NCBI GenBank assembly: GCA_965223295.1
Contig: CBDCWC010000002.1
Location: 320,001-384,000, forward strand
Direction: 5' to 3'
Source: Nitrospirales bacterium
GTDB lineage: Bacteria > Nitrospirota > Nitrospiria > Nitrospirales > UBA8639
Length of the DNA stretch: 64,000 nt
Below, one piece after another: positions 1 to 64,000 of the stretch. Under the pieces are notes generated by a model. It saw nothing but the letters and a program-made list of their open reading frames with translations, was not told the DNA's origin and made no database searches. The stretch's first letter is position 1. Each line of letters starts with the position of its first letter. The position numbers were made by a program, and so were the translations under genes.

Positions 1-69
1 GAAATGGTTGCGAAGGCCCTCGGTACAGTGAACCATCGTTTTATACATGGAACATGTGCAGAGCCGTGA
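1..69 (+). CDS. 3' end of a CDS entering the window (EMVAKALGTVNHRFIHGTCAEP*)
   Basis: Frame 1 is open from base 1 to TGA at 67-69 and is co-oriented with the downstream genes. Confidence 0.3.
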   Translation, partial: EMVAKALGTVNHRFIHGTCAEP

Positions 70-123
70 GGTTTGAGTAGGGGGAATGAGCGTAAGTTAT
101 TGAGTAATGAAATGAGGTGGAAC

Positions 124-525
124 ATGATAGTACGGATCATCATGTTGGGTTTGGTTTTCCTGCCTAGCGGTCCCTTGTTCGTAAGTGCGGGAAAATGGAG
201 TGGCTATATCACCGTATCCACAAAGGATGATGTGGTGCTGAGTTATCGACAGCGACTGCAAAAAGACGGGTGGTTTGTGGAATGGCGAGCGGAAAATAAA
301 GGTGCTGATTGGGTAGAACCATTCACAAAATCTCGGATGTATCATTGTGCAGATGGAACCAAAAACAAGGAAAAAGAGAAAACGCTGGGTCCCTATCCTC
401 CTGGTGATGTGCGAAGGGGAGGGATCAGGGATAGAGGAATTTGTCCAGGGAGTGAAATCCAGAACGTTGAAGTAGACATTGAGTTGCGTCCAGTTTCTGA
501 CGCGATTCGAAGGATGTGGCAATAA
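124..525 (+). CDS. Hypothetical exported protein
   Basis: GAGGTGG RBS before ATG 124; hydrophobic N-terminal signal-like segment; two Cys. Confidence 0.65.
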   Translation: MIVRIIMLGLVFLPSGPLFVSAGKWSGYITVSTKDDVVLSYRQRLQKDGWFVEWRAENKGADWVEPFTKSRMYHCADGTKNKEKEKTLGPYPPGDVRRGGIRDRGICPGSEIQNVEVDIELRPVSDAIRRMWQ

Positions 526-587
526 CGTATGGAGGCAAGGGTTATCCTCAGATAACAAAACGATCAGACAGAAAGACGGAGGACTCT

Positions 588-1889
588 ATGAATGTGTATA
601 AGTTGTGTAGGTTGTTCTTGGTTGTGGTCGTACTCGTACTCGTTAGTCCAATGGCTTCCGGCTATGCCCAAGGGCCTGGAGGAACATCCAACGAGGAACA
701 GATGCAGCAGATGTTGGATATGATAAAAGGAATGAGCAAGGGGGCGGGACAGGGGAAAGGCATGGATGAGAGGACCCAAAAACAGCTAGAAAATATGTTT
801 AAGGGGATGGGTCAGAAGATGGACAAACGTCAGGTCGCTCAGACCAAAAAGGAACAGGAACAGTTTGAGACGGAGACCGTTGGTCATGGGACCGCCATCG
901 TGGAGGTGGAAGGGAAACGCTATGACCTGACGGTCACCACATGTGAACTCTGGGGGGGCGACTCTCGCGAGTTTAAGATCGAAGCGCGACAACCTCCTGC
1001 TAAGGGTGCCTGGAAACTTTCGATGAGGGCAGGCAAAAGTTCCAGGGTTGGACTGACATTTCAAGTTGGACGTAAGAAGGGCTATTGGCGGGAAGGAACG
1101 GGATCAGTAGACAAATCCTCCTCTTTGACCGTGAAGGACAATGGGCTTCAATGGACAGGCCTGGTTGACGAAAAAGACAACGTTCCAATAACGATCCAGG
1201 TCACTTGTGGTGCGGAGATGGTCAATTACTCCAAGCCAGCCAATCCGGGACAAAACACTTCTCCTCATGTCTTGACCTTGTCGTTGGGTAAGGAAATCTA
1301 TACCTTCCAGATAGGCTATTGCTCCACAGAAGCCTACCGAACTGGAAACTTAATGGTGGAATTTGATGTTACCGCCATGGGCACGTTTCGAGGAAGTCCA
1401 GCTATTCTTTTCCTGTCGAAAAGCCATCCGGTTGGGAGTCAGGGGAGAGATTTTGAAGAACTGGAATTATTGCTCGGGGAATTGACTGCAGAACAACGAA
1501 CGCTTCCCCCATTGAAAGTCAAACAAGAGCTTGACGAAAAGGTGAATGCCTTTTCCAGAGAAGCGAACGCGGCCATTCAAAAAAAGTATGATAAAGAGCG
1601 GGCCGTCATTCAGGAGAAATACGGTAAAGATGTGCCTCCAGACAAAGCCGTAGAGGCAACGGAGGCCTACCTAAAGATGGGGGATGCACAAGGCAAAGAG
1701 ATGGACAAGGTTCGAGAGCAAGTCAAGGCCATGCGATTTCCTGAAGCTAAAAATAATGGGACATTTACGATCAATGGAAAAGAGGTGCTGTATAAGGGGC
1801 CAAGACTTCGAATCCTCCATGGCAAAGATGTCCCCCAGTTCAAGAATTTAGAAGGTATTCCAGAAGTGCTGCTCACTTGTGAGACATAA
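588..1889 (+). CDS. Hypothetical secreted protein with two apparently repeated Cys-bounded beta domains
   Basis: GGAGGA RBS before ATG 588; signal peptide (LVVVVLVLVSPMASGYAQ); Met/Gln/Gly-rich linker. Confidence 0.75.
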   Translation: MNVYKLCRLFLVVVVLVLVSPMASGYAQGPGGTSNEEQMQQMLDMIKGMSKGAGQGKGMDERTQKQLENMFKGMGQKMDKRQVAQTKKEQEQFETETVGHGTAIVEVEGKRYDLTVTTCELWGGDSREFKIEARQPPAKGAWKLSMRAGKSSRVGLTFQVGRKKGYWREGTGSVDKSSSLTVKDNGLQWTGLVDEKDNVPITIQVTCGAEMVNYSKPANPGQNTSPHVLTLSLGKEIYTFQIGYCSTEAYRTGNLMVEFDVTAMGTFRGSPAILFLSKSHPVGSQGRDFEELELLLGELTAEQRTLPPLKVKQELDEKVNAFSREANAAIQKKYDKERAVIQEKYGKDVPPDKAVEATEAYLKMGDAQGKEMDKVREQVKAMRFPEAKNNGTFTINGKEVLYKGPRLRILHGKDVPQFKNLEGIPEVLLTCET

Positions 1890-1956
1890 CCTTGGTCTGT
1901 TGGTAGTCCTGATTGTAGTTTTGGAATAGTTGGATATTCTGGAAAAATATTCTTTG

Positions 1957-4620
1957 ATGGGTGATGATTTCAATCGAGTGAAGTATCTCCTGCTATTCTT
2001 GCTGGGAGTTTTCTGGATTGTGATGCCAATGTCTTCTGCTGCAGAAGAGTGGCCGATCAAAGAGTTTAAGGTTATTCGCAATAACCCATCTCCAACGACC
2101 TGGGCTGATGTTCAAACTGCAAAACTCCGTGTGAAATTAGGCACGTCTCCTCAAAAGTATGCCGATGCCGTAGAAGCCCGATACAACTATGAACAAAGTA
2201 ATTTTAGTAAAAAAGTGTCCTTGGCCACGGCGCAAGAAATTGAAAAATGGTTGCACGCGGTGGCGCAAGCCTATGAGGATATGGGCTTTCTGAACCCTCA
2301 CTATGGCAATACCAGTATGGTTTCTGGCCAAAAGAAATTCTTAGTATACGTGTATCCTTTTTACGATGCGTATGCGGCATACAATGGGATTTGTGCATCT
2401 AATCCCAAGACGCACATTCGAATAGATTCTGTTCGCAGTATTAAACCCGATGGTTCCCTGACCGCCAAAGCTTATCAAGATATTGCGCATGAACTCTTCC
2501 ACGCCGTTCAACATCGGTATGATCTATTTTCGAAAAGTTGTAATGTCGGTGAGTGGATAACTGAAGGGACTGCCGAAGCCGTTGGCATAGAAATGGCCAG
2601 AAAGTTATATCCGAAAAAAGCCCCGTACACCATCTGTCAAATAGGAAAGCGTTTTTACAACCAAAGACTTTACACGAATGCTGGCTCAAGTGTTGGTGCA
2701 AGTCCTCCCTGCCAAGAAGCCAAACTTGACTATCAAGCACTGTCATTTTGGCAATTTTTAGGAGAATATGCCCACAGGAAGTTTATGGGAGACTATGCCG
2801 AGAAGGGGTATCTTGCGACGGAAGAATTTGTCCCACCAGACTTTCGTTATCTCCATAACTTTTTTAGTAGAACCCACAGCATGGGAAGCCCTGCGAAGGA
2901 ATATGTCTGGCTGAATAAGGTTCTCCGGCAAAATAATCGGTACGGGAAACATCAATTTGGCATCATACTTCATACAGCCTACTCCCGATTTGTGGGAACC
3001 TTTGCATCATATTGGAAAGAAAAGCGAATGAGTCGATATCCTGGTGCTGTGGGAGGGGCCAGCCAGGCAGCTCAAGAAGAGAAATGGATGAAATGGATTT
3101 TTGGAGCCTGTGCACCGGTGATTGTCAATAAAGGAGCTTCCATTCCACCAGTGACATTGGCGATCGGACCAGTTGCGGCTCAATGTCTTAAGATGACCTT
3201 TAATGGCTTTGAGAAAGATGAACGAGTTGGGTTAACGTTTTTCGCATCGGGAGACAACCAGAGTATCGATCAGGAATCACTCGCGATTAGTACAGATGGA
3301 GGGAAGAAAATTATTCGCCGACATCCTGCTGAACAAGTGGCGGACAGAATTGGGAAATTCCCCAAAATTGCTGCCACGACAGACCCTCAATATTTCATTG
3401 TTTCAAATGTGGCCAAAAAGGCTGCGACCACGAAGGCCATTGAACCTGTTTTGACGATTGTTCAGGAAAGTATTTCCACCAACTTAGCTAAAGAAAAAAA
3501 AGATCCAGAGGATCCAGACCCATCTGAAAAGCAAGAGCGTGAACATGCCAGAAAGTCACGGAGCTGGAAAGGCCAGGCTTGGCAGGATGATCGGAGGACA
3601 TGCAAAAGGCCATTTGAGGCTGCCCCGTGTGGCCGAACCACTAACCTTCACTTGAGTCTCGTGCCTGACACGGCCCACCTTCTTGATACGCTGAAAGAAC
3701 CCTCTATGACCTGGGAACGGAAGTTTCGCATGTTTGACGATGTAGTTCAAGATGGAGGCGAATCCTTTGTTTCAGATTATTTGGATGACCTGTATGAGAT
3801 CCAACAGCAAGATGGATGGGAGGTAAATATCATCATTTCCCAAATCCAACCTGGATTTACAGGAACCATTTCGAATGCCCATATCCAGGTGGCCAAAGCT
3901 GTTCCTCAGCGTGGTAGCTATAAGGCCTTAGGGCCTTGGGCTGGATCTTGTACAAAGGGCTATCGCCCGGCTACCGGGCAAGTCATGATTGAGGAGTTTT
4001 CAAAATATGTGTTGAAAGGAACTTTTTCTGCACAATTGGTCGATAGCAAGATGTTTGAGCCCTGTCAAACAGCTCCTATTGTTCAGTCTGATGGGGGACC
4101 ATTCAGCATTACCGAGATAGGTGGACATCTGAACATCGATATACCGCCACCCTCAGACGAAGCGATCATCGATCGGACTATCGAGGATACGAACGAGCTC
4201 TTGCCGGACTTGATTACTGATGATCTGCGGGAACATATTAAGGAGAAAGCCAAACAAGAACGGGAAAAGCAGAGACAAGAGAAACAGGAAAACTCGTCTA
4301 CGAAAAACGGGACAGGTTCGATGCCATCATGTGATTGCCAATGTCATATGGAGAAGACCTATTGTGAGGCGGATCCGACATCACGTTGCTGCCAAACTTG
4401 CGAACCTGTTTTTTTAATGTGTAATGGCAATAAGAAAGGGCATTCGGATCCTGTAACAGCCGATGACGTTCGGGAGATGCGGAAACAGTATGAAGCCTAT
4501 CTGGATGCTCATGGAATGGCGGGAATGGCCGATATCAAACAGCAAATGATGCAAGCATTCGATGAGATCCCAACAGCCGAAGAGAAGCGCATGTTCATCA
4601 AAGTTCTCCCCGAGAAATGA
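1957..4620 (+). CDS. Large secreted zinc metallopeptidase-like protein (gluzincin-type) with Cys-rich C-terminal region; start codon uncertain
   Basis: Signal peptide; IAHELFHAVQ (HEXXH at 2488-2502) followed by WITEGTAE; CDCQC...CCQTC cluster near the C-terminus. Confidence 0.7.
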   Translation: MGDDFNRVKYLLLFLLGVFWIVMPMSSAAEEWPIKEFKVIRNNPSPTTWADVQTAKLRVKLGTSPQKYADAVEARYNYEQSNFSKKVSLATAQEIEKWLHAVAQAYEDMGFLNPHYGNTSMVSGQKKFLVYVYPFYDAYAAYNGICASNPKTHIRIDSVRSIKPDGSLTAKAYQDIAHELFHAVQHRYDLFSKSCNVGEWITEGTAEAVGIEMARKLYPKKAPYTICQIGKRFYNQRLYTNAGSSVGASPPCQEAKLDYQALSFWQFLGEYAHRKFMGDYAEKGYLATEEFVPPDFRYLHNFFSRTHSMGSPAKEYVWLNKVLRQNNRYGKHQFGIILHTAYSRFVGTFASYWKEKRMSRYPGAVGGASQAAQEEKWMKWIFGACAPVIVNKGASIPPVTLAIGPVAAQCLKMTFNGFEKDERVGLTFFASGDNQSIDQESLAISTDGGKKIIRRHPAEQVADRIGKFPKIAATTDPQYFIVSNVAKKAATTKAIEPVLTIVQESISTNLAKEKKDPEDPDPSEKQEREHARKSRSWKGQAWQDDRRTCKRPFEAAPCGRTTNLHLSLVPDTAHLLDTLKEPSMTWERKFRMFDDVVQDGGESFVSDYLDDLYEIQQQDGWEVNIIISQIQPGFTGTISNAHIQVAKAVPQRGSYKALGPWAGSCTKGYRPATGQVMIEEFSKYVLKGTFSAQLVDSKMFEPCQTAPIVQSDGGPFSITEIGGHLNIDIPPPSDEAIIDRTIEDTNELLPDLITDDLREHIKEKAKQEREKQRQEKQENSSTKNGTGSMPSCDCQCHMEKTYCEADPTSRCCQTCEPVFLMCNGNKKGHSDPVTADDVREMRKQYEAYLDAHGMAGMADIKQQMMQAFDEIPTAEEKRMFIKVLPEK

Positions 4621-4638
4621 CACATGCTACAAATAATA

Positions 4639-4655
4639 AGGGGTCAGACACGAAT
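4639..4655 (+). repeat. 17-bp dispersed repeat, copy 1 (AGGGGTCAGACACGAAT)
   Basis: Identical to 6333-6349. Confidence 0.7.
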
Positions 4656-4780
4656 TAATGGACTCCAATTTTGTCCCTAACTGTATAACGGGAACAACGT
4701 AGTCTCTAAGGTGCGAGAGGACATGGATCCTTAAGCGTTTCATTTGCTTGCTCTCATAGGTATCCATAGCTTTTGAAAAT

Positions 4781-5095
4781 TCAATTGGTACGAGTTTTGG
4801 TGCATCCCTTCGTGATCTGTGAGAGTTTGTCCATAAATGCATCGTGGTTCTCTCCGAGTTGGGAAACAACTTTTCTATCTCCTTGCATGAGCGCCAACGC
4901 CATAGCTTGTTCTTTGGGCGACATGATCTCATTGGCAGTTGCTTGCCCACATTCGCAATTCTCTGGCGTATCCTTTTTCTCTGCAATACAAAAGTTTTGT
5001 AATGAGTCATGCTGAGATATGTTCGAACCCAGGGCATATGTTCCGAGGCTGAGATTGCCTACAAATATAGCACACCAAATACAAAGTAATTTCAT
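4781..5095 (-). CDS. Small Cys-containing secreted hypothetical protein
   Basis: AAAGGAG RBS; signal-like N-terminus; FC...CEC...GC pattern. Confidence 0.6.
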   Translation of the reverse strand: MKLLCIWCAIFVGNLSLGTYALGSNISQHDSLQNFCIAEKKDTPENCECGQATANEIMSPKEQAMALALMQGDRKVVSQLGENHDAFMDKLSQITKGCTKTRTN

Positions 5096-5396
5096 GATGA
5101 CTCCTTTCTTCTAAGGGTGATTTGCTACATTAGTCATTTTCCGTTTTCTTTTTAGAAAGAATTTCTCGTTTCCTCACCTCCTTCTTATTCGGATTCTCCA
5201 AACCTAAGGGTTTTGGGGTGATCTGAGTGAGCATATTTGTATCTTTTTAGATATTGACTCGTATCTAAAAGGATAACATTTCTATCATTTGCTGTTGAAT
5301 CAGCCTATGTATTCCAGACCTCATGCATGGTAAACGTTCCAAGAAAATAGAAAGTGTTTCAGTAAATTCTCTGGATATGAAGAAGGAGGTTAGCTT

Positions 5397-5411
5397 TGGT
5401 ATAGACCTTGC
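5397..5411 (+). promoter_or_regulatory. Putative sigma-54 (-24/-12) promoter
   Basis: TGGTATAGACCTTGC has correct GG-N10-GC spacing, ~57 bp upstream of ATG 5469. Confidence 0.55.
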
Positions 5412-5468
5412 TTTAATTTCTATTATTAGATCCCTTGACAGTTTCTTGCTTTCGAAAACACATCAAAT

Positions 5469-6314
5469 ATGAAAACCCATACTTTCTTACATCGAGAGGG
5501 AAAGCATCGTCTCTTCCCTGCTTCTTCGCAATCGTCCTCTCTTCTTATTGTTGATGATGAGCCAGATGTTGTGCTCACGTTGCAGGATCTGTTTAAAGGG
5601 GAAGGCTATCAAGTTGATGTTGCCACGAATGGAGCCGATGCTTTAGGGCTGGTCAAAACATGTGTATATGACGCAGTGATATTAGATATTCGGCTTCCTG
5701 ATGTTGATGGCTTGTTTGTTCTTGAAAAGATGACAAAAGTGGTTCCCGGGCTTCCTATTATTATCTTGACAGCCTGTACGACCCTAGATTCTGTGGTTGG
5801 ACCACTTGAAGAACAGGGTGCTTTTGACTATTTGCACAAACCGATTAACCGTCAGGCGATTAGGACGGCAGTTCGCCATGCTCTGAAGGCTCAGAGACTA
5901 GCAAAGAAAATCGAACAGGCTCATCATGCTTTGCAGGAAAGCGAAGAGCGATTTCAGGCGGTTTTTCATGCGGCGATTGATGCGATTGTGCTAGCCAATC
6001 ATCAGGGGCTCATTATGTCTTGGAATCCTTCAGCGGAAGAGATGTTTGGCTATAAAGCCGAAGAAATTTTTGGAAAATCTCTGACGCTTATCATGCCACT
6101 CCGGTATCGGAAGGCTCATGAGGAAGGGATGAAAAGAATTCAGGCAACGGGTGACCCCCGGGTCTTACGAAAAACCCTTACCCTTCATGGATTACGAAAA
6201 AACGGAGAGGAATTTCCCATTGAACTGTCCTTGAATTCTTGGATCAATGGCCCGCATCCCTGCTATTCAGGATTTATCCGTGACATTTCCAAGCGTGAAA
6301 GTCAACCGATGTAA
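5469..6314 (+). CDS. Response regulator: receiver domain plus PAS domain, no output domain
   Basis: LLIVDDE, ILDIRLP and KP receiver motifs; PAS motifs WNPSAEEMFGY and GLRKNGEEFPIELSL. Confidence 0.85.
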   Translation: MKTHTFLHREGKHRLFPASSQSSSLLIVDDEPDVVLTLQDLFKGEGYQVDVATNGADALGLVKTCVYDAVILDIRLPDVDGLFVLEKMTKVVPGLPIIILTACTTLDSVVGPLEEQGAFDYLHKPINRQAIRTAVRHALKAQRLAKKIEQAHHALQESEERFQAVFHAAIDAIVLANHQGLIMSWNPSAEEMFGYKAEEIFGKSLTLIMPLRYRKAHEEGMKRIQATGDPRVLRKTLTLHGLRKNGEEFPIELSLNSWINGPHPCYSGFIRDISKRESQPM

Positions 6315-6332
6315 TATGCAGATGATAATACT

Positions 6333-6349
6333 AGGGGTCAGACACGAAT
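6333..6349 (+). repeat. 17-bp dispersed repeat, copy 2
   Basis: Identical to 4639-4655. Confidence 0.7.
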
Positions 6350-6438
6350 AAACTCTTTCTTCCCTTTATTTTCTATGTGAGCCGTTACATTATTTTATGT
6401 GACGCTCAGTTAGAAGGGTGTCAGAAGTGGGTATCTCA

Positions 6439-7260
6439 TTACTGAATCGTTTTCGATTCTTTGACATCCAGCCAGTCGCGGAGCCAGTCGCCGAGAAGAT
6501 TAGCGGCCAGCACGACTGCCATCAGTGTCAGACCAGGAATCAAAACCAGGTGTGGTGCCACCAGCATATAGCGGGTGCCATCGCGGATCATGCTTCCCCA
6601 TGATGCTTCAGGTGGTTGAACACCTAACCCTAAAAAAGACAAGCCTGCTTCGGCAATGATGGCGCTGGCAACACCAAAGCTGGCTTCGATGAGGAGGGGG
6701 GCTGTGATTAAGGGAAAGAGATGGTGCCACATGATACGCCAAGAGGAAGCTCCTAACGCTTGCGCGGCGATTACGTGATCAGCATGTTTGAGGGCCAACA
6801 CCTGTCCGCGCGCAAGTCGTGCATAACCTACCCATCCAACGATGACCAATGCAAAAATCACATTCTCGATCCCGGGTCCAAGGGCTCCTGCCAAAGCAAT
6901 GGCTAGTAGTAAACCAGGGAAGGCTAACATGATATCCACAATTCGGACGAAGATCTGATCCACCCATCCACTGAAGTACCCGCTTGCGATCCCTAAAGTC
7001 GAACCAATCATGAGACCTAATGCCACAACGCTAATAGCCACGAAGAATGAAGTGCGAGCTCCGTTCATGAGACGATCAGCTATGGAGCGTCCCAGTTCAT
7101 CAAAACCTAACCAATGGAATAGGTCAGGTCCTACAAGGATATGAGTCAGGTCAATCCTGTTGGGTGTGAGAGGGAGGAGAGGCTGCAGGACAGCAACGAG
7201 ACCCCATATGCTGATAATACTCAGTGGTAGCCACAAACGTATCATGAATGGCGTTGCCAA
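6439..7260 (-). CDS. dppC: Peptide/nickel ABC transporter permease (DppC/OppC-like)
   Basis: HWLGFDELGR and EAGLSFLGLGVQPPEASWG motifs; multiple TM helices. Confidence 0.9.
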   Translation of the reverse strand: MATPFMIRLWLPLSIISIWGLVAVLQPLLPLTPNRIDLTHILVGPDLFHWLGFDELGRSIADRLMNGARTSFFVAISVVALGLMIGSTLGIASGYFSGWVDQIFVRIVDIMLAFPGLLLAIALAGALGPGIENVIFALVIVGWVGYARLARGQVLALKHADHVIAAQALGASSWRIMWHHLFPLITAPLLIEASFGVASAIIAEAGLSFLGLGVQPPEASWGSMIRDGTRYMLVAPHLVLIPGLTLMAVVLAANLLGDWLRDWLDVKESKTIQ

Positions 7261-8171
7261 TTGATGCGCGGGTCGAGCCAGGCATATAGCAGATCAGTTG
7301 TGAGGTTGACCAGCACGTAGGTGAGGCTGATACAGAGCACGGCGGCTTGAACAACGGGGTAATCGCGTTGTTGAATGGCTTCAATCACAAGGAGCCCCAA
7401 TCCAGGCCATGCAAAAACCGTTTCCGTAATTACGGCGCCGCCCAGTAAGCCTCCCAGTTGAAGACCGAGTAGAGTGAGGATTGGTAAGAATGCGTTAGGC
7501 AAGGCATGGGTAAACACCGCTTGTAGGGATGAAAGGCCCTTAGCCCGAGCAGTCCGGAGAAAATCTTCTCCTAAAATTTCTAAAAGCGTACTTCGTAGCA
7601 TGCGTGCTAAAATCGCGGCCATGGCAGTGCCTAGAGTTAGTGCTGGTAAGAACACGGCATTCCATCCTTCCTGTCCGCTGACGGGAAACCATCCCAGCCA
7701 AAGACTGCCGACCAGAATCAAGAGCGGTCCCATCCAGAAATTTGGAATAGACATTCCTAATAGGGCAAATCCCATAGCCCCATGGTCATAAATTGAATGC
7801 TGGCGAATGGCTGCTAAGAGGCCAAGCGGGAAAGCCATAATCCCCGCGACGACTAAGGCCGCCACGCTGAGATGGAGTGTTGCAGGGATACGTTCGAGAA
7901 GCAGTTCGAAGATGGGACGGCCGGAGAATAATGAATGGCCAAAATCAGCTTGGGCTAGTCCCGTAAGATAATTCCACCATTGTTCGTAGAGGGGGAGATG
8001 GAGCCCTAATTTTTGACGGAGGGCTTCACGGTCTACGGCCAAAGCTGCCTCACCCAACATGACATCAACTGGGTCACCCGGGATCAGGTGAATCAAAAAA
8101 AAGACAAGACTCAACACTCCGAGCAAACCCACCAACGCACTGCTGATTCTTGTCAGAATGAAATGAGACAT
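7242..8171 (-). CDS. dppB: Peptide/nickel ABC transporter permease (DppB/OppB-like)
   Basis: IPGDPV, RTARAKGL, ITETVFAWPGLG and RDYPVVQ motifs. Confidence 0.9.
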   Translation of the reverse strand: MSHFILTRISSALVGLLGVLSLVFFLIHLIPGDPVDVMLGEAALAVDREALRQKLGLHLPLYEQWWNYLTGLAQADFGHSLFSGRPIFELLLERIPATLHLSVAALVVAGIMAFPLGLLAAIRQHSIYDHGAMGFALLGMSIPNFWMGPLLILVGSLWLGWFPVSGQEGWNAVFLPALTLGTAMAAILARMLRSTLLEILGEDFLRTARAKGLSSLQAVFTHALPNAFLPILTLLGLQLGGLLGGAVITETVFAWPGLGLLVIEAIQQRDYPVVQAAVLCISLTYVLVNLTTDLLYAWLDPRINWQRHS

Positions 8172-8232
8172 CGTGTGATGGAGGATCGGCCGACGTTGTT
8201 GTTGCGCAATAGGGAAGAATGGTCAGTCATTA

Positions 8233-9756
8233 TTATGAGACGTTGTCCATAACTATCTGAGCTGAGAGTCTTGCTTCAGATGCCCATTTGATATCTAACA
8301 GGCCGTCGTAATTACCATCAAATTGGAGGGAATAGCCCTCAAGCGCATTACTTGACACCACATAATGATCTTCATACCAGAGCGGGACATAGGGCAAGGT
8401 CTCCAAGAGACGGGCTTGCAGAGCTTGGTAGAGTTCTCGCTGCTGGCTGGGTTCAGTCGCATGTTCGGCTGTTGTGATCAAATGATCGGTTTGTGAATCG
8501 GCATAATGCCCTCGGTTTGCCCCTTGTGGAGGAGTGGCCTGGCTATGGAAAACATGCCGGAAAATATCAGGAGTTTTCAGACCGACCCATGCCAGACTGT
8601 ACATTTGAAAGCGTCCAGTTTTGATATCACCATAAAATGTGCCCCAGTCATGACTGTGAATCGACACGTCAATGCCAACTTGCCGGAGCTGATCTTGAAG
8701 GATCGTGGCTAAACGTAATCGAAAAGGGTCCGTTGAAGTTTTATAGATGAGTGTGGGGCGTTGCTTACCTTTGAATCCAGCTTTCCGTAACAGCATTTTG
8801 GCTTGAGCTGGATCGTACGAGTACCCTTTTAAAGTAGAACTGCCGAGCCAATGATCGGGTGCAAACAGTGCCTGAGCTGGCCGGGCTCGCCTTCTTAGTA
8901 CCAACTGGAGAATGGCTTCACGATTGATGGCATGGGCAATGGCTTTCCGTACCAATAGGTTCCCCACAATTGGATCCTGATGATTAAACCCAAGATACGC
9001 AAACTTTTCTCCCTGGCGCTGGGCAAGTCTTAGGGAAGGTTGCTCTGCAAGATAGCTGACCAACTCAGGGGGGAGATCATTCTGGAGCAGATGAATTTCT
9101 CCAGCCAGCAGTTTCAGGGCTCGTACGGTTGGGTCGGGTACGCGCAAAAATTCAATATGTTGGTTATCGGTTCGGCGTCGGAGTGTGACCCGAGTGTCAT
9201 CTGGTCTTGCCTCTAAAAGAAATGGTCCACTTCCGACGGGTTCATCGTGAAAAGAATGCTTTGAAGCAATAAGGTTTGCCGGCAAAATGCCGATAATAAC
9301 ATAGCCAGGAAATAATGAATCTGGATGCCTCAAGTGAAAGTCCACAGTCGACTCTGAGGGGGTATCAATTTGGCGAATCGTGTAGAGAAGCCCTTGATGC
9401 GGAGAGGGGGTCTCTGAATCGATTAACGACATATAGGTTGCCTGGACGTCTCGAGCCGATAATCGTGTGCCATCAGGGAATGTGGGCCGGGGTTCGCGGA
9501 GAGTGAATCGATAATGTGTTGGCGTAAGAACTTCCCATGTTGCAAGGGAAGGAATGGGGCGAGCATTCTCCGTAAAATCGACTAGGCGTGAATAGAGGAG
9601 CCGATTGATTCGGCCTGATGTCGCATCGGTGGCATAGCGAGGATCGAAATTTGTGGGGGAGTTGGCAAGGCCGAAGCGAATGGTGAGATCAGGGTTGGCT
9701 TCCGTGCAGCTCAAGGCAAAGGAAAGGAAGATCAAGAAAAGCCAGAAATGCATCAC
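8233..9756 (-). CDS. ABC transporter substrate-binding lipoprotein, family 5 (DppA/OppA-like)
   Basis: Lipobox ALSC; PVGSGPF; VRKAIAHAINRE; in an operon with dppBC. Confidence 0.88.
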   Translation of the reverse strand: MMHFWLFLIFLSFALSCTEANPDLTIRFGLANSPTNFDPRYATDATSGRINRLLYSRLVDFTENARPIPSLATWEVLTPTHYRFTLREPRPTFPDGTRLSARDVQATYMSLIDSETPSPHQGLLYTIRQIDTPSESTVDFHLRHPDSLFPGYVIIGILPANLIASKHSFHDEPVGSGPFLLEARPDDTRVTLRRRTDNQHIEFLRVPDPTVRALKLLAGEIHLLQNDLPPELVSYLAEQPSLRLAQRQGEKFAYLGFNHQDPIVGNLLVRKAIAHAINREAILQLVLRRRARPAQALFAPDHWLGSSTLKGYSYDPAQAKMLLRKAGFKGKQRPTLIYKTSTDPFRLRLATILQDQLRQVGIDVSIHSHDWGTFYGDIKTGRFQMYSLAWVGLKTPDIFRHVFHSQATPPQGANRGHYADSQTDHLITTAEHATEPSQQRELYQALQARLLETLPYVPLWYEDHYVVSSNALEGYSLQFDGNYDGLLDIKWASEARLSAQIVMDNVS

Positions 9757-9924
9757 GGTATCTCAGTCTTTGGGTAAGGGCTTGCTGTGAGAAAGCAAAT
9801 TCTTAATGGACTTGGAACTATTTCTGTAATTTTACAAGTATAGCCGATGTCAGGGAAGAGAAAAACGTGTATTGGAGGAATTCCCTATCATCAGGCTGCA
9901 TAGCATGAATAAAGGAGAGCAGGA

Positions 9925-11349
9925 ATGAGCCGTACGATTACCCTCCCTAACTATGGAAATGCCACTGATGAAATCATGGCCAAGAAAAATGATGAAACCC
10001 CTGTTCAGGAGGCCGCAGCTCCCAAGCCTCTTCGCAGAGTGACCAGCCTACCTGCTCCTACCTCGATAGCTGAGACCGGATTGCCGGAAGAACTACTCGT
10101 GCAATTGTTAGTACGGACGTTGTTTACGCAGGGAGAGCTCACCGAGAAGACTGCAGGTGAGATTATGAAACTCCCCCTTGGTGTGATGAAGGAACTATTT
10201 GCGCTGGTTCAGCGAGAAAAATACTGCGAGATCAAAGGCCATGGGGAATCGTTAGGTGTCTTGCTTCGCTATGTACTGACTGAATCTGGTCGTGAGCGAG
10301 CCAAGGGCTATATGGAGTTGTGTCGGTATGTGGGGCCAGCACCCGTGACTTTAGACGAGTATGTGACGATGATCAAAAATCAGCCGGTTCATGACCTCAC
10401 GATTGATCGACAAACCGTGACCTCCACGACCGAGCATTTGGTGCTCACGCCTGGAACGGTTGACCAAATTGGTGAGGCGGTCAACTCGGGTTGGGCGATA
10501 TTTTTGTATGGGCCTCCTGGAAATGGGAAAACAGTGTTGGCTGAAGCCATTGGGAAAATGTTGGAATCGGTTGGAGGTGGAGAAGTCTATATTCCTTACG
10601 CCATAGAAATTGATGGGCAAATTATTCAAATATATGACCCGATTACGCATGTGAAGGTGGATACGCCTCAAGAAGAGTCCCGTTCTTTGATTGAAGCTAA
10701 AAAGGAATACGATACTCGTTGGGTACTCTGTAAACGTCCCATTGAGTTTGCTGGTGGTGAGTTAACCATGGCCACTCTTGATTTATCCTTTAACCCTTCC
10801 GCAAAGTATTACAAGGCGCCGCCACACATCAAGGCGAATGGAGGGGTATTTCTTATTGATGACTTTGGCCGCCAGTTAGTCCGTCCCAGAGATCTGCTAA
10901 ATCGCTGGATTGTCCCTTTGGAAAAACGAGTCGACTACTTGACCTTGCATACAGGAAAGGTTTTTCAGATTCCTTTTGAAACCATTGTCTTGTTTGCTAC
11001 AAATTTAGAGCCGGCCAAGCTGGCGGATGAAGCCTTTCTTCGCCGTATTCGGAACAAGGTATACATAGCCGATCCGACTCCGGAACGTTTTAAGCAGATC
11101 TTTGAAGAAGTGTGCAAGAGAAAAGGGGTGCCTTTCGAAGAAAGTGCTGTTGACTATCTCCTTAAAGACATTTACGAAAAATATCAACTGAACATGCGGA
11201 GTTGTCACCCTCGGGATATTTTGGAGCAAATCATTAGTATCGCGAAATTTAATAGTGTGCCACCGAGTTTATCTAAGAAGTTCATTGACCGAGCCTGCCA
11301 CACGTATTTCTTTGTGGAGGCAGCCGAGTACGAACAAAGTTCAAACTAG
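9925..11349 (+). CDS. AAA-family ATPase of unknown function
   Basis: Walker A GPPGNGKT; Walker B-like VFLIDDFGRQ; FATNL; DEAFLRR. Confidence 0.85.
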   Translation: MSRTITLPNYGNATDEIMAKKNDETPVQEAAAPKPLRRVTSLPAPTSIAETGLPEELLVQLLVRTLFTQGELTEKTAGEIMKLPLGVMKELFALVQREKYCEIKGHGESLGVLLRYVLTESGRERAKGYMELCRYVGPAPVTLDEYVTMIKNQPVHDLTIDRQTVTSTTEHLVLTPGTVDQIGEAVNSGWAIFLYGPPGNGKTVLAEAIGKMLESVGGGEVYIPYAIEIDGQIIQIYDPITHVKVDTPQEESRSLIEAKKEYDTRWVLCKRPIEFAGGELTMATLDLSFNPSAKYYKAPPHIKANGGVFLIDDFGRQLVRPRDLLNRWIVPLEKRVDYLTLHTGKVFQIPFETIVLFATNLEPAKLADEAFLRRIRNKVYIADPTPERFKQIFEEVCKRKGVPFEESAVDYLLKDIYEKYQLNMRSCHPRDILEQIISIAKFNSVPPSLSKKFIDRACHTYFFVEAAEYEQSSN

Positions 11350-11397
11350 AGACGTTTCCCTCTTCTCATTCTTTTCTCACGCCATAGTCCTCTTTCC

Positions 11398-11434
11398 AAG
11401 GACAGAAGGAGGAGCTTCCTCCTCGTCTGTCCTT
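11398..11434 (+). terminator. Strong hairpin after the AAA ATPase, possibly a terminator
   Basis: AAGGACAG-AAGGAGG pairs with CCTCCT-CGT-CTGTCCTT; no clear U-tract follows. Confidence 0.4.
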
Positions 11435-11669
11435 ATCGGTTCAATACCACCACACCTCTGTCTGAGGAATCTAGAATGCAGGATTGGCCGATCCTTTTTT
11501 TCGCCTCGTGGCCTGATCTATGGTAGTCTTTTTTTGCGATTAGCAACTAGAGTAATCGTTGTTGTACCCGAATAAGAAAACGCGTTTCCTGTACTGATGA
11601 AATTTTTTTAAAAAAATTTCAGTAGGTGCCCGCATATTTTCTGATCCGTATTCTTATGGAGAACTTGTT

Positions 11670-12362
11670 ATGACTGCAACTGTCCTAGTTGTTGATGATG
11701 AAAAAGATCTAGTGGAGCTGGTCCGTTATCATTTGGAAAAGGAAGGTCTGGTATGCCTGGAAGCCAGAGATGGAGAGACTGCACTCCAATTGGCCAGAGA
11801 ACGGATGCCCGACCTGGTTGTCCTCGATCTCATGTTGCCAGGTGTAGATGGTTTGGAGGTGTGTCGCAAACTTCGAAAAGATCACAAGACTGCTTCAATC
11901 GCTATTATTATGCTGACAGCAAAAGCAGAAGAAGTTGATCGCATTGTTGGCTTGGAAATGGGTGCGGATGACTACATGGTGAAACCGTTTAGTCCACGTG
12001 AGCTTGTGGCTCGTGTGAAGGCTGTGTTGCGACGAGGACAAACGCAAGACCTTACGACTCACAAACGAATAGGGACGCTTGTGGTTGATGAGGGAAAGCA
12101 TCAGGTGTCTGTGGAAGGGAGAGTGGTGGAACTGACGGTCAAAGAATTTGATCTCTTGTGTGGCTTGATAAAGGCTAACGGACGTGTGCTGAATCGCGAT
12201 CAGATCATGGAAGCGGTCTGGGGCTACTCGAATGCCGTCGATATTGAATCTCGTACGGTAGATGTGCATGTTCGTCGACTCAGGGAAAAATTAGGCGATG
12301 AGCAGAAGCGCATCGTGACCGTAAAGGGCGTCGGATATCGTTTTGATGCGGAGATGGATTGA
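11670..12362 (+). CDS. phoB: Phosphate regulon response regulator (OmpR/PhoB family)
   Basis: Receiver plus winged helix (SRTVDVHVRRLREKL); upstream of a PhoR-like kinase and the pst operon. Confidence 0.88.
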   Translation: MTATVLVVDDEKDLVELVRYHLEKEGLVCLEARDGETALQLARERMPDLVVLDLMLPGVDGLEVCRKLRKDHKTASIAIIMLTAKAEEVDRIVGLEMGADDYMVKPFSPRELVARVKAVLRRGQTQDLTTHKRIGTLVVDEGKHQVSVEGRVVELTVKEFDLLCGLIKANGRVLNRDQIMEAVWGYSNAVDIESRTVDVHVRRLREKLGDEQKRIVTVKGVGYRFDAEMD

Positions 12363-12394
12363 TGTGTGCTTATTCATGAATGGAGAGACAATGA

Positions 12395-13753
12395 ATGAGT
12401 AATGCTCCTTTCGTTCGTGGGGGCTGGATGCTCGCCTCCATGGTTGTGGTTGGAGGAGGTGTTGCTTGGGGATGGGCTTGGTGGTTCATTGGTTTACTTG
12501 GGTTTGGGCTGCTCAGTGCTGCGTATATGACCGCGAGAAATGCTTGGAATCAGAGTCGTGATAATGATGAAAAGATTCGCACAAGTGTGAATGAGTTGCA
12601 GCAGGTCGTACATGGTCCAGATGTTCGTTCTTCTCTTCCTGTCTCGCCTGAGGCTGTCGGTGCTGCACTTAAACAAGCTGTCGCTCAAGCCAAATCCCGT
12701 ATGGCCAATCTTGAAGATGAGCGCGCGAAGATTGTGGCGATTATGGAGAATTTGGTGGAAGGCGTTTTGGCTTTTGATCCTCAAGGGCAGGTCTTGTTCA
12801 GTAATCCCAGCGCATGTCGGATTCTTGGATTAGATGGACAGCAATTAATGGGACGGTCAGTGTGGGAAGTTGTTCGTCATGCCGAATTAGCAGAACTCGT
12901 CGAGCGCAGCCGAAAGCTTGATCTTCATGACAGTCACCGTGTGGAGATGAATCTTCATGCCCCCACGCCTATGGCGGTAGAAGTCTATGGATTGCCGTTT
13001 CCCCTGGTTCATGAGAAAAATGGAAGTGTACTCGTATTACATGATGTTACGGAATTACGACGTTTAGAACAGGTCCGCGCGGAATTCATTGATAATGTGT
13101 CGCATGAGTTGCGAACACCGCTGGCCGCGATCATCGGTTATTTGGAAACGTTGATAGATGAACCCACTCTGGATACGCCCAATAATCGCAAATTTGTCCA
13201 TGTGGCACACCAACATGCCGAGCGGCTCAGTCGACTTGTGGATGACTTGCGAAGCCTCTCAGAAATCGAATCAGGAAAAGTGGTCTTGCGATGCGAAGCT
13301 GTTGGATTACAGGACATTGTGAATGAAGTAGTTGAAATGTTTCAACCTCAAGTCCAGAAGAAGCAGATTCATCTGGACAACCAGATTGATGATGGGGCAC
13401 GAGTGTGGGTTGACCGTGACCGTATCATCCAAATCCTTTTGAATCTTGTCGACAATGCCATTAAATATTCATCAGAGAGAGGGAGTATTGTTTTTCAGAT
13501 GCAGCGATTGGACAAGTCTCTAGTTCTACACGTGAAAGATACAGGACAGGGGATTCCTTCGACTGACTTGGTGAGGATCACCGAACGTTTTTACCGCGTG
13601 GATCGGGCTCGCTCACGGGAAGAGGGAGGAACTGGTTTGGGTTTATCTATCGTCAAACATCTGGTGAATCTACTGAACGGGCAACTTCGTATTCACAGTG
13701 CATTAGGGAAAGGTACGACAGTAGAAGTGGAGTTGCCAATCTCTACCAAATAA
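12395..13753 (+). CDS. phoR: Phosphate regulon sensor histidine kinase
   Basis: TM, PAS, H-box NVSHELRTPL, N-box NLVDNAIKY, ERFYRVDRARSR, GGTGLGLSIV. Confidence 0.88.
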   Translation: MSNAPFVRGGWMLASMVVVGGGVAWGWAWWFIGLLGFGLLSAAYMTARNAWNQSRDNDEKIRTSVNELQQVVHGPDVRSSLPVSPEAVGAALKQAVAQAKSRMANLEDERAKIVAIMENLVEGVLAFDPQGQVLFSNPSACRILGLDGQQLMGRSVWEVVRHAELAELVERSRKLDLHDSHRVEMNLHAPTPMAVEVYGLPFPLVHEKNGSVLVLHDVTELRRLEQVRAEFIDNVSHELRTPLAAIIGYLETLIDEPTLDTPNNRKFVHVAHQHAERLSRLVDDLRSLSEIESGKVVLRCEAVGLQDIVNEVVEMFQPQVQKKQIHLDNQIDDGARVWVDRDRIIQILLNLVDNAIKYSSERGSIVFQMQRLDKSLVLHVKDTGQGIPSTDLVRITERFYRVDRARSREEGGTGLGLSIVKHLVNLLNGQLRIHSALGKGTTVEVELPISTK

Positions 13754-13757
13754 TTTT

Positions 13758-13948
13758 CTATAGGGCACCTCTAAAAACTGTCCTTTTCCCGATGGCGGCG
13801 TTAGCAGCGTGCTTACAGCCTTCGGCGCGCACAGACTTGGTGCTCTTCGCATCGTTCGCCCTCATGTATTGGCCCATACACTCCGGTTTTCCGCGCGCCG
13901 CTTCCTTGCCCTCAGAAAAAATCATCAGTTTTTAGAGGTGCCCTATAG
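13758..13948. mobile_element. MITE-like element with perfect 23-bp terminal inverted repeats
   Basis: CTATAGGGCACCTCTAAAAACTG (13758-13780) and its exact reverse complement (13926-13948); no credible coding content. Confidence 0.75.
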
Positions 13949-14114
13949 TGTTTACGAAGCTTTTCCTCTAGTTCCTCATTTCCGATGTGTTCTATCGGGA
14001 ATCCATCTCAGAGGCAGGATGATCCTCATGAAACGTGACTGAAAAGTTTTGTTGGATGAGTGCTGCACTTCTCTAAGTTTTCTACTTATTTTCTACTTTG
14101 TTTTCCGCAAAAAC

Positions 14115-14154
14115 GTTACACAGTTGTAACCTGATCCCAACGTGCTAGCAACAT
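14115..14154 (+). promoter_or_regulatory. Pho-box-like array of four heptamers at 11-bp period
   Basis: GTTACAC 14115, GTAACCT 14126, CCAACGT 14137, GCAACAT 14148. Confidence 0.55.
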
Positions 14155-14221
14155 GTTCTGATTAGGATAGGGTAACCGAGTTGATCTTGTGATGAATAAC
14201 GAACAACCTTGGAGGTGGAAA

Positions 14222-14473
14222 ATGATGTCAATGAGGAGAAGGGGGACTGGTAAATGGTTTGTTGATGAGTATGAGAAGCAAAACGTTTTGAATTACATTG
14301 AAAGTGAAGAAACTGTCACATTGGAAATGATTGTCCAACGATTTCCATGGCTTCAATGGGGCGATTTGTTTTCGATAGTGGGAGGATTTCGGCGAGATGG
14401 TTTGATTGCTGTACATCAAGTTGGCTCTCGTTTGGAAATACGAATGATAAAACAACTCACCCATATGGTCTAG
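14222..14473 (+). CDS. Small hypothetical protein between phoR and pstS
   Basis: GGAGGTGG RBS; 83-aa ORF lying between two Pho-box-like arrays. Confidence 0.6.
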   Translation: MMSMRRRGTGKWFVDEYEKQNVLNYIESEETVTLEMIVQRFPWLQWGDLFSIVGGFRRDGLIAVHQVGSRLEIRMIKQLTHMV

Positions 14474-14502
14474 GTTTAATAGAGTTTTTGAATTTGGTGG
14501 CA

Positions 14503-14531
14503 TGTAACACGTTTGTAACATGGCTGTCACA
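14503..14531 (+). promoter_or_regulatory. Pho boxes upstream of pstS
   Basis: TGTAACA 14503, TGTAACA 14514, TGTCACA 14525: direct repeats at 11-bp period. Confidence 0.75.
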
Positions 14532-14593
14532 TTGGGGAAATCTTACAAAGATACAATACTTCACTTGATTGTAATAGAAGAGAGGAAAGCTTC

Positions 14594-15607
14594 ATGAAAG
14601 GCACAATAAAAAGAACTGCTAAGAGAATTGGGACCGTGGTTATTGGGTTATTATTGGGGTGGTCTGGGGTCGGTGGATTTGATTCGTCGACGGCTTGGGC
14701 GAAGGAGTCGATGGAGGATCTAGCATGGACAACTTACAGCAAAGTGAGTGGCATTTCAGGCAATATCAATAGCATTGGCTCCGACACGCTGAATAACTTG
14801 ATGACCTTATGGGCGGAAGGATTTCGAAAGCAATATCCCAATGTCAAGGTTCAGATAGAGGGGAAGGGGTCGAGTACTGCGCCTCCAGCCTTGATTGAAG
14901 GCACAGCTCAATTGGGTCCGATGTCGCGAAAGATGAAAGGAAAAGAGATTGATAAGTTCGAGGCGAAATTCGGATATAAGCCAACGCCAGTTCCCGTTGC
15001 AATTGATGCCCTAGCGGTCTATGTCAATAAAGATAATCCAATCAAGGGGATGTCAATGGAAGAGGTTGACGCGGTCTTTTCCAAGACGAGAAGACGTGGG
15101 CATAGGGTCAACATTGCACAATGGGGAAATGCCGGGCTGACTGGGCCATGGGAAAAAACACGGGTCAGCATCTATGGTCGGAATTCAGCTTCAGGCACCT
15201 ATGGATTTTTCAAGAAAAAGGTTCTGAACAATGGAGATTATAAGGATGAGGTGAAAGAACAGCCTGGCTCTGCTTCCGTTGTGCAAGGTGTGACAGAAGA
15301 TCGAGGGGGCATTGGCTATAGCGGTATTGGATATAAAACCTCAGGAGTACGGGCCATTCCTTTATCGGCTAAAAGAGGAAAACCATTTTATGAACCGACC
15401 TTTGAAAATGCGGGTACAGGAAAATATCCCTTGGCTCGTTTTCTCTATGTGTACGTGAATAAGGCACCTGGAAAACCCTTGTCTCCACTAGTCAAAGAAT
15501 TCTTAACCTTTGTCTATAGCAAAGAGGGACAACAGGTTGTCATTAAGGATGGATATTTCCCTTTACCTCAGAATCTTATCACTAAAAAACTTGGGGATCT
15601 TCAATAG
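14594..15607 (+). CDS. pstS: Phosphate ABC transporter substrate-binding protein
   Basis: [25 protein letters not shown] and [10 protein letters not shown] motifs. Confidence 0.95.
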
Positions 15608-15720
15608 AAAGGTTCTCGTGCCTTATGACGAAGATTAAGAATAGCGATAATGTCATTTTTCAATGTCCGCAGTCACATTGCTGAGGGCATTGATGCCTTG
15701 AATAACCCCATACTCATCCT

Positions 15721-18027
15721 ATGAATAGCGCACAATCCAGGGTTGGTCCAGCTCCCTCCCTCCCTCGGACTTCTTTTTTTTCGAGAATCGGAGTTCGGAC
15801 TATCAGACGATGGACGGATAAGCTGGCCACGGCCATTGTGACCTTTGGGGGATTAGCGACCATTCTGAGTATTCTTGGTATTTTTCTTTATCTTTTTATA
15901 GAAGTTGTTCCGTTATTTTATTCGGCTTCAGCAACAGAAGGATCAAGCATTTCTGTGAAGGCTCAGAGTTCTGCAGGTGAATTGCCGAGTCAGGTTGGTG
16001 TGGGTGTTGATGAGTACATGAAAGTTGCCTATGTCATTCACGGGGGGCATATTGCGGTGTTCCATGTAGAATCGGGAAAGCCGATCCCTGTTGATAAGTC
16101 TTTGAATCTAGAAGAGGAGTTTATTACGGCTGTTGGCCGGTCAGGCACTCAAGGCAATAGCTATGGTCTTGGAACAGCAGATGGTCGAGTGATTCCCTTG
16201 GCAATCGATTTTCGGGTGAACTTTCTTGATGGAGTCCGGAGTATTCAACCGGAAGTGTCAATCGGCGATCCATTAGTGATTTTTGAGACATCGAAGCCCA
16301 TTGAGCGATTAGCTTATCGTGAAACGAATGATGGTGGCTCAGTTTCTGCTGCCGTGAGTGAGACAGGGAAGATCCAGATTTTGAAAATGGTTGAAGAAGA
16401 AGGAGGCCTATTTTCTTCTGAAGTAGAACAAACTCTGAGTCGAGGACAACTCCCATTGGAAGCCACGAGCGTGCCCACGGCCCTACTCTTGGACGGGGAA
16501 GGTGAAACGTTGGTTGTGGGAACAACACAAGGCCAACTCTTGTATTGGAACATTACAGCAGCGGAGGCTCCCAGGCTGATGGGGACTTATCAAGCTGCCG
16601 CATTTTCAGAAGAGAGTATCACGGCACTGTCATATCTAATCGGCGATCGAACCATTGTCGTAGGAACGAGTACAGGAAACGTGTCAGTTTGGATGCCCTT
16701 TGTTGACCCAGATAAAGGTGGAGATCCTCGGTTAACAGAAGTTCGGACATTTTCTCAACATCAAAAAGCTGTCACTACAATATCTCCATCGCAGCGGGAT
16801 AAGGGATTTTTGACCGCCGATGCCAGTGGAGAAGTGTTTCTTCATCATTCCACTTCTGGGCAAACATTAGCGAAGATTTCTGGTCAGGGAAGCCCAGTTC
16901 AGTCTGTCATGTTTTCCCCAAAAGGTGATGGCGTGATTTTGGCGGATCGCTCTGGAAAGGTCATGACCTATGAGATCGAGAACGAACATCCTGAAACAAC
17001 AATGGCGTCAATTTTTAGGCCTGTTCTTTATGAAGGGTATGACCAACCTCATCATATTTGGCAATCCTCCAGTGGATCTGATGACTTTGAACCCAAATTC
17101 GGCTTATGGCCACTTATTTGGGGAACGTTAAAGGGAACGTTTTATGCCATGTTATTGGCAACGCCACTAGCCATATTCGGGGCTATCTATACGGCGATGT
17201 TTATGCATCCGGACCTTCGGTCAGTGGTCAAGCCAGTGGTGGAAATTATGGAGGCGTTGCCGACTGTTGTGTTGGGTTTCTTAGCCGGTCTCTGGTTAGC
17301 CCCCTTACTTGAGAAAATTTTTCCAGCGGTTGTAGGGATGTTTTTCATGATTCCACTAGCGTTGGTCTCGATGTGTTTGCTCTGGCAGGTCCTACCTGCT
17401 TGGGTGAGACGTGGGGCTGGATCGACAACAGAATTTTTGGCTTTTGTGGTTGTCTTGCTAGGATCCCTGTATCTCTGTATTTCTTTCAATACACACATTG
17501 AATCGTGGTTGTTTCATGGAGACTATAAGGAATGGCTATCCTCCACATTTGGTGTAGGGTATGACCAACGTAATGCCATGGTTATTGCCTTTGCCATGGG
17601 CATGGCGGTCATCCCCACGATTTTTAGTATTTCCGAAGACTCGATTAATAATGTCCCACGGCAGTTAATTGCTGGTTCACTGGCGTTGGGTGCGACGCCT
17701 TGGCAAACTTTGACCAAGTTAGTCATCGTGTCCGCCAGTCCAGGGTTATTTTCAGCATTGATGATCGGTCTGGGCCGGGTCGTTGGAGAGACGATGATTG
17801 TGCTTATGGCTACGGGAAATACGCCAGTGATGGATATGAATCTCTTTAATGGGTTTCGTACCTTGTCTGCGAACATTGCCGTGGAAATGCCTGAAGCTCC
17901 AGAAGGGGGAACATTGTTTCGGTTGCTCTTTTTGGCAGGGCTGATTTTGTTTGCTTTTACCTCTGTGGTGAATACGATTGCTGAAATTATTCGTCAAAGA
18001 CTTCGTGCGAAGTATAGTCAGTTCTAA
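15721..18027 (+). CDS. pstC: Phosphate ABC transporter permease PstC with a large WD40-like extracytoplasmic insert
   Basis: KPVVEIMEALPTVVLG, GRVVGETMIVLMATGN, RTLSANIAVEMPEA; beta-propeller-like repeats in the N-terminal half. Confidence 0.92.
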   Translation: MNSAQSRVGPAPSLPRTSFFSRIGVRTIRRWTDKLATAIVTFGGLATILSILGIFLYLFIEVVPLFYSASATEGSSISVKAQSSAGELPSQVGVGVDEYMKVAYVIHGGHIAVFHVESGKPIPVDKSLNLEEEFITAVGRSGTQGNSYGLGTADGRVIPLAIDFRVNFLDGVRSIQPEVSIGDPLVIFETSKPIERLAYRETNDGGSVSAAVSETGKIQILKMVEEEGGLFSSEVEQTLSRGQLPLEATSVPTALLLDGEGETLVVGTTQGQLLYWNITAAEAPRLMGTYQAAAFSEESITALSYLIGDRTIVVGTSTGNVSVWMPFVDPDKGGDPRLTEVRTFSQHQKAVTTISPSQRDKGFLTADASGEVFLHHSTSGQTLAKISGQGSPVQSVMFSPKGDGVILADRSGKVMTYEIENEHPETTMASIFRPVLYEGYDQPHHIWQSSSGSDDFEPKFGLWPLIWGTLKGTFYAMLLATPLAIFGAIYTAMFMHPDLRSVVKPVVEIMEALPTVVLGFLAGLWLAPLLEKIFPAVVGMFFMIPLALVSMCLLWQVLPAWVRRGAGSTTEFLAFVVVLLGSLYLCISFNTHIESWLFHGDYKEWLSSTFGVGYDQRNAMVIAFAMGMAVIPTIFSISEDSINNVPRQLIAGSLALGATPWQTLTKLVIVSASPGLFSALMIGLGRVVGETMIVLMATGNTPVMDMNLFNGFRTLSANIAVEMPEAPEGGTLFRLLFLAGLILFAFTSVVNTIAEIIRQRLRAKYSQF

Positions 18028-18034
18028 TGTACCA

Positions 18035-19666
18035 ATGAAAACATTTCTTCAAAAATTCTGGAACTCGGGGACGCTGTTCATTTGGATATGTGGGGGAGCC
18101 GTGGCGACCTCCGTATTAATGGTCAGCGGGGTGCTCTTGCTCATTATGGTGAATGGGTTAGGGTATTTTTGGCCATCCAATCTCGTAGAGTTCGAACTCT
18201 CTGACGGCAAGAAAATTTTGGGCGAGGTCAAACATCGGGAAGTGATTCCCAGTTCTGTATCGGAGCGACTTCCCGAAGGAAAGAGTCGGCTCAATTTGAA
18301 AATCGGCAATCGTGATCTGTATGGATTGGATTTTCGGTGGATTGATGAAGATCAAATTGTTCGTAACCACATGCCATTAGCGGCTACAGTCTTCGAGCGC
18401 CGAGAATGGGGGAATTTCTATGGTTATGTCGAGGAAATCAGGCAAGGGGAATCCGTGCTGGTTTCTGGCGAAGAAAGTTGGAAATTGCTTAATCCTCTCA
18501 TAGAAAAGGCCAATGCGCTGCACGAAGAGATTGCCTCTATTGAAAAAGATGAAATTGGTGATATTAATCATGAGATTGAGCAGGCACGTTTGCGTATCAA
18601 AGGATTGGAGCTACAAGGAAAGAGTGGGTCTTCAGAAATTTCCGACCTGACCGCAGATGTGAGAAACCTTGAATCCCAATATGAACAACATGTTCAGGGT
18701 TTGGACGTGCTCCGAGAACAACTACGGGAGTACGCTATTGTGTTGCGAGATACGAATGGCGAGATAAAGGAACTGCCGATTGGGCAAATTATAGCCGCTC
18801 TTCGGCCAAATGAGATGAGTGTGTTCGAGAAAGCTCTCACGTACGTAAAAAACTTTTGGAATGTATTGACTGAGGAGCCTCGTGAAGCCAATACCGAAGG
18901 TGGAATTTTCCCCGCTATTTTTGGAACCGTTATGATGGTATTGATCATGAGTGTGGCTGTTGTGCCTTTTGGTGTGTTAGCCGCGTTCTACCTTCGTGAA
19001 TATGCTAAGCAAGGCCCTCTGACTCGTGCCGTGCGGATTGCGGTCAATAACCTTGCTGGCGTGCCCTCAATCGTGTTTGGAGTGTTTGGCCTCGGCTTCT
19101 TTGTCTATGCGGTAGGAGGTACGATTGATACGTTCTTTTATCCTGAAGCCTTTCCGAATCCAACCTTTGGGACAGGCGGGATTTTATGGGCTTCTCTGAC
19201 CTTAGCCTTGATGACTGTCCCGGTTGTGATTGTGTCGACGGAAGAAGGATTGTCGGCGGTCCCCAAAGAATACCGGGAAGGGTCAGTTGCACTTGGTGCC
19301 ACAAAAATAGAAACGATGATTCGAGTCATTTTGCCTACGGCACTTCCAGGAATTCTTACTGGCCTGATCTTGGCAATCTCCAGAGCCACCGGGGAAGTGG
19401 CACCACTCATGTTAACCGGAGTGGTGAAGCTTGCGCCGTCTTTACCAGTCGATGGTCTGTTCCCTTTTGTCCATCTTGACCGAAAATTTATGCATTTGGG
19501 TTTTCATATTTATGATGTAGGATTTCAGTCGCCGAATGTCGAAGCAGCAAAGCCTATGGTGTATGTCACGACGCTGGTGCTGGTTTTGGTTGTGGTCATG
19601 TTGAATATTACCGCTATTGCTGTGAGAAATCATATGCGGAAGAAGCTGCGTGGGGCTTCTGTTTAG
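18035..19666 (+). CDS. pstA: Phosphate ABC transporter permease PstA with a coiled-coil insert
   Basis: EANTEGGIFPAIFGT, NNLAGVPSIVFG and SRATGEVAPL motifs. Confidence 0.92.
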   Translation: MKTFLQKFWNSGTLFIWICGGAVATSVLMVSGVLLLIMVNGLGYFWPSNLVEFELSDGKKILGEVKHREVIPSSVSERLPEGKSRLNLKIGNRDLYGLDFRWIDEDQIVRNHMPLAATVFERREWGNFYGYVEEIRQGESVLVSGEESWKLLNPLIEKANALHEEIASIEKDEIGDINHEIEQARLRIKGLELQGKSGSSEISDLTADVRNLESQYEQHVQGLDVLREQLREYAIVLRDTNGEIKELPIGQIIAALRPNEMSVFEKALTYVKNFWNVLTEEPREANTEGGIFPAIFGTVMMVLIMSVAVVPFGVLAAFYLREYAKQGPLTRAVRIAVNNLAGVPSIVFGVFGLGFFVYAVGGTIDTFFYPEAFPNPTFGTGGILWASLTLALMTVPVVIVSTEEGLSAVPKEYREGSVALGATKIETMIRVILPTALPGILTGLILAISRATGEVAPLMLTGVVKLAPSLPVDGLFPFVHLDRKFMHLGFHIYDVGFQSPNVEAAKPMVYVTTLVLVLVVVMLNITAIAVRNHMRKKLRGASV

Positions 19667-19730
19667 GGACTTTTCTGCCTGATACTTCTATGTCATCTAT
19701 TCGTTTCATTCCACGGGGGAAATCGATACA

Positions 19731-20609
19731 ATGGGGAACGTTATCCAAAAAACTCATAAGTCCCTGAAGGTCGAGATTGTGGGGAAGCAACCCAGGTCTG
19801 CGCCATTAGTAGAACAAGAGTCAATAACTATGGATAGAGCCGAAGAACAGCCGATGCAACCAAAGTTTTTGGTGCAAGATATGAACTTTTTTTATGGCGA
19901 CCATCAAGCCTTGTTCAAAATTAATTTGAATATTCCTGTTCATCAGGTGACGGCGTTTATTGGGCCGTCTGGTTGTGGAAAATCGACTTTGCTGCGCTGC
20001 CTTAATCGTTTGAATGATCTCGTAGATGGGAGTCGCGTGGTCGGTAATATTCTTTTGGATGGTCAAGATATCTATGACCCTTCTGTGGACGTCACCGATT
20101 TGCGAACCCAAGTTGGCATGGTGTTTCAAAAAGTGAATCCATTTCCGAAATCCATCTGGCAAAACGTGACGTATGGTCCACAATTGCGTGGCATCAAACG
20201 TAAATCCGATCTTGATGATATTGTGGAGAACAGCCTTAAGGGCGCTGGTTTATGGGATGAAGTCAAAGATCGGTTGCACCAAACAGCGTTAGGGTTATCT
20301 GGAGGCCAGCAGCAACGTTTATGTATTGCCCGTGCCCTTGCCGTTAATCCGGATGTCCTGTTGATGGATGAACCCTGCTCGGCTCTGGATCCCATTTCCA
20401 CTGCCAAAGTTGAAGAATTGTTACATTCCCTCAAAGAACAGCTGACGGTTGTGATTGTTACACATAATATGCAACAAGCAGCTCGAGTTTCTGACTTGAC
20501 GGGATTTTTTCTCATGGGTGAATTGGTTGAGATAGCTGAAACCAAAAAGATCTTTACGAAACCAACTGATCATCGAACCGAAGATTATGTCACCGGGCGA
20601 TTTGGATAA
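19731..20609 (+). CDS. pstB: Phosphate ABC transporter ATP-binding protein
   Basis: [32 protein letters not shown]; ends YVTGRFG. Confidence 0.96.
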
Positions 20610-20648
20610 ATTTCATGATGACCGTTGAGTATAGAGGGAACACAGACT

Positions 20649-21308
20649 ATGGTACGTCACTTTGATGAAGAGCTCTCGAGTCTCAAGCAGAAAATTTTAC
20701 GAATGGGCTCTTTAGTGGAAGATCAAATTCGGCAGGCGTTGAATGCTTTAGTTCGGCGTGATGATACCTTGGCAGAAGAAGTGATATCCAATGATCATCA
20801 AGTGAATGCGATGGATGTGGACGTCGATGAGGTTTGCCTAGAAATGCTGGCCTTACAGTCTCCTGCCGCAAGAGATCTTCGTTTTATTACGACGGCAATG
20901 AAAATTTCGACTGAATTAGAACGAATGAGTGACTTGGCGGAAAATATTTGTGAACGTGCGATCGAGCTGCACCAAGAGCCTCAGTTGAAACCTTATATTG
21001 ATATTCCATTAATGGCGGATCATGCCATAAAAATGGTGGGAGAAGCCTTGGATGCGTTTGTCCGTGGTGATTCAGGATTAGCGAGAAAAGTTCTCGATGA
21101 GGATGATTATATCGATGAACTCAATGAGCAAATTTTCCGGGAACTCTTATCGTTCATGATGGAAAATCCTCAAACGATTTCCCGTGCGATCCGTCTGTCT
21201 TTTATCTCGAAATATATTGAGCGCATTGCCGATCACGCCACCAACGTTGCCGAACTGGTCGTCTATATGGTGGAAGGCAAGATCATTCGACATATGACCT
21301 CTCCCTAA
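20649..21308 (+). CDS. phoU: Phosphate signalling protein PhoU
   Basis: ALQSPAARDLR, ELERMSDLAENI and IERIADHATNVAE motifs. Confidence 0.95.
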   Translation: MVRHFDEELSSLKQKILRMGSLVEDQIRQALNALVRRDDTLAEEVISNDHQVNAMDVDVDEVCLEMLALQSPAARDLRFITTAMKISTELERMSDLAENICERAIELHQEPQLKPYIDIPLMADHAIKMVGEALDAFVRGDSGLARKVLDEDDYIDELNEQIFRELLSFMMENPQTISRAIRLSFISKYIERIADHATNVAELVVYMVEGKIIRHMTSP

Positions 21309-21401
21309 GTCTTTCTTCTCTCCGAATTCGTTCCTTTTCCTAGCATCCAATCCAGGATAAGATAGAATGGATAGATAAACTCTTTCGATGAGTTATTGTC
21401 A

Positions 21402-22799
21402 ATGAAGCAACCCAATTCTCAGAAAATTTCCCAAAGTCGTGGTATCTCTGCCAGCGTGACACCGGATACGGCCATGAATATGTTGTCACAACAGGAAGTC
21501 GAGAAACTGCGTGAGACGAGTGAAGGCGGCCTTCATGAACTGTTTAGAAATAGTGCGTTGGCGGTTCTTACAAGTGGGAATGATACGGACGATACCAAGG
21601 CTTTTTTCTCTCGCTACGTTGATTTTGATATCGGTTTAGTCCAGCGGGATCGAGGCGTCAAGATTGAACTTACCAATGCGCCGGCCAGGGCGTTTGTGGA
21701 TGGAAAGTTGATTCAAGGGATTAAAGAGCATCTCTTTTCCGTCTTGCGTGACATTATTTATGTCCATAACGAAATTCAACACGATGAAAAATTTGATTTA
21801 ACGACCTCGTCTGGAATCACCAATGCCGTCTTTCATATTTTACGCAATGCTGACGTGATTCATTCTGTTGAGGATCCTCATCTTGTCGTATGCTGGGGAG
21901 GTCATTCAATTGGTGAGCGTGAATACCGGTATACGAAAGAAGTGGGACATCAACTAGGCTTGCGCGGCATGGATATTTGTACGGGCTGTGGGCCAGGGGC
22001 GATGAAGGGACCTATGAAGGGAGCGGCTCTAGCTCATGCCAAACAACGGATCAAAGACGGGCGGTATTTAGGGTTAACAGAGCCTGGCATTATTACCGCA
22101 GAAGCCCCGAATCCCATTGTGAATGAACTGGTTATCATGCCAGATATTGAGAAACGCCTCGAGGCGTTTCTTAGGGTTGGACATGGTTTCTTAGTATTTC
22201 CGGGAGGAGCTGGGACGTTGGAAGAAGTTCTTTATCTCTTAGGTATACTCCTTCACCCAGATAATGAAGAAATTCCTTTTCCCCTCATTTTTACAGGCCC
22301 AAAGGGGAGCGAAGACTATTTCGAGACGATTGATATGTTTGTGAAACAGACACTTGGGATCCAGGCTGCACAACGCTATCAAATTGTTATCGATGATCCT
22401 CAACGTGGTGCTAATGAGATGATGTCCGGCATTCAGCAAGTGCGGGAATTTCGTAGAAAAACCCACGACGCATTCTATTTCAATTGGCATCTAACGATTG
22501 ATCTTGAGTTTCAACAGCCATTTAGACCAACACATGAGTCAATGGAAAAGTTAGACTTACATCTTGACCAACCCATCCATATGTTGGCGGCCAATCTACG
22601 CCGAGCTTTTTCAGGTATAGTGGCCGGCCATGTCAAAACTCACGCGCTCAATGCCATTGAGCAACATGGGCCGTTCAATATTCATGGCGATCCGTCGATT
22701 ATGAAATTAATGGATGACCTTCTCCAATCTTTTGTGACTCAAGGTCGGATGAAAATTGACCAACACAACTTCCAGCCCTGCTACGAAATCATTGCCTAG
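21402..22799 (+). CDS. ppnN: Nucleotide 5'-monophosphate nucleosidase (PpnN/YgdH, LOG-like)
   Basis: VVCWGGHSI, CTGCGPGAMKGPMKGA, MPDIEKRLEAF, FPGGAGTLEE. Confidence 0.88.
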   Translation: MKQPNSQKISQSRGISASVTPDTAMNMLSQQEVEKLRETSEGGLHELFRNSALAVLTSGNDTDDTKAFFSRYVDFDIGLVQRDRGVKIELTNAPARAFVDGKLIQGIKEHLFSVLRDIIYVHNEIQHDEKFDLTTSSGITNAVFHILRNADVIHSVEDPHLVVCWGGHSIGEREYRYTKEVGHQLGLRGMDICTGCGPGAMKGPMKGAALAHAKQRIKDGRYLGLTEPGIITAEAPNPIVNELVIMPDIEKRLEAFLRVGHGFLVFPGGAGTLEEVLYLLGILLHPDNEEIPFPLIFTGPKGSEDYFETIDMFVKQTLGIQAAQRYQIVIDDPQRGANEMMSGIQQVREFRRKTHDAFYFNWHLTIDLEFQQPFRPTHESMEKLDLHLDQPIHMLAANLRRAFSGIVAGHVKTHALNAIEQHGPFNIHGDPSIMKLMDDLLQSFVTQGRMKIDQHNFQPCYEIIA

Positions 22800-22989
22800 A
22801 AGTTGAAAATTAACAATCGAGTCGTGAGAAGGACTCTGTTACGCAGTTTTCTTTGGATGTTCTAGAAAGCTTCTCAGAAACTTCTTGAAAAAGTTGCTTA
22901 TTTGAGATTCAGCGAAATTGTTAGTTGAGTAGAGACTTTTTTTAACCAACAGAAGAGTGATTTATCTGTCCACCGAGGATTACGAATGC

Positions 22990-24747
22990 ATGCCGAGCCA
23001 TTCTGATCTACGCCAGCTGCTCCGTCAGCTGGATGGACAGGGATATAAAGCCTATAAAAGTCTCGAAGGTTCGTATAACTTTGGGACATATACGCTCTAC
23101 ATTGATCATGTTCAGGGAGATCCGTTCGCTGAACCTTCAAAGGTTCGTGTTCGGATTGCTCATGATGTTTCAGGGTTTCCTGAAGATCTGTGGGCTAACA
23201 AAATTCGAGCTGTGGCTTTTCGGGATTATGTGGCCAGAGCGATACGCGCAGCTATCGCGGAGGTTGTGCGGGGCAACCGAGGAATTGGCAAAAGTGGGAT
23301 GGTTACTATTGATGCTGGAGGTCAGGAGGTCTTGGAACGAACGGCAGTGGTTTTGGGTGACAATTGGGTAGAAGCCCGCATGGAAATTGGGCTTCCTGCA
23401 CGAGGGCGGACGATTCTTGGTGAGCAGGCTGAAGCCATGTTGTCTGAGGAAATTCCGACCATTATTGATAGGGCATTACGATGGAAAGCAATTCCTGAGG
23501 CTCTGTGTCGGGACTTTGTCAATCAGGCAGAAAATTTCCATGCGATTCAATCGCAGTTAGCTTCCAAGAGACTCGTGGCGTTTGTGGCTGACGGGGCCAT
23601 GTTGCCTCGTGCTAGTGGCGCCTGGGATCTTCCGCTTGAGGCTGCTCAAGTGGCTAAATGGCATGCACCCGATTCGCTTTCTGTCTCTTTCCAGGTCCCT
23701 CATCCCGTCAATGGAGTAGCAAATTGCTCTACAAGGGTGAGGGGGCTGGGTGTTCCACAGGGTGTAACGCTGATTGTAGGGGGCGGCTATCATGGAAAAT
23801 CGACGTTACTGCAAGCCTTACAACGAGGGGTCTATCCGCATATCCCTTCTGACGGTAGGGAATTGGTGGTCATGGCTCCCAATGCAGTAAAAATTCGTGC
23901 GGAAGATGGACGGCGGGTAGAACAAGTCGATATCAGTGGTTTTATTCAACATCTTCCCAGGAAAGGGTCAACCACCACTTTTTCCACAAATGATGCGAGT
24001 GGGAGCACAAGCCAAGCCGCTAGCATTCTTGAAGCGTTGGAAGCGGGTGCTCAAGTTCTCTTGTTGGATGAAGATACCAGTGCCACGAACTTTATGGTTC
24101 GAGATGCGCGAATGCAAGCCTTGGTTCAGCGAAAGGATGAACCCATTACTCCCTTTCTTGATCGTGTGCGAGAATTGTATGAAACCTTTGGGGTGTCTAC
24201 GGTTCTGGTGATGGGTGGATGCGGTGATTATTTCGATGTGGCTGATCAGGTCATCAAGATGAATGAATTTTCTCCCGTGGATGTGACGAAAGAAGCCCGG
24301 AGTGTGGCTGTACAATATCCTTCAACACGGACACGGGAAGTGGGCGATTCGTTTTCCGCTAGTAAACCGCGAGTGCCTCAGCGCGAATCCATCAGTGCGG
24401 TCAAGGGCCGGCATCAAGCAAAAATCGTTGCATGGTCTCTCCATGAACTGGGTTTTGGGCAAGAGAATATAGATTTGATTGGTGTAGAACAGATTGTCGA
24501 TGTGAGTCAAACTCGCGCCATAGGGCAAGCCTTGCAGTTGGCGGCAAAGCGAATAATAAATGGAGTCAAGACCATTAAGGAAGTTCTTGAAGATGTTGAG
24601 AAGTTGTTCGATCAACAAGGGCTTGATGTTCTTTCACCATTTGCGATTGCCGAGCATCATCCGGGAAACTTCGCACGGCCAAGACGATTTGAAATGGCGG
24701 CAGCGTTAAATCGTCTTCGTACCGTTCACATGCAACAGAAGGATTAA
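22990..24747 (+). CDS. ABC-class ATPase-domain protein (COG3044-like)
   Basis: DHVQGDPFAEPS, Walker A GGGYHGKST, ASGSTSQAA, LLLDEDTSATNFM, RFEMAAALNRLR. Confidence 0.85.
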   Translation: MPSHSDLRQLLRQLDGQGYKAYKSLEGSYNFGTYTLYIDHVQGDPFAEPSKVRVRIAHDVSGFPEDLWANKIRAVAFRDYVARAIRAAIAEVVRGNRGIGKSGMVTIDAGGQEVLERTAVVLGDNWVEARMEIGLPARGRTILGEQAEAMLSEEIPTIIDRALRWKAIPEALCRDFVNQAENFHAIQSQLASKRLVAFVADGAMLPRASGAWDLPLEAAQVAKWHAPDSLSVSFQVPHPVNGVANCSTRVRGLGVPQGVTLIVGGGYHGKSTLLQALQRGVYPHIPSDGRELVVMAPNAVKIRAEDGRRVEQVDISGFIQHLPRKGSTTTFSTNDASGSTSQAASILEALEAGAQVLLLDEDTSATNFMVRDARMQALVQRKDEPITPFLDRVRELYETFGVSTVLVMGGCGDYFDVADQVIKMNEFSPVDVTKEARSVAVQYPSTRTREVGDSFSASKPRVPQRESISAVKGRHQAKIVAWSLHELGFGQENIDLIGVEQIVDVSQTRAIGQALQLAAKRIINGVKTIKEVLEDVEKLFDQQGLDVLSPFAIAEHHPGNFARPRRFEMAAALNRLRTVHMQQKD

Positions 24748-24780
24748 CTGTTCCTGTCAGGATATTCAAGCACACCATAC

Positions 24781-26064
24781 CTATAAGGTGACCCAGTCTT
24801 CCAGGAGGGCATCCATTTGAAATTCGATTTCCTCGGGAGGCAAGATTTTGACGATCTCAGGGCCCTGGCTTTCCGTTCCTAAGACAGAAAAATTAAAAGG
24901 TATAGGTTCTGAAAATGGTTGATGTGCTGAATTCTGAATCAACAATATGGTGGGATGAAGCAGATTTTCTTTGGAGTTTGCCGTGACGATGCCTCGCTCG
25001 CCAGTGCTGAGTTCGACAAAACTATAGGTCGGATAAATACCAATGAGATTAATAAAGTTGGTTGTTAACTCCGCATCAATGAGACCTTTCTTGGCCTGTT
25101 GATATAAGTTCTGAAGTGCGCTGCGGACGGTTTGTGGTTTTCCGTTTTTCTGACCGCTTAGCAGTTCATCATATTCATCGACCAAGCGTAGGATTCGGCT
25201 GGCCGGCTGAATAGTGGACGGATCAATATCTGTCGGGTAGCCGGATCCATCCAAAGCAACATGATGTTCGCGAATTAATTGCTGGACGCTTTCCGATAGC
25301 ATAGATTCTTGTATGAGTAAGTCCAGCCCACGTTGCGGATGAGTGTGGTAAAGCGCTAATTCTGATTCAGATAGTTGTTGAAAAGGTTTCTGGATCGTTT
25401 GAGGCATGTTCACGAGTCCCGCATCATGGAAGAGTCCAGCGGTTGCCAGATCTTGGCATGCGGATTCTTCTAACCCCACCGCTCGTCCTAACAACACGGA
25501 TAGGGTGCTGACCGCTAATGCATGATCATACAAGGCTGGGGAAAACTCCCTTGTGCGGATGAGGGAAATCGCAGCTTCTTCATGGTCAAGTGTGTTGGCC
25601 ATGATGGAGTGAGTGATGTCATTCACTTTCTCAACCGCGACTCCTCCCGTTTTCGAAAGAGTTTCAAGAATATCCTGAACGCCTTCCAACATGTGCTGGT
25701 GATTTTCTTTAATTTTGTGGAGTTCTCCTCCGAGAGATTTCCCTTGCACGGCATGAGGGAGATTCTCTATTCGTTCGATTTCAGTCTGTAGGGAATTTTC
25801 TGGTAGTTCTTGATGTGACTCAAGAGTAGAAGATTCAAGTACTTCGGGTTGAGGTTCAGTTTCTGAACCTGTGATCTCATCTAACCCCCGGTCCGTATCA
25901 ATGGTGATTTCTTTGATTCCGCATTGATGCAATTTGGTCAGGTCTGAAGATGATCGAATGAGAAACCGGTGCCGAAGGAACGGAGTGTCTAACCAGGAAC
26001 AGTCAATCCCACAGAGATACATGCCCACTTTGGCTGATGAAATTGGAATGGTTTTCTTTGCCAT
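24781..26064 (-). CDS. HD-GYP domain protein with a DUF3391-like N-terminus
   Basis: VGMYL...SWLDTPF N-domain; FHDAG; HHVALDGSGYP; GIYP...VELSTGERGIV C-terminal segment. Confidence 0.85.
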   Translation of the reverse strand: MAKKTIPISSAKVGMYLCGIDCSWLDTPFLRHRFLIRSSSDLTKLHQCGIKEITIDTDRGLDEITGSETEPQPEVLESSTLESHQELPENSLQTEIERIENLPHAVQGKSLGGELHKIKENHQHMLEGVQDILETLSKTGGVAVEKVNDITHSIMANTLDHEEAAISLIRTREFSPALYDHALAVSTLSVLLGRAVGLEESACQDLATAGLFHDAGLVNMPQTIQKPFQQLSESELALYHTHPQRGLDLLIQESMLSESVQQLIREHHVALDGSGYPTDIDPSTIQPASRILRLVDEYDELLSGQKNGKPQTVRSALQNLYQQAKKGLIDAELTTNFINLIGIYPTYSFVELSTGERGIVTANSKENLLHPTILLIQNSAHQPFSEPIPFNFSVLGTESQGPEIVKILPPEEIEFQMDALLEDWVTL

Positions 26065-26134
26065 ATTGGTCGAATCCTACTAGTTTGTAGAATGATAGGG
26101 CGTGTTTTCTGAATGTTCTTGCACCCTATTTCCA

Positions 26135-26162
26135 TTATCGGATTGAGCTTTGGGGTTCTTTA
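26135..26162 (-). promoter_or_regulatory. Putative sigma-28 (FliA) promoter for the HD-GYP gene
   Basis: Minus strand TAAA-N16-TCCGATAA, ~70 bp upstream of the ATG. Confidence 0.5.
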
Positions 26163-26326
26163 TTAAGGATGTGCAGTCAAGGCAAAAGATTGAGTGAGTA
26201 GGATTGTCAAACCTGTTTGGTATTTTTATGGAGTGAGGGCCATGCGGAAAAATTTTTCTTGAGAAAGGAGCCTGTTCACCGTGGACTTACAATAAGGCAT
26301 CGCAAACAAAGGAAAATCGCTCAGAG

Positions 26327-26388
26327 CCTCCTAAGACTTAAGTTCACTATTTCGGCAGCCGAAAGGGAACTAAAAGTCATTATGGAGG
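26327..26388 (+). promoter_or_regulatory. Long 5'-UTR hairpin whose base pairs the Shine-Dalgarno of the Lon_C gene
   Basis: CCTCC/GGAGG, GACTT/AAGTC, AGTTC/GAACT and TTTCGG/CCGAAA paired segments; GGAGG lies 6 nt before ATG 26395. Confidence 0.5.
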
Positions 26389-26394
26389 ACTGCG

Positions 26395-27195
26395 ATGGTT
26401 GGACTTCCGGCATGGTTCTGCAAACCGTTCCTTCGGGCTTCAGTTCGTTCAACAGCGTCTTCCCCATCTAGCTGGATCGTCCCTGTTCATTTTTTCGTGC
26501 TGTCTTTTGTCTTTTCGGGCTTCTTCGGCGTGGTTTCCATCGGGATGCCCTTGAAAGTTGAGGCGGCTCCTGAAGTTTCTTCACCGTTAAAGCATGTTCG
26601 AACGGTGATTCCTATTCTCGGAACGACCATGAACGAACAAGCTGAACCAGTTGGGATTGTTGCCGAAATTGAACTAGAATTTCTTGAGCGTCGAGACCAT
26701 GACGGTTTGGATGTGCAATTTCAGACGACGCCTGGAAATTTTTCTCCTTACGCTCAACAGTCGGTCATTCAAGCGTTGCATCGGGTGGTAGAAGCGGCCG
26801 CCTTGAATCCGGATTCTTGGACCATTCGTTTCCGGTTGCCGTATCCAGGTGTGACATTATATGGTGAAAGCTTATCCGCTATGGCGGCACTGAATATTGT
26901 GGCTCTTGCCAAGAATGAGCCGGTGGACGAAGAGACTGTGTTGACAGGGACTGTGACAGCTGATGGACATGTCGGGACCGTAGGCGGAGTTCCATTGAAA
27001 ATTTTAGCTGCGCATGAACAACATTATCGCAAAGTCTTGATTCCTGAAGAACCTGATGTTGCTGATGATGATTGGGAAACCCCTTTCCTGATGGAAGTCC
27101 GGCCTGTTGGCTCCATTAGCAAAGCGTATTTGGCTTTGACCAATCGACCGCTTCGGAAATCCAAACAATCCTTGACGGCAGGGTTAACTCCTTAA
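26395..27195 (+). CDS. Lon protease C-terminal (S16) domain protein, membrane-anchored or exported, no AAA domain
   Basis: GESLSAMAAL (catalytic Ser position), LTGTV, VGGVPLKILAA (Lys), KVLIP; N-terminal hydrophobic stretch. Confidence 0.75.
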   Translation: MVGLPAWFCKPFLRASVRSTASSPSSWIVPVHFFVLSFVFSGFFGVVSIGMPLKVEAAPEVSSPLKHVRTVIPILGTTMNEQAEPVGIVAEIELEFLERRDHDGLDVQFQTTPGNFSPYAQQSVIQALHRVVEAAALNPDSWTIRFRLPYPGVTLYGESLSAMAALNIVALAKNEPVDEETVLTGTVTADGHVGTVGGVPLKILAAHEQHYRKVLIPEEPDVADDDWETPFLMEVRPVGSISKAYLALTNRPLRKSKQSLTAGLTP

Positions 27196-27300
27196 GACCA
27201 CCCCTTTCTTTCAAGCAACCATTTCAGACATCATTGTTTTTTTGATGAATGTTCAGAGGTCGATGGCTTGAGTTGCAGTATCGTCTCTAGGAAATAACAA

Positions 27301-27942
27301 TTGATGAAGTCTGAACGTCGGCTCTGTTTAGCCGTTGATATTGATAATGTCCTAGCAAGAGCTGAACCGGAAGTGCAGCGTCTGTTCCAGGAATTGACCG
27401 GAACCATCTGGCCATTTGGGACGTATGGCAGCGCCGGAGGTTTGGATGCCAGTGAAATAGAGCAGACGCTTCTTGAGGAAATTTTTGACCGTTTTCATGA
27501 AACATCCATTCCTGGGTTACCGCTATTCCCAGGCGCAAGGCAGGTATTGCATGCAGTTCAGCCTGATTGTCGAATCATTATCGTCACGGCCAGGCGCCCC
27601 TATTCCCGTCCGCAAACCTTACAATGGCTGATGGACCATCATATCCCTTTCGAGGCTCTCTACCATACCGAGGAAAAAACGAAGATTCCTGAAACCATTA
27701 CTCACGCCATTGATGATCATCCGCATCATCTCGAATGCTATCAAGAGCTCGGGGCGAAGGTGTTTGTGATGGATCATCCCTGGAATCGTCACGTGACCGA
27801 TCCCCATATAGTTCGCGTGACAGGTTGGGATGCCTTCCAGCAGTGGTGGCATGTTCGGCATATAAAAAATTCCTGGCCAGATCGTGTACCAGAAGCTCCT
27901 ATGCCTCATCAATTGTGGAAACGATTGCCGGTTCCAGCCTAA
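27301..27942 (+). CDS. HAD-family phosphatase, 5'(3')-deoxyribonucleotidase-like
   Basis: VDIDNVL (DxD), IVTAR, IDDHP, HPWNR. Confidence 0.8.
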   Translation: MMKSERRLCLAVDIDNVLARAEPEVQRLFQELTGTIWPFGTYGSAGGLDASEIEQTLLEEIFDRFHETSIPGLPLFPGARQVLHAVQPDCRIIIVTARRPYSRPQTLQWLMDHHIPFEALYHTEEKTKIPETITHAIDDHPHHLECYQELGAKVFVMDHPWNRHVTDPHIVRVTGWDAFQQWWHVRHIKNSWPDRVPEAPMPHQLWKRLPVPA

Positions 27943-28096
27943 TGGTGCTGAATTTCTAATTTTCTGTCAGAAGTATTTCCTGCCAGCCAAGCAAGATTTT
28001 TTTAATTGAGACGATAAGGATCTCAAAGTAGAGCTTCCATTCTGCGTATCATTTGAAAGAATCATAAGGAAATATCGCCATTCTGTTGAGAATGTC

Positions 28097-28582
28097 ATGG
28101 TTTACCCTCCTATTCAAACCATATTGTTAGCTGAAGATAGTCCGAATGATTGTGAGGTCATACGGGAAGCCTGGGCAGAGTCTCCGGTCGGGGATCGACT
28201 GCGGGTAGTGAATACAGGAGCAGAACTGCTGGATTATTTAGGCCGACAAGGAGCCTTTGCTTCTCCAGAAGCTTCGCCTCGTCCTAGCGTAATTTTACTG
28301 GATTTAAATATGCCTCTTATGTCAGGTGCTGAAGTCTTGAAAGAAATGAAACAAGACACAAGTCTGGCCTCCATTCCTGTTGTGGTGTTGACCACATCGA
28401 AAGCGCCACGGGACATTGTTCAAACTGCTGGGTTAGGCGTCAATGGGTATATACAGAAACCCAATACCTATGGAGGCTATTTGACAATCTTCACCAATCT
28501 TCGAAAGCACTGGGGTGAAATTCTTGATCGTCCGTTTTCCAATGGAGGGTCCGATTGGAGTGGCAATCTAGCCTGGTGCTAG
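28097..28582 (+). CDS. Single-domain response regulator (Rcp1-like)
   Basis: LLAEDS, ILLDLNMP, IPVVVLTTS, YIQKP. Confidence 0.88.
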   Translation: MVYPPIQTILLAEDSPNDCEVIREAWAESPVGDRLRVVNTGAELLDYLGRQGAFASPEASPRPSVILLDLNMPLMSGAEVLKEMKQDTSLASIPVVVLTTSKAPRDIVQTAGLGVNGYIQKPNTYGGYLTIFTNLRKHWGEILDRPFSNGGSDWSGNLAWC

Positions 28583-28762
28583 ATTTCTTGATAGCGATTT
28601 ATCACGGCTGGTCCTTTTTCTTGACCGACATAAATCAAAATTTGAGTCCCATCGAATATGTGATGATTTAAGACACAATCGATCCCCAGATCAACCGACC
28701 TCCCAGAGCGTTGGCGAGGGTTTTTACTTATTGCTTTGAAAGTAAGTATTTTCATCCCTACC

Positions 28763-28789
28763 TAAAGTTCTCTCACCACGAACCGACAT
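28763..28789 (+). promoter_or_regulatory. Possible sigma-28 promoter
   Basis: TAAA-N15-ACCGACAT; partial match to TAAA-N15-GCCGATAA. Confidence 0.35.
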
Positions 28790-28880
28790 GATTCTATATA
28801 GACTGATGGGAGGGTGAAGAATTACGCACCGTTTGTGCTCACTGGGAGTGGAAGCGGGTCACCTGAAACGATTAGAAACC

Positions 28881-29927
28881 ATGAGGAAAATGAGAATGGT
28901 TATGAAAACACATTTTTTCTTAACGAGCACGGTGGTGGTGTTGGGAGTATCATTGTTCAGTACAAGTTATGCAGCCAATACTTCCGAATATTTGCATTTG
29001 ATCCGACATCGTGATTCCAGCGGCAATTTGCTGGTGGCACCGGCTCAACACCAGGCCAAACCATCAGTCATGCAAAAAACCGTGATGCCGGCACAGCCAA
29101 AGACCTTTGAGCGACGGAGCACCGATTGGGGAATGAGTCTTCAAGAAGTAAAAGAAAATGAACCCGTGCAGCCATCATGGGAATTGATGTCACCCGTGTT
29201 GGCCAATAGTGAACAGCGTGTTGGGTATCACACCAAGATTGAAGACATTCCTGCTGCCCTGACCTACTCCTTCTATGAAAACCATCTTGGTCAAGCCAAA
29301 TATGTTTTTGAGCCCGAGCATGAGGATGCGGCTGAATTTGTTGGGGATTTTCATGCTGTGAAAGATTGGATTACTCAAAGTTATGGCTCACCGACTCACG
29401 TTGAAGAGATTTGGTTGGACGATCTCTATCAATATGATGAAAGTCTGTGGGGTCAAGCCGTGCTGCGTGGGCATTTGGTGATGGTTGCTGAGTGGGAAAA
29501 ACCAGGAACCGATATTGTGCTCGTCTTAGATGGGGGAGATGATACCGTTGGATTAGTTGCAGATTTTGCGAGCACCACCGTTGTGCGCCCTGTCGTCTAT
29601 GATACATCGAGTCAGGAAGACAATATTGATGAAGCGGTCATGATGGAAGAAGGTACGATGGAAGAAGTCGTTCCCTCAGAGCCCATGCCTAAGCCAATGG
29701 TCGAAGATGCAGCAGCAGTTCCGAACATGGCGTCGGAACATGAGTTAACCGACACTCACACCGAACCGAGCCTGGATTCTCCAGCCTATGAAGATGAAAT
29801 ACGAGAATTAGAGGAAATAGAGTCCATGCTGATGGAGACCTCAGAAGGTCCATCCGTCGAAGATTCACTGCATGACCCGGTTCCATCGGTAGACTCTGAA
29901 GAGCATTCTCAAGCGCCTGCGATGTAA
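28881..29927 (+). CDS. Hypothetical exported protein with an acidic low-complexity C-terminal tail; start uncertain
   Basis: Signal peptide ending SYA; globular core (TDWGMSLQEVK...); Glu/Asp/Pro/Ser-rich tail. Confidence 0.7.
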   Translation: MRKMRMVMKTHFFLTSTVVVLGVSLFSTSYAANTSEYLHLIRHRDSSGNLLVAPAQHQAKPSVMQKTVMPAQPKTFERRSTDWGMSLQEVKENEPVQPSWELMSPVLANSEQRVGYHTKIEDIPAALTYSFYENHLGQAKYVFEPEHEDAAEFVGDFHAVKDWITQSYGSPTHVEEIWLDDLYQYDESLWGQAVLRGHLVMVAEWEKPGTDIVLVLDGGDDTVGLVADFASTTVVRPVVYDTSSQEDNIDEAVMMEEGTMEEVVPSEPMPKPMVEDAAAVPNMASEHELTDTHTEPSLDSPAYEDEIRELEEIESMLMETSEGPSVEDSLHDPVPSVDSEEHSQAPAM

Positions 29928-30158
29928 AGCAGATTAAGATCCTCACTATTAGAGTTAGAGATACGGCGGCTTTTCGAAAAATTTTCAAAGATTTCTGATT
30001 GCTATCTTCTTGAAAGGGGAGAAGTGACCTTCTTCCTTCATCATGCCCTTTCGATCCTCAGCAGTCTTCTCGCTTCCAGCGAATTTCTTCTTCCAAAGTA
30101 GAGCGGGTAATCAACCAATCAGGAAACACCTGGTGTGTTTCCGGTCTGTTGCTTCTCT

Positions 30159-30773
30159 TTACCAGTACCAATAAGGATCATGCCAGTAAAAACGGCCTCG
30201 TGGACCCCAGAAAGGATAGGCATAGGGATAAGGGCCCCAATACGGGTACGGATAGCTATAGCGGGGGTAGTTTGTCGAATGATCAGGCCAAATTTTGAGT
30301 TCTTGGATGATCAGGGTTGGGTAGGTGTAGTCTGTTTCATCAAGATCTTGCGTGACAGATCCTGACAACTCTCCAACGAGAGTGACGCGGGTGCCGGCAG
30401 GAACCGTAGCAGGATCCAAAAATTTCTTTTGATAGGCAATATACCGGCCTTGAGAATGGGTCAGATCGGTGGAGGGTTCGCGTTCTTGGACGAGAGGGAG
30501 TTGCAGGATGATCAACTCGGTAGAGTCCTGGAGTCGTTTTGCCGAAAGGATTTGGCCTCCCAAAATCACCATTTTTCCTTTATGGTCATCTGGAAAATTC
30601 TTAATTTCAGCAAAAGACAAGGAGTCATTGAGCTGATTGGCCAAATCGGGAGAAAGCGTGGCCTTGTAAGGCTTTACACACCCTGCTAAAAGGGCTAGAG
30701 CACTGAGTCCTACCACGAATCCAAAGAGGGAGGACAATACTGGGCGCCATCGGCTTGTGGTTGAATAGTTCAT
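30159..30773 (-). CDS. Slp-family outer membrane lipoprotein
   Basis: Lipobox LAGC; GKMVILGGQI; FLDPA...GTRVTLVGE; YTYP; Tyr/Pro/Trp-rich tail. Confidence 0.85.
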   Translation of the reverse strand: MNYSTTSRWRPVLSSLFGFVVGLSALALLAGCVKPYKATLSPDLANQLNDSLSFAEIKNFPDDHKGKMVILGGQILSAKRLQDSTELIILQLPLVQEREPSTDLTHSQGRYIAYQKKFLDPATVPAGTRVTLVGELSGSVTQDLDETDYTYPTLIIQELKIWPDHSTNYPRYSYPYPYWGPYPYAYPFWGPRGRFYWHDPYWYW

Positions 30774-30807
30774 CTGTCAGGCCTCAAGGAGGGTAGAATG
30801 ATCATGG

Positions 30808-31134
30808 TTAGGGCTTTTTCTTGGGAGTCGCAAAGTTGATTTCAGTGGCGACCCAATCTCGATCTTGAGGAAGCCCATTCTTTGTGACTTCCGCAACAAG
30901 GCGATCCCCAATTTTCGGACGAGCATCCTTGCTGTGAATGCCGTTGTGTTGAAACACCGTTTCGGGTCGAAACGCCAGAGAAACTTTTTGGCCCTTCGTG
31001 GTTGTCACGACCACATGATCTGTTTCCATGGAGATCACGGTTCCCATGACATGCGCAGCATCTCCGTGCCCCCAGGCAAAAGCGGGAAGTATGAGGATTG
31101 AAGCAAGAATCAACAGGCGAAAAGGCAACTTCAT
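30808..31134 (-). CDS. Small periplasmic protein with His residues at the mature N-terminus (possible metal-binding OB-fold)
   Basis: AAGGAG RBS; signal peptide, then HGDAAHVMGTV; KIGDRLVAE. Confidence 0.7.
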   Translation of the reverse strand: MKLPFRLLILASILILPAFAWGHGDAAHVMGTVISMETDHVVVTTTKGQKVSLAFRPETVFQHNGIHSKDARPKIGDRLVAEVTKNGLPQDRDWVATEINFATPKKKP

Positions 31135-31159
31135 TGAAATACTCCTTTTTGTAATCACA

Positions 31160-31768
31160 TTAATGATGATGGGGAGCGGCAGGTTCGACGTCTTCCCCAG
31201 ATAAAAATTTATCGAGCATATCTTGTTGTTCATATTCGGCACGAGTCATCGGATTGTCTCGTTTCATTTCAGCGATCTCTTCCGGGGTAATATCTGGAAG
31301 ATGCCGAATAAACCACACCAGTTTCCAGCTTTCTTGATCGTCTTCAGGTGGTCCTTTGCCCCAGGCAGGCATCCCGGTAAAGCGGACGCCGTAATGTATC
31401 ACGTAGAAAATTTCTCCATCGGCCATTGATTGAATGACGGGATCCCGGAGATCTGGAACTGGAGGGTAAAAGTTTGGTCCCATTGATGTTTTTCCGCTTC
31501 CATCATTTGCGTGGCAGGTTGCACAATGATCAGCAAAATGATGTCGAGCGTCCGCAAGAACTTCTGGAGTAGGAATGACAGGGTTTGACATCTTGAGAAA
31601 GCGACTGGGAGTTGCCAGGTGACGGACAAATCTTGCCATTTTGACTTCCCATTCGGGAGGAGTTCCTTTTGCGGAAAATGTGCCAGGCAGGAACCACAAG
31701 GCAGCTAAGATTCCTGCAATAAGGAAAACCAAACCAATGAAAAATAGCCGTTTAATTCGTCTTAACAT
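31160..31768 (-). CDS. Monoheme c-type cytochrome, membrane-anchored
   Basis: CATCH heme motif; GVRFTGMPAW (axial Met); C-terminal HHH. Confidence 0.88.
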   Translation of the reverse strand: MLRRIKRLFFIGLVFLIAGILAALWFLPGTFSAKGTPPEWEVKMARFVRHLATPSRFLKMSNPVIPTPEVLADARHHFADHCATCHANDGSGKTSMGPNFYPPVPDLRDPVIQSMADGEIFYVIHYGVRFTGMPAWGKGPPEDDQESWKLVWFIRHLPDITPEEIAEMKRDNPMTRAEYEQQDMLDKFLSGEDVEPAAPHHH

Positions 31769-31944
31769 TACACTCCTGTATGCTTTAGTGTACCTGGTCC
31801 GAGAATTTCGTTACAAGCAGCCATGAGTACGAGACAATACATGGGTACAAACCAGATGGAATAGCTCGGCTATTGTACCATAGCGAGATGGCTGATCTTG
31901 GGAAGTCTTGATATCCCTTTCCTCTCATATATGGCGCATACATC

Positions 31945-33519
31945 GTGAATGAAATTTCGACAACATGGGTACAAGGGCTGAAAAACCCGAAATGTTACTC
32001 GCATTCGGTTGATCAGGTGAGACTGGTAGAAACCCATATTTCTTGGGTGGTATTAACCGGACGGTATGCCTACAAAATTAAAAAACCCGTCGCGTTTTCG
32101 TTTGTGGATTTTTTGACATTGGAAAAGCGTCGGTGGTTTTGTGAGGAAGAAATACGCCTGAATCGTCGATTGGCGCCTGATGTGTACCTGGGGACCGTTC
32201 CTATTTCGGGATCGCCTACTCACCCTCACATTGATGGTCAAGGGCCGCCTTTTGAGTTCGCAGTCAAGATGAAACAATTCTCGTCCGAATCAGAGATGCA
32301 CGAAATTTTGTTTGGTGGAAAAACGGCTGAAAGCACGATTATTCAATTGGCAGATAGGATAGCAATATTTCATGCAGAAATTGACAAGTCCAAAGAGGAC
32401 TCATCCTATGGAAATCCCGATAGGGTTTGGCAAGCCATAAAAGAGTGTTTTGAGGAAATACCCCTCCATTTCCTGAGTCACACGACTCAGAAATGTATGA
32501 CAACAATCAATAGTTGGTTACAGGAAGAATGGCATCGTGTGCACGATGTTTTCCTTCAGCGGAAAAAAACTGGCTTTGTCCGAGAATGTCATGGTGACCT
32601 CCATTTAGGAAATCTTGCCATATTCGAAGGGAACGTATGCGTGTTTGATGCCTTGGAATTTGAGCCGCGTTTGCGCTGGATTGATGTCATGAGTGAGATA
32701 GCCTTTTTAGTGATGGATTTACAAAAAAACGGGCGTTGGGATTTAGCCTTTGTGTTGTTGAATCGCTATGTGGAACAGACGGGGGACTATTATGGCTTGG
32801 CTGTTTTCCGGTTGTATCAGGTCTATCGAGCATTGGTTCGAGCCAAGGTAACTGGTCTACGAATAATGCAGTTAGAAAATCAAAACAAGGACTCGAAACG
32901 AGTTCGCCAAGAGATGGTGGCCTATCTTGATTTAGCGAATCAACTGATCAAGCCACCTGCACCCTTCTTGCTCCTGATGCATGGTGTCTCTGGAGCAGGC
33001 AAGACAACTCTATCGATAGAGGTCATTAAGAGCTTAGGCAGCATTCGCATTCGGTCTGATGTTGAACGAAAGAGGTTGGGTTCGGACAATAGAACTACAA
33101 ACTCAGAGGCAAAGGTGGAAGCGGATTTGTATACCTCAGGCATGACCCAGCGTACGTACGATCGGTTGCAGGAGTTAGCAGGAACGCTTTTGCAGAATGG
33201 GTATTCAGTGGTCGTTGATGCAGCCTTTCTTCGACAATATCAGCGACATCCATTCATACTATTAGCAAAAGAGCGAGGCTGGCCTTTTATCATTTTAGAC
33301 GTCGTTGCTCCCCAGACGGTTTTGGCACAGCGAATCAAGGGGCGTTTGCAAGAAGGGCAAGATGCGTCTGATGCCACGGTTGAAATAATGGAACATCAAC
33401 AGGAAGCCATGGAGTCTTTTATGCCAGCAGAACAATCACATGTAATTCGTGTGGATTCAACCGACCCAGAGTCAATTGTATTGGCCATCAAAAAACTGAA
33501 AAGAATACTTGAAGGTTGA
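31945..33519 (+). CDS. Aminoglycoside phosphotransferase-like domain fused to a P-loop kinase (Rv2004c-like)
   Basis: ETHISWV, YKIKKPV, ECHGDLHLGN, FDALEF; GVSGAGKT; RSDVERK; DASDAT. Confidence 0.88.
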   Translation: MNEISTTWVQGLKNPKCYSHSVDQVRLVETHISWVVLTGRYAYKIKKPVAFSFVDFLTLEKRRWFCEEEIRLNRRLAPDVYLGTVPISGSPTHPHIDGQGPPFEFAVKMKQFSSESEMHEILFGGKTAESTIIQLADRIAIFHAEIDKSKEDSSYGNPDRVWQAIKECFEEIPLHFLSHTTQKCMTTINSWLQEEWHRVHDVFLQRKKTGFVRECHGDLHLGNLAIFEGNVCVFDALEFEPRLRWIDVMSEIAFLVMDLQKNGRWDLAFVLLNRYVEQTGDYYGLAVFRLYQVYRALVRAKVTGLRIMQLENQNKDSKRVRQEMVAYLDLANQLIKPPAPFLLLMHGVSGAGKTTLSIEVIKSLGSIRIRSDVERKRLGSDNRTTNSEAKVEADLYTSGMTQRTYDRLQELAGTLLQNGYSVVVDAAFLRQYQRHPFILLAKERGWPFIILDVVAPQTVLAQRIKGRLQEGQDASDATVEIMEHQQEAMESFMPAEQSHVIRVDSTDPESIVLAIKKLKRILEG

Positions 33520-34224
33520 ATTGTCAAAAATCGGGAATCTCTTATGGCTAACAAGATCTTTTGCTTATTTTATGCCATTAGCGCGGATGTTGTGGAGCTA
33601 TCTAAAGGATGCCCAACCTTGTTATTGAGATGGATTGGTTGAGTGTGGGATGTAGAAAAGTATTGTGAGTTCTCTCATATGTCCGCAGCTCGTTAAATCA
33701 AATCTACGACCTTTCTTTTCACCAGGTCTCTTTCCTATCCGTCACATAGTCTTGTCGTGCGCCCGTTTCTTTGGCTCGAAGCGCAGAGTTATGAGACAAC
33801 AAGAGCAGGACGGGATCTGTTGCAATTCCTTCTAGCTTATGTGCCGGCGATGAACGGGTGGTCGTATACATAGTCTATGGGATTCCTTGGAATGGAGTGA
33901 CTGATTCTATTGTGCCTTGAGGAATTGAAAGAAACACGCTCAGTATTGAACTGGGTAAGAAAAGAAAGGGAGAGGTTGGAACTCTTAGATATTGAGGATT
34001 ATTCATGTGTGCCTACAGCTATGAGTATCGTGTCTTACAAGCCCACTATGCATCTAACCATTTTTTGAATGATTTCTGACTCGGGCCTGTCATGTCTGGA
34101 CGCTCCCTAGCGGTACTCTTCTTTCCCGGATAACCTCAAACATTTTCTTGTATAGAAGAGAGACATTATGGTTCACTGATGACAAGAGAAATACTTGCTT
34201 CATTCTTTCCTTTAAATTCACGAT

Positions 34225-36282
34225 ATGGAGGCGACTATTTCATCTGTTCTTTCAACTGACCGTTTGTACAAGACTTTGCTGAGTGTTGCCGAGGTTATTG
34301 CGGTTAATCGGGATCTTCCTGCATTGTTTGAGGCCCTTGCACGGCATATTCCGCAGGTGGTCCATGTGGATTTTCTTGCGTTGGCCCTTCATCACCCTGA
34401 ACGACAGATCATTCAAGATTATATTATCCAAGCAAATGTACCTGCTGATATTGAAGGAAAAAAGGAATGGAGTATAGATAGCCATCCGGCAGGCACCGTG
34501 GTGCAAAGTCAGGAGCCGGTTTTAGTCTCCGATCTCACGATCGATCAACGCTACCCTGACGTGTTTTCCTATATGCGAAAAGATAGGGTAAAGTCCCTGT
34601 GTGCGCTTCCGTTGACGACTGCCGTGAGGCCTTTGGGGGCCTTGATTTTTGCCAGTCGTGAAAAAGGAACTTACCGTGAATCAGATGTTGATTTTCTTTC
34701 ACAAATGGCAAAGCATATTGCGGTAGCCATCGATAATGTTCTTCACGTCCAGGAACTCACCAAAGAACGGGATTGCTCGCGCCTTTTGTTGGAAGTCAAT
34801 AATGCCGTGGTTTCTAATCTAGAGCTAGACGAACTCTTCTCGTCCATTTGCACGTCATTGCGTCGGGTTATCCCTCATCAAATTACCAGTTTGTATCGAT
34901 ATCTGCCTGAAACACATTCCTTCACAAGGCATGTCTTAGATGCGTCAAGTACAAAGGGTGTCCTTCAACCAGGAGAGAGTATTGGCTTTGATGAATTGCC
35001 AGCAGGCCAAGCGGTTTACAACCGTGCGGCTATCGTGATGAATGAGGCAGAGCTAAAAGACAATCAATCACCTACGGCGCAGCAATTGTTAGCTGAAGGT
35101 ATGAAAACCTGTTTTTATGCTCCTCTTGTTGTGCGAGATGAAGTAATCGGCACATTGAACATGGCGAGTTCTCAGGAAGGAGTGTTTAGTGAGGAAGCCT
35201 CCGAATTACTTATGCAAGTGGTCAAACAAATTGCTATTGCGTTCGATAACGCCTTGGCCTACGAAAAAATTCAGACATTAAAAGAAGAACTCGCACAAGA
35301 GAATGTGTATTTAAAAGAAGAGATTCGGACGGAGCAGAATTTTGAGGACATTATTGGAGAGAGTGCCGAACTGAAGGAGGTGCTCCAGCAATTGGAAATC
35401 GTAGCTCCTACGGACTCAACCGTATTGATTCAGGGGGAAACGGGAACAGGAAAGGAGTTGATTGCACGGGCTCTGCATCAACTGAGTTCTCGCAAAGAAC
35501 GGGCGTTTGTCAAGCTGAACTGTGCAGCGATTCCGACAGGTTTATTAGAAAGCGAATTATTTGGGCATGAAAAAGGAGCATTTACCGGAGCCATTGCGAC
35601 GAAAGTTGGCCGATTTGAGCTTGCCCATCGGGGGACAATTTTCCTGGACGAAGTCGGTGAAATTCCTTTGGAGCTGCAATCCAAGTTGTTACGCGTCCTG
35701 CAAGAGCAAGAGTTTGAACGTTTGGGAAGTACGCGCACGATTCAAGTGGATGTGCGCTTGGTGGCGGCGACTAATCGTGATTTGCCCAAAATGGTTGAGA
35801 CTGGACAATTTCGAAGCGATTTGTATTATCGGTTGAGTGTGTTTCCTTTAACGATTCCCGCTCTTCGTCAACGTGTGAAAGACATCCCTATCCTGGTTCG
35901 CTACTTTACCCAACGTTATGCCCAGCGCATGAATAAAACAATTAGCACCATTCCAAGCAAGGCGATGGAAATACTGTCACGCTATCATTGGCCTGGTAAC
36001 ATTCGTGAGTTAGAAAACCTGATCGAACGGGCTGTGATCCTGACGCAAGGTGAAGCACTTGTCATTCCTTTGGCAGAACTCAAAGCGGCACCGCAATTTA
36101 CGAAGCTATCTCCTCAGCCCACCGACACGTTGCAAAACGTCGAACATGATCATATCCTTCAAGCCCTTCGTGAAACGAAATGGGTTGTCGGCGGAGCGGC
36201 CGGGGCAGCCCATCGATTAGGTATGAAGCGAACGACCCTGATCTCAAAAATGAAAAAGCTGAATATCTCCCGCCCACAATAG
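34225..36282 (+). CDS. FhlA-like sigma-54-dependent activator (GAF-GAF-AAA-HTH)
   Basis: Two GAF-like domains; [36 protein letters not shown]. Confidence 0.92.
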
Positions 36283-36287
36283 TTCTT

Positions 36288-36336
36288 GTGTCGTCGCATC
36301 ATCATTTGTCGATATATCGTCATTGATAGTTCGACA
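36288..36336 (+). promoter_or_regulatory. Putative upstream activator sequence, copy 1
   Basis: GTGTCGTCGCATCATCATTTGTCGATATATCGTCAT...TTCGACA, near-identical to 38743-38792. Confidence 0.7.
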
Positions 36337-36416
36337 TACTTCCTGTTTCTTGTTTTCTTCTGATTTAAAAGCCAGTAAAAACAAGTAGTTAGGAATGAGT
36401 GTGGGCTCTTAGGAGT

Positions 36417-36431
36417 TGGAATGGCCTTTGC
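36417..36431 (+). promoter_or_regulatory. Sigma-54 promoter
   Basis: TGGAATGGCCTTTGC (GG-N10-GC), 129 bp after the start of UAS copy 1; IHF-like AAACAAGTAGTTA at 36379-36391. Confidence 0.7.
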
Positions 36432-36472
36432 GATGTTCTGGACAGAATATACATTCAAACCAGGAGGTCATC

Positions 36473-36955
36473 ATGAGAAAAGGCATTCATATCATCAGTC
36501 GGTTATTCGCAGTAGCGGGGCTTACTGTTTTGGGACTGAGTATTCCGGCTTGGGCTGTTGAAGAGCCAGCGAACGGCTTGAACCAACTCATCCAAGGATT
36601 CCAAACAGAATGGAGACAACCAGTCTCCTCGGTGATCGAAAAGAGTCCATCCGAGTTCACAGAGTTGAATGTGAATCTCTCAGACATTGGTGGCTCACAT
36701 TTTCATGCCCGAGGTGTTTTTGGTCAATAGATGCAAGAATCCGCAGAGGTGACAAGGCCGATGGATATCAACTTGATGAGGCCACCTGCCTTCTCCTCAT
36801 GGGTAGACAAAGCAGAAACGAAGTTCCCTGCCAGTCGTGTTGGTTCGAAGAAGTCCGTGCTTGGGAAATTGTTCTCCAAAGTAGAGTTTTTACCAAATCG
36901 CTTCACTGTGGCCAGATCAAACAATCCAGAGGGAATGGTGTTGTTTGCATTCTAA
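36473..36955 (+). pseudogene. Exported protein gene split by an in-frame TAG (36728-36730), or two abutting small ORFs
   Basis: CAGGAGG RBS and signal peptide (…IPAWA); TAG is immediately followed in frame by ATG 36731, which has no RBS. Confidence 0.5.
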
Positions 36956-37056
36956 GGCCGCAAGTGGGTCTTTGAAAAAAATATTGTATTGCAACTGCAA
37001 CGATTCTACATTGAATGCACATTATTCAATCATCTATCCATGAGGGAGCTGTAGAC

Positions 37057-37740
37057 ATGAAGGAAATGACTATCATCGTGAGCCTCTTGGGGCTAGGACT
37101 TTTAGTGACTGTTCTGGCGTTTGGGAAACCTGGCCTTTCCCTGAGCGATCAAGAACACCGTTTGTTTGAGGCTGTCGCCAACAATGATGTACTCACGGTG
37201 CAGACCTTAGTGAAGAATGGCGTGAATATCAACACACAGGATGTTCGAGGGCGCACTGCTTTATTGGTCGCAGTCGAGAAGCATGATGTTGAGAGCGCGA
37301 AGGTTTTACTCGATGCAGGCGCGGATGTGAATATTCAAGATCAAAAACAAGATAGTCCGCTCTTATTAGCTGGAGCTGAAGGCATGGTCGACATCATGAA
37401 ACTCATGCTGAAAGCGAAACCAGACTTTACGCTGTATAATCGCTTCGGTGGCACCTCGCTCGTTCCGGCTGCTGAGCGGGGTCATGTGAAGATGGTGAAA
37501 TTGTTAGTGAATACAAAAGTCGATATCGACCATGTCAATCATCTGGGCTGGACAGCCTTGTTAGAGGCCATTGTCCTGAGTGATGGGGGGGCGCGTCATC
37601 AACAAATTGTCCAGATTCTGGTAGATGCCGGAGCGAATGTGAATATTGCTGATAAGGAAGGTGTCACTCCCTTGCAGCATGCCCGACAAAAAGGGTTTCA
37701 AGAGATTGTCAAGATTTTAGAATTGGCTGGAGCCAAATAG
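37057..37740 (+). CDS. Exported ankyrin-repeat protein
   Basis: GRTALLVAV, DSPLLLAG, GWTALLEAI and GVTPLQHA repeats; N-terminal hydrophobic segment. Confidence 0.9.
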   Translation: MKEMTIIVSLLGLGLLVTVLAFGKPGLSLSDQEHRLFEAVANNDVLTVQTLVKNGVNINTQDVRGRTALLVAVEKHDVESAKVLLDAGADVNIQDQKQDSPLLLAGAEGMVDIMKLMLKAKPDFTLYNRFGGTSLVPAAERGHVKMVKLLVNTKVDIDHVNHLGWTALLEAIVLSDGGARHQQIVQILVDAGANVNIADKEGVTPLQHARQKGFQEIVKILELAGAK

Positions 37741-37791
37741 TCAGAACAGCACAGCATAACTTTTTATCTTACAAGGAGGATCAAACAAACG

Positions 37792-38319
37792 GTGAACACA
37801 CAACGAATCACTGCAAAACTTGGCTTGCTCACTTGTTGTTTCGCGGGACTGATGATTGGGCAGGCCCAAGCGGCGGACTTACCGAAAGAAAGTGTACTGC
37901 CGCTGGCCATGGCAACGAAGGCCGCGCATGCAACCGTCGATAAATGTTTAGCTGATGGCTACCGGGTTAGCGTGACGGTCGTAGACCAAGGTGGAAATAT
38001 TCGTGCCGTCTTACGACAGGATGGCACCGGGCCACACACGCTCGAAAGCAGCCGGAAGAAAGCCTATACCTCAGCCAGTATGAAACAGCCCACGGCGAAG
38101 CTCGCCGACTTAATAGCAAAGATGCCAGCGCTTCAAGGTTTGCAACGCATGAATGACCATATGCTGCTATTAGCTGGCGGGTTGCCGATTAAATTCGGTG
38201 ATGCCGTGGTTGGCGGGATTGGTGTGGGTGGCGCACCGGGCGGCCATCTAGATGCAGCTTGCGCACAGGCAGGTCTCGATAGTATCGGTGCCGCGCCACA
38301 GCTTGAGGCGAAAAAATAA
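37792..38319 (+). CDS. GlcG/HbpS-family heme-binding protein, exported
   Basis: VSVTVVDQGG, SRKKAYTS, AGGLPI...VVGGIGVGGAPGGHLDAACA; signal peptide AQA. Confidence 0.9.
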   Translation: MNTQRITAKLGLLTCCFAGLMIGQAQAADLPKESVLPLAMATKAAHATVDKCLADGYRVSVTVVDQGGNIRAVLRQDGTGPHTLESSRKKAYTSASMKQPTAKLADLIAKMPALQGLQRMNDHMLLLAGGLPIKFGDAVVGGIGVGGAPGGHLDAACAQAGLDSIGAAPQLEAKK

Positions 38320-38352
38320 ATTTCAGAAACTTTATAAGATCGTTAAATAAGG

Positions 38353-38389
38353 AAGAGGCGGCTCTATTGAGGCCGCCTCTTTTTTTTTT
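38353..38389 (+). terminator. Rho-independent terminator
   Basis: AAGAGGCGGC/GCCGCCTCTT stem followed by a T run. Confidence 0.85.
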
Positions 38390-38511
38390 GAGAACAAGTG
38401 TCGTAACACCATTTCTCACTCGGAGTGTTGAATAATGTGTGAAAACTTGTACTTCCGTTGACAGACAGTGTCAGGTTCATTGCTCTCTGACGTGTTAACG
38501 AGTTTTTCTCT

Positions 38512-38589
38512 GGTCATGCCCGCAGTACGAAGCGGGCATCCAGTCCTCTCTTGTCGTCAACCTGGATTCCCGCCTTCGCGGGAATGACC
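38512..38589. repeat. REP-like paired palindrome (GTCATGCCCGC...GCGGGCATCCAG ... CTGGATTCCCGCCTTCGCGGGAATGAC)
   Basis: Two inverted hairpin units of the widespread GTCATTCCCGCG...GCGGGAATCCAG type. Confidence 0.75.
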
Positions 38590-38742
38590 TGGCTCCCAAA
38601 CTCCTATGGCTCCTGTCTTAAACCTTATTGAACATTGTCAGAGAGATGAAATATAAGTTTCTACAAATAATGAGGATATCAAAGGCTGCATTTCGCCATA
38701 ACACCCTTGCCGATCAACAGACCTTTGCTTGATTTATTTGCC

Positions 38743-38792
38743 GTGTCGTCTCATCATCATTCGTCGATATGTCGTCATGTCTTTGTTCGACA
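38743..38792 (+). promoter_or_regulatory. Putative upstream activator sequence, copy 2
   Basis: GTGTCGTCTCATCATCATTCGTCGATATGTCGTCAT...TTCGACA. Confidence 0.7.
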
Positions 38793-38872
38793 CACGCTTC
38801 TTGCCGTTTTGGCAATCTAGAAAAACCTCCATTCATTTAAGTGTTTGTAGATAATCTAGTACTCTGTGGCCT

Positions 38873-38887
38873 TGGCATGCCTTATGC
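38873..38887 (+). promoter_or_regulatory. Sigma-54 promoter
   Basis: TGGCATGCCTTATGC, 130 bp after the start of UAS copy 2. Confidence 0.7.
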
Positions 38888-38969
38888 GTGGTTTAAACAT
38901 GAGAAGGGCAACAAGATCAAGAGTATGAAACCCACATCTTAGACACTTTTATCTACAGGAGGCAAAATC

Positions 38970-39467
38970 ATGAAAGCATTTTTTCAAACAGATGACAGAT
39001 GGACCGGGTTGATCTTACGAGTCATGTTGGCCGTGGTTATTTTCCCTCATGGTGCCCAAAAGCTGTTGGGATGGTTTGGTGGAAACGGGTTTGAGGGAAC
39101 TATGGGATTTTTCACACAGCAAGGGATGCCATGGTTAATCGCATTCTTAGTCATTATTGGTGAGGCGCTGGGAGCGGTGGCATTAGTGCTGGGGTTCCTG
39201 ACTCGATTTTCGGCAGGAAGTATTGGAATCATTATGCTGGGCGCTATTGCAATGGTGCATTGGCCACATGGATTCTTTATGAATTGGTTTGGTCAACAGG
39301 CAGGGGAGGGATTTGAATTTCATCTCTTAGTGATTGGCATGACTCTCGCTTTAATCGTCAATGGTGCTGGAAAGTGGTCAGTTGATGGCGTAATTGCACA
39401 AAAATTCAGTGCGTCTTCATTCGAAAACAATGATGTCGGTCAAAAATTGGCCACATCAGCGGCCTAA
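38970..39467 (+). CDS. DoxX-family membrane protein
   Basis: LILRV...[35 protein letters not shown]. Confidence 0.92.
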
Positions 39468-39489
39468 TTTATATGGGAAGAAAACGCAT

Positions 39490-39720
39490 ATGCTTCGCTT
39501 GACTCTCGAAAAACCTTCTTCTGGATCAACCCTTACACTCGAAGGACGATTGGTTGGTCCGTCCAGTCCGGCCCTGAGCTTGTCGAAGCGAAGGCCACGG
39601 CCATTGTGGGAGAGGTCACCGCGAGAGCATCGCAGGATTCGAAACAGAAACCTATGGCCTTGTCCCGACATAATCTCTATCGCAACTTCTGTACGCTTGA
39701 TCATGGTGAGTTTGTTTACG
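39490..39720 (+). pseudogene. Remnant of a small STAS-like protein disrupted near a short repeat insertion; end approximate
   Basis: MLRLTLEK...TLTLEGRLVGP N-terminus, then CCCTGAGCTTGTCGAAG repeat and loss of similarity. Confidence 0.45.
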
Positions 39721-39751
39721 AAATCACCTGTGGAGAAAAGGAGTGAGTGGT

Positions 39752-39952
39752 ATGAAGCATTTTATTGCTATGCTTATACTGACCTTCTTCACATCCAGCA
39801 TGGCCGTCACCAAAGATCTTCCTCCCAACACGGCAAAGATCGTGTACGTTCATGCTGGTCCCGAAGTGATCAGGACACAACTAATGCGATCGCCTGTGCC
39901 GTATGCGGGCTTTAGCCAAAGTGACCTGCATGATGCCCTAGCTTCAAATTAG
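39752..39952 (+). CDS. Small hypothetical exported protein (66 aa)
   Basis: AAGGAG RBS; signal peptide MKHFIAMLILTFFTSSMA. Confidence 0.45.
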   Translation: MKHFIAMLILTFFTSSMAVTKDLPPNTAKIVYVHAGPEVIRTQLMRSPVPYAGFSQSDLHDALASN

Positions 39953-40004
39953 CGGGCGGCCACCACTCAAAAATAACGAACGCTCTGGAGAGAAAGGAGG
40001 CGTT

Positions 40005-40451
40005 ATGAAAACACAATATTTGGGACATGTCGTGTTTTATGTCAAAGATTTGGAACAGTCGCTCAAATTTTATCGAGACCTTTTAGGATTTCAAGAAGTT
40101 GGACGTGTGTTTGAGGGAAAGGCTGTGGCTTTAACCACGGGCCGGACTCACCAGGAGCTGCTCTTGATTCAAGTGGGTGATGTCCCAGGGCCTGCATCTG
40201 GTTTGCGTCGAGGCCTGTACCATATTGGGCTTAAGATTGGTGATAGCCTAGATGAACTCCGGTCTGCTAAAAAAGAAATTGAACAAGCTGGAATTTCAAT
40301 TTCTGGAATGAGCGATCATACGGTAAGTCAGAGTCTCTATCTTCATGATCCTGATAGAAATGAAGTCGAGTTGTATGTTGATGATCCGGCAAGCGATTGG
40401 CAGAGGAATCCCATGTTGGTCTTATCGCCTATTAAGCCTCTTGTGTTGTAA
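40005..40451 (+). CDS. VOC-family (glyoxalase/catechol dioxygenase-like) protein
   Basis: LGHVVFYVKDL, GLYHIGLKI, SDHTVSQSLYLHDPDRNEVELY. Confidence 0.9.
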   Translation: MKTQYLGHVVFYVKDLEQSLKFYRDLLGFQEVGRVFEGKAVALTTGRTHQELLLIQVGDVPGPASGLRRGLYHIGLKIGDSLDELRSAKKEIEQAGISISGMSDHTVSQSLYLHDPDRNEVELYVDDPASDWQRNPMLVLSPIKPLVL

Positions 40452-40558
40452 GCAATCGTGTGATGATTCTAGACGCCGGATGGCGGTTGAAGGGTTTGAA
40501 TGAAAATTTCGGCAATAGAACACGCTCATCTAGTTCAATTTTTTACACAGGCCATCTT

Positions 40559-41791
40559 ATGATGAAACAGATCGCGACCTTTCCTTTACTCTTGGCCTTT
40601 TTGGCTACGGCTTTAGGTCTCACCGCGTGCGAACAAGAAGCCGGAACGGCACCAGCGCCTCCGCCACCGGAAGTGAAAGTGATTACTGTTGAGCCAAAGA
40701 CCATTCCTGATGAGGTAGAGTTTATTGGTCAAACGGATTCATTTCGGCCTGTCGAGATTCGAGCTCAAGTGACAGGAATTATTAAGAAAGTATTTTTTAC
40801 TGAAGGGCGAGATGTGCAAAAAGGCGATAAGCTCTATCTGATTGATCCCATCCCATTTAAAGCGGCAGCTGGAAGTGCTAAAGGGCAAGTGGGGCAGACA
40901 GTCGCACGTTTAGCAAAAGCCCGGGCAGAGTTAGCCCGCGTTCGGCCTCTGGTTGAAGAACAAGCCGTGAGTCAAAAAGATGTGGACGACGCAATAGCTG
41001 AAGAGTTAGCGGCCGAGTCGGCGCTTGTCTCGGCGAAAGCCGAATATGACAAAGCTCGCTTTGACTTGAAAAATACCCTGATTGTTGCGCCTGTGTCTGG
41101 GCGAATTGAAAGAAGTCAGCTTTACGAAGGCCGTCTCGTGTCAGCACAAACAGACCTTCTCACCAGTATTCATCAAATGGACCCGATGTACGTGAATGTC
41201 AATGTGCCAGAAAGTTATATCCTACGGCGGCAACGCGAGTTGTCTGAACAGCGTGTGGAACGTCCCGATCTCTTCCAGCTGCGGGGGCTTATGACGATGG
41301 CCGATGGCTCAACGTATCCCCATGAGGGGACATTGGATTTCGCGGGAACGGGGTTTCGTTCAGAAACCGGTTCGTTGCAGTCTCGTTTTGTGTTTCCCAA
41401 CATTCGTCAACGCTCAGTTCCTGGTGATCGGGATGATCGTCCAATTTATGCGCTGTTTCCAGGCCAGTTCGTCAAAATTCTGGTTAAAGGGTATATGCGA
41501 ACAAACGCGATGCTGGTGCCGCAGCGCGCGGTGCAGCAAGGGCCGCAAGGGACATTTCTGTTTGTTGTGGGAGAGAATGATGTCTGTGACCTTCGTCCAG
41601 TTAAAGCCAGCTTATGGAAAGGTGCTGAATGGGTCATTGAAGATGGGTTGCAACATGGAGACCGGGTAGTCGTTGAAGGATTTCATCGAGTTCGACCCGG
41701 CAATCAAGTCAAACCGATTCCCTATCAGGCTACGCTGTCCCCAACCCAAGAGCATACTGTAGACGAGTCGAAATCCGCAGAAGTGTCATGA
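40559..41791 (+). CDS. RND efflux periplasmic adaptor (AcrA/MexA-like lipoprotein)
   Basis: Lipobox LTAC; VEIRAQVTGII; IVAPVSGRI; LVPQRAV. Confidence 0.92.
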   Translation: MMKQIATFPLLLAFLATALGLTACEQEAGTAPAPPPPEVKVITVEPKTIPDEVEFIGQTDSFRPVEIRAQVTGIIKKVFFTEGRDVQKGDKLYLIDPIPFKAAAGSAKGQVGQTVARLAKARAELARVRPLVEEQAVSQKDVDDAIAEELAAESALVSAKAEYDKARFDLKNTLIVAPVSGRIERSQLYEGRLVSAQTDLLTSIHQMDPMYVNVNVPESYILRRQRELSEQRVERPDLFQLRGLMTMADGSTYPHEGTLDFAGTGFRSETGSLQSRFVFPNIRQRSVPGDRDDRPIYALFPGQFVKILVKGYMRTNAMLVPQRAVQQGPQGTFLFVVGENDVCDLRPVKASLWKGAEWVIEDGLQHGDRVVVEGFHRVRPGNQVKPIPYQATLSPTQEHTVDESKSAEVS

Positions 41792-44700
41792 GCCCTCAAT
41801 TCTTTATTGACCGTCCGATCTTTGCGTCAGTGGTCTCGATCATGATTATGGTTGTCGGTCTGGTGGCCATTCAAACGCTGCCTGTGGCGCAGTTTCCAGA
41901 AATTACTCCTCCCATGGTCCAGATTGATGCCGATTATCCCGGTGCGAGTGCTGAGGTTGTTGCCGAATCGGTCGCACGGCCCATAGAACTGCAGCTTCCT
42001 GGTATCGACAATTTACTCTATTACGACTCCACGAGCACGAACGATGGTCATATGACAATGCGGCTGACGTTCGAGATTGGGACAGATGTGGATATTGCTC
42101 AGGTCCAAACGCAAAATCGGCAGAAACTGGCCGAGCCTCAATTGCCTCCAGAAGTTGTGCGTCAAGGGATTTCGGTAAAAAAAACCTCTCCTAATCTGCT
42201 TGCGGTGATTGTGCTGGATTCCGATAACCCAAATCATGACGCGTTTTTTCTATCTAACTATGCCATTCTTCGTGTGCTCGACAATATTAAGCGATTGCCC
42301 GGCGTTGGCGATGCGTCGGTCTACGGTCAACAAAGTTACAGTATGCGCATTATTCTCGATCCTGTTCGAATGGCTCAGCTTCAGATCACTCCAACTGATA
42401 TTGCGACAGTGGTCCAAGAGCAAAACCGTAATTTTCCTGCTGGGACTCTCGGCCGGGAGCCTGCCTTGCCTGCGACTGAATTAACCATTCCAGTGATTAC
42501 GCAAGGTCGGTTGACGGAAGTCAAAGATTTTGAAGAGCTCATCGTCCGTGCCCTGCCTGATGGATCAATCGTCCGGCTGAGTGACGTGGCCCGGATTGAA
42601 CTTGGTGCTCAATCTTATAATCTCGAAGGCCAGTTTAATGGAGAGTCCACTGCATTACTGATTACGTTCTTATCTCCGGGGGCCAATGCGCTTGAAACGA
42701 TTGGACGTATTCGAACTGAATTAAAAGCCCTGACGCCAGCCTTTCCGCAGGGGATGACCTATGACATTCCCTATGACACGACTCGCTTTATCGAAGTGTC
42801 GATTAAGGAAGTTCTCCAGACCTTACTCGAGGCCATGGTCCTGGTCCTACTCGTGGTCTTTGTGTTTTTACAAAGCTGGCGTGCGACATTGATTCCAGCA
42901 CTTGCCGTGCCGGTTTCTTTAATTGGGACGTTTGCGGGAATGGAGGCTTTAGGGTTCTCGATTAATACATTAACCCTCTTTGGCATGGTCTTGGCAATCG
43001 GTATTGTCGTTGATGATGCGATTGTCGTAGTGGAAAATGTGGAACGGCACATGACCCAAGGGGGACTCTCGCCGAAAGCGGCGGCAAAGCAAGCGATGTT
43101 TGAGGTCACCGGACCTGTCATTGCCATTGTCTTGGTTTTGAGTTCTGTGTTTATTCCTGTCGCATTTTTAGGCGGGATTACGGGTGAACTCTACAAGCAA
43201 TTTGCGATCACGATCGCGTTGTCTGTTGCACTTTCTGGACTGGTGGCACTGACGTTAAGTCCAGCTCTCTGTGCACTGGTTTTGAAACCCCAACATGAAG
43301 CCCCCCAAGGCTATTGGCGACTCTTTAATAACAGCTTTGATTGGGTGCAACAACGATATTGTGCGATTGTTGCCGTGATGCTCAGGCACACCGCTCTGTC
43401 TACTCTGGTGTTTGCTGTTTTGCTATTGGGAACCTGGGGTCTATTGAAGGTTGTGCCTGGAAGTTTTTTGCCTGAAGAAGATCAAGGCTATTTTATCGTC
43501 GCGGCGCAGTTGCCTGACGGAGCTTCTAAACAACGAACAGATTCGGTGCTTCAAGAACTTGCAGATTTTTTTGGAGATGACTCTGCGGTGTACGGGACTC
43601 AAGCGCTCTCTGGACAAAATTTTATCTTTAATACCCGAGGAAGCAATAGCGCGACGATGTTTGTCCCTCTCAAGCCATGGGACGAGCGAACAGATCCAGC
43701 TTCGCATGTGAAAGCGCTGATCGGACGGGCCTACCAAAAGTTTGCGGAAATTACCGAAGGCCTTGTGTTGGCCTTCAATGCCCCGTCTATCCGCGGGTTA
43801 GGTGCGACAGGCGGCTTCTCTTTACAGGTGCAGGATCCGAGCAGTCGCGAGTTTTCTGAGTTTGCTGACGCGGTTCAAGCTTTTCTGGAAAAGGCCAAAG
43901 AAGATTCAGCTATCGGCAATGCCACGTCGAGTTTCCGCGTGACGGCTCCTCGTATGTATGCACGGGTGAATCGTGAACGCGCCAAGGCGTTAGGTATTCC
44001 TATTTCCGAAGTCTTTGATACGATGCAGGCCTACTTCGGGAATTTATACATCAATGATTTTGTGAAATTTGGCCGTGTGTACCGTGTCCAAACAGAAGCC
44101 GAGCCTGAGTATCGGTCCAGTCCTGAAGATATCAGCAAAATTTATGTGCGTGCGCAAAATGGACTCAGCGCCTCGATGGTTCCACTCAATACGGTTGTGA
44201 CCATGGAATTAGCCAGTGGGCCAGACCCCGTGACACATTTCAATGGTTTTAATACGGCTTTGGTGATGGGTTCGGCAGCGCCTGGATTCAGTTCAGGGCA
44301 GGCGTTGGATGCGTTGGAGCGAGTGGCGCAAGAGGTGTTGGTGCCCGAAGGGTATAGCATCGATTGGAGCGGGATTTCTTTTCAAGAACGAAAGGTTGGC
44401 GGGCAAACCACCATGATCTTACTCCTTGGACTCTTAATGGTCTTTCTGGTTCTTGCGGCTCAATACGAAAGTTGGTCCATTCCTTTTGCTGTTCTCTTTG
44501 CTGTGCCGTTTGGCATTTTGGGAGCCGTGACCGCTGTTTGGCTGAGAGGGTTGGACAATGATATTTACTTCCAGATTGGATTACTCACATTAATTGGATT
44601 GTCGGCCAAGAATGCCATCCTGATTATTGAGTTTGCCAATGAGCTCTATCATGAAGGCCGTTCTGCCGTGGAGGCAGCGCTGGAAGCCGCCCGACTCCGT

Positions 44701-44961
44701 TTCCGTCCTATTATTATGACATCAATGGCCTTTATCCTGGGCGTGATTCCTCTCGTGGTCGCCTCTGGAGCCGGTGCGGCGAGCCGCCATTCCATCGGTA
44801 CTGGAGTATTTGGAGGGATGTTAGCTGCCACATTTCTTGCGGTCTTTTTCGTTCCGTTCTTTTCTGTCGTGATCATGAAATTTCGGAAGGATACGCGAGA
44901 GGTTGATGAAGCACCTTATTTGACGGTCAAAGAAGCCCTTCAGCAACAAGAAGAATTGTAA
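41788..44961 (+). CDS. RND efflux inner-membrane transporter (HAE1, AcrB/MexB-like)
   Basis: FFIDRPIFA, GIVVDDAIVVVENVER, KNAILIIEFA, RFRPIIMTS. Confidence 0.95.
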   Translation: MSPQFFIDRPIFASVVSIMIMVVGLVAIQTLPVAQFPEITPPMVQIDADYPGASAEVVAESVARPIELQLPGIDNLLYYDSTSTNDGHMTMRLTFEIGTDVDIAQVQTQNRQKLAEPQLPPEVVRQGISVKKTSPNLLAVIVLDSDNPNHDAFFLSNYAILRVLDNIKRLPGVGDASVYGQQSYSMRIILDPVRMAQLQITPTDIATVVQEQNRNFPAGTLGREPALPATELTIPVITQGRLTEVKDFEELIVRALPDGSIVRLSDVARIELGAQSYNLEGQFNGESTALLITFLSPGANALETIGRIRTELKALTPAFPQGMTYDIPYDTTRFIEVSIKEVLQTLLEAMVLVLLVVFVFLQSWRATLIPALAVPVSLIGTFAGMEALGFSINTLTLFGMVLAIGIVVDDAIVVVENVERHMTQGGLSPKAAAKQAMFEVTGPVIAIVLVLSSVFIPVAFLGGITGELYKQFAITIALSVALSGLVALTLSPALCALVLKPQHEAPQGYWRLFNNSFDWVQQRYCAIVAVMLRHTALSTLVFAVLLLGTWGLLKVVPGSFLPEEDQGYFIVAAQLPDGASKQRTDSVLQELADFFGDDSAVYGTQALSGQNFIFNTRGSNSATMFVPLKPWDERTDPASHVKALIGRAYQKFAEITEGLVLAFNAPSIRGLGATGGFSLQVQDPSSREFSEFADAVQAFLEKAKEDSAIGNATSSFRVTAPRMYARVNRERAKALGIPISEVFDTMQAYFGNLYINDFVKFGRVYRVQTEAEPEYRSSPEDISKIYVRAQNGLSASMVPLNTVVTMELASGPDPVTHFNGFNTALVMGSAAPGFSSGQALDALERVAQEVLVPEGYSIDWSGISFQERKVGGQTTMILLLGLLMVFLVLAAQYESWSIPFAVLFAVPFGILGAVTAVWLRGLDNDIYFQIGLLTLIGLSAKNAILIIEFANELYHEGRSAVEAALEAARLRFRPIIMTSMAFILGVIPLVVASGAGAASRHSIGTGVFGGMLAATFLAVFFVPFFSVVIMKFRKDTREVDEAPYLTVKEALQQQEEL

Positions 44962-44962
44962 G

Positions 44963-46381
44963 ATGCCATTAATTTTCGTTTTTATGCTTATGGCTCTCAG
45001 TGGCTGTGCCGTTGGCCCTGATTATTCTCGGCCTGAGTTGTCAGTGCCTCAAGATTTCCAGCGAGCTGAAACGGCTAGCTCTGTCGAGTCACTAGCGAAT
45101 GTTCCCTGGTGGGAACTCCTAAAAGATTCGACTTTGCAAAAACTTGTTCATACGGCACTTGAAAAAAACAGGGATCTCCAGCAGGCGGTCGCAAGCATCG
45201 AAGAATTCGAAGCTCGTTTGTATGTGGCACGAACCGGTTTTGTGCCACAAGCCACAGGGAGCGCCAGATTTCCCGCTCTGGGGCGAACCAGTAACGGTGT
45301 CCGGTTTCCGGGTGCCCCTGGAACATTTAATTATTCCCTTCAGGGCGATTTATCCTGGGAACTGGATGTGTGGGGGCGCATTCGCCGATCAACAGGAGCG
45401 GCATTAGCTGATCTGTTAGCTCGTGAAGAGAATCAACGAGCGGTTGTGCTTAACTTGGTGAGTGGTGTGGCCCAATCTTATTTTGATTTATTGCAATTCG
45501 ATATGCAGCTCGATATTGCTAAAGAAACCCTTGAATCCTGGGAGGAATCGGTAAAGATTGCACAGGCGAGGCTGAAAAGCGGCGTCACCTCACGGCTTGA
45601 TGCCGATCAATTCGAAGGTGAGCGAGCGAATGCGGCGGCGCGAGTGGCACAGCTTGAACGTTCGACGATTCAGAAAGAAAATGAGCTGAGTGTTCTTCTT
45701 GGCCAGCACCCCACTCCCATTGCCAGAGGGACGCGTCTGACCGATCAAGTGGTCCCACCTGAAGTGCCCGCGGGGTTACCCTCAGAATTATTGCGTCGTC
45801 GTCCAGATATTGTGCGAACGGAACATGAGTTGGTGGCGGCCACGGAACGAATCGGAGTGGCGAAGGCTGACCGCTTTCCAAAGATTAGCCTCACAGGTAT
45901 TCTGGGCGTGGCGAGCCCCCGGCTTTCCAAACTAATTGGATCAGACACCAAATTTGGTGCGGCTGGGTTCGACATTTTGGGTCCGGTGTTGAATGCCCAA
46001 ACACTGGGTTTTCAGCAAGATGTGGCGGAAGCCCAAGCCAAGCAAGCTCTCGCGCAATACGAGCAAACAGTTCTTGTGGCATTCAAGGAAGTAGAGGATG
46101 CGTTAATTGCGGTGCAGACTGCCCGGCGGCAGCGTCAGGCTCAAGTTGAGCAGGTGGAGGCTCTGCGTTCAGCTCTGCGGCTTTCGAATCTTCGCTATAA
46201 GGGTGGAGTCACGAGTTACATTGATGTCCTCATTGCTAAGCGCAGTTTGTTTGAAGCCGAATTGTCTCTGGCCGAAACTCACCGTCTTCACCTGGTCTCG
46301 ATAGTCCAGTTGTACAAGGCCTTAGGTGGAGGCTGGCAAGTCGAAAACTCACCAAATATGACGGCAAAGAGTACACGCTAG
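44963..46381 (+). CDS. RND efflux outer membrane factor (NodT/OprM-like lipoprotein)
   Basis: LSGCAVGPDY; WELDVWGR; PSELLRRRPDI; LYKALGGGW. Confidence 0.95.
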   Translation: MPLIFVFMLMALSGCAVGPDYSRPELSVPQDFQRAETASSVESLANVPWWELLKDSTLQKLVHTALEKNRDLQQAVASIEEFEARLYVARTGFVPQATGSARFPALGRTSNGVRFPGAPGTFNYSLQGDLSWELDVWGRIRRSTGAALADLLAREENQRAVVLNLVSGVAQSYFDLLQFDMQLDIAKETLESWEESVKIAQARLKSGVTSRLDADQFEGERANAAARVAQLERSTIQKENELSVLLGQHPTPIARGTRLTDQVVPPEVPAGLPSELLRRRPDIVRTEHELVAATERIGVAKADRFPKISLTGILGVASPRLSKLIGSDTKFGAAGFDILGPVLNAQTLGFQQDVAEAQAKQALAQYEQTVLVAFKEVEDALIAVQTARRQRQAQVEQVEALRSALRLSNLRYKGGVTSYIDVLIAKRSLFEAELSLAETHRLHLVSIVQLYKALGGGWQVENSPNMTAKSTR

Positions 46382-46510
46382 AGGTTGTCTAAAAAATCGT
46401 TCACTGTCCTGGTCTTCTCGATGTTTCAGGAGCACGGCGAGAAGCTGTATGATTCTTATGGCTGCCTTTATTGAAAGGCCTATTGGCTAGTCCTCCTACT
46501 TGTATTAATT

Positions 46511-47326
46511 TCAGAGACCGAACTTCGACTTGATGCCTTTCAAAAAGGTGGTGTCATCGGCTACCTTGCGTTGGGCTATCATCTGAGCAGCATCGTCACC
46601 GGCTGTGTAGCGAAGCTGGTTGCTTCCGTCAGTTGCTGCTTTGTAAATCACTTCAGATACGACAACAGGTTCCGACCCCGCCTCACCAAGTGGTCCCATT
46701 GCCTCGGTTGCCTTGCCAACTAACGCTTGATACTCCTGTATGGTCTCATCATTCGAAAAATCGAATGACCGGCCACCAAAATCGGTTTTAACCATGCCTG
46801 GCTCGACAATCTTGACCTTCACTCCAATCGCTTCCATCTCAAAACTGAGTGCTTCTGACAATCCCTCCACTGCGAACTTTGACCCGTGATAAAGCGTGCC
46901 AAGAGGAAACCCTACTTTGCCTCCAACTGACGCAATGTTGATGATGATTCCCGAGTGGTTTCTTCGAAAGTGAGGTATGATGGCCTTCGTGGTTTCCAAA
47001 AGCCCGATTACGTTTACGTCGAATTGCCGTCGAATCTTCTCAACGGGTACTGCTTCTAGCACGCCATAGGCTCCGTACCCAGCGTTGTTGAGCAGCACGT
47101 CAATTTTTCTGAAACGCTCGATTCCTGCCGCAACGGCTTGGTTAATCGAGGCACTGTCTAGAACGTCCAGTCTTTCAACCAGAACGTTGTCGTACTTTTT
47201 GAGGTCTTGCTCAGCTTCGGGCTTCCGCATGGTCGCAATGACGTTCCACCCCTTTTTCTGAAAGTATTGTGCTGTCATGCGACCGATGCCGCTGCTTGCT
47301 CCGGTAATCAGAATAGTCTTGGCCAC
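46511..47326 (-). CDS. Short-chain dehydrogenase/reductase
   Basis: TGASSGIG, NNAGYG, YHGSK. Confidence 0.92.
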   Translation of the reverse strand: MAKTILITGASSGIGRMTAQYFQKKGWNVIATMRKPEAEQDLKKYDNVLVERLDVLDSASINQAVAAGIERFRKIDVLLNNAGYGAYGVLEAVPVEKIRRQFDVNVIGLLETTKAIIPHFRRNHSGIIINIASVGGKVGFPLGTLYHGSKFAVEGLSEALSFEMEAIGVKVKIVEPGMVKTDFGGRSFDFSNDETIQEYQALVGKATEAMGPLGEAGSEPVVVSEVIYKAATDGSNQLRYTAGDDAAQMIAQRKVADDTTFLKGIKSKFGL

Positions 47327-47378
47327 GGTCTCTATCTCCTCACGTACAGGATTGATGTGTTTCTATTTAGTGCTGTTG

Positions 47379-48986
47379 TTAAAAGTCCTTGCGTTTCAAT
47401 TTGCCAACCAGTAAAACCCAAAGCATGGCCCCGATACGACTCCACGATGGCCGGATTGCATATTTAGTGGCCTGTTTGCAAAGGTCATAAAAGTTTCGCT
47501 TGTTGGTCAGCAGCATGTGGCCTGGCGACATGAAAGAGCAGGTAACAATTGACTTGTCCACGTTTTCGAAACTCATCAGATTTCCGAAGTTCCCGTGACC
47601 TGAAACAAACTCCTTACCTTCTTCGTTGCCGCCCCAGGTCAGATACGGATTCATGAAAACAAAGGGCGGCATGGTGTTCACCGCAATCCCGCCATATTCA
47701 AGGTTGGTAACTGCCTGGTCGACAATTCCCTGATGCTTTGTCTGGGTGTCATCATCGACCAGAATGCAGGCCCCAAGAGTTCCGAGCAGCTTGGAATTAC
47801 AGAAACCTACCGCTTGGGAAAGGAACGCTGAAGCATCTGCTGGGGTGTCTAAGGCAACCTCACCAAAGACCTGGCAGAACGCTTCATGGGTAACGCCAAA
47901 ACCGTTTTCGGGAATGTCCTCAATGAGCTGCACCTCAGAGTTGGCTATGGCGCCGTCTTCAGGACGAATGACCTTGCCGCTGGGATGTTGCATGCGAAAC
48001 TCGGCAAATATTTTCTCAGTTCCAGGATAGTAGGTAGTTGATCCAGGCGTTCCCTCACGTATAGCTTTCTCCATTGCATCTAGAAAGTTACGACGTTGTG
48101 GCCAATTGCGACACGTCACGAGCGTTTGGACCCGGCCGCAAACGGCTCCGCCGTTTAGTTTTCCCATCGTGACAATCTGCATCGCGTGATGCTCTATTTC
48201 TTTCTCGGTCCACGGTCGGTCTCCAGGAATAATGATGCAGGGATTGTTTCCCCCGCATTCTGAAATCAATTCCGCTGGTGAACTGGCCATGATAGCCTTC
48301 GCGGTGGAACTGCCGCCAGTGAAGTAAATCTGCTTGAGTCGGTTATCGCCAGTGAGATCTTGCCCTCCATCGTGATTGCAAAAACTGACCGCACGGTAAT
48401 CTACAAGTGGCTTGAGTATCTCTTCCCAAACGGCATCGCTTTCGGCGTTTAGATGATGCGGTTTGTGCACCACAGCACAGTTCTCAATAAATAAGGCTCG
48501 AATCATCTCGAATGATGACCCATAGTTGCCCGCACCAAGTACAGCGATAATGCCGCCTTCTTTATCCAACGGGTTTACTTGCTTGGGCTCACCTTTGACT
48601 CGCAAGATTCCCTTCTGGTCGGAATTGAGAAGCTTGTCCTTTGCCTGAATCGGAAAAACGACCAAGTCATACAGTCCATCCGCAACTTTGTGTGTTTCCT
48701 TCGGTTGCGGCATCTCCCCTTTCATCAATAGTTGATAGACGTCGATGCAAGCGCTAACATTGCTTGCCAGCGGGACGACGGTGGCCTGCATTGAGGTTCC
48801 CACCTGATGAATGTTGGATGATTCGTTCGGCGTGAGTTTCTTCATCCGGCAATCGGCCTCGACCAATTTGGGCCATTGGCGTTCAATGCTCTGCTGAACC
48901 TCTTTCAGCAGTCGCAGCTTCTCTTTGGCTGAAGTCTTCCTCCACTTCTCTGGTTCTACCCAATCGAGGGCTTCGTTTGCTTTCAT
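47379..48986 (-). CDS. Aldehyde dehydrogenase family protein; start reassigned to ATG 48986
   Basis: GAGNY, FTGGSSTA, SECGGNNP, catalytic Cys in GAVCG, EAFCQV; the longer ORF would overlap tetR. Confidence 0.8.
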   Translation of the reverse strand: MKANEALDWVEPEKWRKTSAKEKLRLLKEVQQSIERQWPKLVEADCRMKKLTPNESSNIHQVGTSMQATVVPLASNVSACIDVYQLLMKGEMPQPKETHKVADGLYDLVVFPIQAKDKLLNSDQKGILRVKGEPKQVNPLDKEGGIIAVLGAGNYGSSFEMIRALFIENCAVVHKPHHLNAESDAVWEEILKPLVDYRAVSFCNHDGGQDLTGDNRLKQIYFTGGSSTAKAIMASSPAELISECGGNNPCIIIPGDRPWTEKEIEHHAMQIVTMGKLNGGAVCGRVQTLVTCRNWPQRRNFLDAMEKAIREGTPGSTTYYPGTEKIFAEFRMQHPSGKVIRPEDGAIANSEVQLIEDIPENGFGVTHEAFCQVFGEVALDTPADASAFLSQAVGFCNSKLLGTLGACILVDDDTQTKHQGIVDQAVTNLEYGGIAVNTMPPFVFMNPYLTWGGNEEGKEFVSGHGNFGNLMSFENVDKSIVTCSFMSPGHMLLTNKRNFYDLCKQATKYAIRPSWSRIGAMLWVLLVGKLKRKDF

Positions 48987-49047
48987 GTTAGAACTCCCGA
49001 GGTTCACATGTTTCGCTGGACGGTCGATGCTGCTTGCGATTACACTG

Positions 49048-49087
49048 ATAGCCGACCGACGGTCTGGAGTATAGCCGACCGACGGTC
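49048..49087. promoter_or_regulatory. Tandem palindromic operators, likely for the adjacent TetR
   Basis: ATAGCCGACCGACGGTC repeated at 49048 and 49071, each containing the palindrome GACCG-A-CGGTC, in the divergent intergenic region. Confidence 0.75.
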
Positions 49088-49120
49088 GAATATCAATGCC
49101 TCCATGGAAAACTGCTTTGC

Positions 49121-49750
49121 ATGAGCTGGGAACGAGCACGAAAACCCGAACAGAAGGCCGACAGGGTCGAACAAATACTGATGGGGGCAGCTGAGCTCTT
49201 CGATGCCGGTGAGTTTTCAGATATTTCGATGCGTGGCCTCGCCGAGAAGTCCCAAATGGGCAAGGCAAGCCTCTATCAATATTTCGAGACGAAAGAGGAG
49301 GTGTTTGCCTCGCTCTACTGCCGAGAACTCGAGTTGTGGCTTACATCCGTCGAACAACGGTTAGCAAGAATGCGAAAGCTTACTCCTGCCCGCCTGGCTC
49401 ACACTCTAGCAACTATTCTGAAGGAGCATCCGAGATTCTGTCGCCTGACAGTGTTGTTCTCCAGTGTCCTGGAACGCAATTTATCTGACCACGCGATAGT
49501 GACATTCAAATCATCTCTGGTGGAACCCATGAACCGCTTTGTCCAGGTATTGACCTCAGTTTATCCTGGGTTCTCGAAGAATGATGCGGCAGAGTTCTTA
49601 TTTCAGCATCATGCGGTTATCGCTGGATTATGGCCACTGGCGCATCCTTCGCCTCAGGTAGATGCTGTGCTCGATTATAAGGAATTCCAACACTTTCGCG
49701 TCGACTTCTTTCCGCTGATTGAACGGACCCTTCAGAGATTGCTGGTATGA
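49121..49750 (+). CDS. TetR-family transcriptional regulator
   Basis: ISMRGLAEKSQMGKASLYQYFETKEEVF helix-turn-helix. Confidence 0.92.
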   Translation: MSWERARKPEQKADRVEQILMGAAELFDAGEFSDISMRGLAEKSQMGKASLYQYFETKEEVFASLYCRELELWLTSVEQRLARMRKLTPARLAHTLATILKEHPRFCRLTVLFSSVLERNLSDHAIVTFKSSLVEPMNRFVQVLTSVYPGFSKNDAAEFLFQHHAVIAGLWPLAHPSPQVDAVLDYKEFQHFRVDFFPLIERTLQRLLV

Positions 49751-49866
49751 CTCTGTTGGCCAACACAACAGAAGCATCCCTCTTGGAAAACTTTGTTATG
49801 ATGCTTTGCTCAAGTAGAAATCTAGTCTAATAATGGTGCGCAAGTGGCCATAGACATTTCTCATCA

Positions 49867-50133
49867 GGGAATGTTGAAAAAAGTCGCCGCCTACTCCGCC
49901 GGAGTAACTCGATGGGCTACGAAGGCCGGGAGCGGCGTTCCCTGCCTTCGCCGGAGCGGTTTCGCGCAGGCAGGTCGCCCTTTTCCCGTGCTCACGTAAT
50001 ACCAGTACGCTCCATGCGGAACAATGGCTGCGGCCTTTCTGGACGGACTTTTTTGATCATTCCCGTCGCATCGAGGTCTCCACTGCACTGAAAGCGTTTT
50101 TGTAACTTGAAATTGAATTATTCAACAACCCCC
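49867..50133 (+). mobile_element. MITE-like repeat carrying two nested mini-insertions
   Basis: Ends GGGAATGTTGAAAAA / TTTTTGATCATTCCC (50064) / TTATTCAACAACCCC; homologous to 58616-58770 and to the reverse complement of 61813-61931. Confidence 0.7.
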
Positions 50134-50372
50134 ATCATTACGACACTAAGATCACTACGCATTGGTGAGAAATGTACTTTTTGCATGGAAAGTGAGAGCA
50201 TTGTGCTCTGATGCTGTTCGCCAAGGGACACGTATTAACAACAGGTGTAGACTGGGAGACGTGCCGGAAGGCTGACTGTGACTCAAGACATACAAATAAA
50301 AATTTTATGTGTAATAATCTTTCCTTCACTCTCCCAAGCATAGTAATTCTTTCATGAATTTAAGGGTTCTCC

Positions 50373-50756
50373 GTGATAGAAATTGATCACTTAGACCATT
50401 TGGTTCTCACGGTTACTGATATTGAAAAGACCGTAGACTTTTACGAAATGGTTTTAGGCATGAAGCAAGTTTCATATGGTGAAGGTCGCATAGCCTTATC
50501 ATTCGGGAATCAGAAAATTAACTGGCATCAACTTGGTCAAGAATTTGAGCCAAAAGCTGAGAATGTAGGTGTGGGTAATGTTGATCTATGTTTTATATTA
50601 AAAACGAACATTGAGGAAGCCCAAAGATATCTTGAGCAATGTGGGATTAAAATTATAGATGGGCCTGTAGCACGAACTGGAGCGGGCGGTAAAATGACAT
50701 CACTCTATTTTAGGGACCCGGATCTGAATCTGATCGAAGTCTCGAAATACGTGTGA
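50373..50756 (+). CDS. VOC-family protein (GLOD5-like)
   Basis: LDHLVLTVTDI, FGNQKIN, GPVARTGA, SLYFRDPDLNLIE. Confidence 0.9.
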   Translation: MIEIDHLDHLVLTVTDIEKTVDFYEMVLGMKQVSYGEGRIALSFGNQKINWHQLGQEFEPKAENVGVGNVDLCFILKTNIEEAQRYLEQCGIKIIDGPVARTGAGGKMTSLYFRDPDLNLIEVSKYV

Positions 50757-50759
50757 GCA

Positions 50760-50789
50760 AATGACGACTATTGATCTCAAACGGGCCTT
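50760..50789 (+). repeat. Degenerate ~30-bp inter-gene site A
   Basis: AATGACGACTATTGATCTCAAACGGGCCTT; shares AATGAYGACT with site C; weakest copy. Confidence 0.35.
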
Positions 50790-50882
50790 CGCGTTTTATT
50801 CGATATAGCTGCGTTCCGCTGAATTTTTGCGGGATAAATAGTTGTTTCCGGGCTAAGATTTGTTATCACTATCGGAGCAAGT

Positions 50883-51263
50883 ATGGCTCACTATATCGAC
50901 GGATTCGTTTTGCCTATTTCGCGAGATCGCCTAGACGAGTATAGGCGTCTTGCTGAAGCAGTTGCAGATATTTGGAAGGAACACGGTGCGCTCGATTACA
51001 GGGAATATGTCAGCGACGACTTGATATTGGAGGGAACGCGCTCATTCATTGATCTCGCAGCCGCAACCGAGGGTGAAGCCATCGTGTTTGGATGGGTGGT
51101 ATTTGAATCTCGTGAGGCACGTGATTTAGCAAATAAAAAGGTCGCGGCAGACCCAAGAATGGCGGATTTGATCAATTCATCGAATTCAGGTTTTGATGCT
51201 AAACGGATGGCATACGGCGGGTTCCGATCGTTTGTTCTATCATCTAACGCCAGCGCCGGATAA
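50883..51263 (+). CDS. DUF1428-family protein
   Basis: YIDGFVLP, WKEHGALDYRE, DPRM, FDAKRMAYGGF. Confidence 0.88.
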   Translation: MAHYIDGFVLPISRDRLDEYRRLAEAVADIWKEHGALDYREYVSDDLILEGTRSFIDLAAATEGEAIVFGWVVFESREARDLANKKVAADPRMADLINSSNSGFDAKRMAYGGFRSFVLSSNASAG

Positions 51264-51360
51264 CAAATCGCTCCAATTACCGCGCTGCAGCGGACGTTTT
51301 TGGCCAAGACTCTGTCGAACAGCTTAAAACGATCGCCAAAGAGTCTATCGTCAGACAGTA

Positions 51361-51390
51361 AACTTCCAAGTTCCACCCAAAGCGGATATT
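51361..51390 (+). repeat. ~30-bp inter-gene site B
   Basis: AACTTCCAAGTTCCACCCAAAGCGGATATT; 15-bp core identical to 56407-56421. Confidence 0.6.
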
Positions 51391-51634
51391 CATTTTATAA
51401 TCATTAACAGTTCTGCGAATTACCAGAAGAAAACGGTCAAACTCATTAGACCTTCTTTTCATTTCCAACACGGCCCTCAAAGAAGGAAGCTCTACCTTTT
51501 AAGAAAACTCGAGTAAGGGTGTCTTTTATGGGGCGAAGATTGATGCCAAAACTTTCTCATTAGATTTTTCACAATGGTGGGCACCGAGAAAATTCCCAAA
51601 TGTCCTCGACTCACGTTTATGTCAATTCCCTTAA

Positions 51635-52921
51635 CAGAGGTGGCCAGATTTTTTTGAACAGTTAATGGTGTTGCTATAAGTGGATCGCTCCTGGTTGAAA
51701 TTAGGCCGCTCGGGGCTACGGCTGTTGCTGAAAATACACTTGATCTGGTGTCTGCCCTCCAAGACTCGAATGCGGACGGCGACTATTGTAAAACTGGAAA
51801 TAGCGTGTAAGTCCTGCTCTTGCCACTGAGACTGACTCATAGGCCCGTCAGTACACTTCTTCGTATTTCACCGATCGCCAGAGGCGTTCAACGAAGATAT
51901 TGTCTCGCCAAGCTCCACACCCATCTATACTGAAGCAAATACCTTGGGCCTTGAGAAACCCTACAAAGACGAGACTGGTGAACTGACTCCCTTGATCAGT
52001 ATTCAAGATGTCCGGTGTCCCATATTGAGTGACGGCCTCTGCAACCACCTCATGACAGAACTGGACGTCCATGGTAATTGACCTGCGCCAGGCAAGGACG
52101 CGGCGCGTAGACCAATCGACCACGGCCACCAAGGAGACAAAGCCTTGGGCCAGCGGGATATACGTGATATCCATGGCCCAGACCTGGTTCACGCGAGTAA
52201 TTGCCAGAGATCCCGCAACCAATACGGATACACCTGATGGGTTGGATGGCGCCTGTGGTTCTGGGCTTGCGATACAGGGCTTCAAACCCCATTGGCTTTC
52301 ATTAGCTTGCCCACATGCTTAGGCCCAACTGTCAGACCTTCCTGTCGCAAGAGCGCTTGAAGCATCCGGGCTCTAGCAAATGGGAACTCAAGATGCAACT
52401 GATCAATCCGATTCATGAGGCACTGGTCCTCTTCGGAGATCGGCTTGGGCCGATAATGGAGACAACTGCGGCTGATCTCCAGGATCTTCGCCTGTTTGGT
52501 TAGTGAAATCTGCTGCGTGCGGGCAATCATCGTTTTGCGCTCAGCATGTCCGCTTTGGTAAGCGCGTTTTCTAAACAATCATTTTCCTAGGTCAACTCGC
52601 CAATCTTCGCATGAAGGTTTTTCACATCAACGGGGGCCGGAGTTGACTCGCTTCCTTCAAACACCCCTGAGGCGCGTTCCAGGAGCAAGGTCTTCCATTG
52701 GGTAATTGGATTCGGATGGACATCGAAACGTTGAGCGAGTTCCGCCACTGTCTGCTCGCCCTTGATGGCGGCCAGGGCCACTTTGGCCTTAAAGACGGGG
52801 GAATGGTTCCGCCTAGGTCGTCTGCTCATAACTACGCTCCTTTCATCAGTAGCCGGATCATGCCACCTTGTGCGGAGCCTATCCTCTTAAGCCCTTGTGC
52901 AGTTTCTTGGGACCACCTCTA
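51635..52921 (-). mobile_element. IS3-family insertion sequence, inactivated
   Basis: OrfA SRRPRRNHSPVFKAKVALAA; OrfB DDE motifs WAMDITYI, NTDQGSQFT, ERLWRSVKYEEVY; imperfect terminal inverted repeats with an AGAGGTGG core at both ends. Confidence 0.88.
51718..52829 (-). pseudogene. IS3 transposase orfA/orfB with premature stops and frameshifts
   Basis: Fragments 52587-52829, 52282-52578 and 51848-52285; in-frame TGA at 51848-51850 is followed by RAYESVSVARAGL...RPHSSL. Confidence 0.85.
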
Positions 52922-53073
52922 CAAAACTCAATCTATTACTTTAGTAGAGGCTTTAAGTGTTGTTATGATAAAACCAAACAATTGGATAAATTCCTCCTTC
53001 TCGCTACAGCGTGGGAGTTGATGAAACGTTAATTTCTGGGGTTCTCAGAGTTGGTTATTTTTTAGAGGTTGAG

Positions 53074-54273
53074 ATGTTTAATTTTAGGGATATGACGATA
53101 GGGAAGAAGGTTGGCATGGGTTTTGGGGCCATCACACTTATTTTAATGGGAGTGGTGTTACTCACCATTCAGCAAGTAAAAACGATGGAGGTCATTACTA
53201 AGAGAGTTGTCGACCTTCGAACTCCCACGGCTCATGCCAGCCTTATGATGTTAAACGGAATCAACCATTCCCTGGCTTCGCTGCGTGGGTGGATTCTCCT
53301 GGGAGATCCCAAATTCCAAACAGAACGAGCTCTTGCCTGGGCAGAACAAATCAACCCATCCCTGAAGCAGATGCATCAGCTTGCTCCCCACTGGACAGAT
53401 CCAGAAAATAAGGTCCGGTTAAAAACCATTGAAAAAGAAATCGATAATTTTCACAAGGCTCAACAGAAGATCGAAGATATAGCACAAACCCCGGAAAATT
53501 CTCCTGCGCAAAAAATTCTATTCGATCAAGCGGAACCGTTAGAAAAAACCATCGTGGCAACCGTTTCTAAAATGATCAAGCAGAATATGAAAGGCACAAA
53601 TACTCCCCAAAAGAAGCGATTGGTGGAAATTCTCGCTACGATAGAGACGACAACTAGTCTAGCTTTGGAAAGAGCCGACGAGTTTTTGCTATCTGGCAAA
53701 CAAGAATTTAAAAAGGAATCTCTGGAAAACTGGGGGAAAAGTGCTGCGTCTATGGAAGCATTAAAGGACAATGCAAACACCTTTAGTAAAGAGCAGTTGA
53801 AGAATTTTGCATCCCTGCAAGATGCACTCAATCAGTTCGATCCGTTACTGAAAGAAATTATCCGCATTCGGTCCGGAGAAGATTGGAATCGAGCTCATTA
53901 TTGGGTGAAAACTGAGGCTGCCCCTTTAGCCTTTCGAATCAAGGAACTCTTGAATGAAATGGCTGCGGTTCAGGAACAATTGCTGGAAAATGATGTTGAG
54001 ACGATTTCTAGCAGCACTCATTATTTAATTGTTCTGTTAGTGGCATTGTTTGTGACGGCGGCACTGATCAGCGGCCTTTTGGGAGCAAACATTACTCGTT
54101 CAATTAGCGAACCAATCCTGGATGTCTGCAATTTGGCAGATGAGCTGGCGCATGGAAATGACACAAGAAAACGCCTCCCAGTTCATTCCCGAAATGAATT
54201 GGGCACCCTGAGCCAAAGTTTCAACCAACTGTTGGATCGATTGCAAAAAGAGAAGTCACAAGACGAAGACTGA
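53074..54273 (+). CDS. Membrane sensor: TM, helical periplasmic domain, TM and HAMP, with no signalling domain
   Basis: MTIGKKVGMGF N-terminus typical of chemoreceptors; ITRSISEPI...NELGTLSQSFNQLL HAMP, then stop. Confidence 0.8.
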   Translation: MFNFRDMTIGKKVGMGFGAITLILMGVVLLTIQQVKTMEVITKRVVDLRTPTAHASLMMLNGINHSLASLRGWILLGDPKFQTERALAWAEQINPSLKQMHQLAPHWTDPENKVRLKTIEKEIDNFHKAQQKIEDIAQTPENSPAQKILFDQAEPLEKTIVATVSKMIKQNMKGTNTPQKKRLVEILATIETTTSLALERADEFLLSGKQEFKKESLENWGKSAASMEALKDNANTFSKEQLKNFASLQDALNQFDPLLKEIIRIRSGEDWNRAHYWVKTEAAPLAFRIKELLNEMAAVQEQLLENDVETISSSTHYLIVLLVALFVTAALISGLLGANITRSISEPILDVCNLADELAHGNDTRKRLPVHSRNELGTLSQSFNQLLDRLQKEKSQDED

Positions 54274-54396
54274 CTTGTTGCCTTAAATTAAATGGCCCCA
54301 TGCGCGCAAGGCATGATGTCTTTTGCAATTGGAATTCCGAGTTCACTCCCCTCCCATCAGGGTGGTTTTACAGCACTACAGGCTACGATAGTAGAA

Positions 54397-55995
54397 TCAC
54401 TCATCGAATGATGTCATTTTAGCTCGCACGGACAACTCAAGACCGTTTTCTCTGAATTTCCTTTTCCACTCGTCAATCTTAGACCTGATCCTACGGTCCA
54501 CAAACTTCGTTTCTGTCATATCCAAGGTAACTCGCTTCCCTTCCAGAAAGAAACGATCAAGTTGTTTTCTCAGAGGAATCCAAGAACTGAAAATAATGGA
54601 ACCTCGTAAAAGAATCGTGACAGACTGATCCCTTTCATGAATGATCTTGGCATTCAATCGAAGCATGGATCCCCCACGAATAAAACGGATGACCAACATG
54701 ACTCCTATTCCAATGGCTAACCCTTTTAAGAGATCAGTCGCAAGTACACCTAATATGGTAGAGACAAAAATAATAAACTGGTCTGTTCCCTCACGATACA
54801 CAGCCACAAACTCGTTGGGAGAAGCCAGGCGAAATCCTGTGATGACCAATAACGCGGCCAAGGCAGCTAGAGGAATTTGATTAATGATCCCTGGGATCAA
54901 TGCCACACATATCAATAAAAACATTCCATGGTAAAAATTCGCAAACCGGGTTCTTGCCCCATTATCAATATTGGCTTTACTTCGAACAATTTCAGAAATC
55001 ATGGGCAACCCGCCAATAAAAGCAGACAGGGTGTTAGCGATACCGGTCGCCAACAAGTCTCGATCCAGATTTGTTTGTCGACCCCACGGATCGATCCCAT
55101 CAATAGCCTTTGCACTGAGAATCCCCTCCAAACTTCCAATGATCGCAAAAAGAACCGTATATTTAATTCCAGTCTCCGTGGTTATGCCTGAAAAATCCGG
55201 AAAGGTGATGGCATTTAGCAAATTACCTGGAACATTGACTAAAAACTTTTCGCCGAGTTCGTAGATGTGATTATTGAAGGTATATGACCCCTTCTCCCCA
55301 ATTCCTAAAAATATTGCTATTGGAACGGTGATCATTAACATCAACATGGGTGCAGGAATGACCTTTACTTTGGGATTTTGTATATAGTTATAAGCCATCA
55401 CAATCGTAAGACCTAGAATTCCGATTGGTGCAACTTTCGGGTTCATGTTCATGACAAAGGAAGGGATCCTAGCGAGTAACTCTAGAGGACCACCCTGTGG
55501 ATTCAGCCCCATCAAGACAGGAAATTGTTTGGCGATGATGATGACTCCAATGGAAGCCAGCAAACCGTGAATCGCCGCTTTCGGAAAAAGCTTGACTAGG
55601 ATTCCTACGCGAAAAAGTCCGAGGATAATTTGGTAGATGCCTGCCACAACCCCAACACCCAGCGCCAAACGATAGGCCTGAAAATCCTTGGCCGGGTCTT
55701 CTCCACCCGTAAAACCAAAATCCTGAACACAACCTAATGCAATAACAATCAAACCAGCAGCCGGTCCCTTAATCGTCAGTTCTGAATTGGTCAGGAAGGT
55801 GGCAACTAAACCGCCAACAATTGCTGTAAAGATGCCCGCTACCGCAGGATATCCTGAAGCCAGAGAAATTCCCAGACACAGCGGCAAAGCAATAAGAAAA
55901 ACTAAAAATCCAGAGAGGATATCGTTTTGCGCATGGGCTTTAAACCCATCAAAATTCCCCTTGGGAATTTCAGTAGATTTGGATGACAGACTCAT
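54397..55995 (-). CDS. SulP/SLC26-family anion (possibly bicarbonate) transporter with a short STAS domain
   Basis: SGFLVFLIALPLCLGISLASG, GPAAGL, GGLPMISEIVRS, NQIPLAALAALL. Confidence 0.92.
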   Translation of the reverse strand: MSLSSKSTEIPKGNFDGFKAHAQNDILSGFLVFLIALPLCLGISLASGYPAVAGIFTAIVGGLVATFLTNSELTIKGPAAGLIVIALGCVQDFGFTGGEDPAKDFQAYRLALGVGVVAGIYQIILGLFRVGILVKLFPKAAIHGLLASIGVIIIAKQFPVLMGLNPQGGPLELLARIPSFVMNMNPKVAPIGILGLTIVMAYNYIQNPKVKVIPAPMLMLMITVPIAIFLGIGEKGSYTFNNHIYELGEKFLVNVPGNLLNAITFPDFSGITTETGIKYTVLFAIIGSLEGILSAKAIDGIDPWGRQTNLDRDLLATGIANTLSAFIGGLPMISEIVRSKANIDNGARTRFANFYHGMFLLICVALIPGIINQIPLAALAALLVITGFRLASPNEFVAVYREGTDQFIIFVSTILGVLATDLLKGLAIGIGVMLVIRFIRGGSMLRLNAKIIHERDQSVTILLRGSIIFSSWIPLRKQLDRFFLEGKRVTLDMTETKFVDRRIRSKIDEWKRKFRENGLELSVRAKMTSFDE

Positions 55996-56393
55996 GGATA
56001 TGAGCTTCCCCTATTGTAGACTTTAAAGCTAATCCGTAATGCTGGTAATGCTTGATCTTCCCCTAGATATCGGACACCGAGTGACGAATTATATAATAAT
56101 TTGAAAGGAGATGTTGAATAAAGCGAGCACGGGCACATCGAGAAAGCCTGTTATGCTTCCGTATGAAATCTTCATGATAATTTTGATGCCATTGATATCG
56201 GAGGCGGTTTTTGATGTGGAAAACACACGTCAAATCTGTTGTTAACGAAACCTGAGATCTCACCTTTTCTGAGCAAGCACAGCCAAGAAAGAAGTGGTAG
56301 GAACCTTTTCTTTCAATTTGAGTTCTCCGCAAACAAAGTAATGAGTTACATTTCTGTTCAGTTTGTACTTTGAAAGATAATACGTGATTCATA

Positions 56394-56422
56394 AATGATG
56401 ACTCTAACCCAAAGCGGATATA
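56394..56422 (+). repeat. ~30-bp inter-gene site C
   Basis: AATGATGACTCTAACCCAAAGCGGATATA, upstream of the cupin gene. Confidence 0.6.
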
Positions 56423-56464
56423 CACGGAGCCGAGTTATTCGGCAATTTGATAAAGGAAAAAAGG

Positions 56465-56941
56465 ATGGCTGGTAAAAAGATAAAATCCTGGGAAGGAAGT
56501 ACCTTTAAGGCCGCTGCTCTAGGTCTTTTCAAAGACTTGGACGAATATTCATACACACTTCCCGCTTTGTCGATGACGGTTAATGGGAAAGTCTTCTTGA
56601 ATGAATTGCTCGGATTGACTGGTAGTGAGATCTCGTTCAATAAGCTCCCGCCCAAGAAATCAATGCCGTTCTACCACAAACATCATAAGCACGAAGAAGT
56701 ATATATCTTTTTGTCTGGGAAGGGGCAATTTCAGATAGATGAAAAGATTTTTCCGGTCGAACAAGGAACGGTTGTGCGTGTTAACCCTGAAGGTGAACGA
56801 ACTTGGAGAAATGTATCCGATTTGGAAGACTTAATCTTTATTGTGATACAAAGTCCTGCGGGACAGATCGAAGCGACCAAAACCACTGACGGAGTTGCTG
56901 TTGAGAAAAGAGTCAGTTGGGTCAACAAAGAAAATACCTAG
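56465..56941 (+). CDS. Cupin-domain protein
   Basis: PFYHKHHKHEEVYIFLSGKG; GTVVRVNPEGERTWRN. Confidence 0.88.
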   Translation: MAGKKIKSWEGSTFKAAALGLFKDLDEYSYTLPALSMTVNGKVFLNELLGLTGSEISFNKLPPKKSMPFYHKHHKHEEVYIFLSGKGQFQIDEKIFPVEQGTVVRVNPEGERTWRNVSDLEDLIFIVIQSPAGQIEATKTTDGVAVEKRVSWVNKENT

Positions 56942-56964
56942 TTGCAGCAGTGATGCTCAGCAAG

Positions 56965-56996
56965 AATGCATACGAATTCGACCCCAAGCGGTCATT
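56965..56996 (+). repeat. ~30-bp inter-gene site D
   Basis: AATGCATACGAATTCGACCCCAAGCGGTCATT with AATG...CATT palindromic ends, between two small ORFs. Confidence 0.5.
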
Positions 56997-57018
56997 ATAT
57001 AGATTACGCCATATCACA

Positions 57019-57366
57019 ATGAGTAACAGAGAAGAAAACTATTGCTGCGAAGGAAATTCGCACAAAGATGTTTCAATCCGGTATGAAAAAATTGACGCAA
57101 TACAATGGTCATGGGTTCTTGAGAGTACGTGGCATGCCACAGAATCAAAAGTAAAGGATGATTTGGCTAGTGAAGAAGAAATAGTTATTCATTCTGATAC
57201 TTTGCTCATTTCATATTGCCCATTTTGTGGAGAAAATCTTACGCTAATACAAAAACACATGGTAATAGAATCTTCAGTTCCGGCCGAACATACGAAGGCT
57301 GAAAATCGGCAGAGCCTATCTTGTTCTATCCGTTCACATCTAAATCGAATCTTGGCAATTTCATAA
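57019..57366 (+). CDS. Small hypothetical protein with CC and CPFCG motifs (possible Zn-binding)
   Basis: YCCEG ... ISYCPFCGENL. Confidence 0.55.
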   Translation: MSNREENYCCEGNSHKDVSIRYEKIDAIQWSWVLESTWHATESKVKDDLASEEEIVIHSDTLLISYCPFCGENLTLIQKHMVIESSVPAEHTKAENRQSLSCSIRSHLNRILAIS

Positions 57367-57473
57367 AAACGTCTAAGGTTCTGGCAATATGTATTTGAAA
57401 CCTCCAGCAAATATGGAGATACTTTTACAGTCATGAGTGCTCTGTGTTGTGACCTATTACGAGGAGGCTTTCA

Positions 57474-58430
57474 ATGGCGTTCAAGATCTCCAAATCTTTA
57501 TGGCTGAAAATTGGATTCCTGACATTCACGTTGACCGGGGTTTTTCTTGCTACCCTGGGACAAATTCCTCTTGCCGTCTCTCAACCGGTAACCATTCCGG
57601 TGGGCAAGATTTCTGGGCCAATTCCCATGGATGCCGCGAATCCTGTGTGGGAATCTGTGCCCGGTGTAGTGGCACCGCTGAGCGGTCAAACGATTACAAC
57701 CCCCATGCACCCGAACATTTCTGTCAAAACCGTCATGATCAAAATGGCCACGAATGGGAAAGAGATTGGAGTGTGGGCGAATTGGGGAGATCAAACACAA
57801 AACAATACCACGATTGGTCCTCAAGATTTTCGTGATCAAGTGGCGGTGCAATTCCCCGTGCAGACGGCTGGTGCTCCTCCGTTCCAATGTATGGGCCAAT
57901 CTGGAGGAACGGTCAACATTTGGCGGTGGAATGCTGAATGGCAAAAAGATTTAGGCCGAGGAGTAGCTGGCATGTGGGATGTCGATAATCAATATCCTTC
58001 CATTGCCTGGGACTATTACTATGAGGAACCTGCTGGGGGTGTGACGTATCCTGACCGAATTGGACGAAGCCTTGGACCATTTAATGAAGGGATTTGGTCT
58101 GGGAATATCATGTCTGATCCTGACATGCGCATTGGGTCTGTGGAAGATCTCAATGCTAATGGCTTTAGTACATTGACCACCCAAGCTTCACAGAATGTGG
58201 TAGGGAATGGATTATGGGAACCATATGGTTCGCTCAAAGGAGGTTGCTGTAGTGGGCCAACTTGGCGTGTGGTTATGAAACGGAGCCTGGCAACAGATGA
58301 TCCTAACGATGTCCAGTTTACGGCAGGCGGAAGCTTTCCCGTGGCATTTGCTGTATGGGATGGCTCGAATGTAGAGCGAAACGGGATGAAAGGTATTTCG
58401 ACTTGGTTTACGGCGCAGATGCCAAACTAG
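57474..58430 (+). CDS. nxrC: Periplasmic heme-b gamma subunit of the DMSO-reductase type II family; Nitrospira-type nitrite oxidoreductase gamma subunit candidate
   Basis: GAGGAGG RBS; signal peptide; QDFRDQVAVQFP, PFQCMGQ (Met ligand), NIWRWNAEWQ, ANGFSTLT, FAVWDG..ERNGMK (Lys ligand), as I recall for Nitrospira NxrC. Confidence 0.8.
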   Translation: MAFKISKSLWLKIGFLTFTLTGVFLATLGQIPLAVSQPVTIPVGKISGPIPMDAANPVWESVPGVVAPLSGQTITTPMHPNISVKTVMIKMATNGKEIGVWANWGDQTQNNTTIGPQDFRDQVAVQFPVQTAGAPPFQCMGQSGGTVNIWRWNAEWQKDLGRGVAGMWDVDNQYPSIAWDYYYEEPAGGVTYPDRIGRSLGPFNEGIWSGNIMSDPDMRIGSVEDLNANGFSTLTTQASQNVVGNGLWEPYGSLKGGCCSGPTWRVVMKRSLATDDPNDVQFTAGGSFPVAFAVWDGSNVERNGMKGISTWFTAQMPN

Positions 58431-58615
58431 CAATCTGAGAATTTCACGGGAACAGCCAAGAAAATTTCTTCTTGCGCAAGTATTTACCAGTCCAACACAC
58501 AAATCATGTGGGGAAGCATGTCTCAGCTTCCCCACGGCCTAGATTACAAATCTGACTCCGCGATTTTTCAATCAGGTCTTCATTTTCCCTTCTCTTTAGG
58601 AGCGAGGTTTCTTGT

Positions 58616-58770
58616 GGAAATGTTGAAAAAAGCCGCCAGCGGCGTTCCCTGGCTTCGCCGAAGTGGCTTCGCGCAGGCGAGCGGGCTGTTTTGACCATTC
58701 CCATCGCATTAAAGTCACCATGACCCTTGAAGGCTTCTCGTACCTTGAAATTCAATTATTCAATAGTCCC
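58616..58770 (+). mobile_element. MITE-like repeat with one nested insertion and an internal deletion
   Basis: GGAAATGTTGAAAAAAGCCGCCAGCGGCGTTC...TTGACCATTCCC...TTATTCAATAGTCCC, homologous to 49867-50133. Confidence 0.7.
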
Positions 58771-58955
58771 TTTATCTCGATTTGAGACGCCTCCAAAGTT
58801 TAAGCAACTACAGATCCTCGCGTACTGTGCTTTGCAAAATTTCAGGAAAATTTTTTGCATTGAAATGATCGCGATCATTGTCTGTCTGTTCACCTCAGTG
58901 CGAACATCATCTAACTCTATGTGCTCATATGTTTGATCTTCTACAACAGAAGAAC

Positions 58956-60272
58956 ATGAACATTCACGTCTGGCTTACTGCATGGAAACGTCTGATCACC
59001 TTTTTCGTCGTACCTGTGCTTTGTTGGGGTGCTCTTTCCAGTTGCAGTCTCCTTGCTTTACAAAAAAATGTCGAAATTTATCAGCAATATGTTCGTGTCA
59101 GTGGTCGGCTGGAGAATCCGTCTTCAGAGAAGAAGCCAGTGATCGTATTTCTGTATCAAGTCCAGGGCAAACAAAAGCAAATCGTGAGCTATGGCATATA
59201 TCATAACCCGGACCGGTTTCAATTTATGGTCTTACCTGGACAGTATTTCATTGAAGCGTTTGAAGATGCGAATCAAGATCTCATGTATCAAGTTCATGAG
59301 TGGGCTGGGTATTATGGTTCTCCCTCTGTCATTACGATGCAGCCAGGCCAAGACCAACTGAATCTGGATGTCACACTTCAACCTCCGGGTGTCACTCGAT
59401 TAGAAGAGTTTCCCAATCTTTCTTCTCTTGCCAGTCAAAGCAGGTTGCGACCATCTCACCTGCGTTTTGGAGAAGTTGTGACACTGAACGATAGTCGTTT
59501 TGCAAAAGAAAAGGGACGTGTAGGTCTGTGGGAACCTTTGCGTTTTATGGATGAGGTCGCCAGTGGCCTTTTTCCTCTGAAACCGTTTGATTCAGAGAAA
59601 ATTCCCGTCATCTTTGTTCATGGGGGAGGGGGGACTCCACGGGAATGGGCCGCCATTATTGAAAGGATGGATAGAGAAATTTTTCAACCTTGGCTGTTTT
59701 ACTATCCGTCAGGAATACATCTGGATGATTCCACCGAGTTGTTTTGGCAGAGTATGTCCCAATTGTCGCTGACCTATAAATTTCCAAAGCTTATTATTGT
59801 GGCGCATAGTATGGGAGGGATGATTGCGCGGGCAGCTATCAACCGTACTATTCAAAAAGGTCGAGGACATGAATTCCCACTGCTTTTTGTGACGCTATCG
59901 ACGCCATGGGGAGGTCATCAAGGTGCGCAAATGGCTTTGGATTATTCTACAATAGGAGTGATTCCATCCTGGATTGATCTTGCCCCAGAAAGCCCTTTTC
60001 AACAAAAACTTTTCGAAACGCATCTGCCTCCGGCTATTCATCATTACCTGTTCTTCAGTTATAAAGGTCGTCGCAATTTTTTTACACAAGGAAATAATGA
60101 TGGAGCGGTTTCGCTGGCAAGCCAACTGCACGAGAAAGCTCAGAGTTCGGCGGTCAAAGTCTTGGGGTTCAATGAAGACCACGCCAGCATCCTGACATCT
60201 CGGACTATGATTGTTCGTTTAAATGAAATTATGAAAAACTTTGTCACAGTCAGATTGCAAACTAAGCCATAA
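58956..60272 (+). CDS. Alpha/beta-hydrolase lipoprotein (lipase/esterase-like); start uncertain
   Basis: Lipobox LSSC; VIFVHG; AHSMGG nucleophile elbow; NDGAV; EDHASIL. Confidence 0.85.
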   Translation: MNIHVWLTAWKRLITFFVVPVLCWGALSSCSLLALQKNVEIYQQYVRVSGRLENPSSEKKPVIVFLYQVQGKQKQIVSYGIYHNPDRFQFMVLPGQYFIEAFEDANQDLMYQVHEWAGYYGSPSVITMQPGQDQLNLDVTLQPPGVTRLEEFPNLSSLASQSRLRPSHLRFGEVVTLNDSRFAKEKGRVGLWEPLRFMDEVASGLFPLKPFDSEKIPVIFVHGGGGTPREWAAIIERMDREIFQPWLFYYPSGIHLDDSTELFWQSMSQLSLTYKFPKLIIVAHSMGGMIARAAINRTIQKGRGHEFPLLFVTLSTPWGGHQGAQMALDYSTIGVIPSWIDLAPESPFQQKLFETHLPPAIHHYLFFSYKGRRNFFTQGNNDGAVSLASQLHEKAQSSAVKVLGFNEDHASILTSRTMIVRLNEIMKNFVTVRLQTKP

Positions 60273-60371
60273 GATGAGTTTTTCTTGGTTTATTTTCTGT
60301 TCTCTTTTTTATGTGACAGGAGTCTAATTATAGTTTGGTCCAGGCTCTTGTCTGGGTGAAGGATTACCATT

Positions 60372-61550
60372 CTATTCAGGAGAAAGTGCTTTGCGAACTG
60401 CTGAAAAATTTTTATAAGCGATATGTTCCAGTACAGGCGTGGCCAGCATACTTAGCACCACGACGAGAAGAAGCTGCTGGAAGAGTTGTTCTTCTAGCAC
60501 GAACATTCCATGCGCCACCGCAAATAACACCAGTGCAAATTCTCCACTTTGAGCAAGGAGTAAGGCAACCGAAAAAGAAGTTTTTCCCCGAATGCCAAAT
60601 ATTCTCAACAATGGCCACAATGTCATAGTTTTAATCGCGAGTAATACCATTACAGCTAGGATTAAGAGTAACGGTGCTTCAATGAACGTGTTTAAGTGTA
60701 ATGACATACCCATAGACATAAAAAATAACCCAAGTAATAGGCCTCGAAAGGGTTTGACCTCTGCAATGATCTGATGGCGGTGTGAAGAATCTGCAAGCAA
60801 AAGCCCTGCGATAAAACCTCCCATGGCCTTAGATAAGCCAATGTGTTCCATGGCTTGAGCGCCTCCCAAGACCAAGAGCAATGCTGTTGCCGTAAATATT
60901 TCAGGTGATCCGACGCGTACAAGTGTATTGAGTAGAGGATTCAAAATATATCGGGCTGCGATGATGATGAGGGCAAGTATAAAGATGGCTTCGCCGATAG
61001 CCAGCAAGACATCTTCTGCAATCGTTAGGCTTGGCTCTGTTAGCAGTGAAACAAATGCTAGCAATGGGACAACAGCGAGATCTTGTAACAGCAACACGGC
61101 GAGGGCTGGCCTGCCATAGTCAGAAAATAACAGTTTCTTCTCGGTTAACAGTTGCAAGACAAACGCAGTAGAGGATAGAGCAAGGGCCAAGCCTATTAAC
61201 AGTGAAATTTTCCAAGAGGGTTGGAGCAAGTGGTGAATGACCAGAGTGATGGTTCCTCCTGTGATCAGGACTTGCAGTGATCCAAGACCTAACACCAGCC
61301 GTTTCATTTTCCACAGACGAAACGGATTAATTTCGATGCCAATAAAAAATAAGAGCAGGATGACCCCGAGTTCAGCTAAATGCTGAATTTCATCGTAATT
61401 CTCAATGTATGCGAGTCCTGATGGTCCAATGATCATTCCTGCCACTAAGAACCCAGGTATTGCGCCCAAGCCGAAGTATTGAAAGAGAGGCACCACAATG
61501 ACCGCAGCAGATAAGAGAATAATGGTATCGGTCAAATAGGCAGCATTCAT
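60372..61550 (-). CDS. CPA2 cation/proton antiporter (KefB/KefC-like membrane domain only)
   Basis: LAELGVILLLFFIGIE, ALSSTA, LLLQDLAVVP, PFRGLLLGLFF, LAQSGEFA. Confidence 0.9.
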   Translation of the reverse strand: MNAAYLTDTIILLSAAVIVVPLFQYFGLGAIPGFLVAGMIIGPSGLAYIENYDEIQHLAELGVILLLFFIGIEINPFRLWKMKRLVLGLGSLQVLITGGTITLVIHHLLQPSWKISLLIGLALALSSTAFVLQLLTEKKLLFSDYGRPALAVLLLQDLAVVPLLAFVSLLTEPSLTIAEDVLLAIGEAIFILALIIIAARYILNPLLNTLVRVGSPEIFTATALLLVLGGAQAMEHIGLSKAMGGFIAGLLLADSSHRHQIIAEVKPFRGLLLGLFFMSMGMSLHLNTFIEAPLLLILAVMVLLAIKTMTLWPLLRIFGIRGKTSFSVALLLAQSGEFALVLFAVAHGMFVLEEQLFQQLLLVVVLSMLATPVLEHIAYKNFSAVRKALSPE

Positions 61551-61812
61551 GGAGGTATGGCTTTTGTTGTCGAAGGCTAGCGTTATGTGAACGGGCAGTC
61601 TGTTTTTTTAGGGTTAGTGCAAGAGAAGAACGATTAGATGGATAACCTAAAGGAGGGAGATGAAAGTTTCAAGAATGGGTAAGGTGCTTGGATTGGTCAT
61701 AAGTGTGAATGAGGTGTGTAGGACTCTTTGAGTCAGTGAGACTGTTTGTTAAATAATGATGATATTAAGGGCCACATGTAGTCTCTGAGACCTAATATGT
61801 CAGAGGCTTCGA

Positions 61813-61931
61813 GTCTGTTCAAAAAAGTGCGTTCAGCAAGGTCGCAGCTATTTTTCCGTGTGGAGCATACTTGGCACTACGTGAGTGTGGAAAAATAGCA
61901 AGAACGCTGCTGATGGCTTTTTTTAACAGAC
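61813..61931 (-). mobile_element. MITE-like repeat without insertions, opposite orientation
   Basis: GTCTGTTCAAAAAAG...CTTTTTTTAACAGAC inverted ends; the reverse complement aligns to the 49867 copy once its insertions are removed. Confidence 0.7.
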
Positions 61932-61962
61932 CCTTAGTTGACCATGGTTGGTAAGTTATTGA

Positions 61963-62744
61963 TCATATGGTGCCAAGTAGAATAGTCATGCCCGTAAAAG
62001 CCGTCCACTCTTGTGAGGCTCCATTGAGACCGAATGCAGCACCGACATCCCCAACAAGCTTTGGCGTAAAAAAGTAACTGGTTGAAATGAGAAATTGCGA
62101 GAAGGGTGTCACGCCTTGTCTTATCGTGCCGGCGAGTTCTGCAGCCACCGACCAGGGCTGTGTCAAGTTGTATCCCGTGCTCATAGCCCAAAAGAACTGA
62201 TCCTTTCCTTCTGTTTCTTGCGCCGCACCTATACGGGTATCCTCGCATTGAGGTCGATGCTTATTGCCCCCATCGCGATGCTATAAAGACCCGTGATAAG
62301 ATAATCAGTCTTTTGGCTGCTAATTGTTTGAGGAGCAGTGGGCAGCGTGGCGCCCATTTCTACTCCTAAGGCGGACTCGCCATGAGTAGAGAGTGGGATA
62401 TGAAGTTTCAGGAGGGGCATGATATTTCCCAATCCAGCCAAGGACGTTCCTTGGTCAATATCATTGATGATGAGACCATCTCCTCCAACTAAGAGACCGA
62501 CATAATCTGAAAAGCCGAATTTGAATAAATAGGGAATAGAATGTTGATAATCGTCAGTTGCTTTATCTTTGAGCGTCTGCCAACCTGTTTCGACTTCGAG
62601 ATATCCCGGTATGGGAAGTTGAGCGGGATTGGATAGTGTCGGTCGATAGGGTCTGGCTCGAGGAAGTTCTTCAGAGTGACCGACATTTGGGGTTAGGAAG
62701 AATCCTAACGCCATAAGCAAGAAGAAATGCTGAAGCGTAAACAT
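61963..62744 (-). pseudogene. Outer-membrane beta-barrel/'transporter'-like gene with a frameshift near 62240
   Basis: Signal peptide; RPTLSNPAQ...GYLEVETG; the reading continues in another frame as TRIGAAQETEGKDQFFWAMSTGY...FTGMTILLGTI. Confidence 0.65.
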
Positions 62745-63280
62745 AAAATGAGCCCAAAGGCCGTTTTCATTCCTTAATGTTCTGTATGGTATCTCCTAGT
62801 CTGGGAGACGTGTGTTTTGTGCTCGATCCTTTTGTCGGCAATGGCGGCTTCTATATGATCCAAATTGAGTGCCGCAAGAGGCTACAAGTTATTCACAACC
62901 TTCTGGAGACAGACTTGTCAGATCAGAGGGCTAATCGGGCTCCCCCAAAAGACAATTTTCTTTTTTGAATCGGTGTTCCCATAAACCTTGTAACACTTCA
63001 AAGCCGATTGGGTGAGACATGTACGTCTCTAACGAGGTGACCCGTGGCTGTGAGATAGTAGTTAGAGATAGTGCAAACCCCCTCAGTTTCCTGACGGGGT
63101 TTGCATGAAACCTCAAGTGTAGGGGGCAAGTCTTCGGCAAAACTCAGGTATTATTGAAAAAACTACTACGTCTTTTTCTATAAGAGCTCGGTCAAAACTT
63201 CACCGTGTCGGATATAAGGTAAGATGCTTGGCGACGGTGTTTCGATGATAGAAAGAACGGAATAAACTCCTCCTTATTCC

Positions 63281-63691
63281 CTAGGATTGTTCACCCGTTT
63301 TTTTCTCAAGAGACATCACGTTGAATTGCTTTGCTTGCCCGTGATGCCAGGCAATTTGCTCCCGAAGCTCCTTAAGTTCGGCTCTGTGGGATCCCATGAG
63401 CAATTTCCACCCTTGTCGCTTCACTCCTTTCGGATCCAAATAGGGTCTTTCCGTGAACCTTGCTATTCGTTGTTCTAAGTGATTCACTTTAGAATCCAGG
63501 CGTGCAGCCGTTTCTTCAAATAGGTTGGCCGCCATCAAATGCTCTTCTGCCGTCCATTGGTTTGCGATCTGCTCAGGGGAGGGGGTGCCAGGCTTTTCGA
63601 CAGTTTCTGCCAGGCCAAACCCGACAAGACTTGCTACCCCAACAATTGCCAGAAAAACTACGATGCCTTTCCCAGTGTGTTTGGTATCCAT
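63281..63691 (-). CDS. Hypothetical exported helical protein
   Basis: AGGAGGAG RBS; signal peptide; EEHLMAA...WHHGQA coiled-coil-like core. Confidence 0.7.
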   Translation of the reverse strand: MDTKHTGKGIVVFLAIVGVASLVGFGLAETVEKPGTPSPEQIANQWTAEEHLMAANLFEETAARLDSKVNHLEQRIARFTERPYLDPKGVKRQGWKLLMGSHRAELKELREQIAWHHGQAKQFNVMSLEKKTGEQS

Positions 63692-64000
63692 CAGTGCTCC
63701 TCCTATTAAATGTTTCTTTGCCCTATGGGCACTTTTTTGTCCCTTCTTGTTCAGGTAACAAAGCCTAACAGAGATGGAGACAATACGATTGGCATTGCAT
63801 TAAAGATAATAACAATATAACAGAAATCAAGAGCGTCGTTCTGCTTGTTGTGCCTGAGCATCCGTTATCAAGAGAGGGGGGTGCTAACACAGTGGGTTCG
63901 CGCATAGCAAGGAGTTTGCCCTTCATAGGCCAGTTGCTTCTTGCCCCCTTCCTTGATAGTGCTATGCAGCCCGTATCTCAAAGGTCTGGAGACTCTGGTA

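Follow-up and report, generated by a model that had tools for sequence, protein, structure and literature searches.

The short sites that lie between small accessory genes in the window (i.e. the whole 64,000-nucleotide stretch of Nitrospirales DNA analysed here, C2:320001-384000) read as the worn joints of an integron-like gene-swapping system, which would employ different DNA sites. It is fairly probable that the segment from 50.3 to 57.4 kb represents a fossil array of VOC, DUF1428, sensor-SulP (interrupted later by IS3), cupin and CPFCG ORF modules, held together by decayed asymmetric palindromic joints and having a 208-aa protein as its candidate recombinase (Table 1). The sites appear to be decayed members of a family of asymmetric palindromes, with a left arm ATGWCCGCTTTTGGCCG, a centre of 4 to ~60 nt and a right arm CGACCCAAAGCGGACAT. 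The central proposal of the first-pass annotation, viz. that these sites are relics of a gene-module system other than integrons, is supported by the arrays formed by this site family, by the homology breaks inside its sites and by the absence of IntI or attC features.

Table 1. Coordinates and strands of the features of the putative array within the window
Feature	Position	Strand	Basis
Possible decayed right arm (TCTCCCAAGCATAGTAAT), low confidence	50330..50347	+	Residual similarity of two VOC paralogs 5' of the start codon
Module 1: VOC/glyoxalase-family gene, 127 aa	50373..50756	+	Pfam PF00903, 52.4 bits
Site A, chimeric junction	50760..50789	+	Left arm and centre (50760-50776/8) from the VOC module; right arm (50777-50789) from the DUF1428 module
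Module 2: DUF1428 gene, 126 aa	Gene 50883..51263, module 50776-51298	+	Pfam PF07237, 105.4 bits; limits from G059 homology
Small 8-6-8-like palindrome (ATTACCGC GCTGCA GCGGACGT T), right end of DUF1428 module	51276..51298	+	Sequence reading
Site B; family right arm 51375-51389; left end of sensor-SulP module	51361..51390	+	R2 and X4 contig match
Module 3: sensor-SulP, IS3-interrupted	51375..56232	.	88-91% identity in four other genomes (G006, G016, G009, G004), in other contexts
IS3-family element, orfA and split orfB	51636..52921	-	Pfam HTH_Tnp_1, HTH_21, rve
Membrane sensor, 4HB_MCP and HAMP domains	53011..54273	+	Pfam
SulP-family permease, 532 aa	54397..55995	-	Pfam PF00916, 188 bits
Site C, short form; weak left arm AATGATGAC; right arm 56407-56421	56394..56422	+	R2 and the 15-mer common to B
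Module 4: Cupin_2 gene, 158 aa (158-164 aa)	56465..56941	+	Pfam PF07883
Site D, short form, AATG...CATT ends; right arm TTCGACCCCAAGCGGTCAT	56965..56996	+	R2 match
Module 5, last of array: ORF with CPFCG motif, 115 aa (115-149 aa)	57019..57366	+	Without Pfam match

The four + strand site strings are present as drawn in the first-pass annotation, with A beginning 4 nt past the VOC stop codon and D having palindromic ends, and the flanking genes are of the kinds and sizes that it described. The exact 15-mer ACCCAAAGCGGATAT common to B and C is likewise confirmed; when extended, 17 of 18 positions agree, and in the 3.78-Mb genome it is found at these two places only. Since the window contains 8 same-strand exact 15-mer pairs, compared with a shuffle mean of 1.18, this repeat by itself is weak evidence that does not go beyond chance. 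The string AATGAYGACT is indeed present in both A and C, but with 24 occurrences in the genome it is uninformative alone. The support for A-D would thus come from their membership in the site family, rather than from either of these strings. A scan of the window, carried out with filters off using a model (R2) built from 29 right arms, all of other genomes, ranked B first (14.4 bits, E 0.0026), C second (13.4 bits, E 0.0056) and D fourth (11.7 bits, E 0.021), with the next-best match at 7.2 bits, while the third match (13.0 bits, E 0.0076), located inside IS3 on the opposite strand, is probably due to chance. In this 64-kb scan neither site A nor the possible arm at 50330..50347 was matched. 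The conserved family arm in B, C and D consists of their last 15-17 nt only, and B as originally drawn starts with 14 nt that fall outside it. If the resemblance were due to chance, or if the sites were ordinary regulatory motifs (operators or terminators) of unrelated genes, then one could point to the 15-mer being one of 8 such pairs, to the marginal genome-wide E values of B, C and D (0.15, 0.33 and 1.2, respectively) and to the location of C and D shortly before start codons (the right arm of C lies 43 nt 5' of the cupin start and that of D ends 23 nt 5' of the next one). However, this explanation is very improbable, as 11 matches at E<=1.21 were obtained genome-wide where about 1 is expected, the same arm recurs where modules break, both in other genomes and among metagenome contigs, and no T-run follows the arms. 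Known RNA families gave no match at E<=0.1 in 49000-59500.

R1 matches at E<=1 are present in 47 of the 50 genomes from the genus, in which they are clustered and number from 0 to 19 per genome (15, 19 and 15 in the array-rich G014, G052 and G059, respectively), and in 12 of 14 sources all of them are on one strand. Sites lie outside ORFs in 28 of 34 cases, compared with 26% expected from the share of non-ORF DNA (binomial 1e-11), and their same-strand arrays run between patchily distributed genes. The cargo of the arrays is accessory (GNAT, methyltransferases, TetR, SnoaL, TIR and ankyrin proteins), and the modules, which may carry genes on either strand, reach a length of up to 5 kb. The sites measure 22-100 nt, with compact forms of 30-55 nt; their arms are complementary and their stems short, and the single-strand DNA folds of nine sites showed no clear advantage over shuffles (z values between -1.48 and +0.73). 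Based on these comparisons of sequences, it is clear that the site family is real, that within the genus its members are strung into intergenic arrays on one strand and that homology blocks break inside its sites.

The breaks follow one pattern, seen at A, at B and in the array of another genome, in which a left arm is retained by the gene upstream of it and a right arm by the gene downstream. For A, the homology (~50362-50778) to a VOC paralog from the same genome (G000:C3:877196-877602; 86% DNA identity) stops at ~50778, and the homology to G059:C31 (90%, 524 nt) begins at 50776 and ends at 51298. This DUF1428 module of G059 bears a canonical site at the position of A in a different upstream context; the gene itself is present in 5 of the 50 genomes. 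Site A, which had been regarded as weak, is weak in the sense that R2 misses it, but the comparison with other DNA marks it as a true junction. For B, the match of a metagenome contig (run X4) to the window sets in exactly at 51375, preceded in the contig by letters that end in a canonical left arm and centre; in the window, TTTTTGGCC, located directly after the palindrome at 51276-51298, may be the left arm partnering B. For site 5 of G052, a G016 block begins exactly where the right arm has its inner edge (query position 6334), and a G024:C33 block still includes the left arm but loses similarity within the centre. In these three cases the differences between genomes fall within a site. For close relatives, both of the conditions tried from among those that the first-pass annotation had named as refuting its proposal spoke for it, with the G059 module (90%) having a clearer copy of A and the breaks lying in the site. 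No site was found within 1.5 kb of distant homologs of DUF1428 (0 of 3; 43-44% aa identity) or of the one metagenome relative of the cupin that was found (0 of 1; 44% aa). As the cupin gene and the CPFCG ORF are present in the source genome only and absent from the 49 other genomes of the genus, C and D are without a comparative counterpart; site D resembles a G004 site that ends CCCGACCCCAAGCAGTCATT, and homology to the EB_dh region of the relatives resumes at 57372, beyond the CPFCG ORF. In the G052 array, the Ank cassette has matches in other genomes over its coding part only, and no site is present beside it in G001 or G059. For the left flank (36000-50400), five relatives offer no syntenic match, and no precise gain or loss at an empty site is visible in them; the parts of the window that lack cover in metagenome runs X3, X4 and X9 were not counted as absence.

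The first-pass annotation had further proposed a later splitting of the array by an IS3-sensor-SulP block. This view finds no support, as the sensor-SulP block is itself a mosaic module and IS3 alone came later. The G009 relative of the block additionally matches 51401-51498, and in the X4 contig the block starts exactly with the right arm of B, behind a canonical left arm. Its right limit varies by genome (56139-56232), and its right ends in G009 and G004 do not lie at a recognisable site. The IS3 element, judging from these alignments, is a later insertion into module 3, for the block lacks it in G009, in the X4 contig and in a contig of run X3, which joins 51617 to 53039; the same genome has a 98% copy (G000:C3:430427-431458), and copies in G016 match 51636-52921. 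An interpretation of B and C as att-like direct repeats around an inserted 5-kb block was rejected, because the flanks of the 15-mer are unrelated on both sides and because in other DNA the block carries the arm of B.

In agreement with the first-pass annotation, the window contains no recombinase: genes of the Phage_integrase family occur at 6 places in the genome, none of them within the window. We infer that the likely enzyme of the sites, in identity as well as mechanism, is P0001, a 208-aa protein consisting of a catalytic domain only (PF00589, 76.7 bits). Its sequence shows the R..HxxR..H..Y residues, and in XerD and XerA only the catalytic domains align with it; the alignment with XerD (153 vs 152 residues) is colinear and without insertion. 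P0001 or its pseudogene is present in 8 of the 50 genus genomes (74-100% identity), in 5 of which a listed R1 site occurs 55-63 nt before the gene start, on the opposite strand. In G062 a site lies 60 nt beyond an N-terminally truncated P0001 match, and for the P0001 relatives in G020 and G015:C133 no adjoining site is found among the matches listed. Among 73 loci of the P0001 family in other taxa, an arm is present upstream in 38, downstream in 44 and on both sides in 28, against a background of ~6 upstream and ~9 downstream. In the proposed arrangement the recombinase gene is enclosed by one such site and runs antisense to it. The family is widespread in Pseudomonadota and on plasmids, with protein clusters numbering 8000 or more at E<=1e-20, 563 loci confirmed among species genomes and 402 plasmid records, which include large Pseudomonas aeruginosa and Cupriavidus plasmids; many metagenome contigs with a recombinase of this family are only 0.7-1.1 kb long. 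Its members are annotated only as 'tyrosine-type recombinase/integrase', and the plasmid annotation surrounding two relatives of the recombinase gives no other name. In the portion of the literature covered, no published description of the sites or the enzyme was found, six arm strings occurred only in papers whose titles concern unrelated subjects, and a search of terms within PMC8138268 gave 0 occurrences; the recombinase family, which is widespread in bacteria, seems to be undescribed. In the source genome the P0001-type gene, located on another contig, is a pseudogene, due to which the array in the window is probably frozen. No P0001 relative was detected at E<=1e-10 in G014, G052 and G059, which implies that the enzyme acts in trans, was lost later or is a different protein. 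Another small recombinase, at C2:760594, was set aside: it is a phage-type integrase fragment of 166 aa, and no sites lie near it.

The arrangement of the recombinase gene between inverted arms in many taxa, which is the layout of a tiny transposon, could also suggest that the palindromes are non-autonomous, MITE- or REP-like derivatives of a small selfish recombinase-only element, inserted into tolerant intergenic DNA without moving any gene modules, the mosaic structure then being due to ordinary horizontal transfer and homologous recombination. The short recombinase contigs from metagenomes, expected of a repeated unit, and the compact sites, which resemble two joined ends, fit with this. 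However, whole-palindrome insertion predicts no chimeric sites with arms of different history, such as A, B and site 5 of G052, and the sites number ~10 copies per genome in one-strand clusters within accessory arrays instead of being dispersed; hence this explanation is unlikely. REP/RAYT systems similarly have the gene of the presumed enzyme flanked by inverted copies of a short palindrome that is also present elsewhere in intergenic DNA. RAYTs are HUH Y1 transposases, whereas the enzyme here belongs to the Phage_integrase family, and REPs occur dispersed in hundreds of copies. The size of P0001 is similar to that of FimB/FimE-type small tyrosine recombinases (DNA invertases; ~200 aa), but it scores only 21.6 bits to NF007371 (cut-off 222) and no invertible promoter segment is evident.

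A different possibility is that the sites are served by the host XerC/XerD, as in the pdif modules of Acinetobacter plasmids, with the small recombinase a mere passenger. The pdif modules are likewise discrete and varied, found in different contexts and bounded by short recombinase-type sites; the genome has two Xer-like genes (C3:415819-416625 and C3:852481-853287), arrays occur in genomes without the small recombinase, and the layout of the palindrome at 51276-51298 is 8-6-8. The pdif sites have a length of 28 bp (11-6-11) and an alternating orientation, whereas the arms here are separated by 4 to ~60 nt without a fixed 6-nt spacer, the sites in arrays are co-oriented, and the arms bracket a dedicated small recombinase gene across phyla, and it is thus quite improbable that Xer recombination accounts for them.

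Integrons and CALINs resemble the present arrays in having mostly single-gene, patchily distributed accessory modules with imperfect palindromes of variable length between them, a tyrosine recombinase as the likely enzyme and some arrays that lack a recombinase gene. The insertion of an IS family into the sites here may have a parallel in the IS1111-attC group, which inserts into attC. Small co-oriented accessory genes with typical cassette cargo could even be read as a degenerate integron cassette array with unusual attC sites, but this is the least credible of the explanations considered here. No TIGR02249 match in the source genome exceeds the cut-off of 265 (best 82.9 bits), and pairs of R'' RYYYAAC and R' GTTRRRY 50-150 nt apart number 0 on both strands of 50200-57500 (mean 0.55 in 200 shuffles); with both IntI and attC cores absent, as the first-pass annotation had maintained for the cores, the integron reading was rejected. 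In addition, the sites are 22-100 nt long, the limits of modules fall where the centre meets the right arm and not at the outer G/TT (3' core), the recombinase gene is inside a site and not beside attI, P0001 lacks the IntI-specific segment (TIGR02249 32.8 bits), and the modules differ in their length and in carrying genes on either strand.

Under the interpretation favoured here, A-D would be the recombination sites of one particular recombinase, and each module would open with a right arm, continue with at least one gene and close with a left arm plus centre. As the comparative evidence suggests, site-specific recombination would cut out and insert such modules, with the exchange point where the centre meets the right arm's inner edge and with the catalytic-domain-only tyrosine recombinase as the presumed enzyme. 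Given that neither the length nor the sequence of the centres is constant, a double exchange of the Cre/lox type would be less plausible than the exchange of a single strand at the right arm, with replication completing the process in the manner of integrons. It is a real possibility, though we place it slightly short of even, that this constitutes a second widespread cassette system beside integrons, in which a site-encoded 208-aa recombinase captures modules and shuffles them by one-sided strand exchange at this edge, in trans on chromosomes and plasmids, in bacteria ranging from Nitrospirales-like organisms to Pseudomonas, Cupriavidus and Halomonas, and in which an IS1182-family element has become specialised for insertion at the same point.

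For the window itself the practical result is modest, i.e. an apparently decayed array in a genome with no working recombinase gene of the P0001 family. However, if the wider interpretation is true, then gene capture by site-specific recombination would not be confined to integrons and Xer modules, the mechanism would become testable with a small enzyme and a ~40-bp site, and knowledge of the sites and of their crossover point would allow the mosaics of flexible genomes to be parsed into modules.

The same arm that is present at sites B, C and D of the window recurs at the loci of related genomes holding the sensor-SulP block, and its contexts there reveal a larger, imperfectly palindromic site. 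Directly downstream of this block in one genome of the genus (G004) there are three co-oriented small genes, each followed by such a site, and small genes each followed by a site are likewise seen in G015. In an intact site the left arm, ATGWCCGCTTTTGGCCG, is separated from the right arm, CGACCCAAAGCGGACAT, by a centre of 4 to about 60 nt; since the arms are inexact complements (TTTTGGCCG opposite CGACCCAAA), the site has a direction. A right-arm model built from sequence only (R1) has matches at E<=1 in 47 of the 50 genus genomes compared, where they occur in clusters, and in 12 of 14 sources searched the matches are all on a single strand. Non-ORF DNA, which makes up 26% of these regions, holds 28 of 34 sites (binomial 1e-11), the six exceptions overlapping only ORFs of 74-112 aa, and a Pfam scan of five of these ORFs (the sixth, at locus L054, being outside the scan) found no family. 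The cargo between sites, 1-2 genes per interval and on either strand, is of a typical accessory kind (methyltransferases, GNAT acetyltransferases, ankyrin, flavodoxin-like, SDR, TetR, SnoaL, TIR and AAA_13). This site family is real. In 7 of 39 site contexts (L046, L050, L053, L009, L048, L047) the right arm is directly followed by GAGGAAAT, which may be a ribosome-binding site travelling with the downstream module.

The four strings A-D, described in the first-pass annotation as relic recombination sites of a gene-cassette system distinct from integrons, are all found at the positions named there, and the ORFs which they flank are indeed small and on the + strand by ORF and Pfam searches (see table). 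The exact 15-mer common to B and C is confirmed and is absent elsewhere in the 3.78-Mb genome. However, as the window holds 8 same-strand exact 15-mer pairs (shuffle mean 1.18), this pair is not remarkable by itself, and AATGAYGACT, reported as common to A and C, is present but has 24 occurrences in the genome. Because such pairs and this string are common, evidence from outside is needed for this observation. A second right-arm model (R2), trained on 29 right arms taken solely from other genomes, was searched against the window with filters off, and its top four matches are B (14.4 bits), C (13.4), an opposite-strand match inside the IS3 element (13.0) and D (11.7), the fifth best reaching only 7.2 bits; site A has no R2 match. 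Across the whole genome R2 has 11 matches at E<=1.21, against an expectation of about one. At this scale each of B, C and D is marginal when judged singly (E 0.15-1.2). The match within the IS3 copies is taken as chance.

Features of the window and of contig C3 of the same genome
Feature	Position	Strand	Remarks
VOC/glyoxalase gene	50373-50756	+	Pfam
Site A	50760	+	
DUF1428 gene	50883-51263	+	Pfam
Site B	51361	+	
IS3	51636-52921	-	later insertion; 98% copy on C3
Right-arm-like match in IS3	52544-52558	-	R2; transposase reading frame
Site C	56394	+	
Cupin_2 gene	56465-56941	+	Pfam
Site D	56965	+	
CPFCG ORF	57019-57366	+	without Pfam family
Right-arm-like match in second IS3 copy	C3:431082-431096	-	~13 bits; transposase reading frame
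Second flexible region (L025)	C3:862000-882000		recombinase pseudogene and its site, IS1182 copy, TetR gene, VOC paralog
Recombinase copy	C3:869943-870539		two in-frame stops
IS1182 copy	C3:870.6-872.2 kb		
Full palindromic site	C3:874379-874405		within L025

Four comparisons show that homology breaks inside the sites. The VOC paralog on C3 is 86% identical. Its alignment begins about 10 nt ahead of the start codon, covers the stop and, beyond it, the opening 17-19 nt of site A, and ends at about 50778. Over 524 nt (50776 to 51298), the DUF1428 module shares 90% identity with contig C31 of G059, which at A's place has a clear site with a right arm homologous to A's, but with a different left arm, centre and upstream DNA. 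Site A is thus a chimera, its left arm being part of the VOC module and its right arm part of the DUF1428 module. In a sediment-metagenome contig (run X4), the match to the window sets in at exactly 51375, where B's right arm begins, and the sequence ahead of it ends in a canonical left arm and centre. When a five-site array of G052 was compared across the genus, the block after site 5 was found again in G016, where it begins precisely at the inner edge of the right arm and is preceded by a left arm and centre that differ, and the block before site 5 in contig C33 of G024, with the left arm kept and divergence in the centre. The identity between B and C also starts exactly at the boundary of centre and right arm. 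In view of these breaks, a module consists of a right arm, the gene(s) and a left arm with its centre, and the alignments place the putative exchange point at the boundary of centre and right arm. An IS1182-family element (DDE_Tnp_1_6 and DUF772) is inserted at one and the same point of the site, after CGACC of the right arm, in at least 7 of 39 contexts (L030 1518, L042 (G052:C26), L046, L047, L052, L009), its flanks differing; two left-end junctions are seen as well, GACC looks like its 4-bp target duplication, and the element appears to target these sites, at the point where crossover is inferred.

Of the window's modules, the DUF1428 gene is present in 5 of the 50 genus genomes, and the cupin gene and the CPFCG ORF are found among these in this genome only; homology to the EB_dh region of relatives restarts at 57372, six bases past the stop of the last module. 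Between B and C there are minus-strand IS3 fragments, a 4HB_MCP/HAMP sensor and a SulP permease by Pfam, and it had been proposed that an IS3-sensor-SulP block split an older array. However, the sensor-SulP block is present in 4 other genomes (88-91% identity), in a different context in each, and IS3 is absent from its copy in G009 and from the metagenome contigs compared (including the X4 contig, X3 and X9). The block therefore cannot be read as having split an older array: it is itself one of the array's modules, and only the IS3 part of the proposed block is a later insertion. Relatives of DUF1428 (90-95%) lie on many marine-sediment metagenome contigs (runs X3 and X9; window 50932-51419), and the summed depth of this stretch is far above that of its neighbours. 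Elsewhere in the window, 37025-37746 has 75% DNA identity to the G052 array's ankyrin-repeat cassette (L050 2007-2728), but no site was found beside this stretch. A dispersed repeat, with two copies (49867-50191 and 58616-58865; 74-91% identical in pieces), brackets the whole region; BLAST gives 252 matches to it in this genome, most of them 50-100 nt long, every genus genome has many copies, and the G052 array (L050 3987-4160) seems to hold part of the same family. At 49048-49087, the 17-mer ATAGCCGACCGACGGTC occurs twice, 23 nt apart, in an aldehyde-dehydrogenase-like ORF.

An array of G009 holds a 208-aa ORF (P0001) whose sole domain is the Phage_integrase catalytic domain, and copies or pseudogenes of it (74-100% identity) are found in 8 of the 50 genus genomes. 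Five of these 8 genomes have, among the matches listed, an R1 site on the strand opposite the gene and 55-63 nt ahead of its start, and the relatives in G020 and G015:C133 have no adjoining site among these matches. The G062 match is truncated at its N-terminus, with a site 60 nt past it. The complement of a left arm follows the P0001-family gene and, with an arm before it, the recombinase gene is thus inside a site and antisense to it. Even in distant bacteria the protein is strongly conserved: species genomes hold 563 confirmed loci (the 80 best, in Pseudomonas, Vreelandella/Halomonas, Paraburkholderia, Cupriavidus, Achromobacter and others, are 67-85% identical), and there are relatives in 402 plasmid records and at least 8000 protein clusters. 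Of the 73 loci with enough flank, 38 have an arm upstream (background ~6), 44 downstream (background ~9), mostly 32-58 nt past the stop, and 28 have both. P0001 aligns only with the catalytic domains of XerD and XerA, its catalytic residues being kept, and falls far under the cut-offs for the XerA, XerC, XerD, integron integrase and invertase families. A P0001-type recombinase is likely the enzyme of the sites, although three genomes rich in arrays (G014, G052 and G059) are without a P0001 relative at E<=1e-10. A search of the window's own genome found no further small recombinase besides its interrupted copy.

The claim that this is not an integron is upheld, as there is no integron integrase in the genome and no attC core pairs in the array region. 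Single-strand folds of nine sites are no better than those of shuffles, and no Rfam families are found at the array region. The pdif sites differ from these sites, which have a variable centre and a common orientation, and REP/RAYT systems do not fit the enzyme class and copy number seen here. No description of the sites or the enzyme was found in the open-access papers and bioRxiv preprints searched. As we envisage it, the recombinase would bind the arms and two sites would recombine at the right arm's inner edge, so that a module could exit as a circle carrying one site, or enter at a site. The centres of partner sites are unlike in length and sequence, and for this reason a single exchange fits better than a double exchange requiring a matching spacer; our guess is that, as in integrons, one strand is exchanged and replication resolves the product. 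Based on the breaks inside the sites, the arrays of this family and the absence of integron features, the main idea of relic, non-integron gene-module sites stands, and the window holds a fossil of this gene-module system, rather than a working copy.
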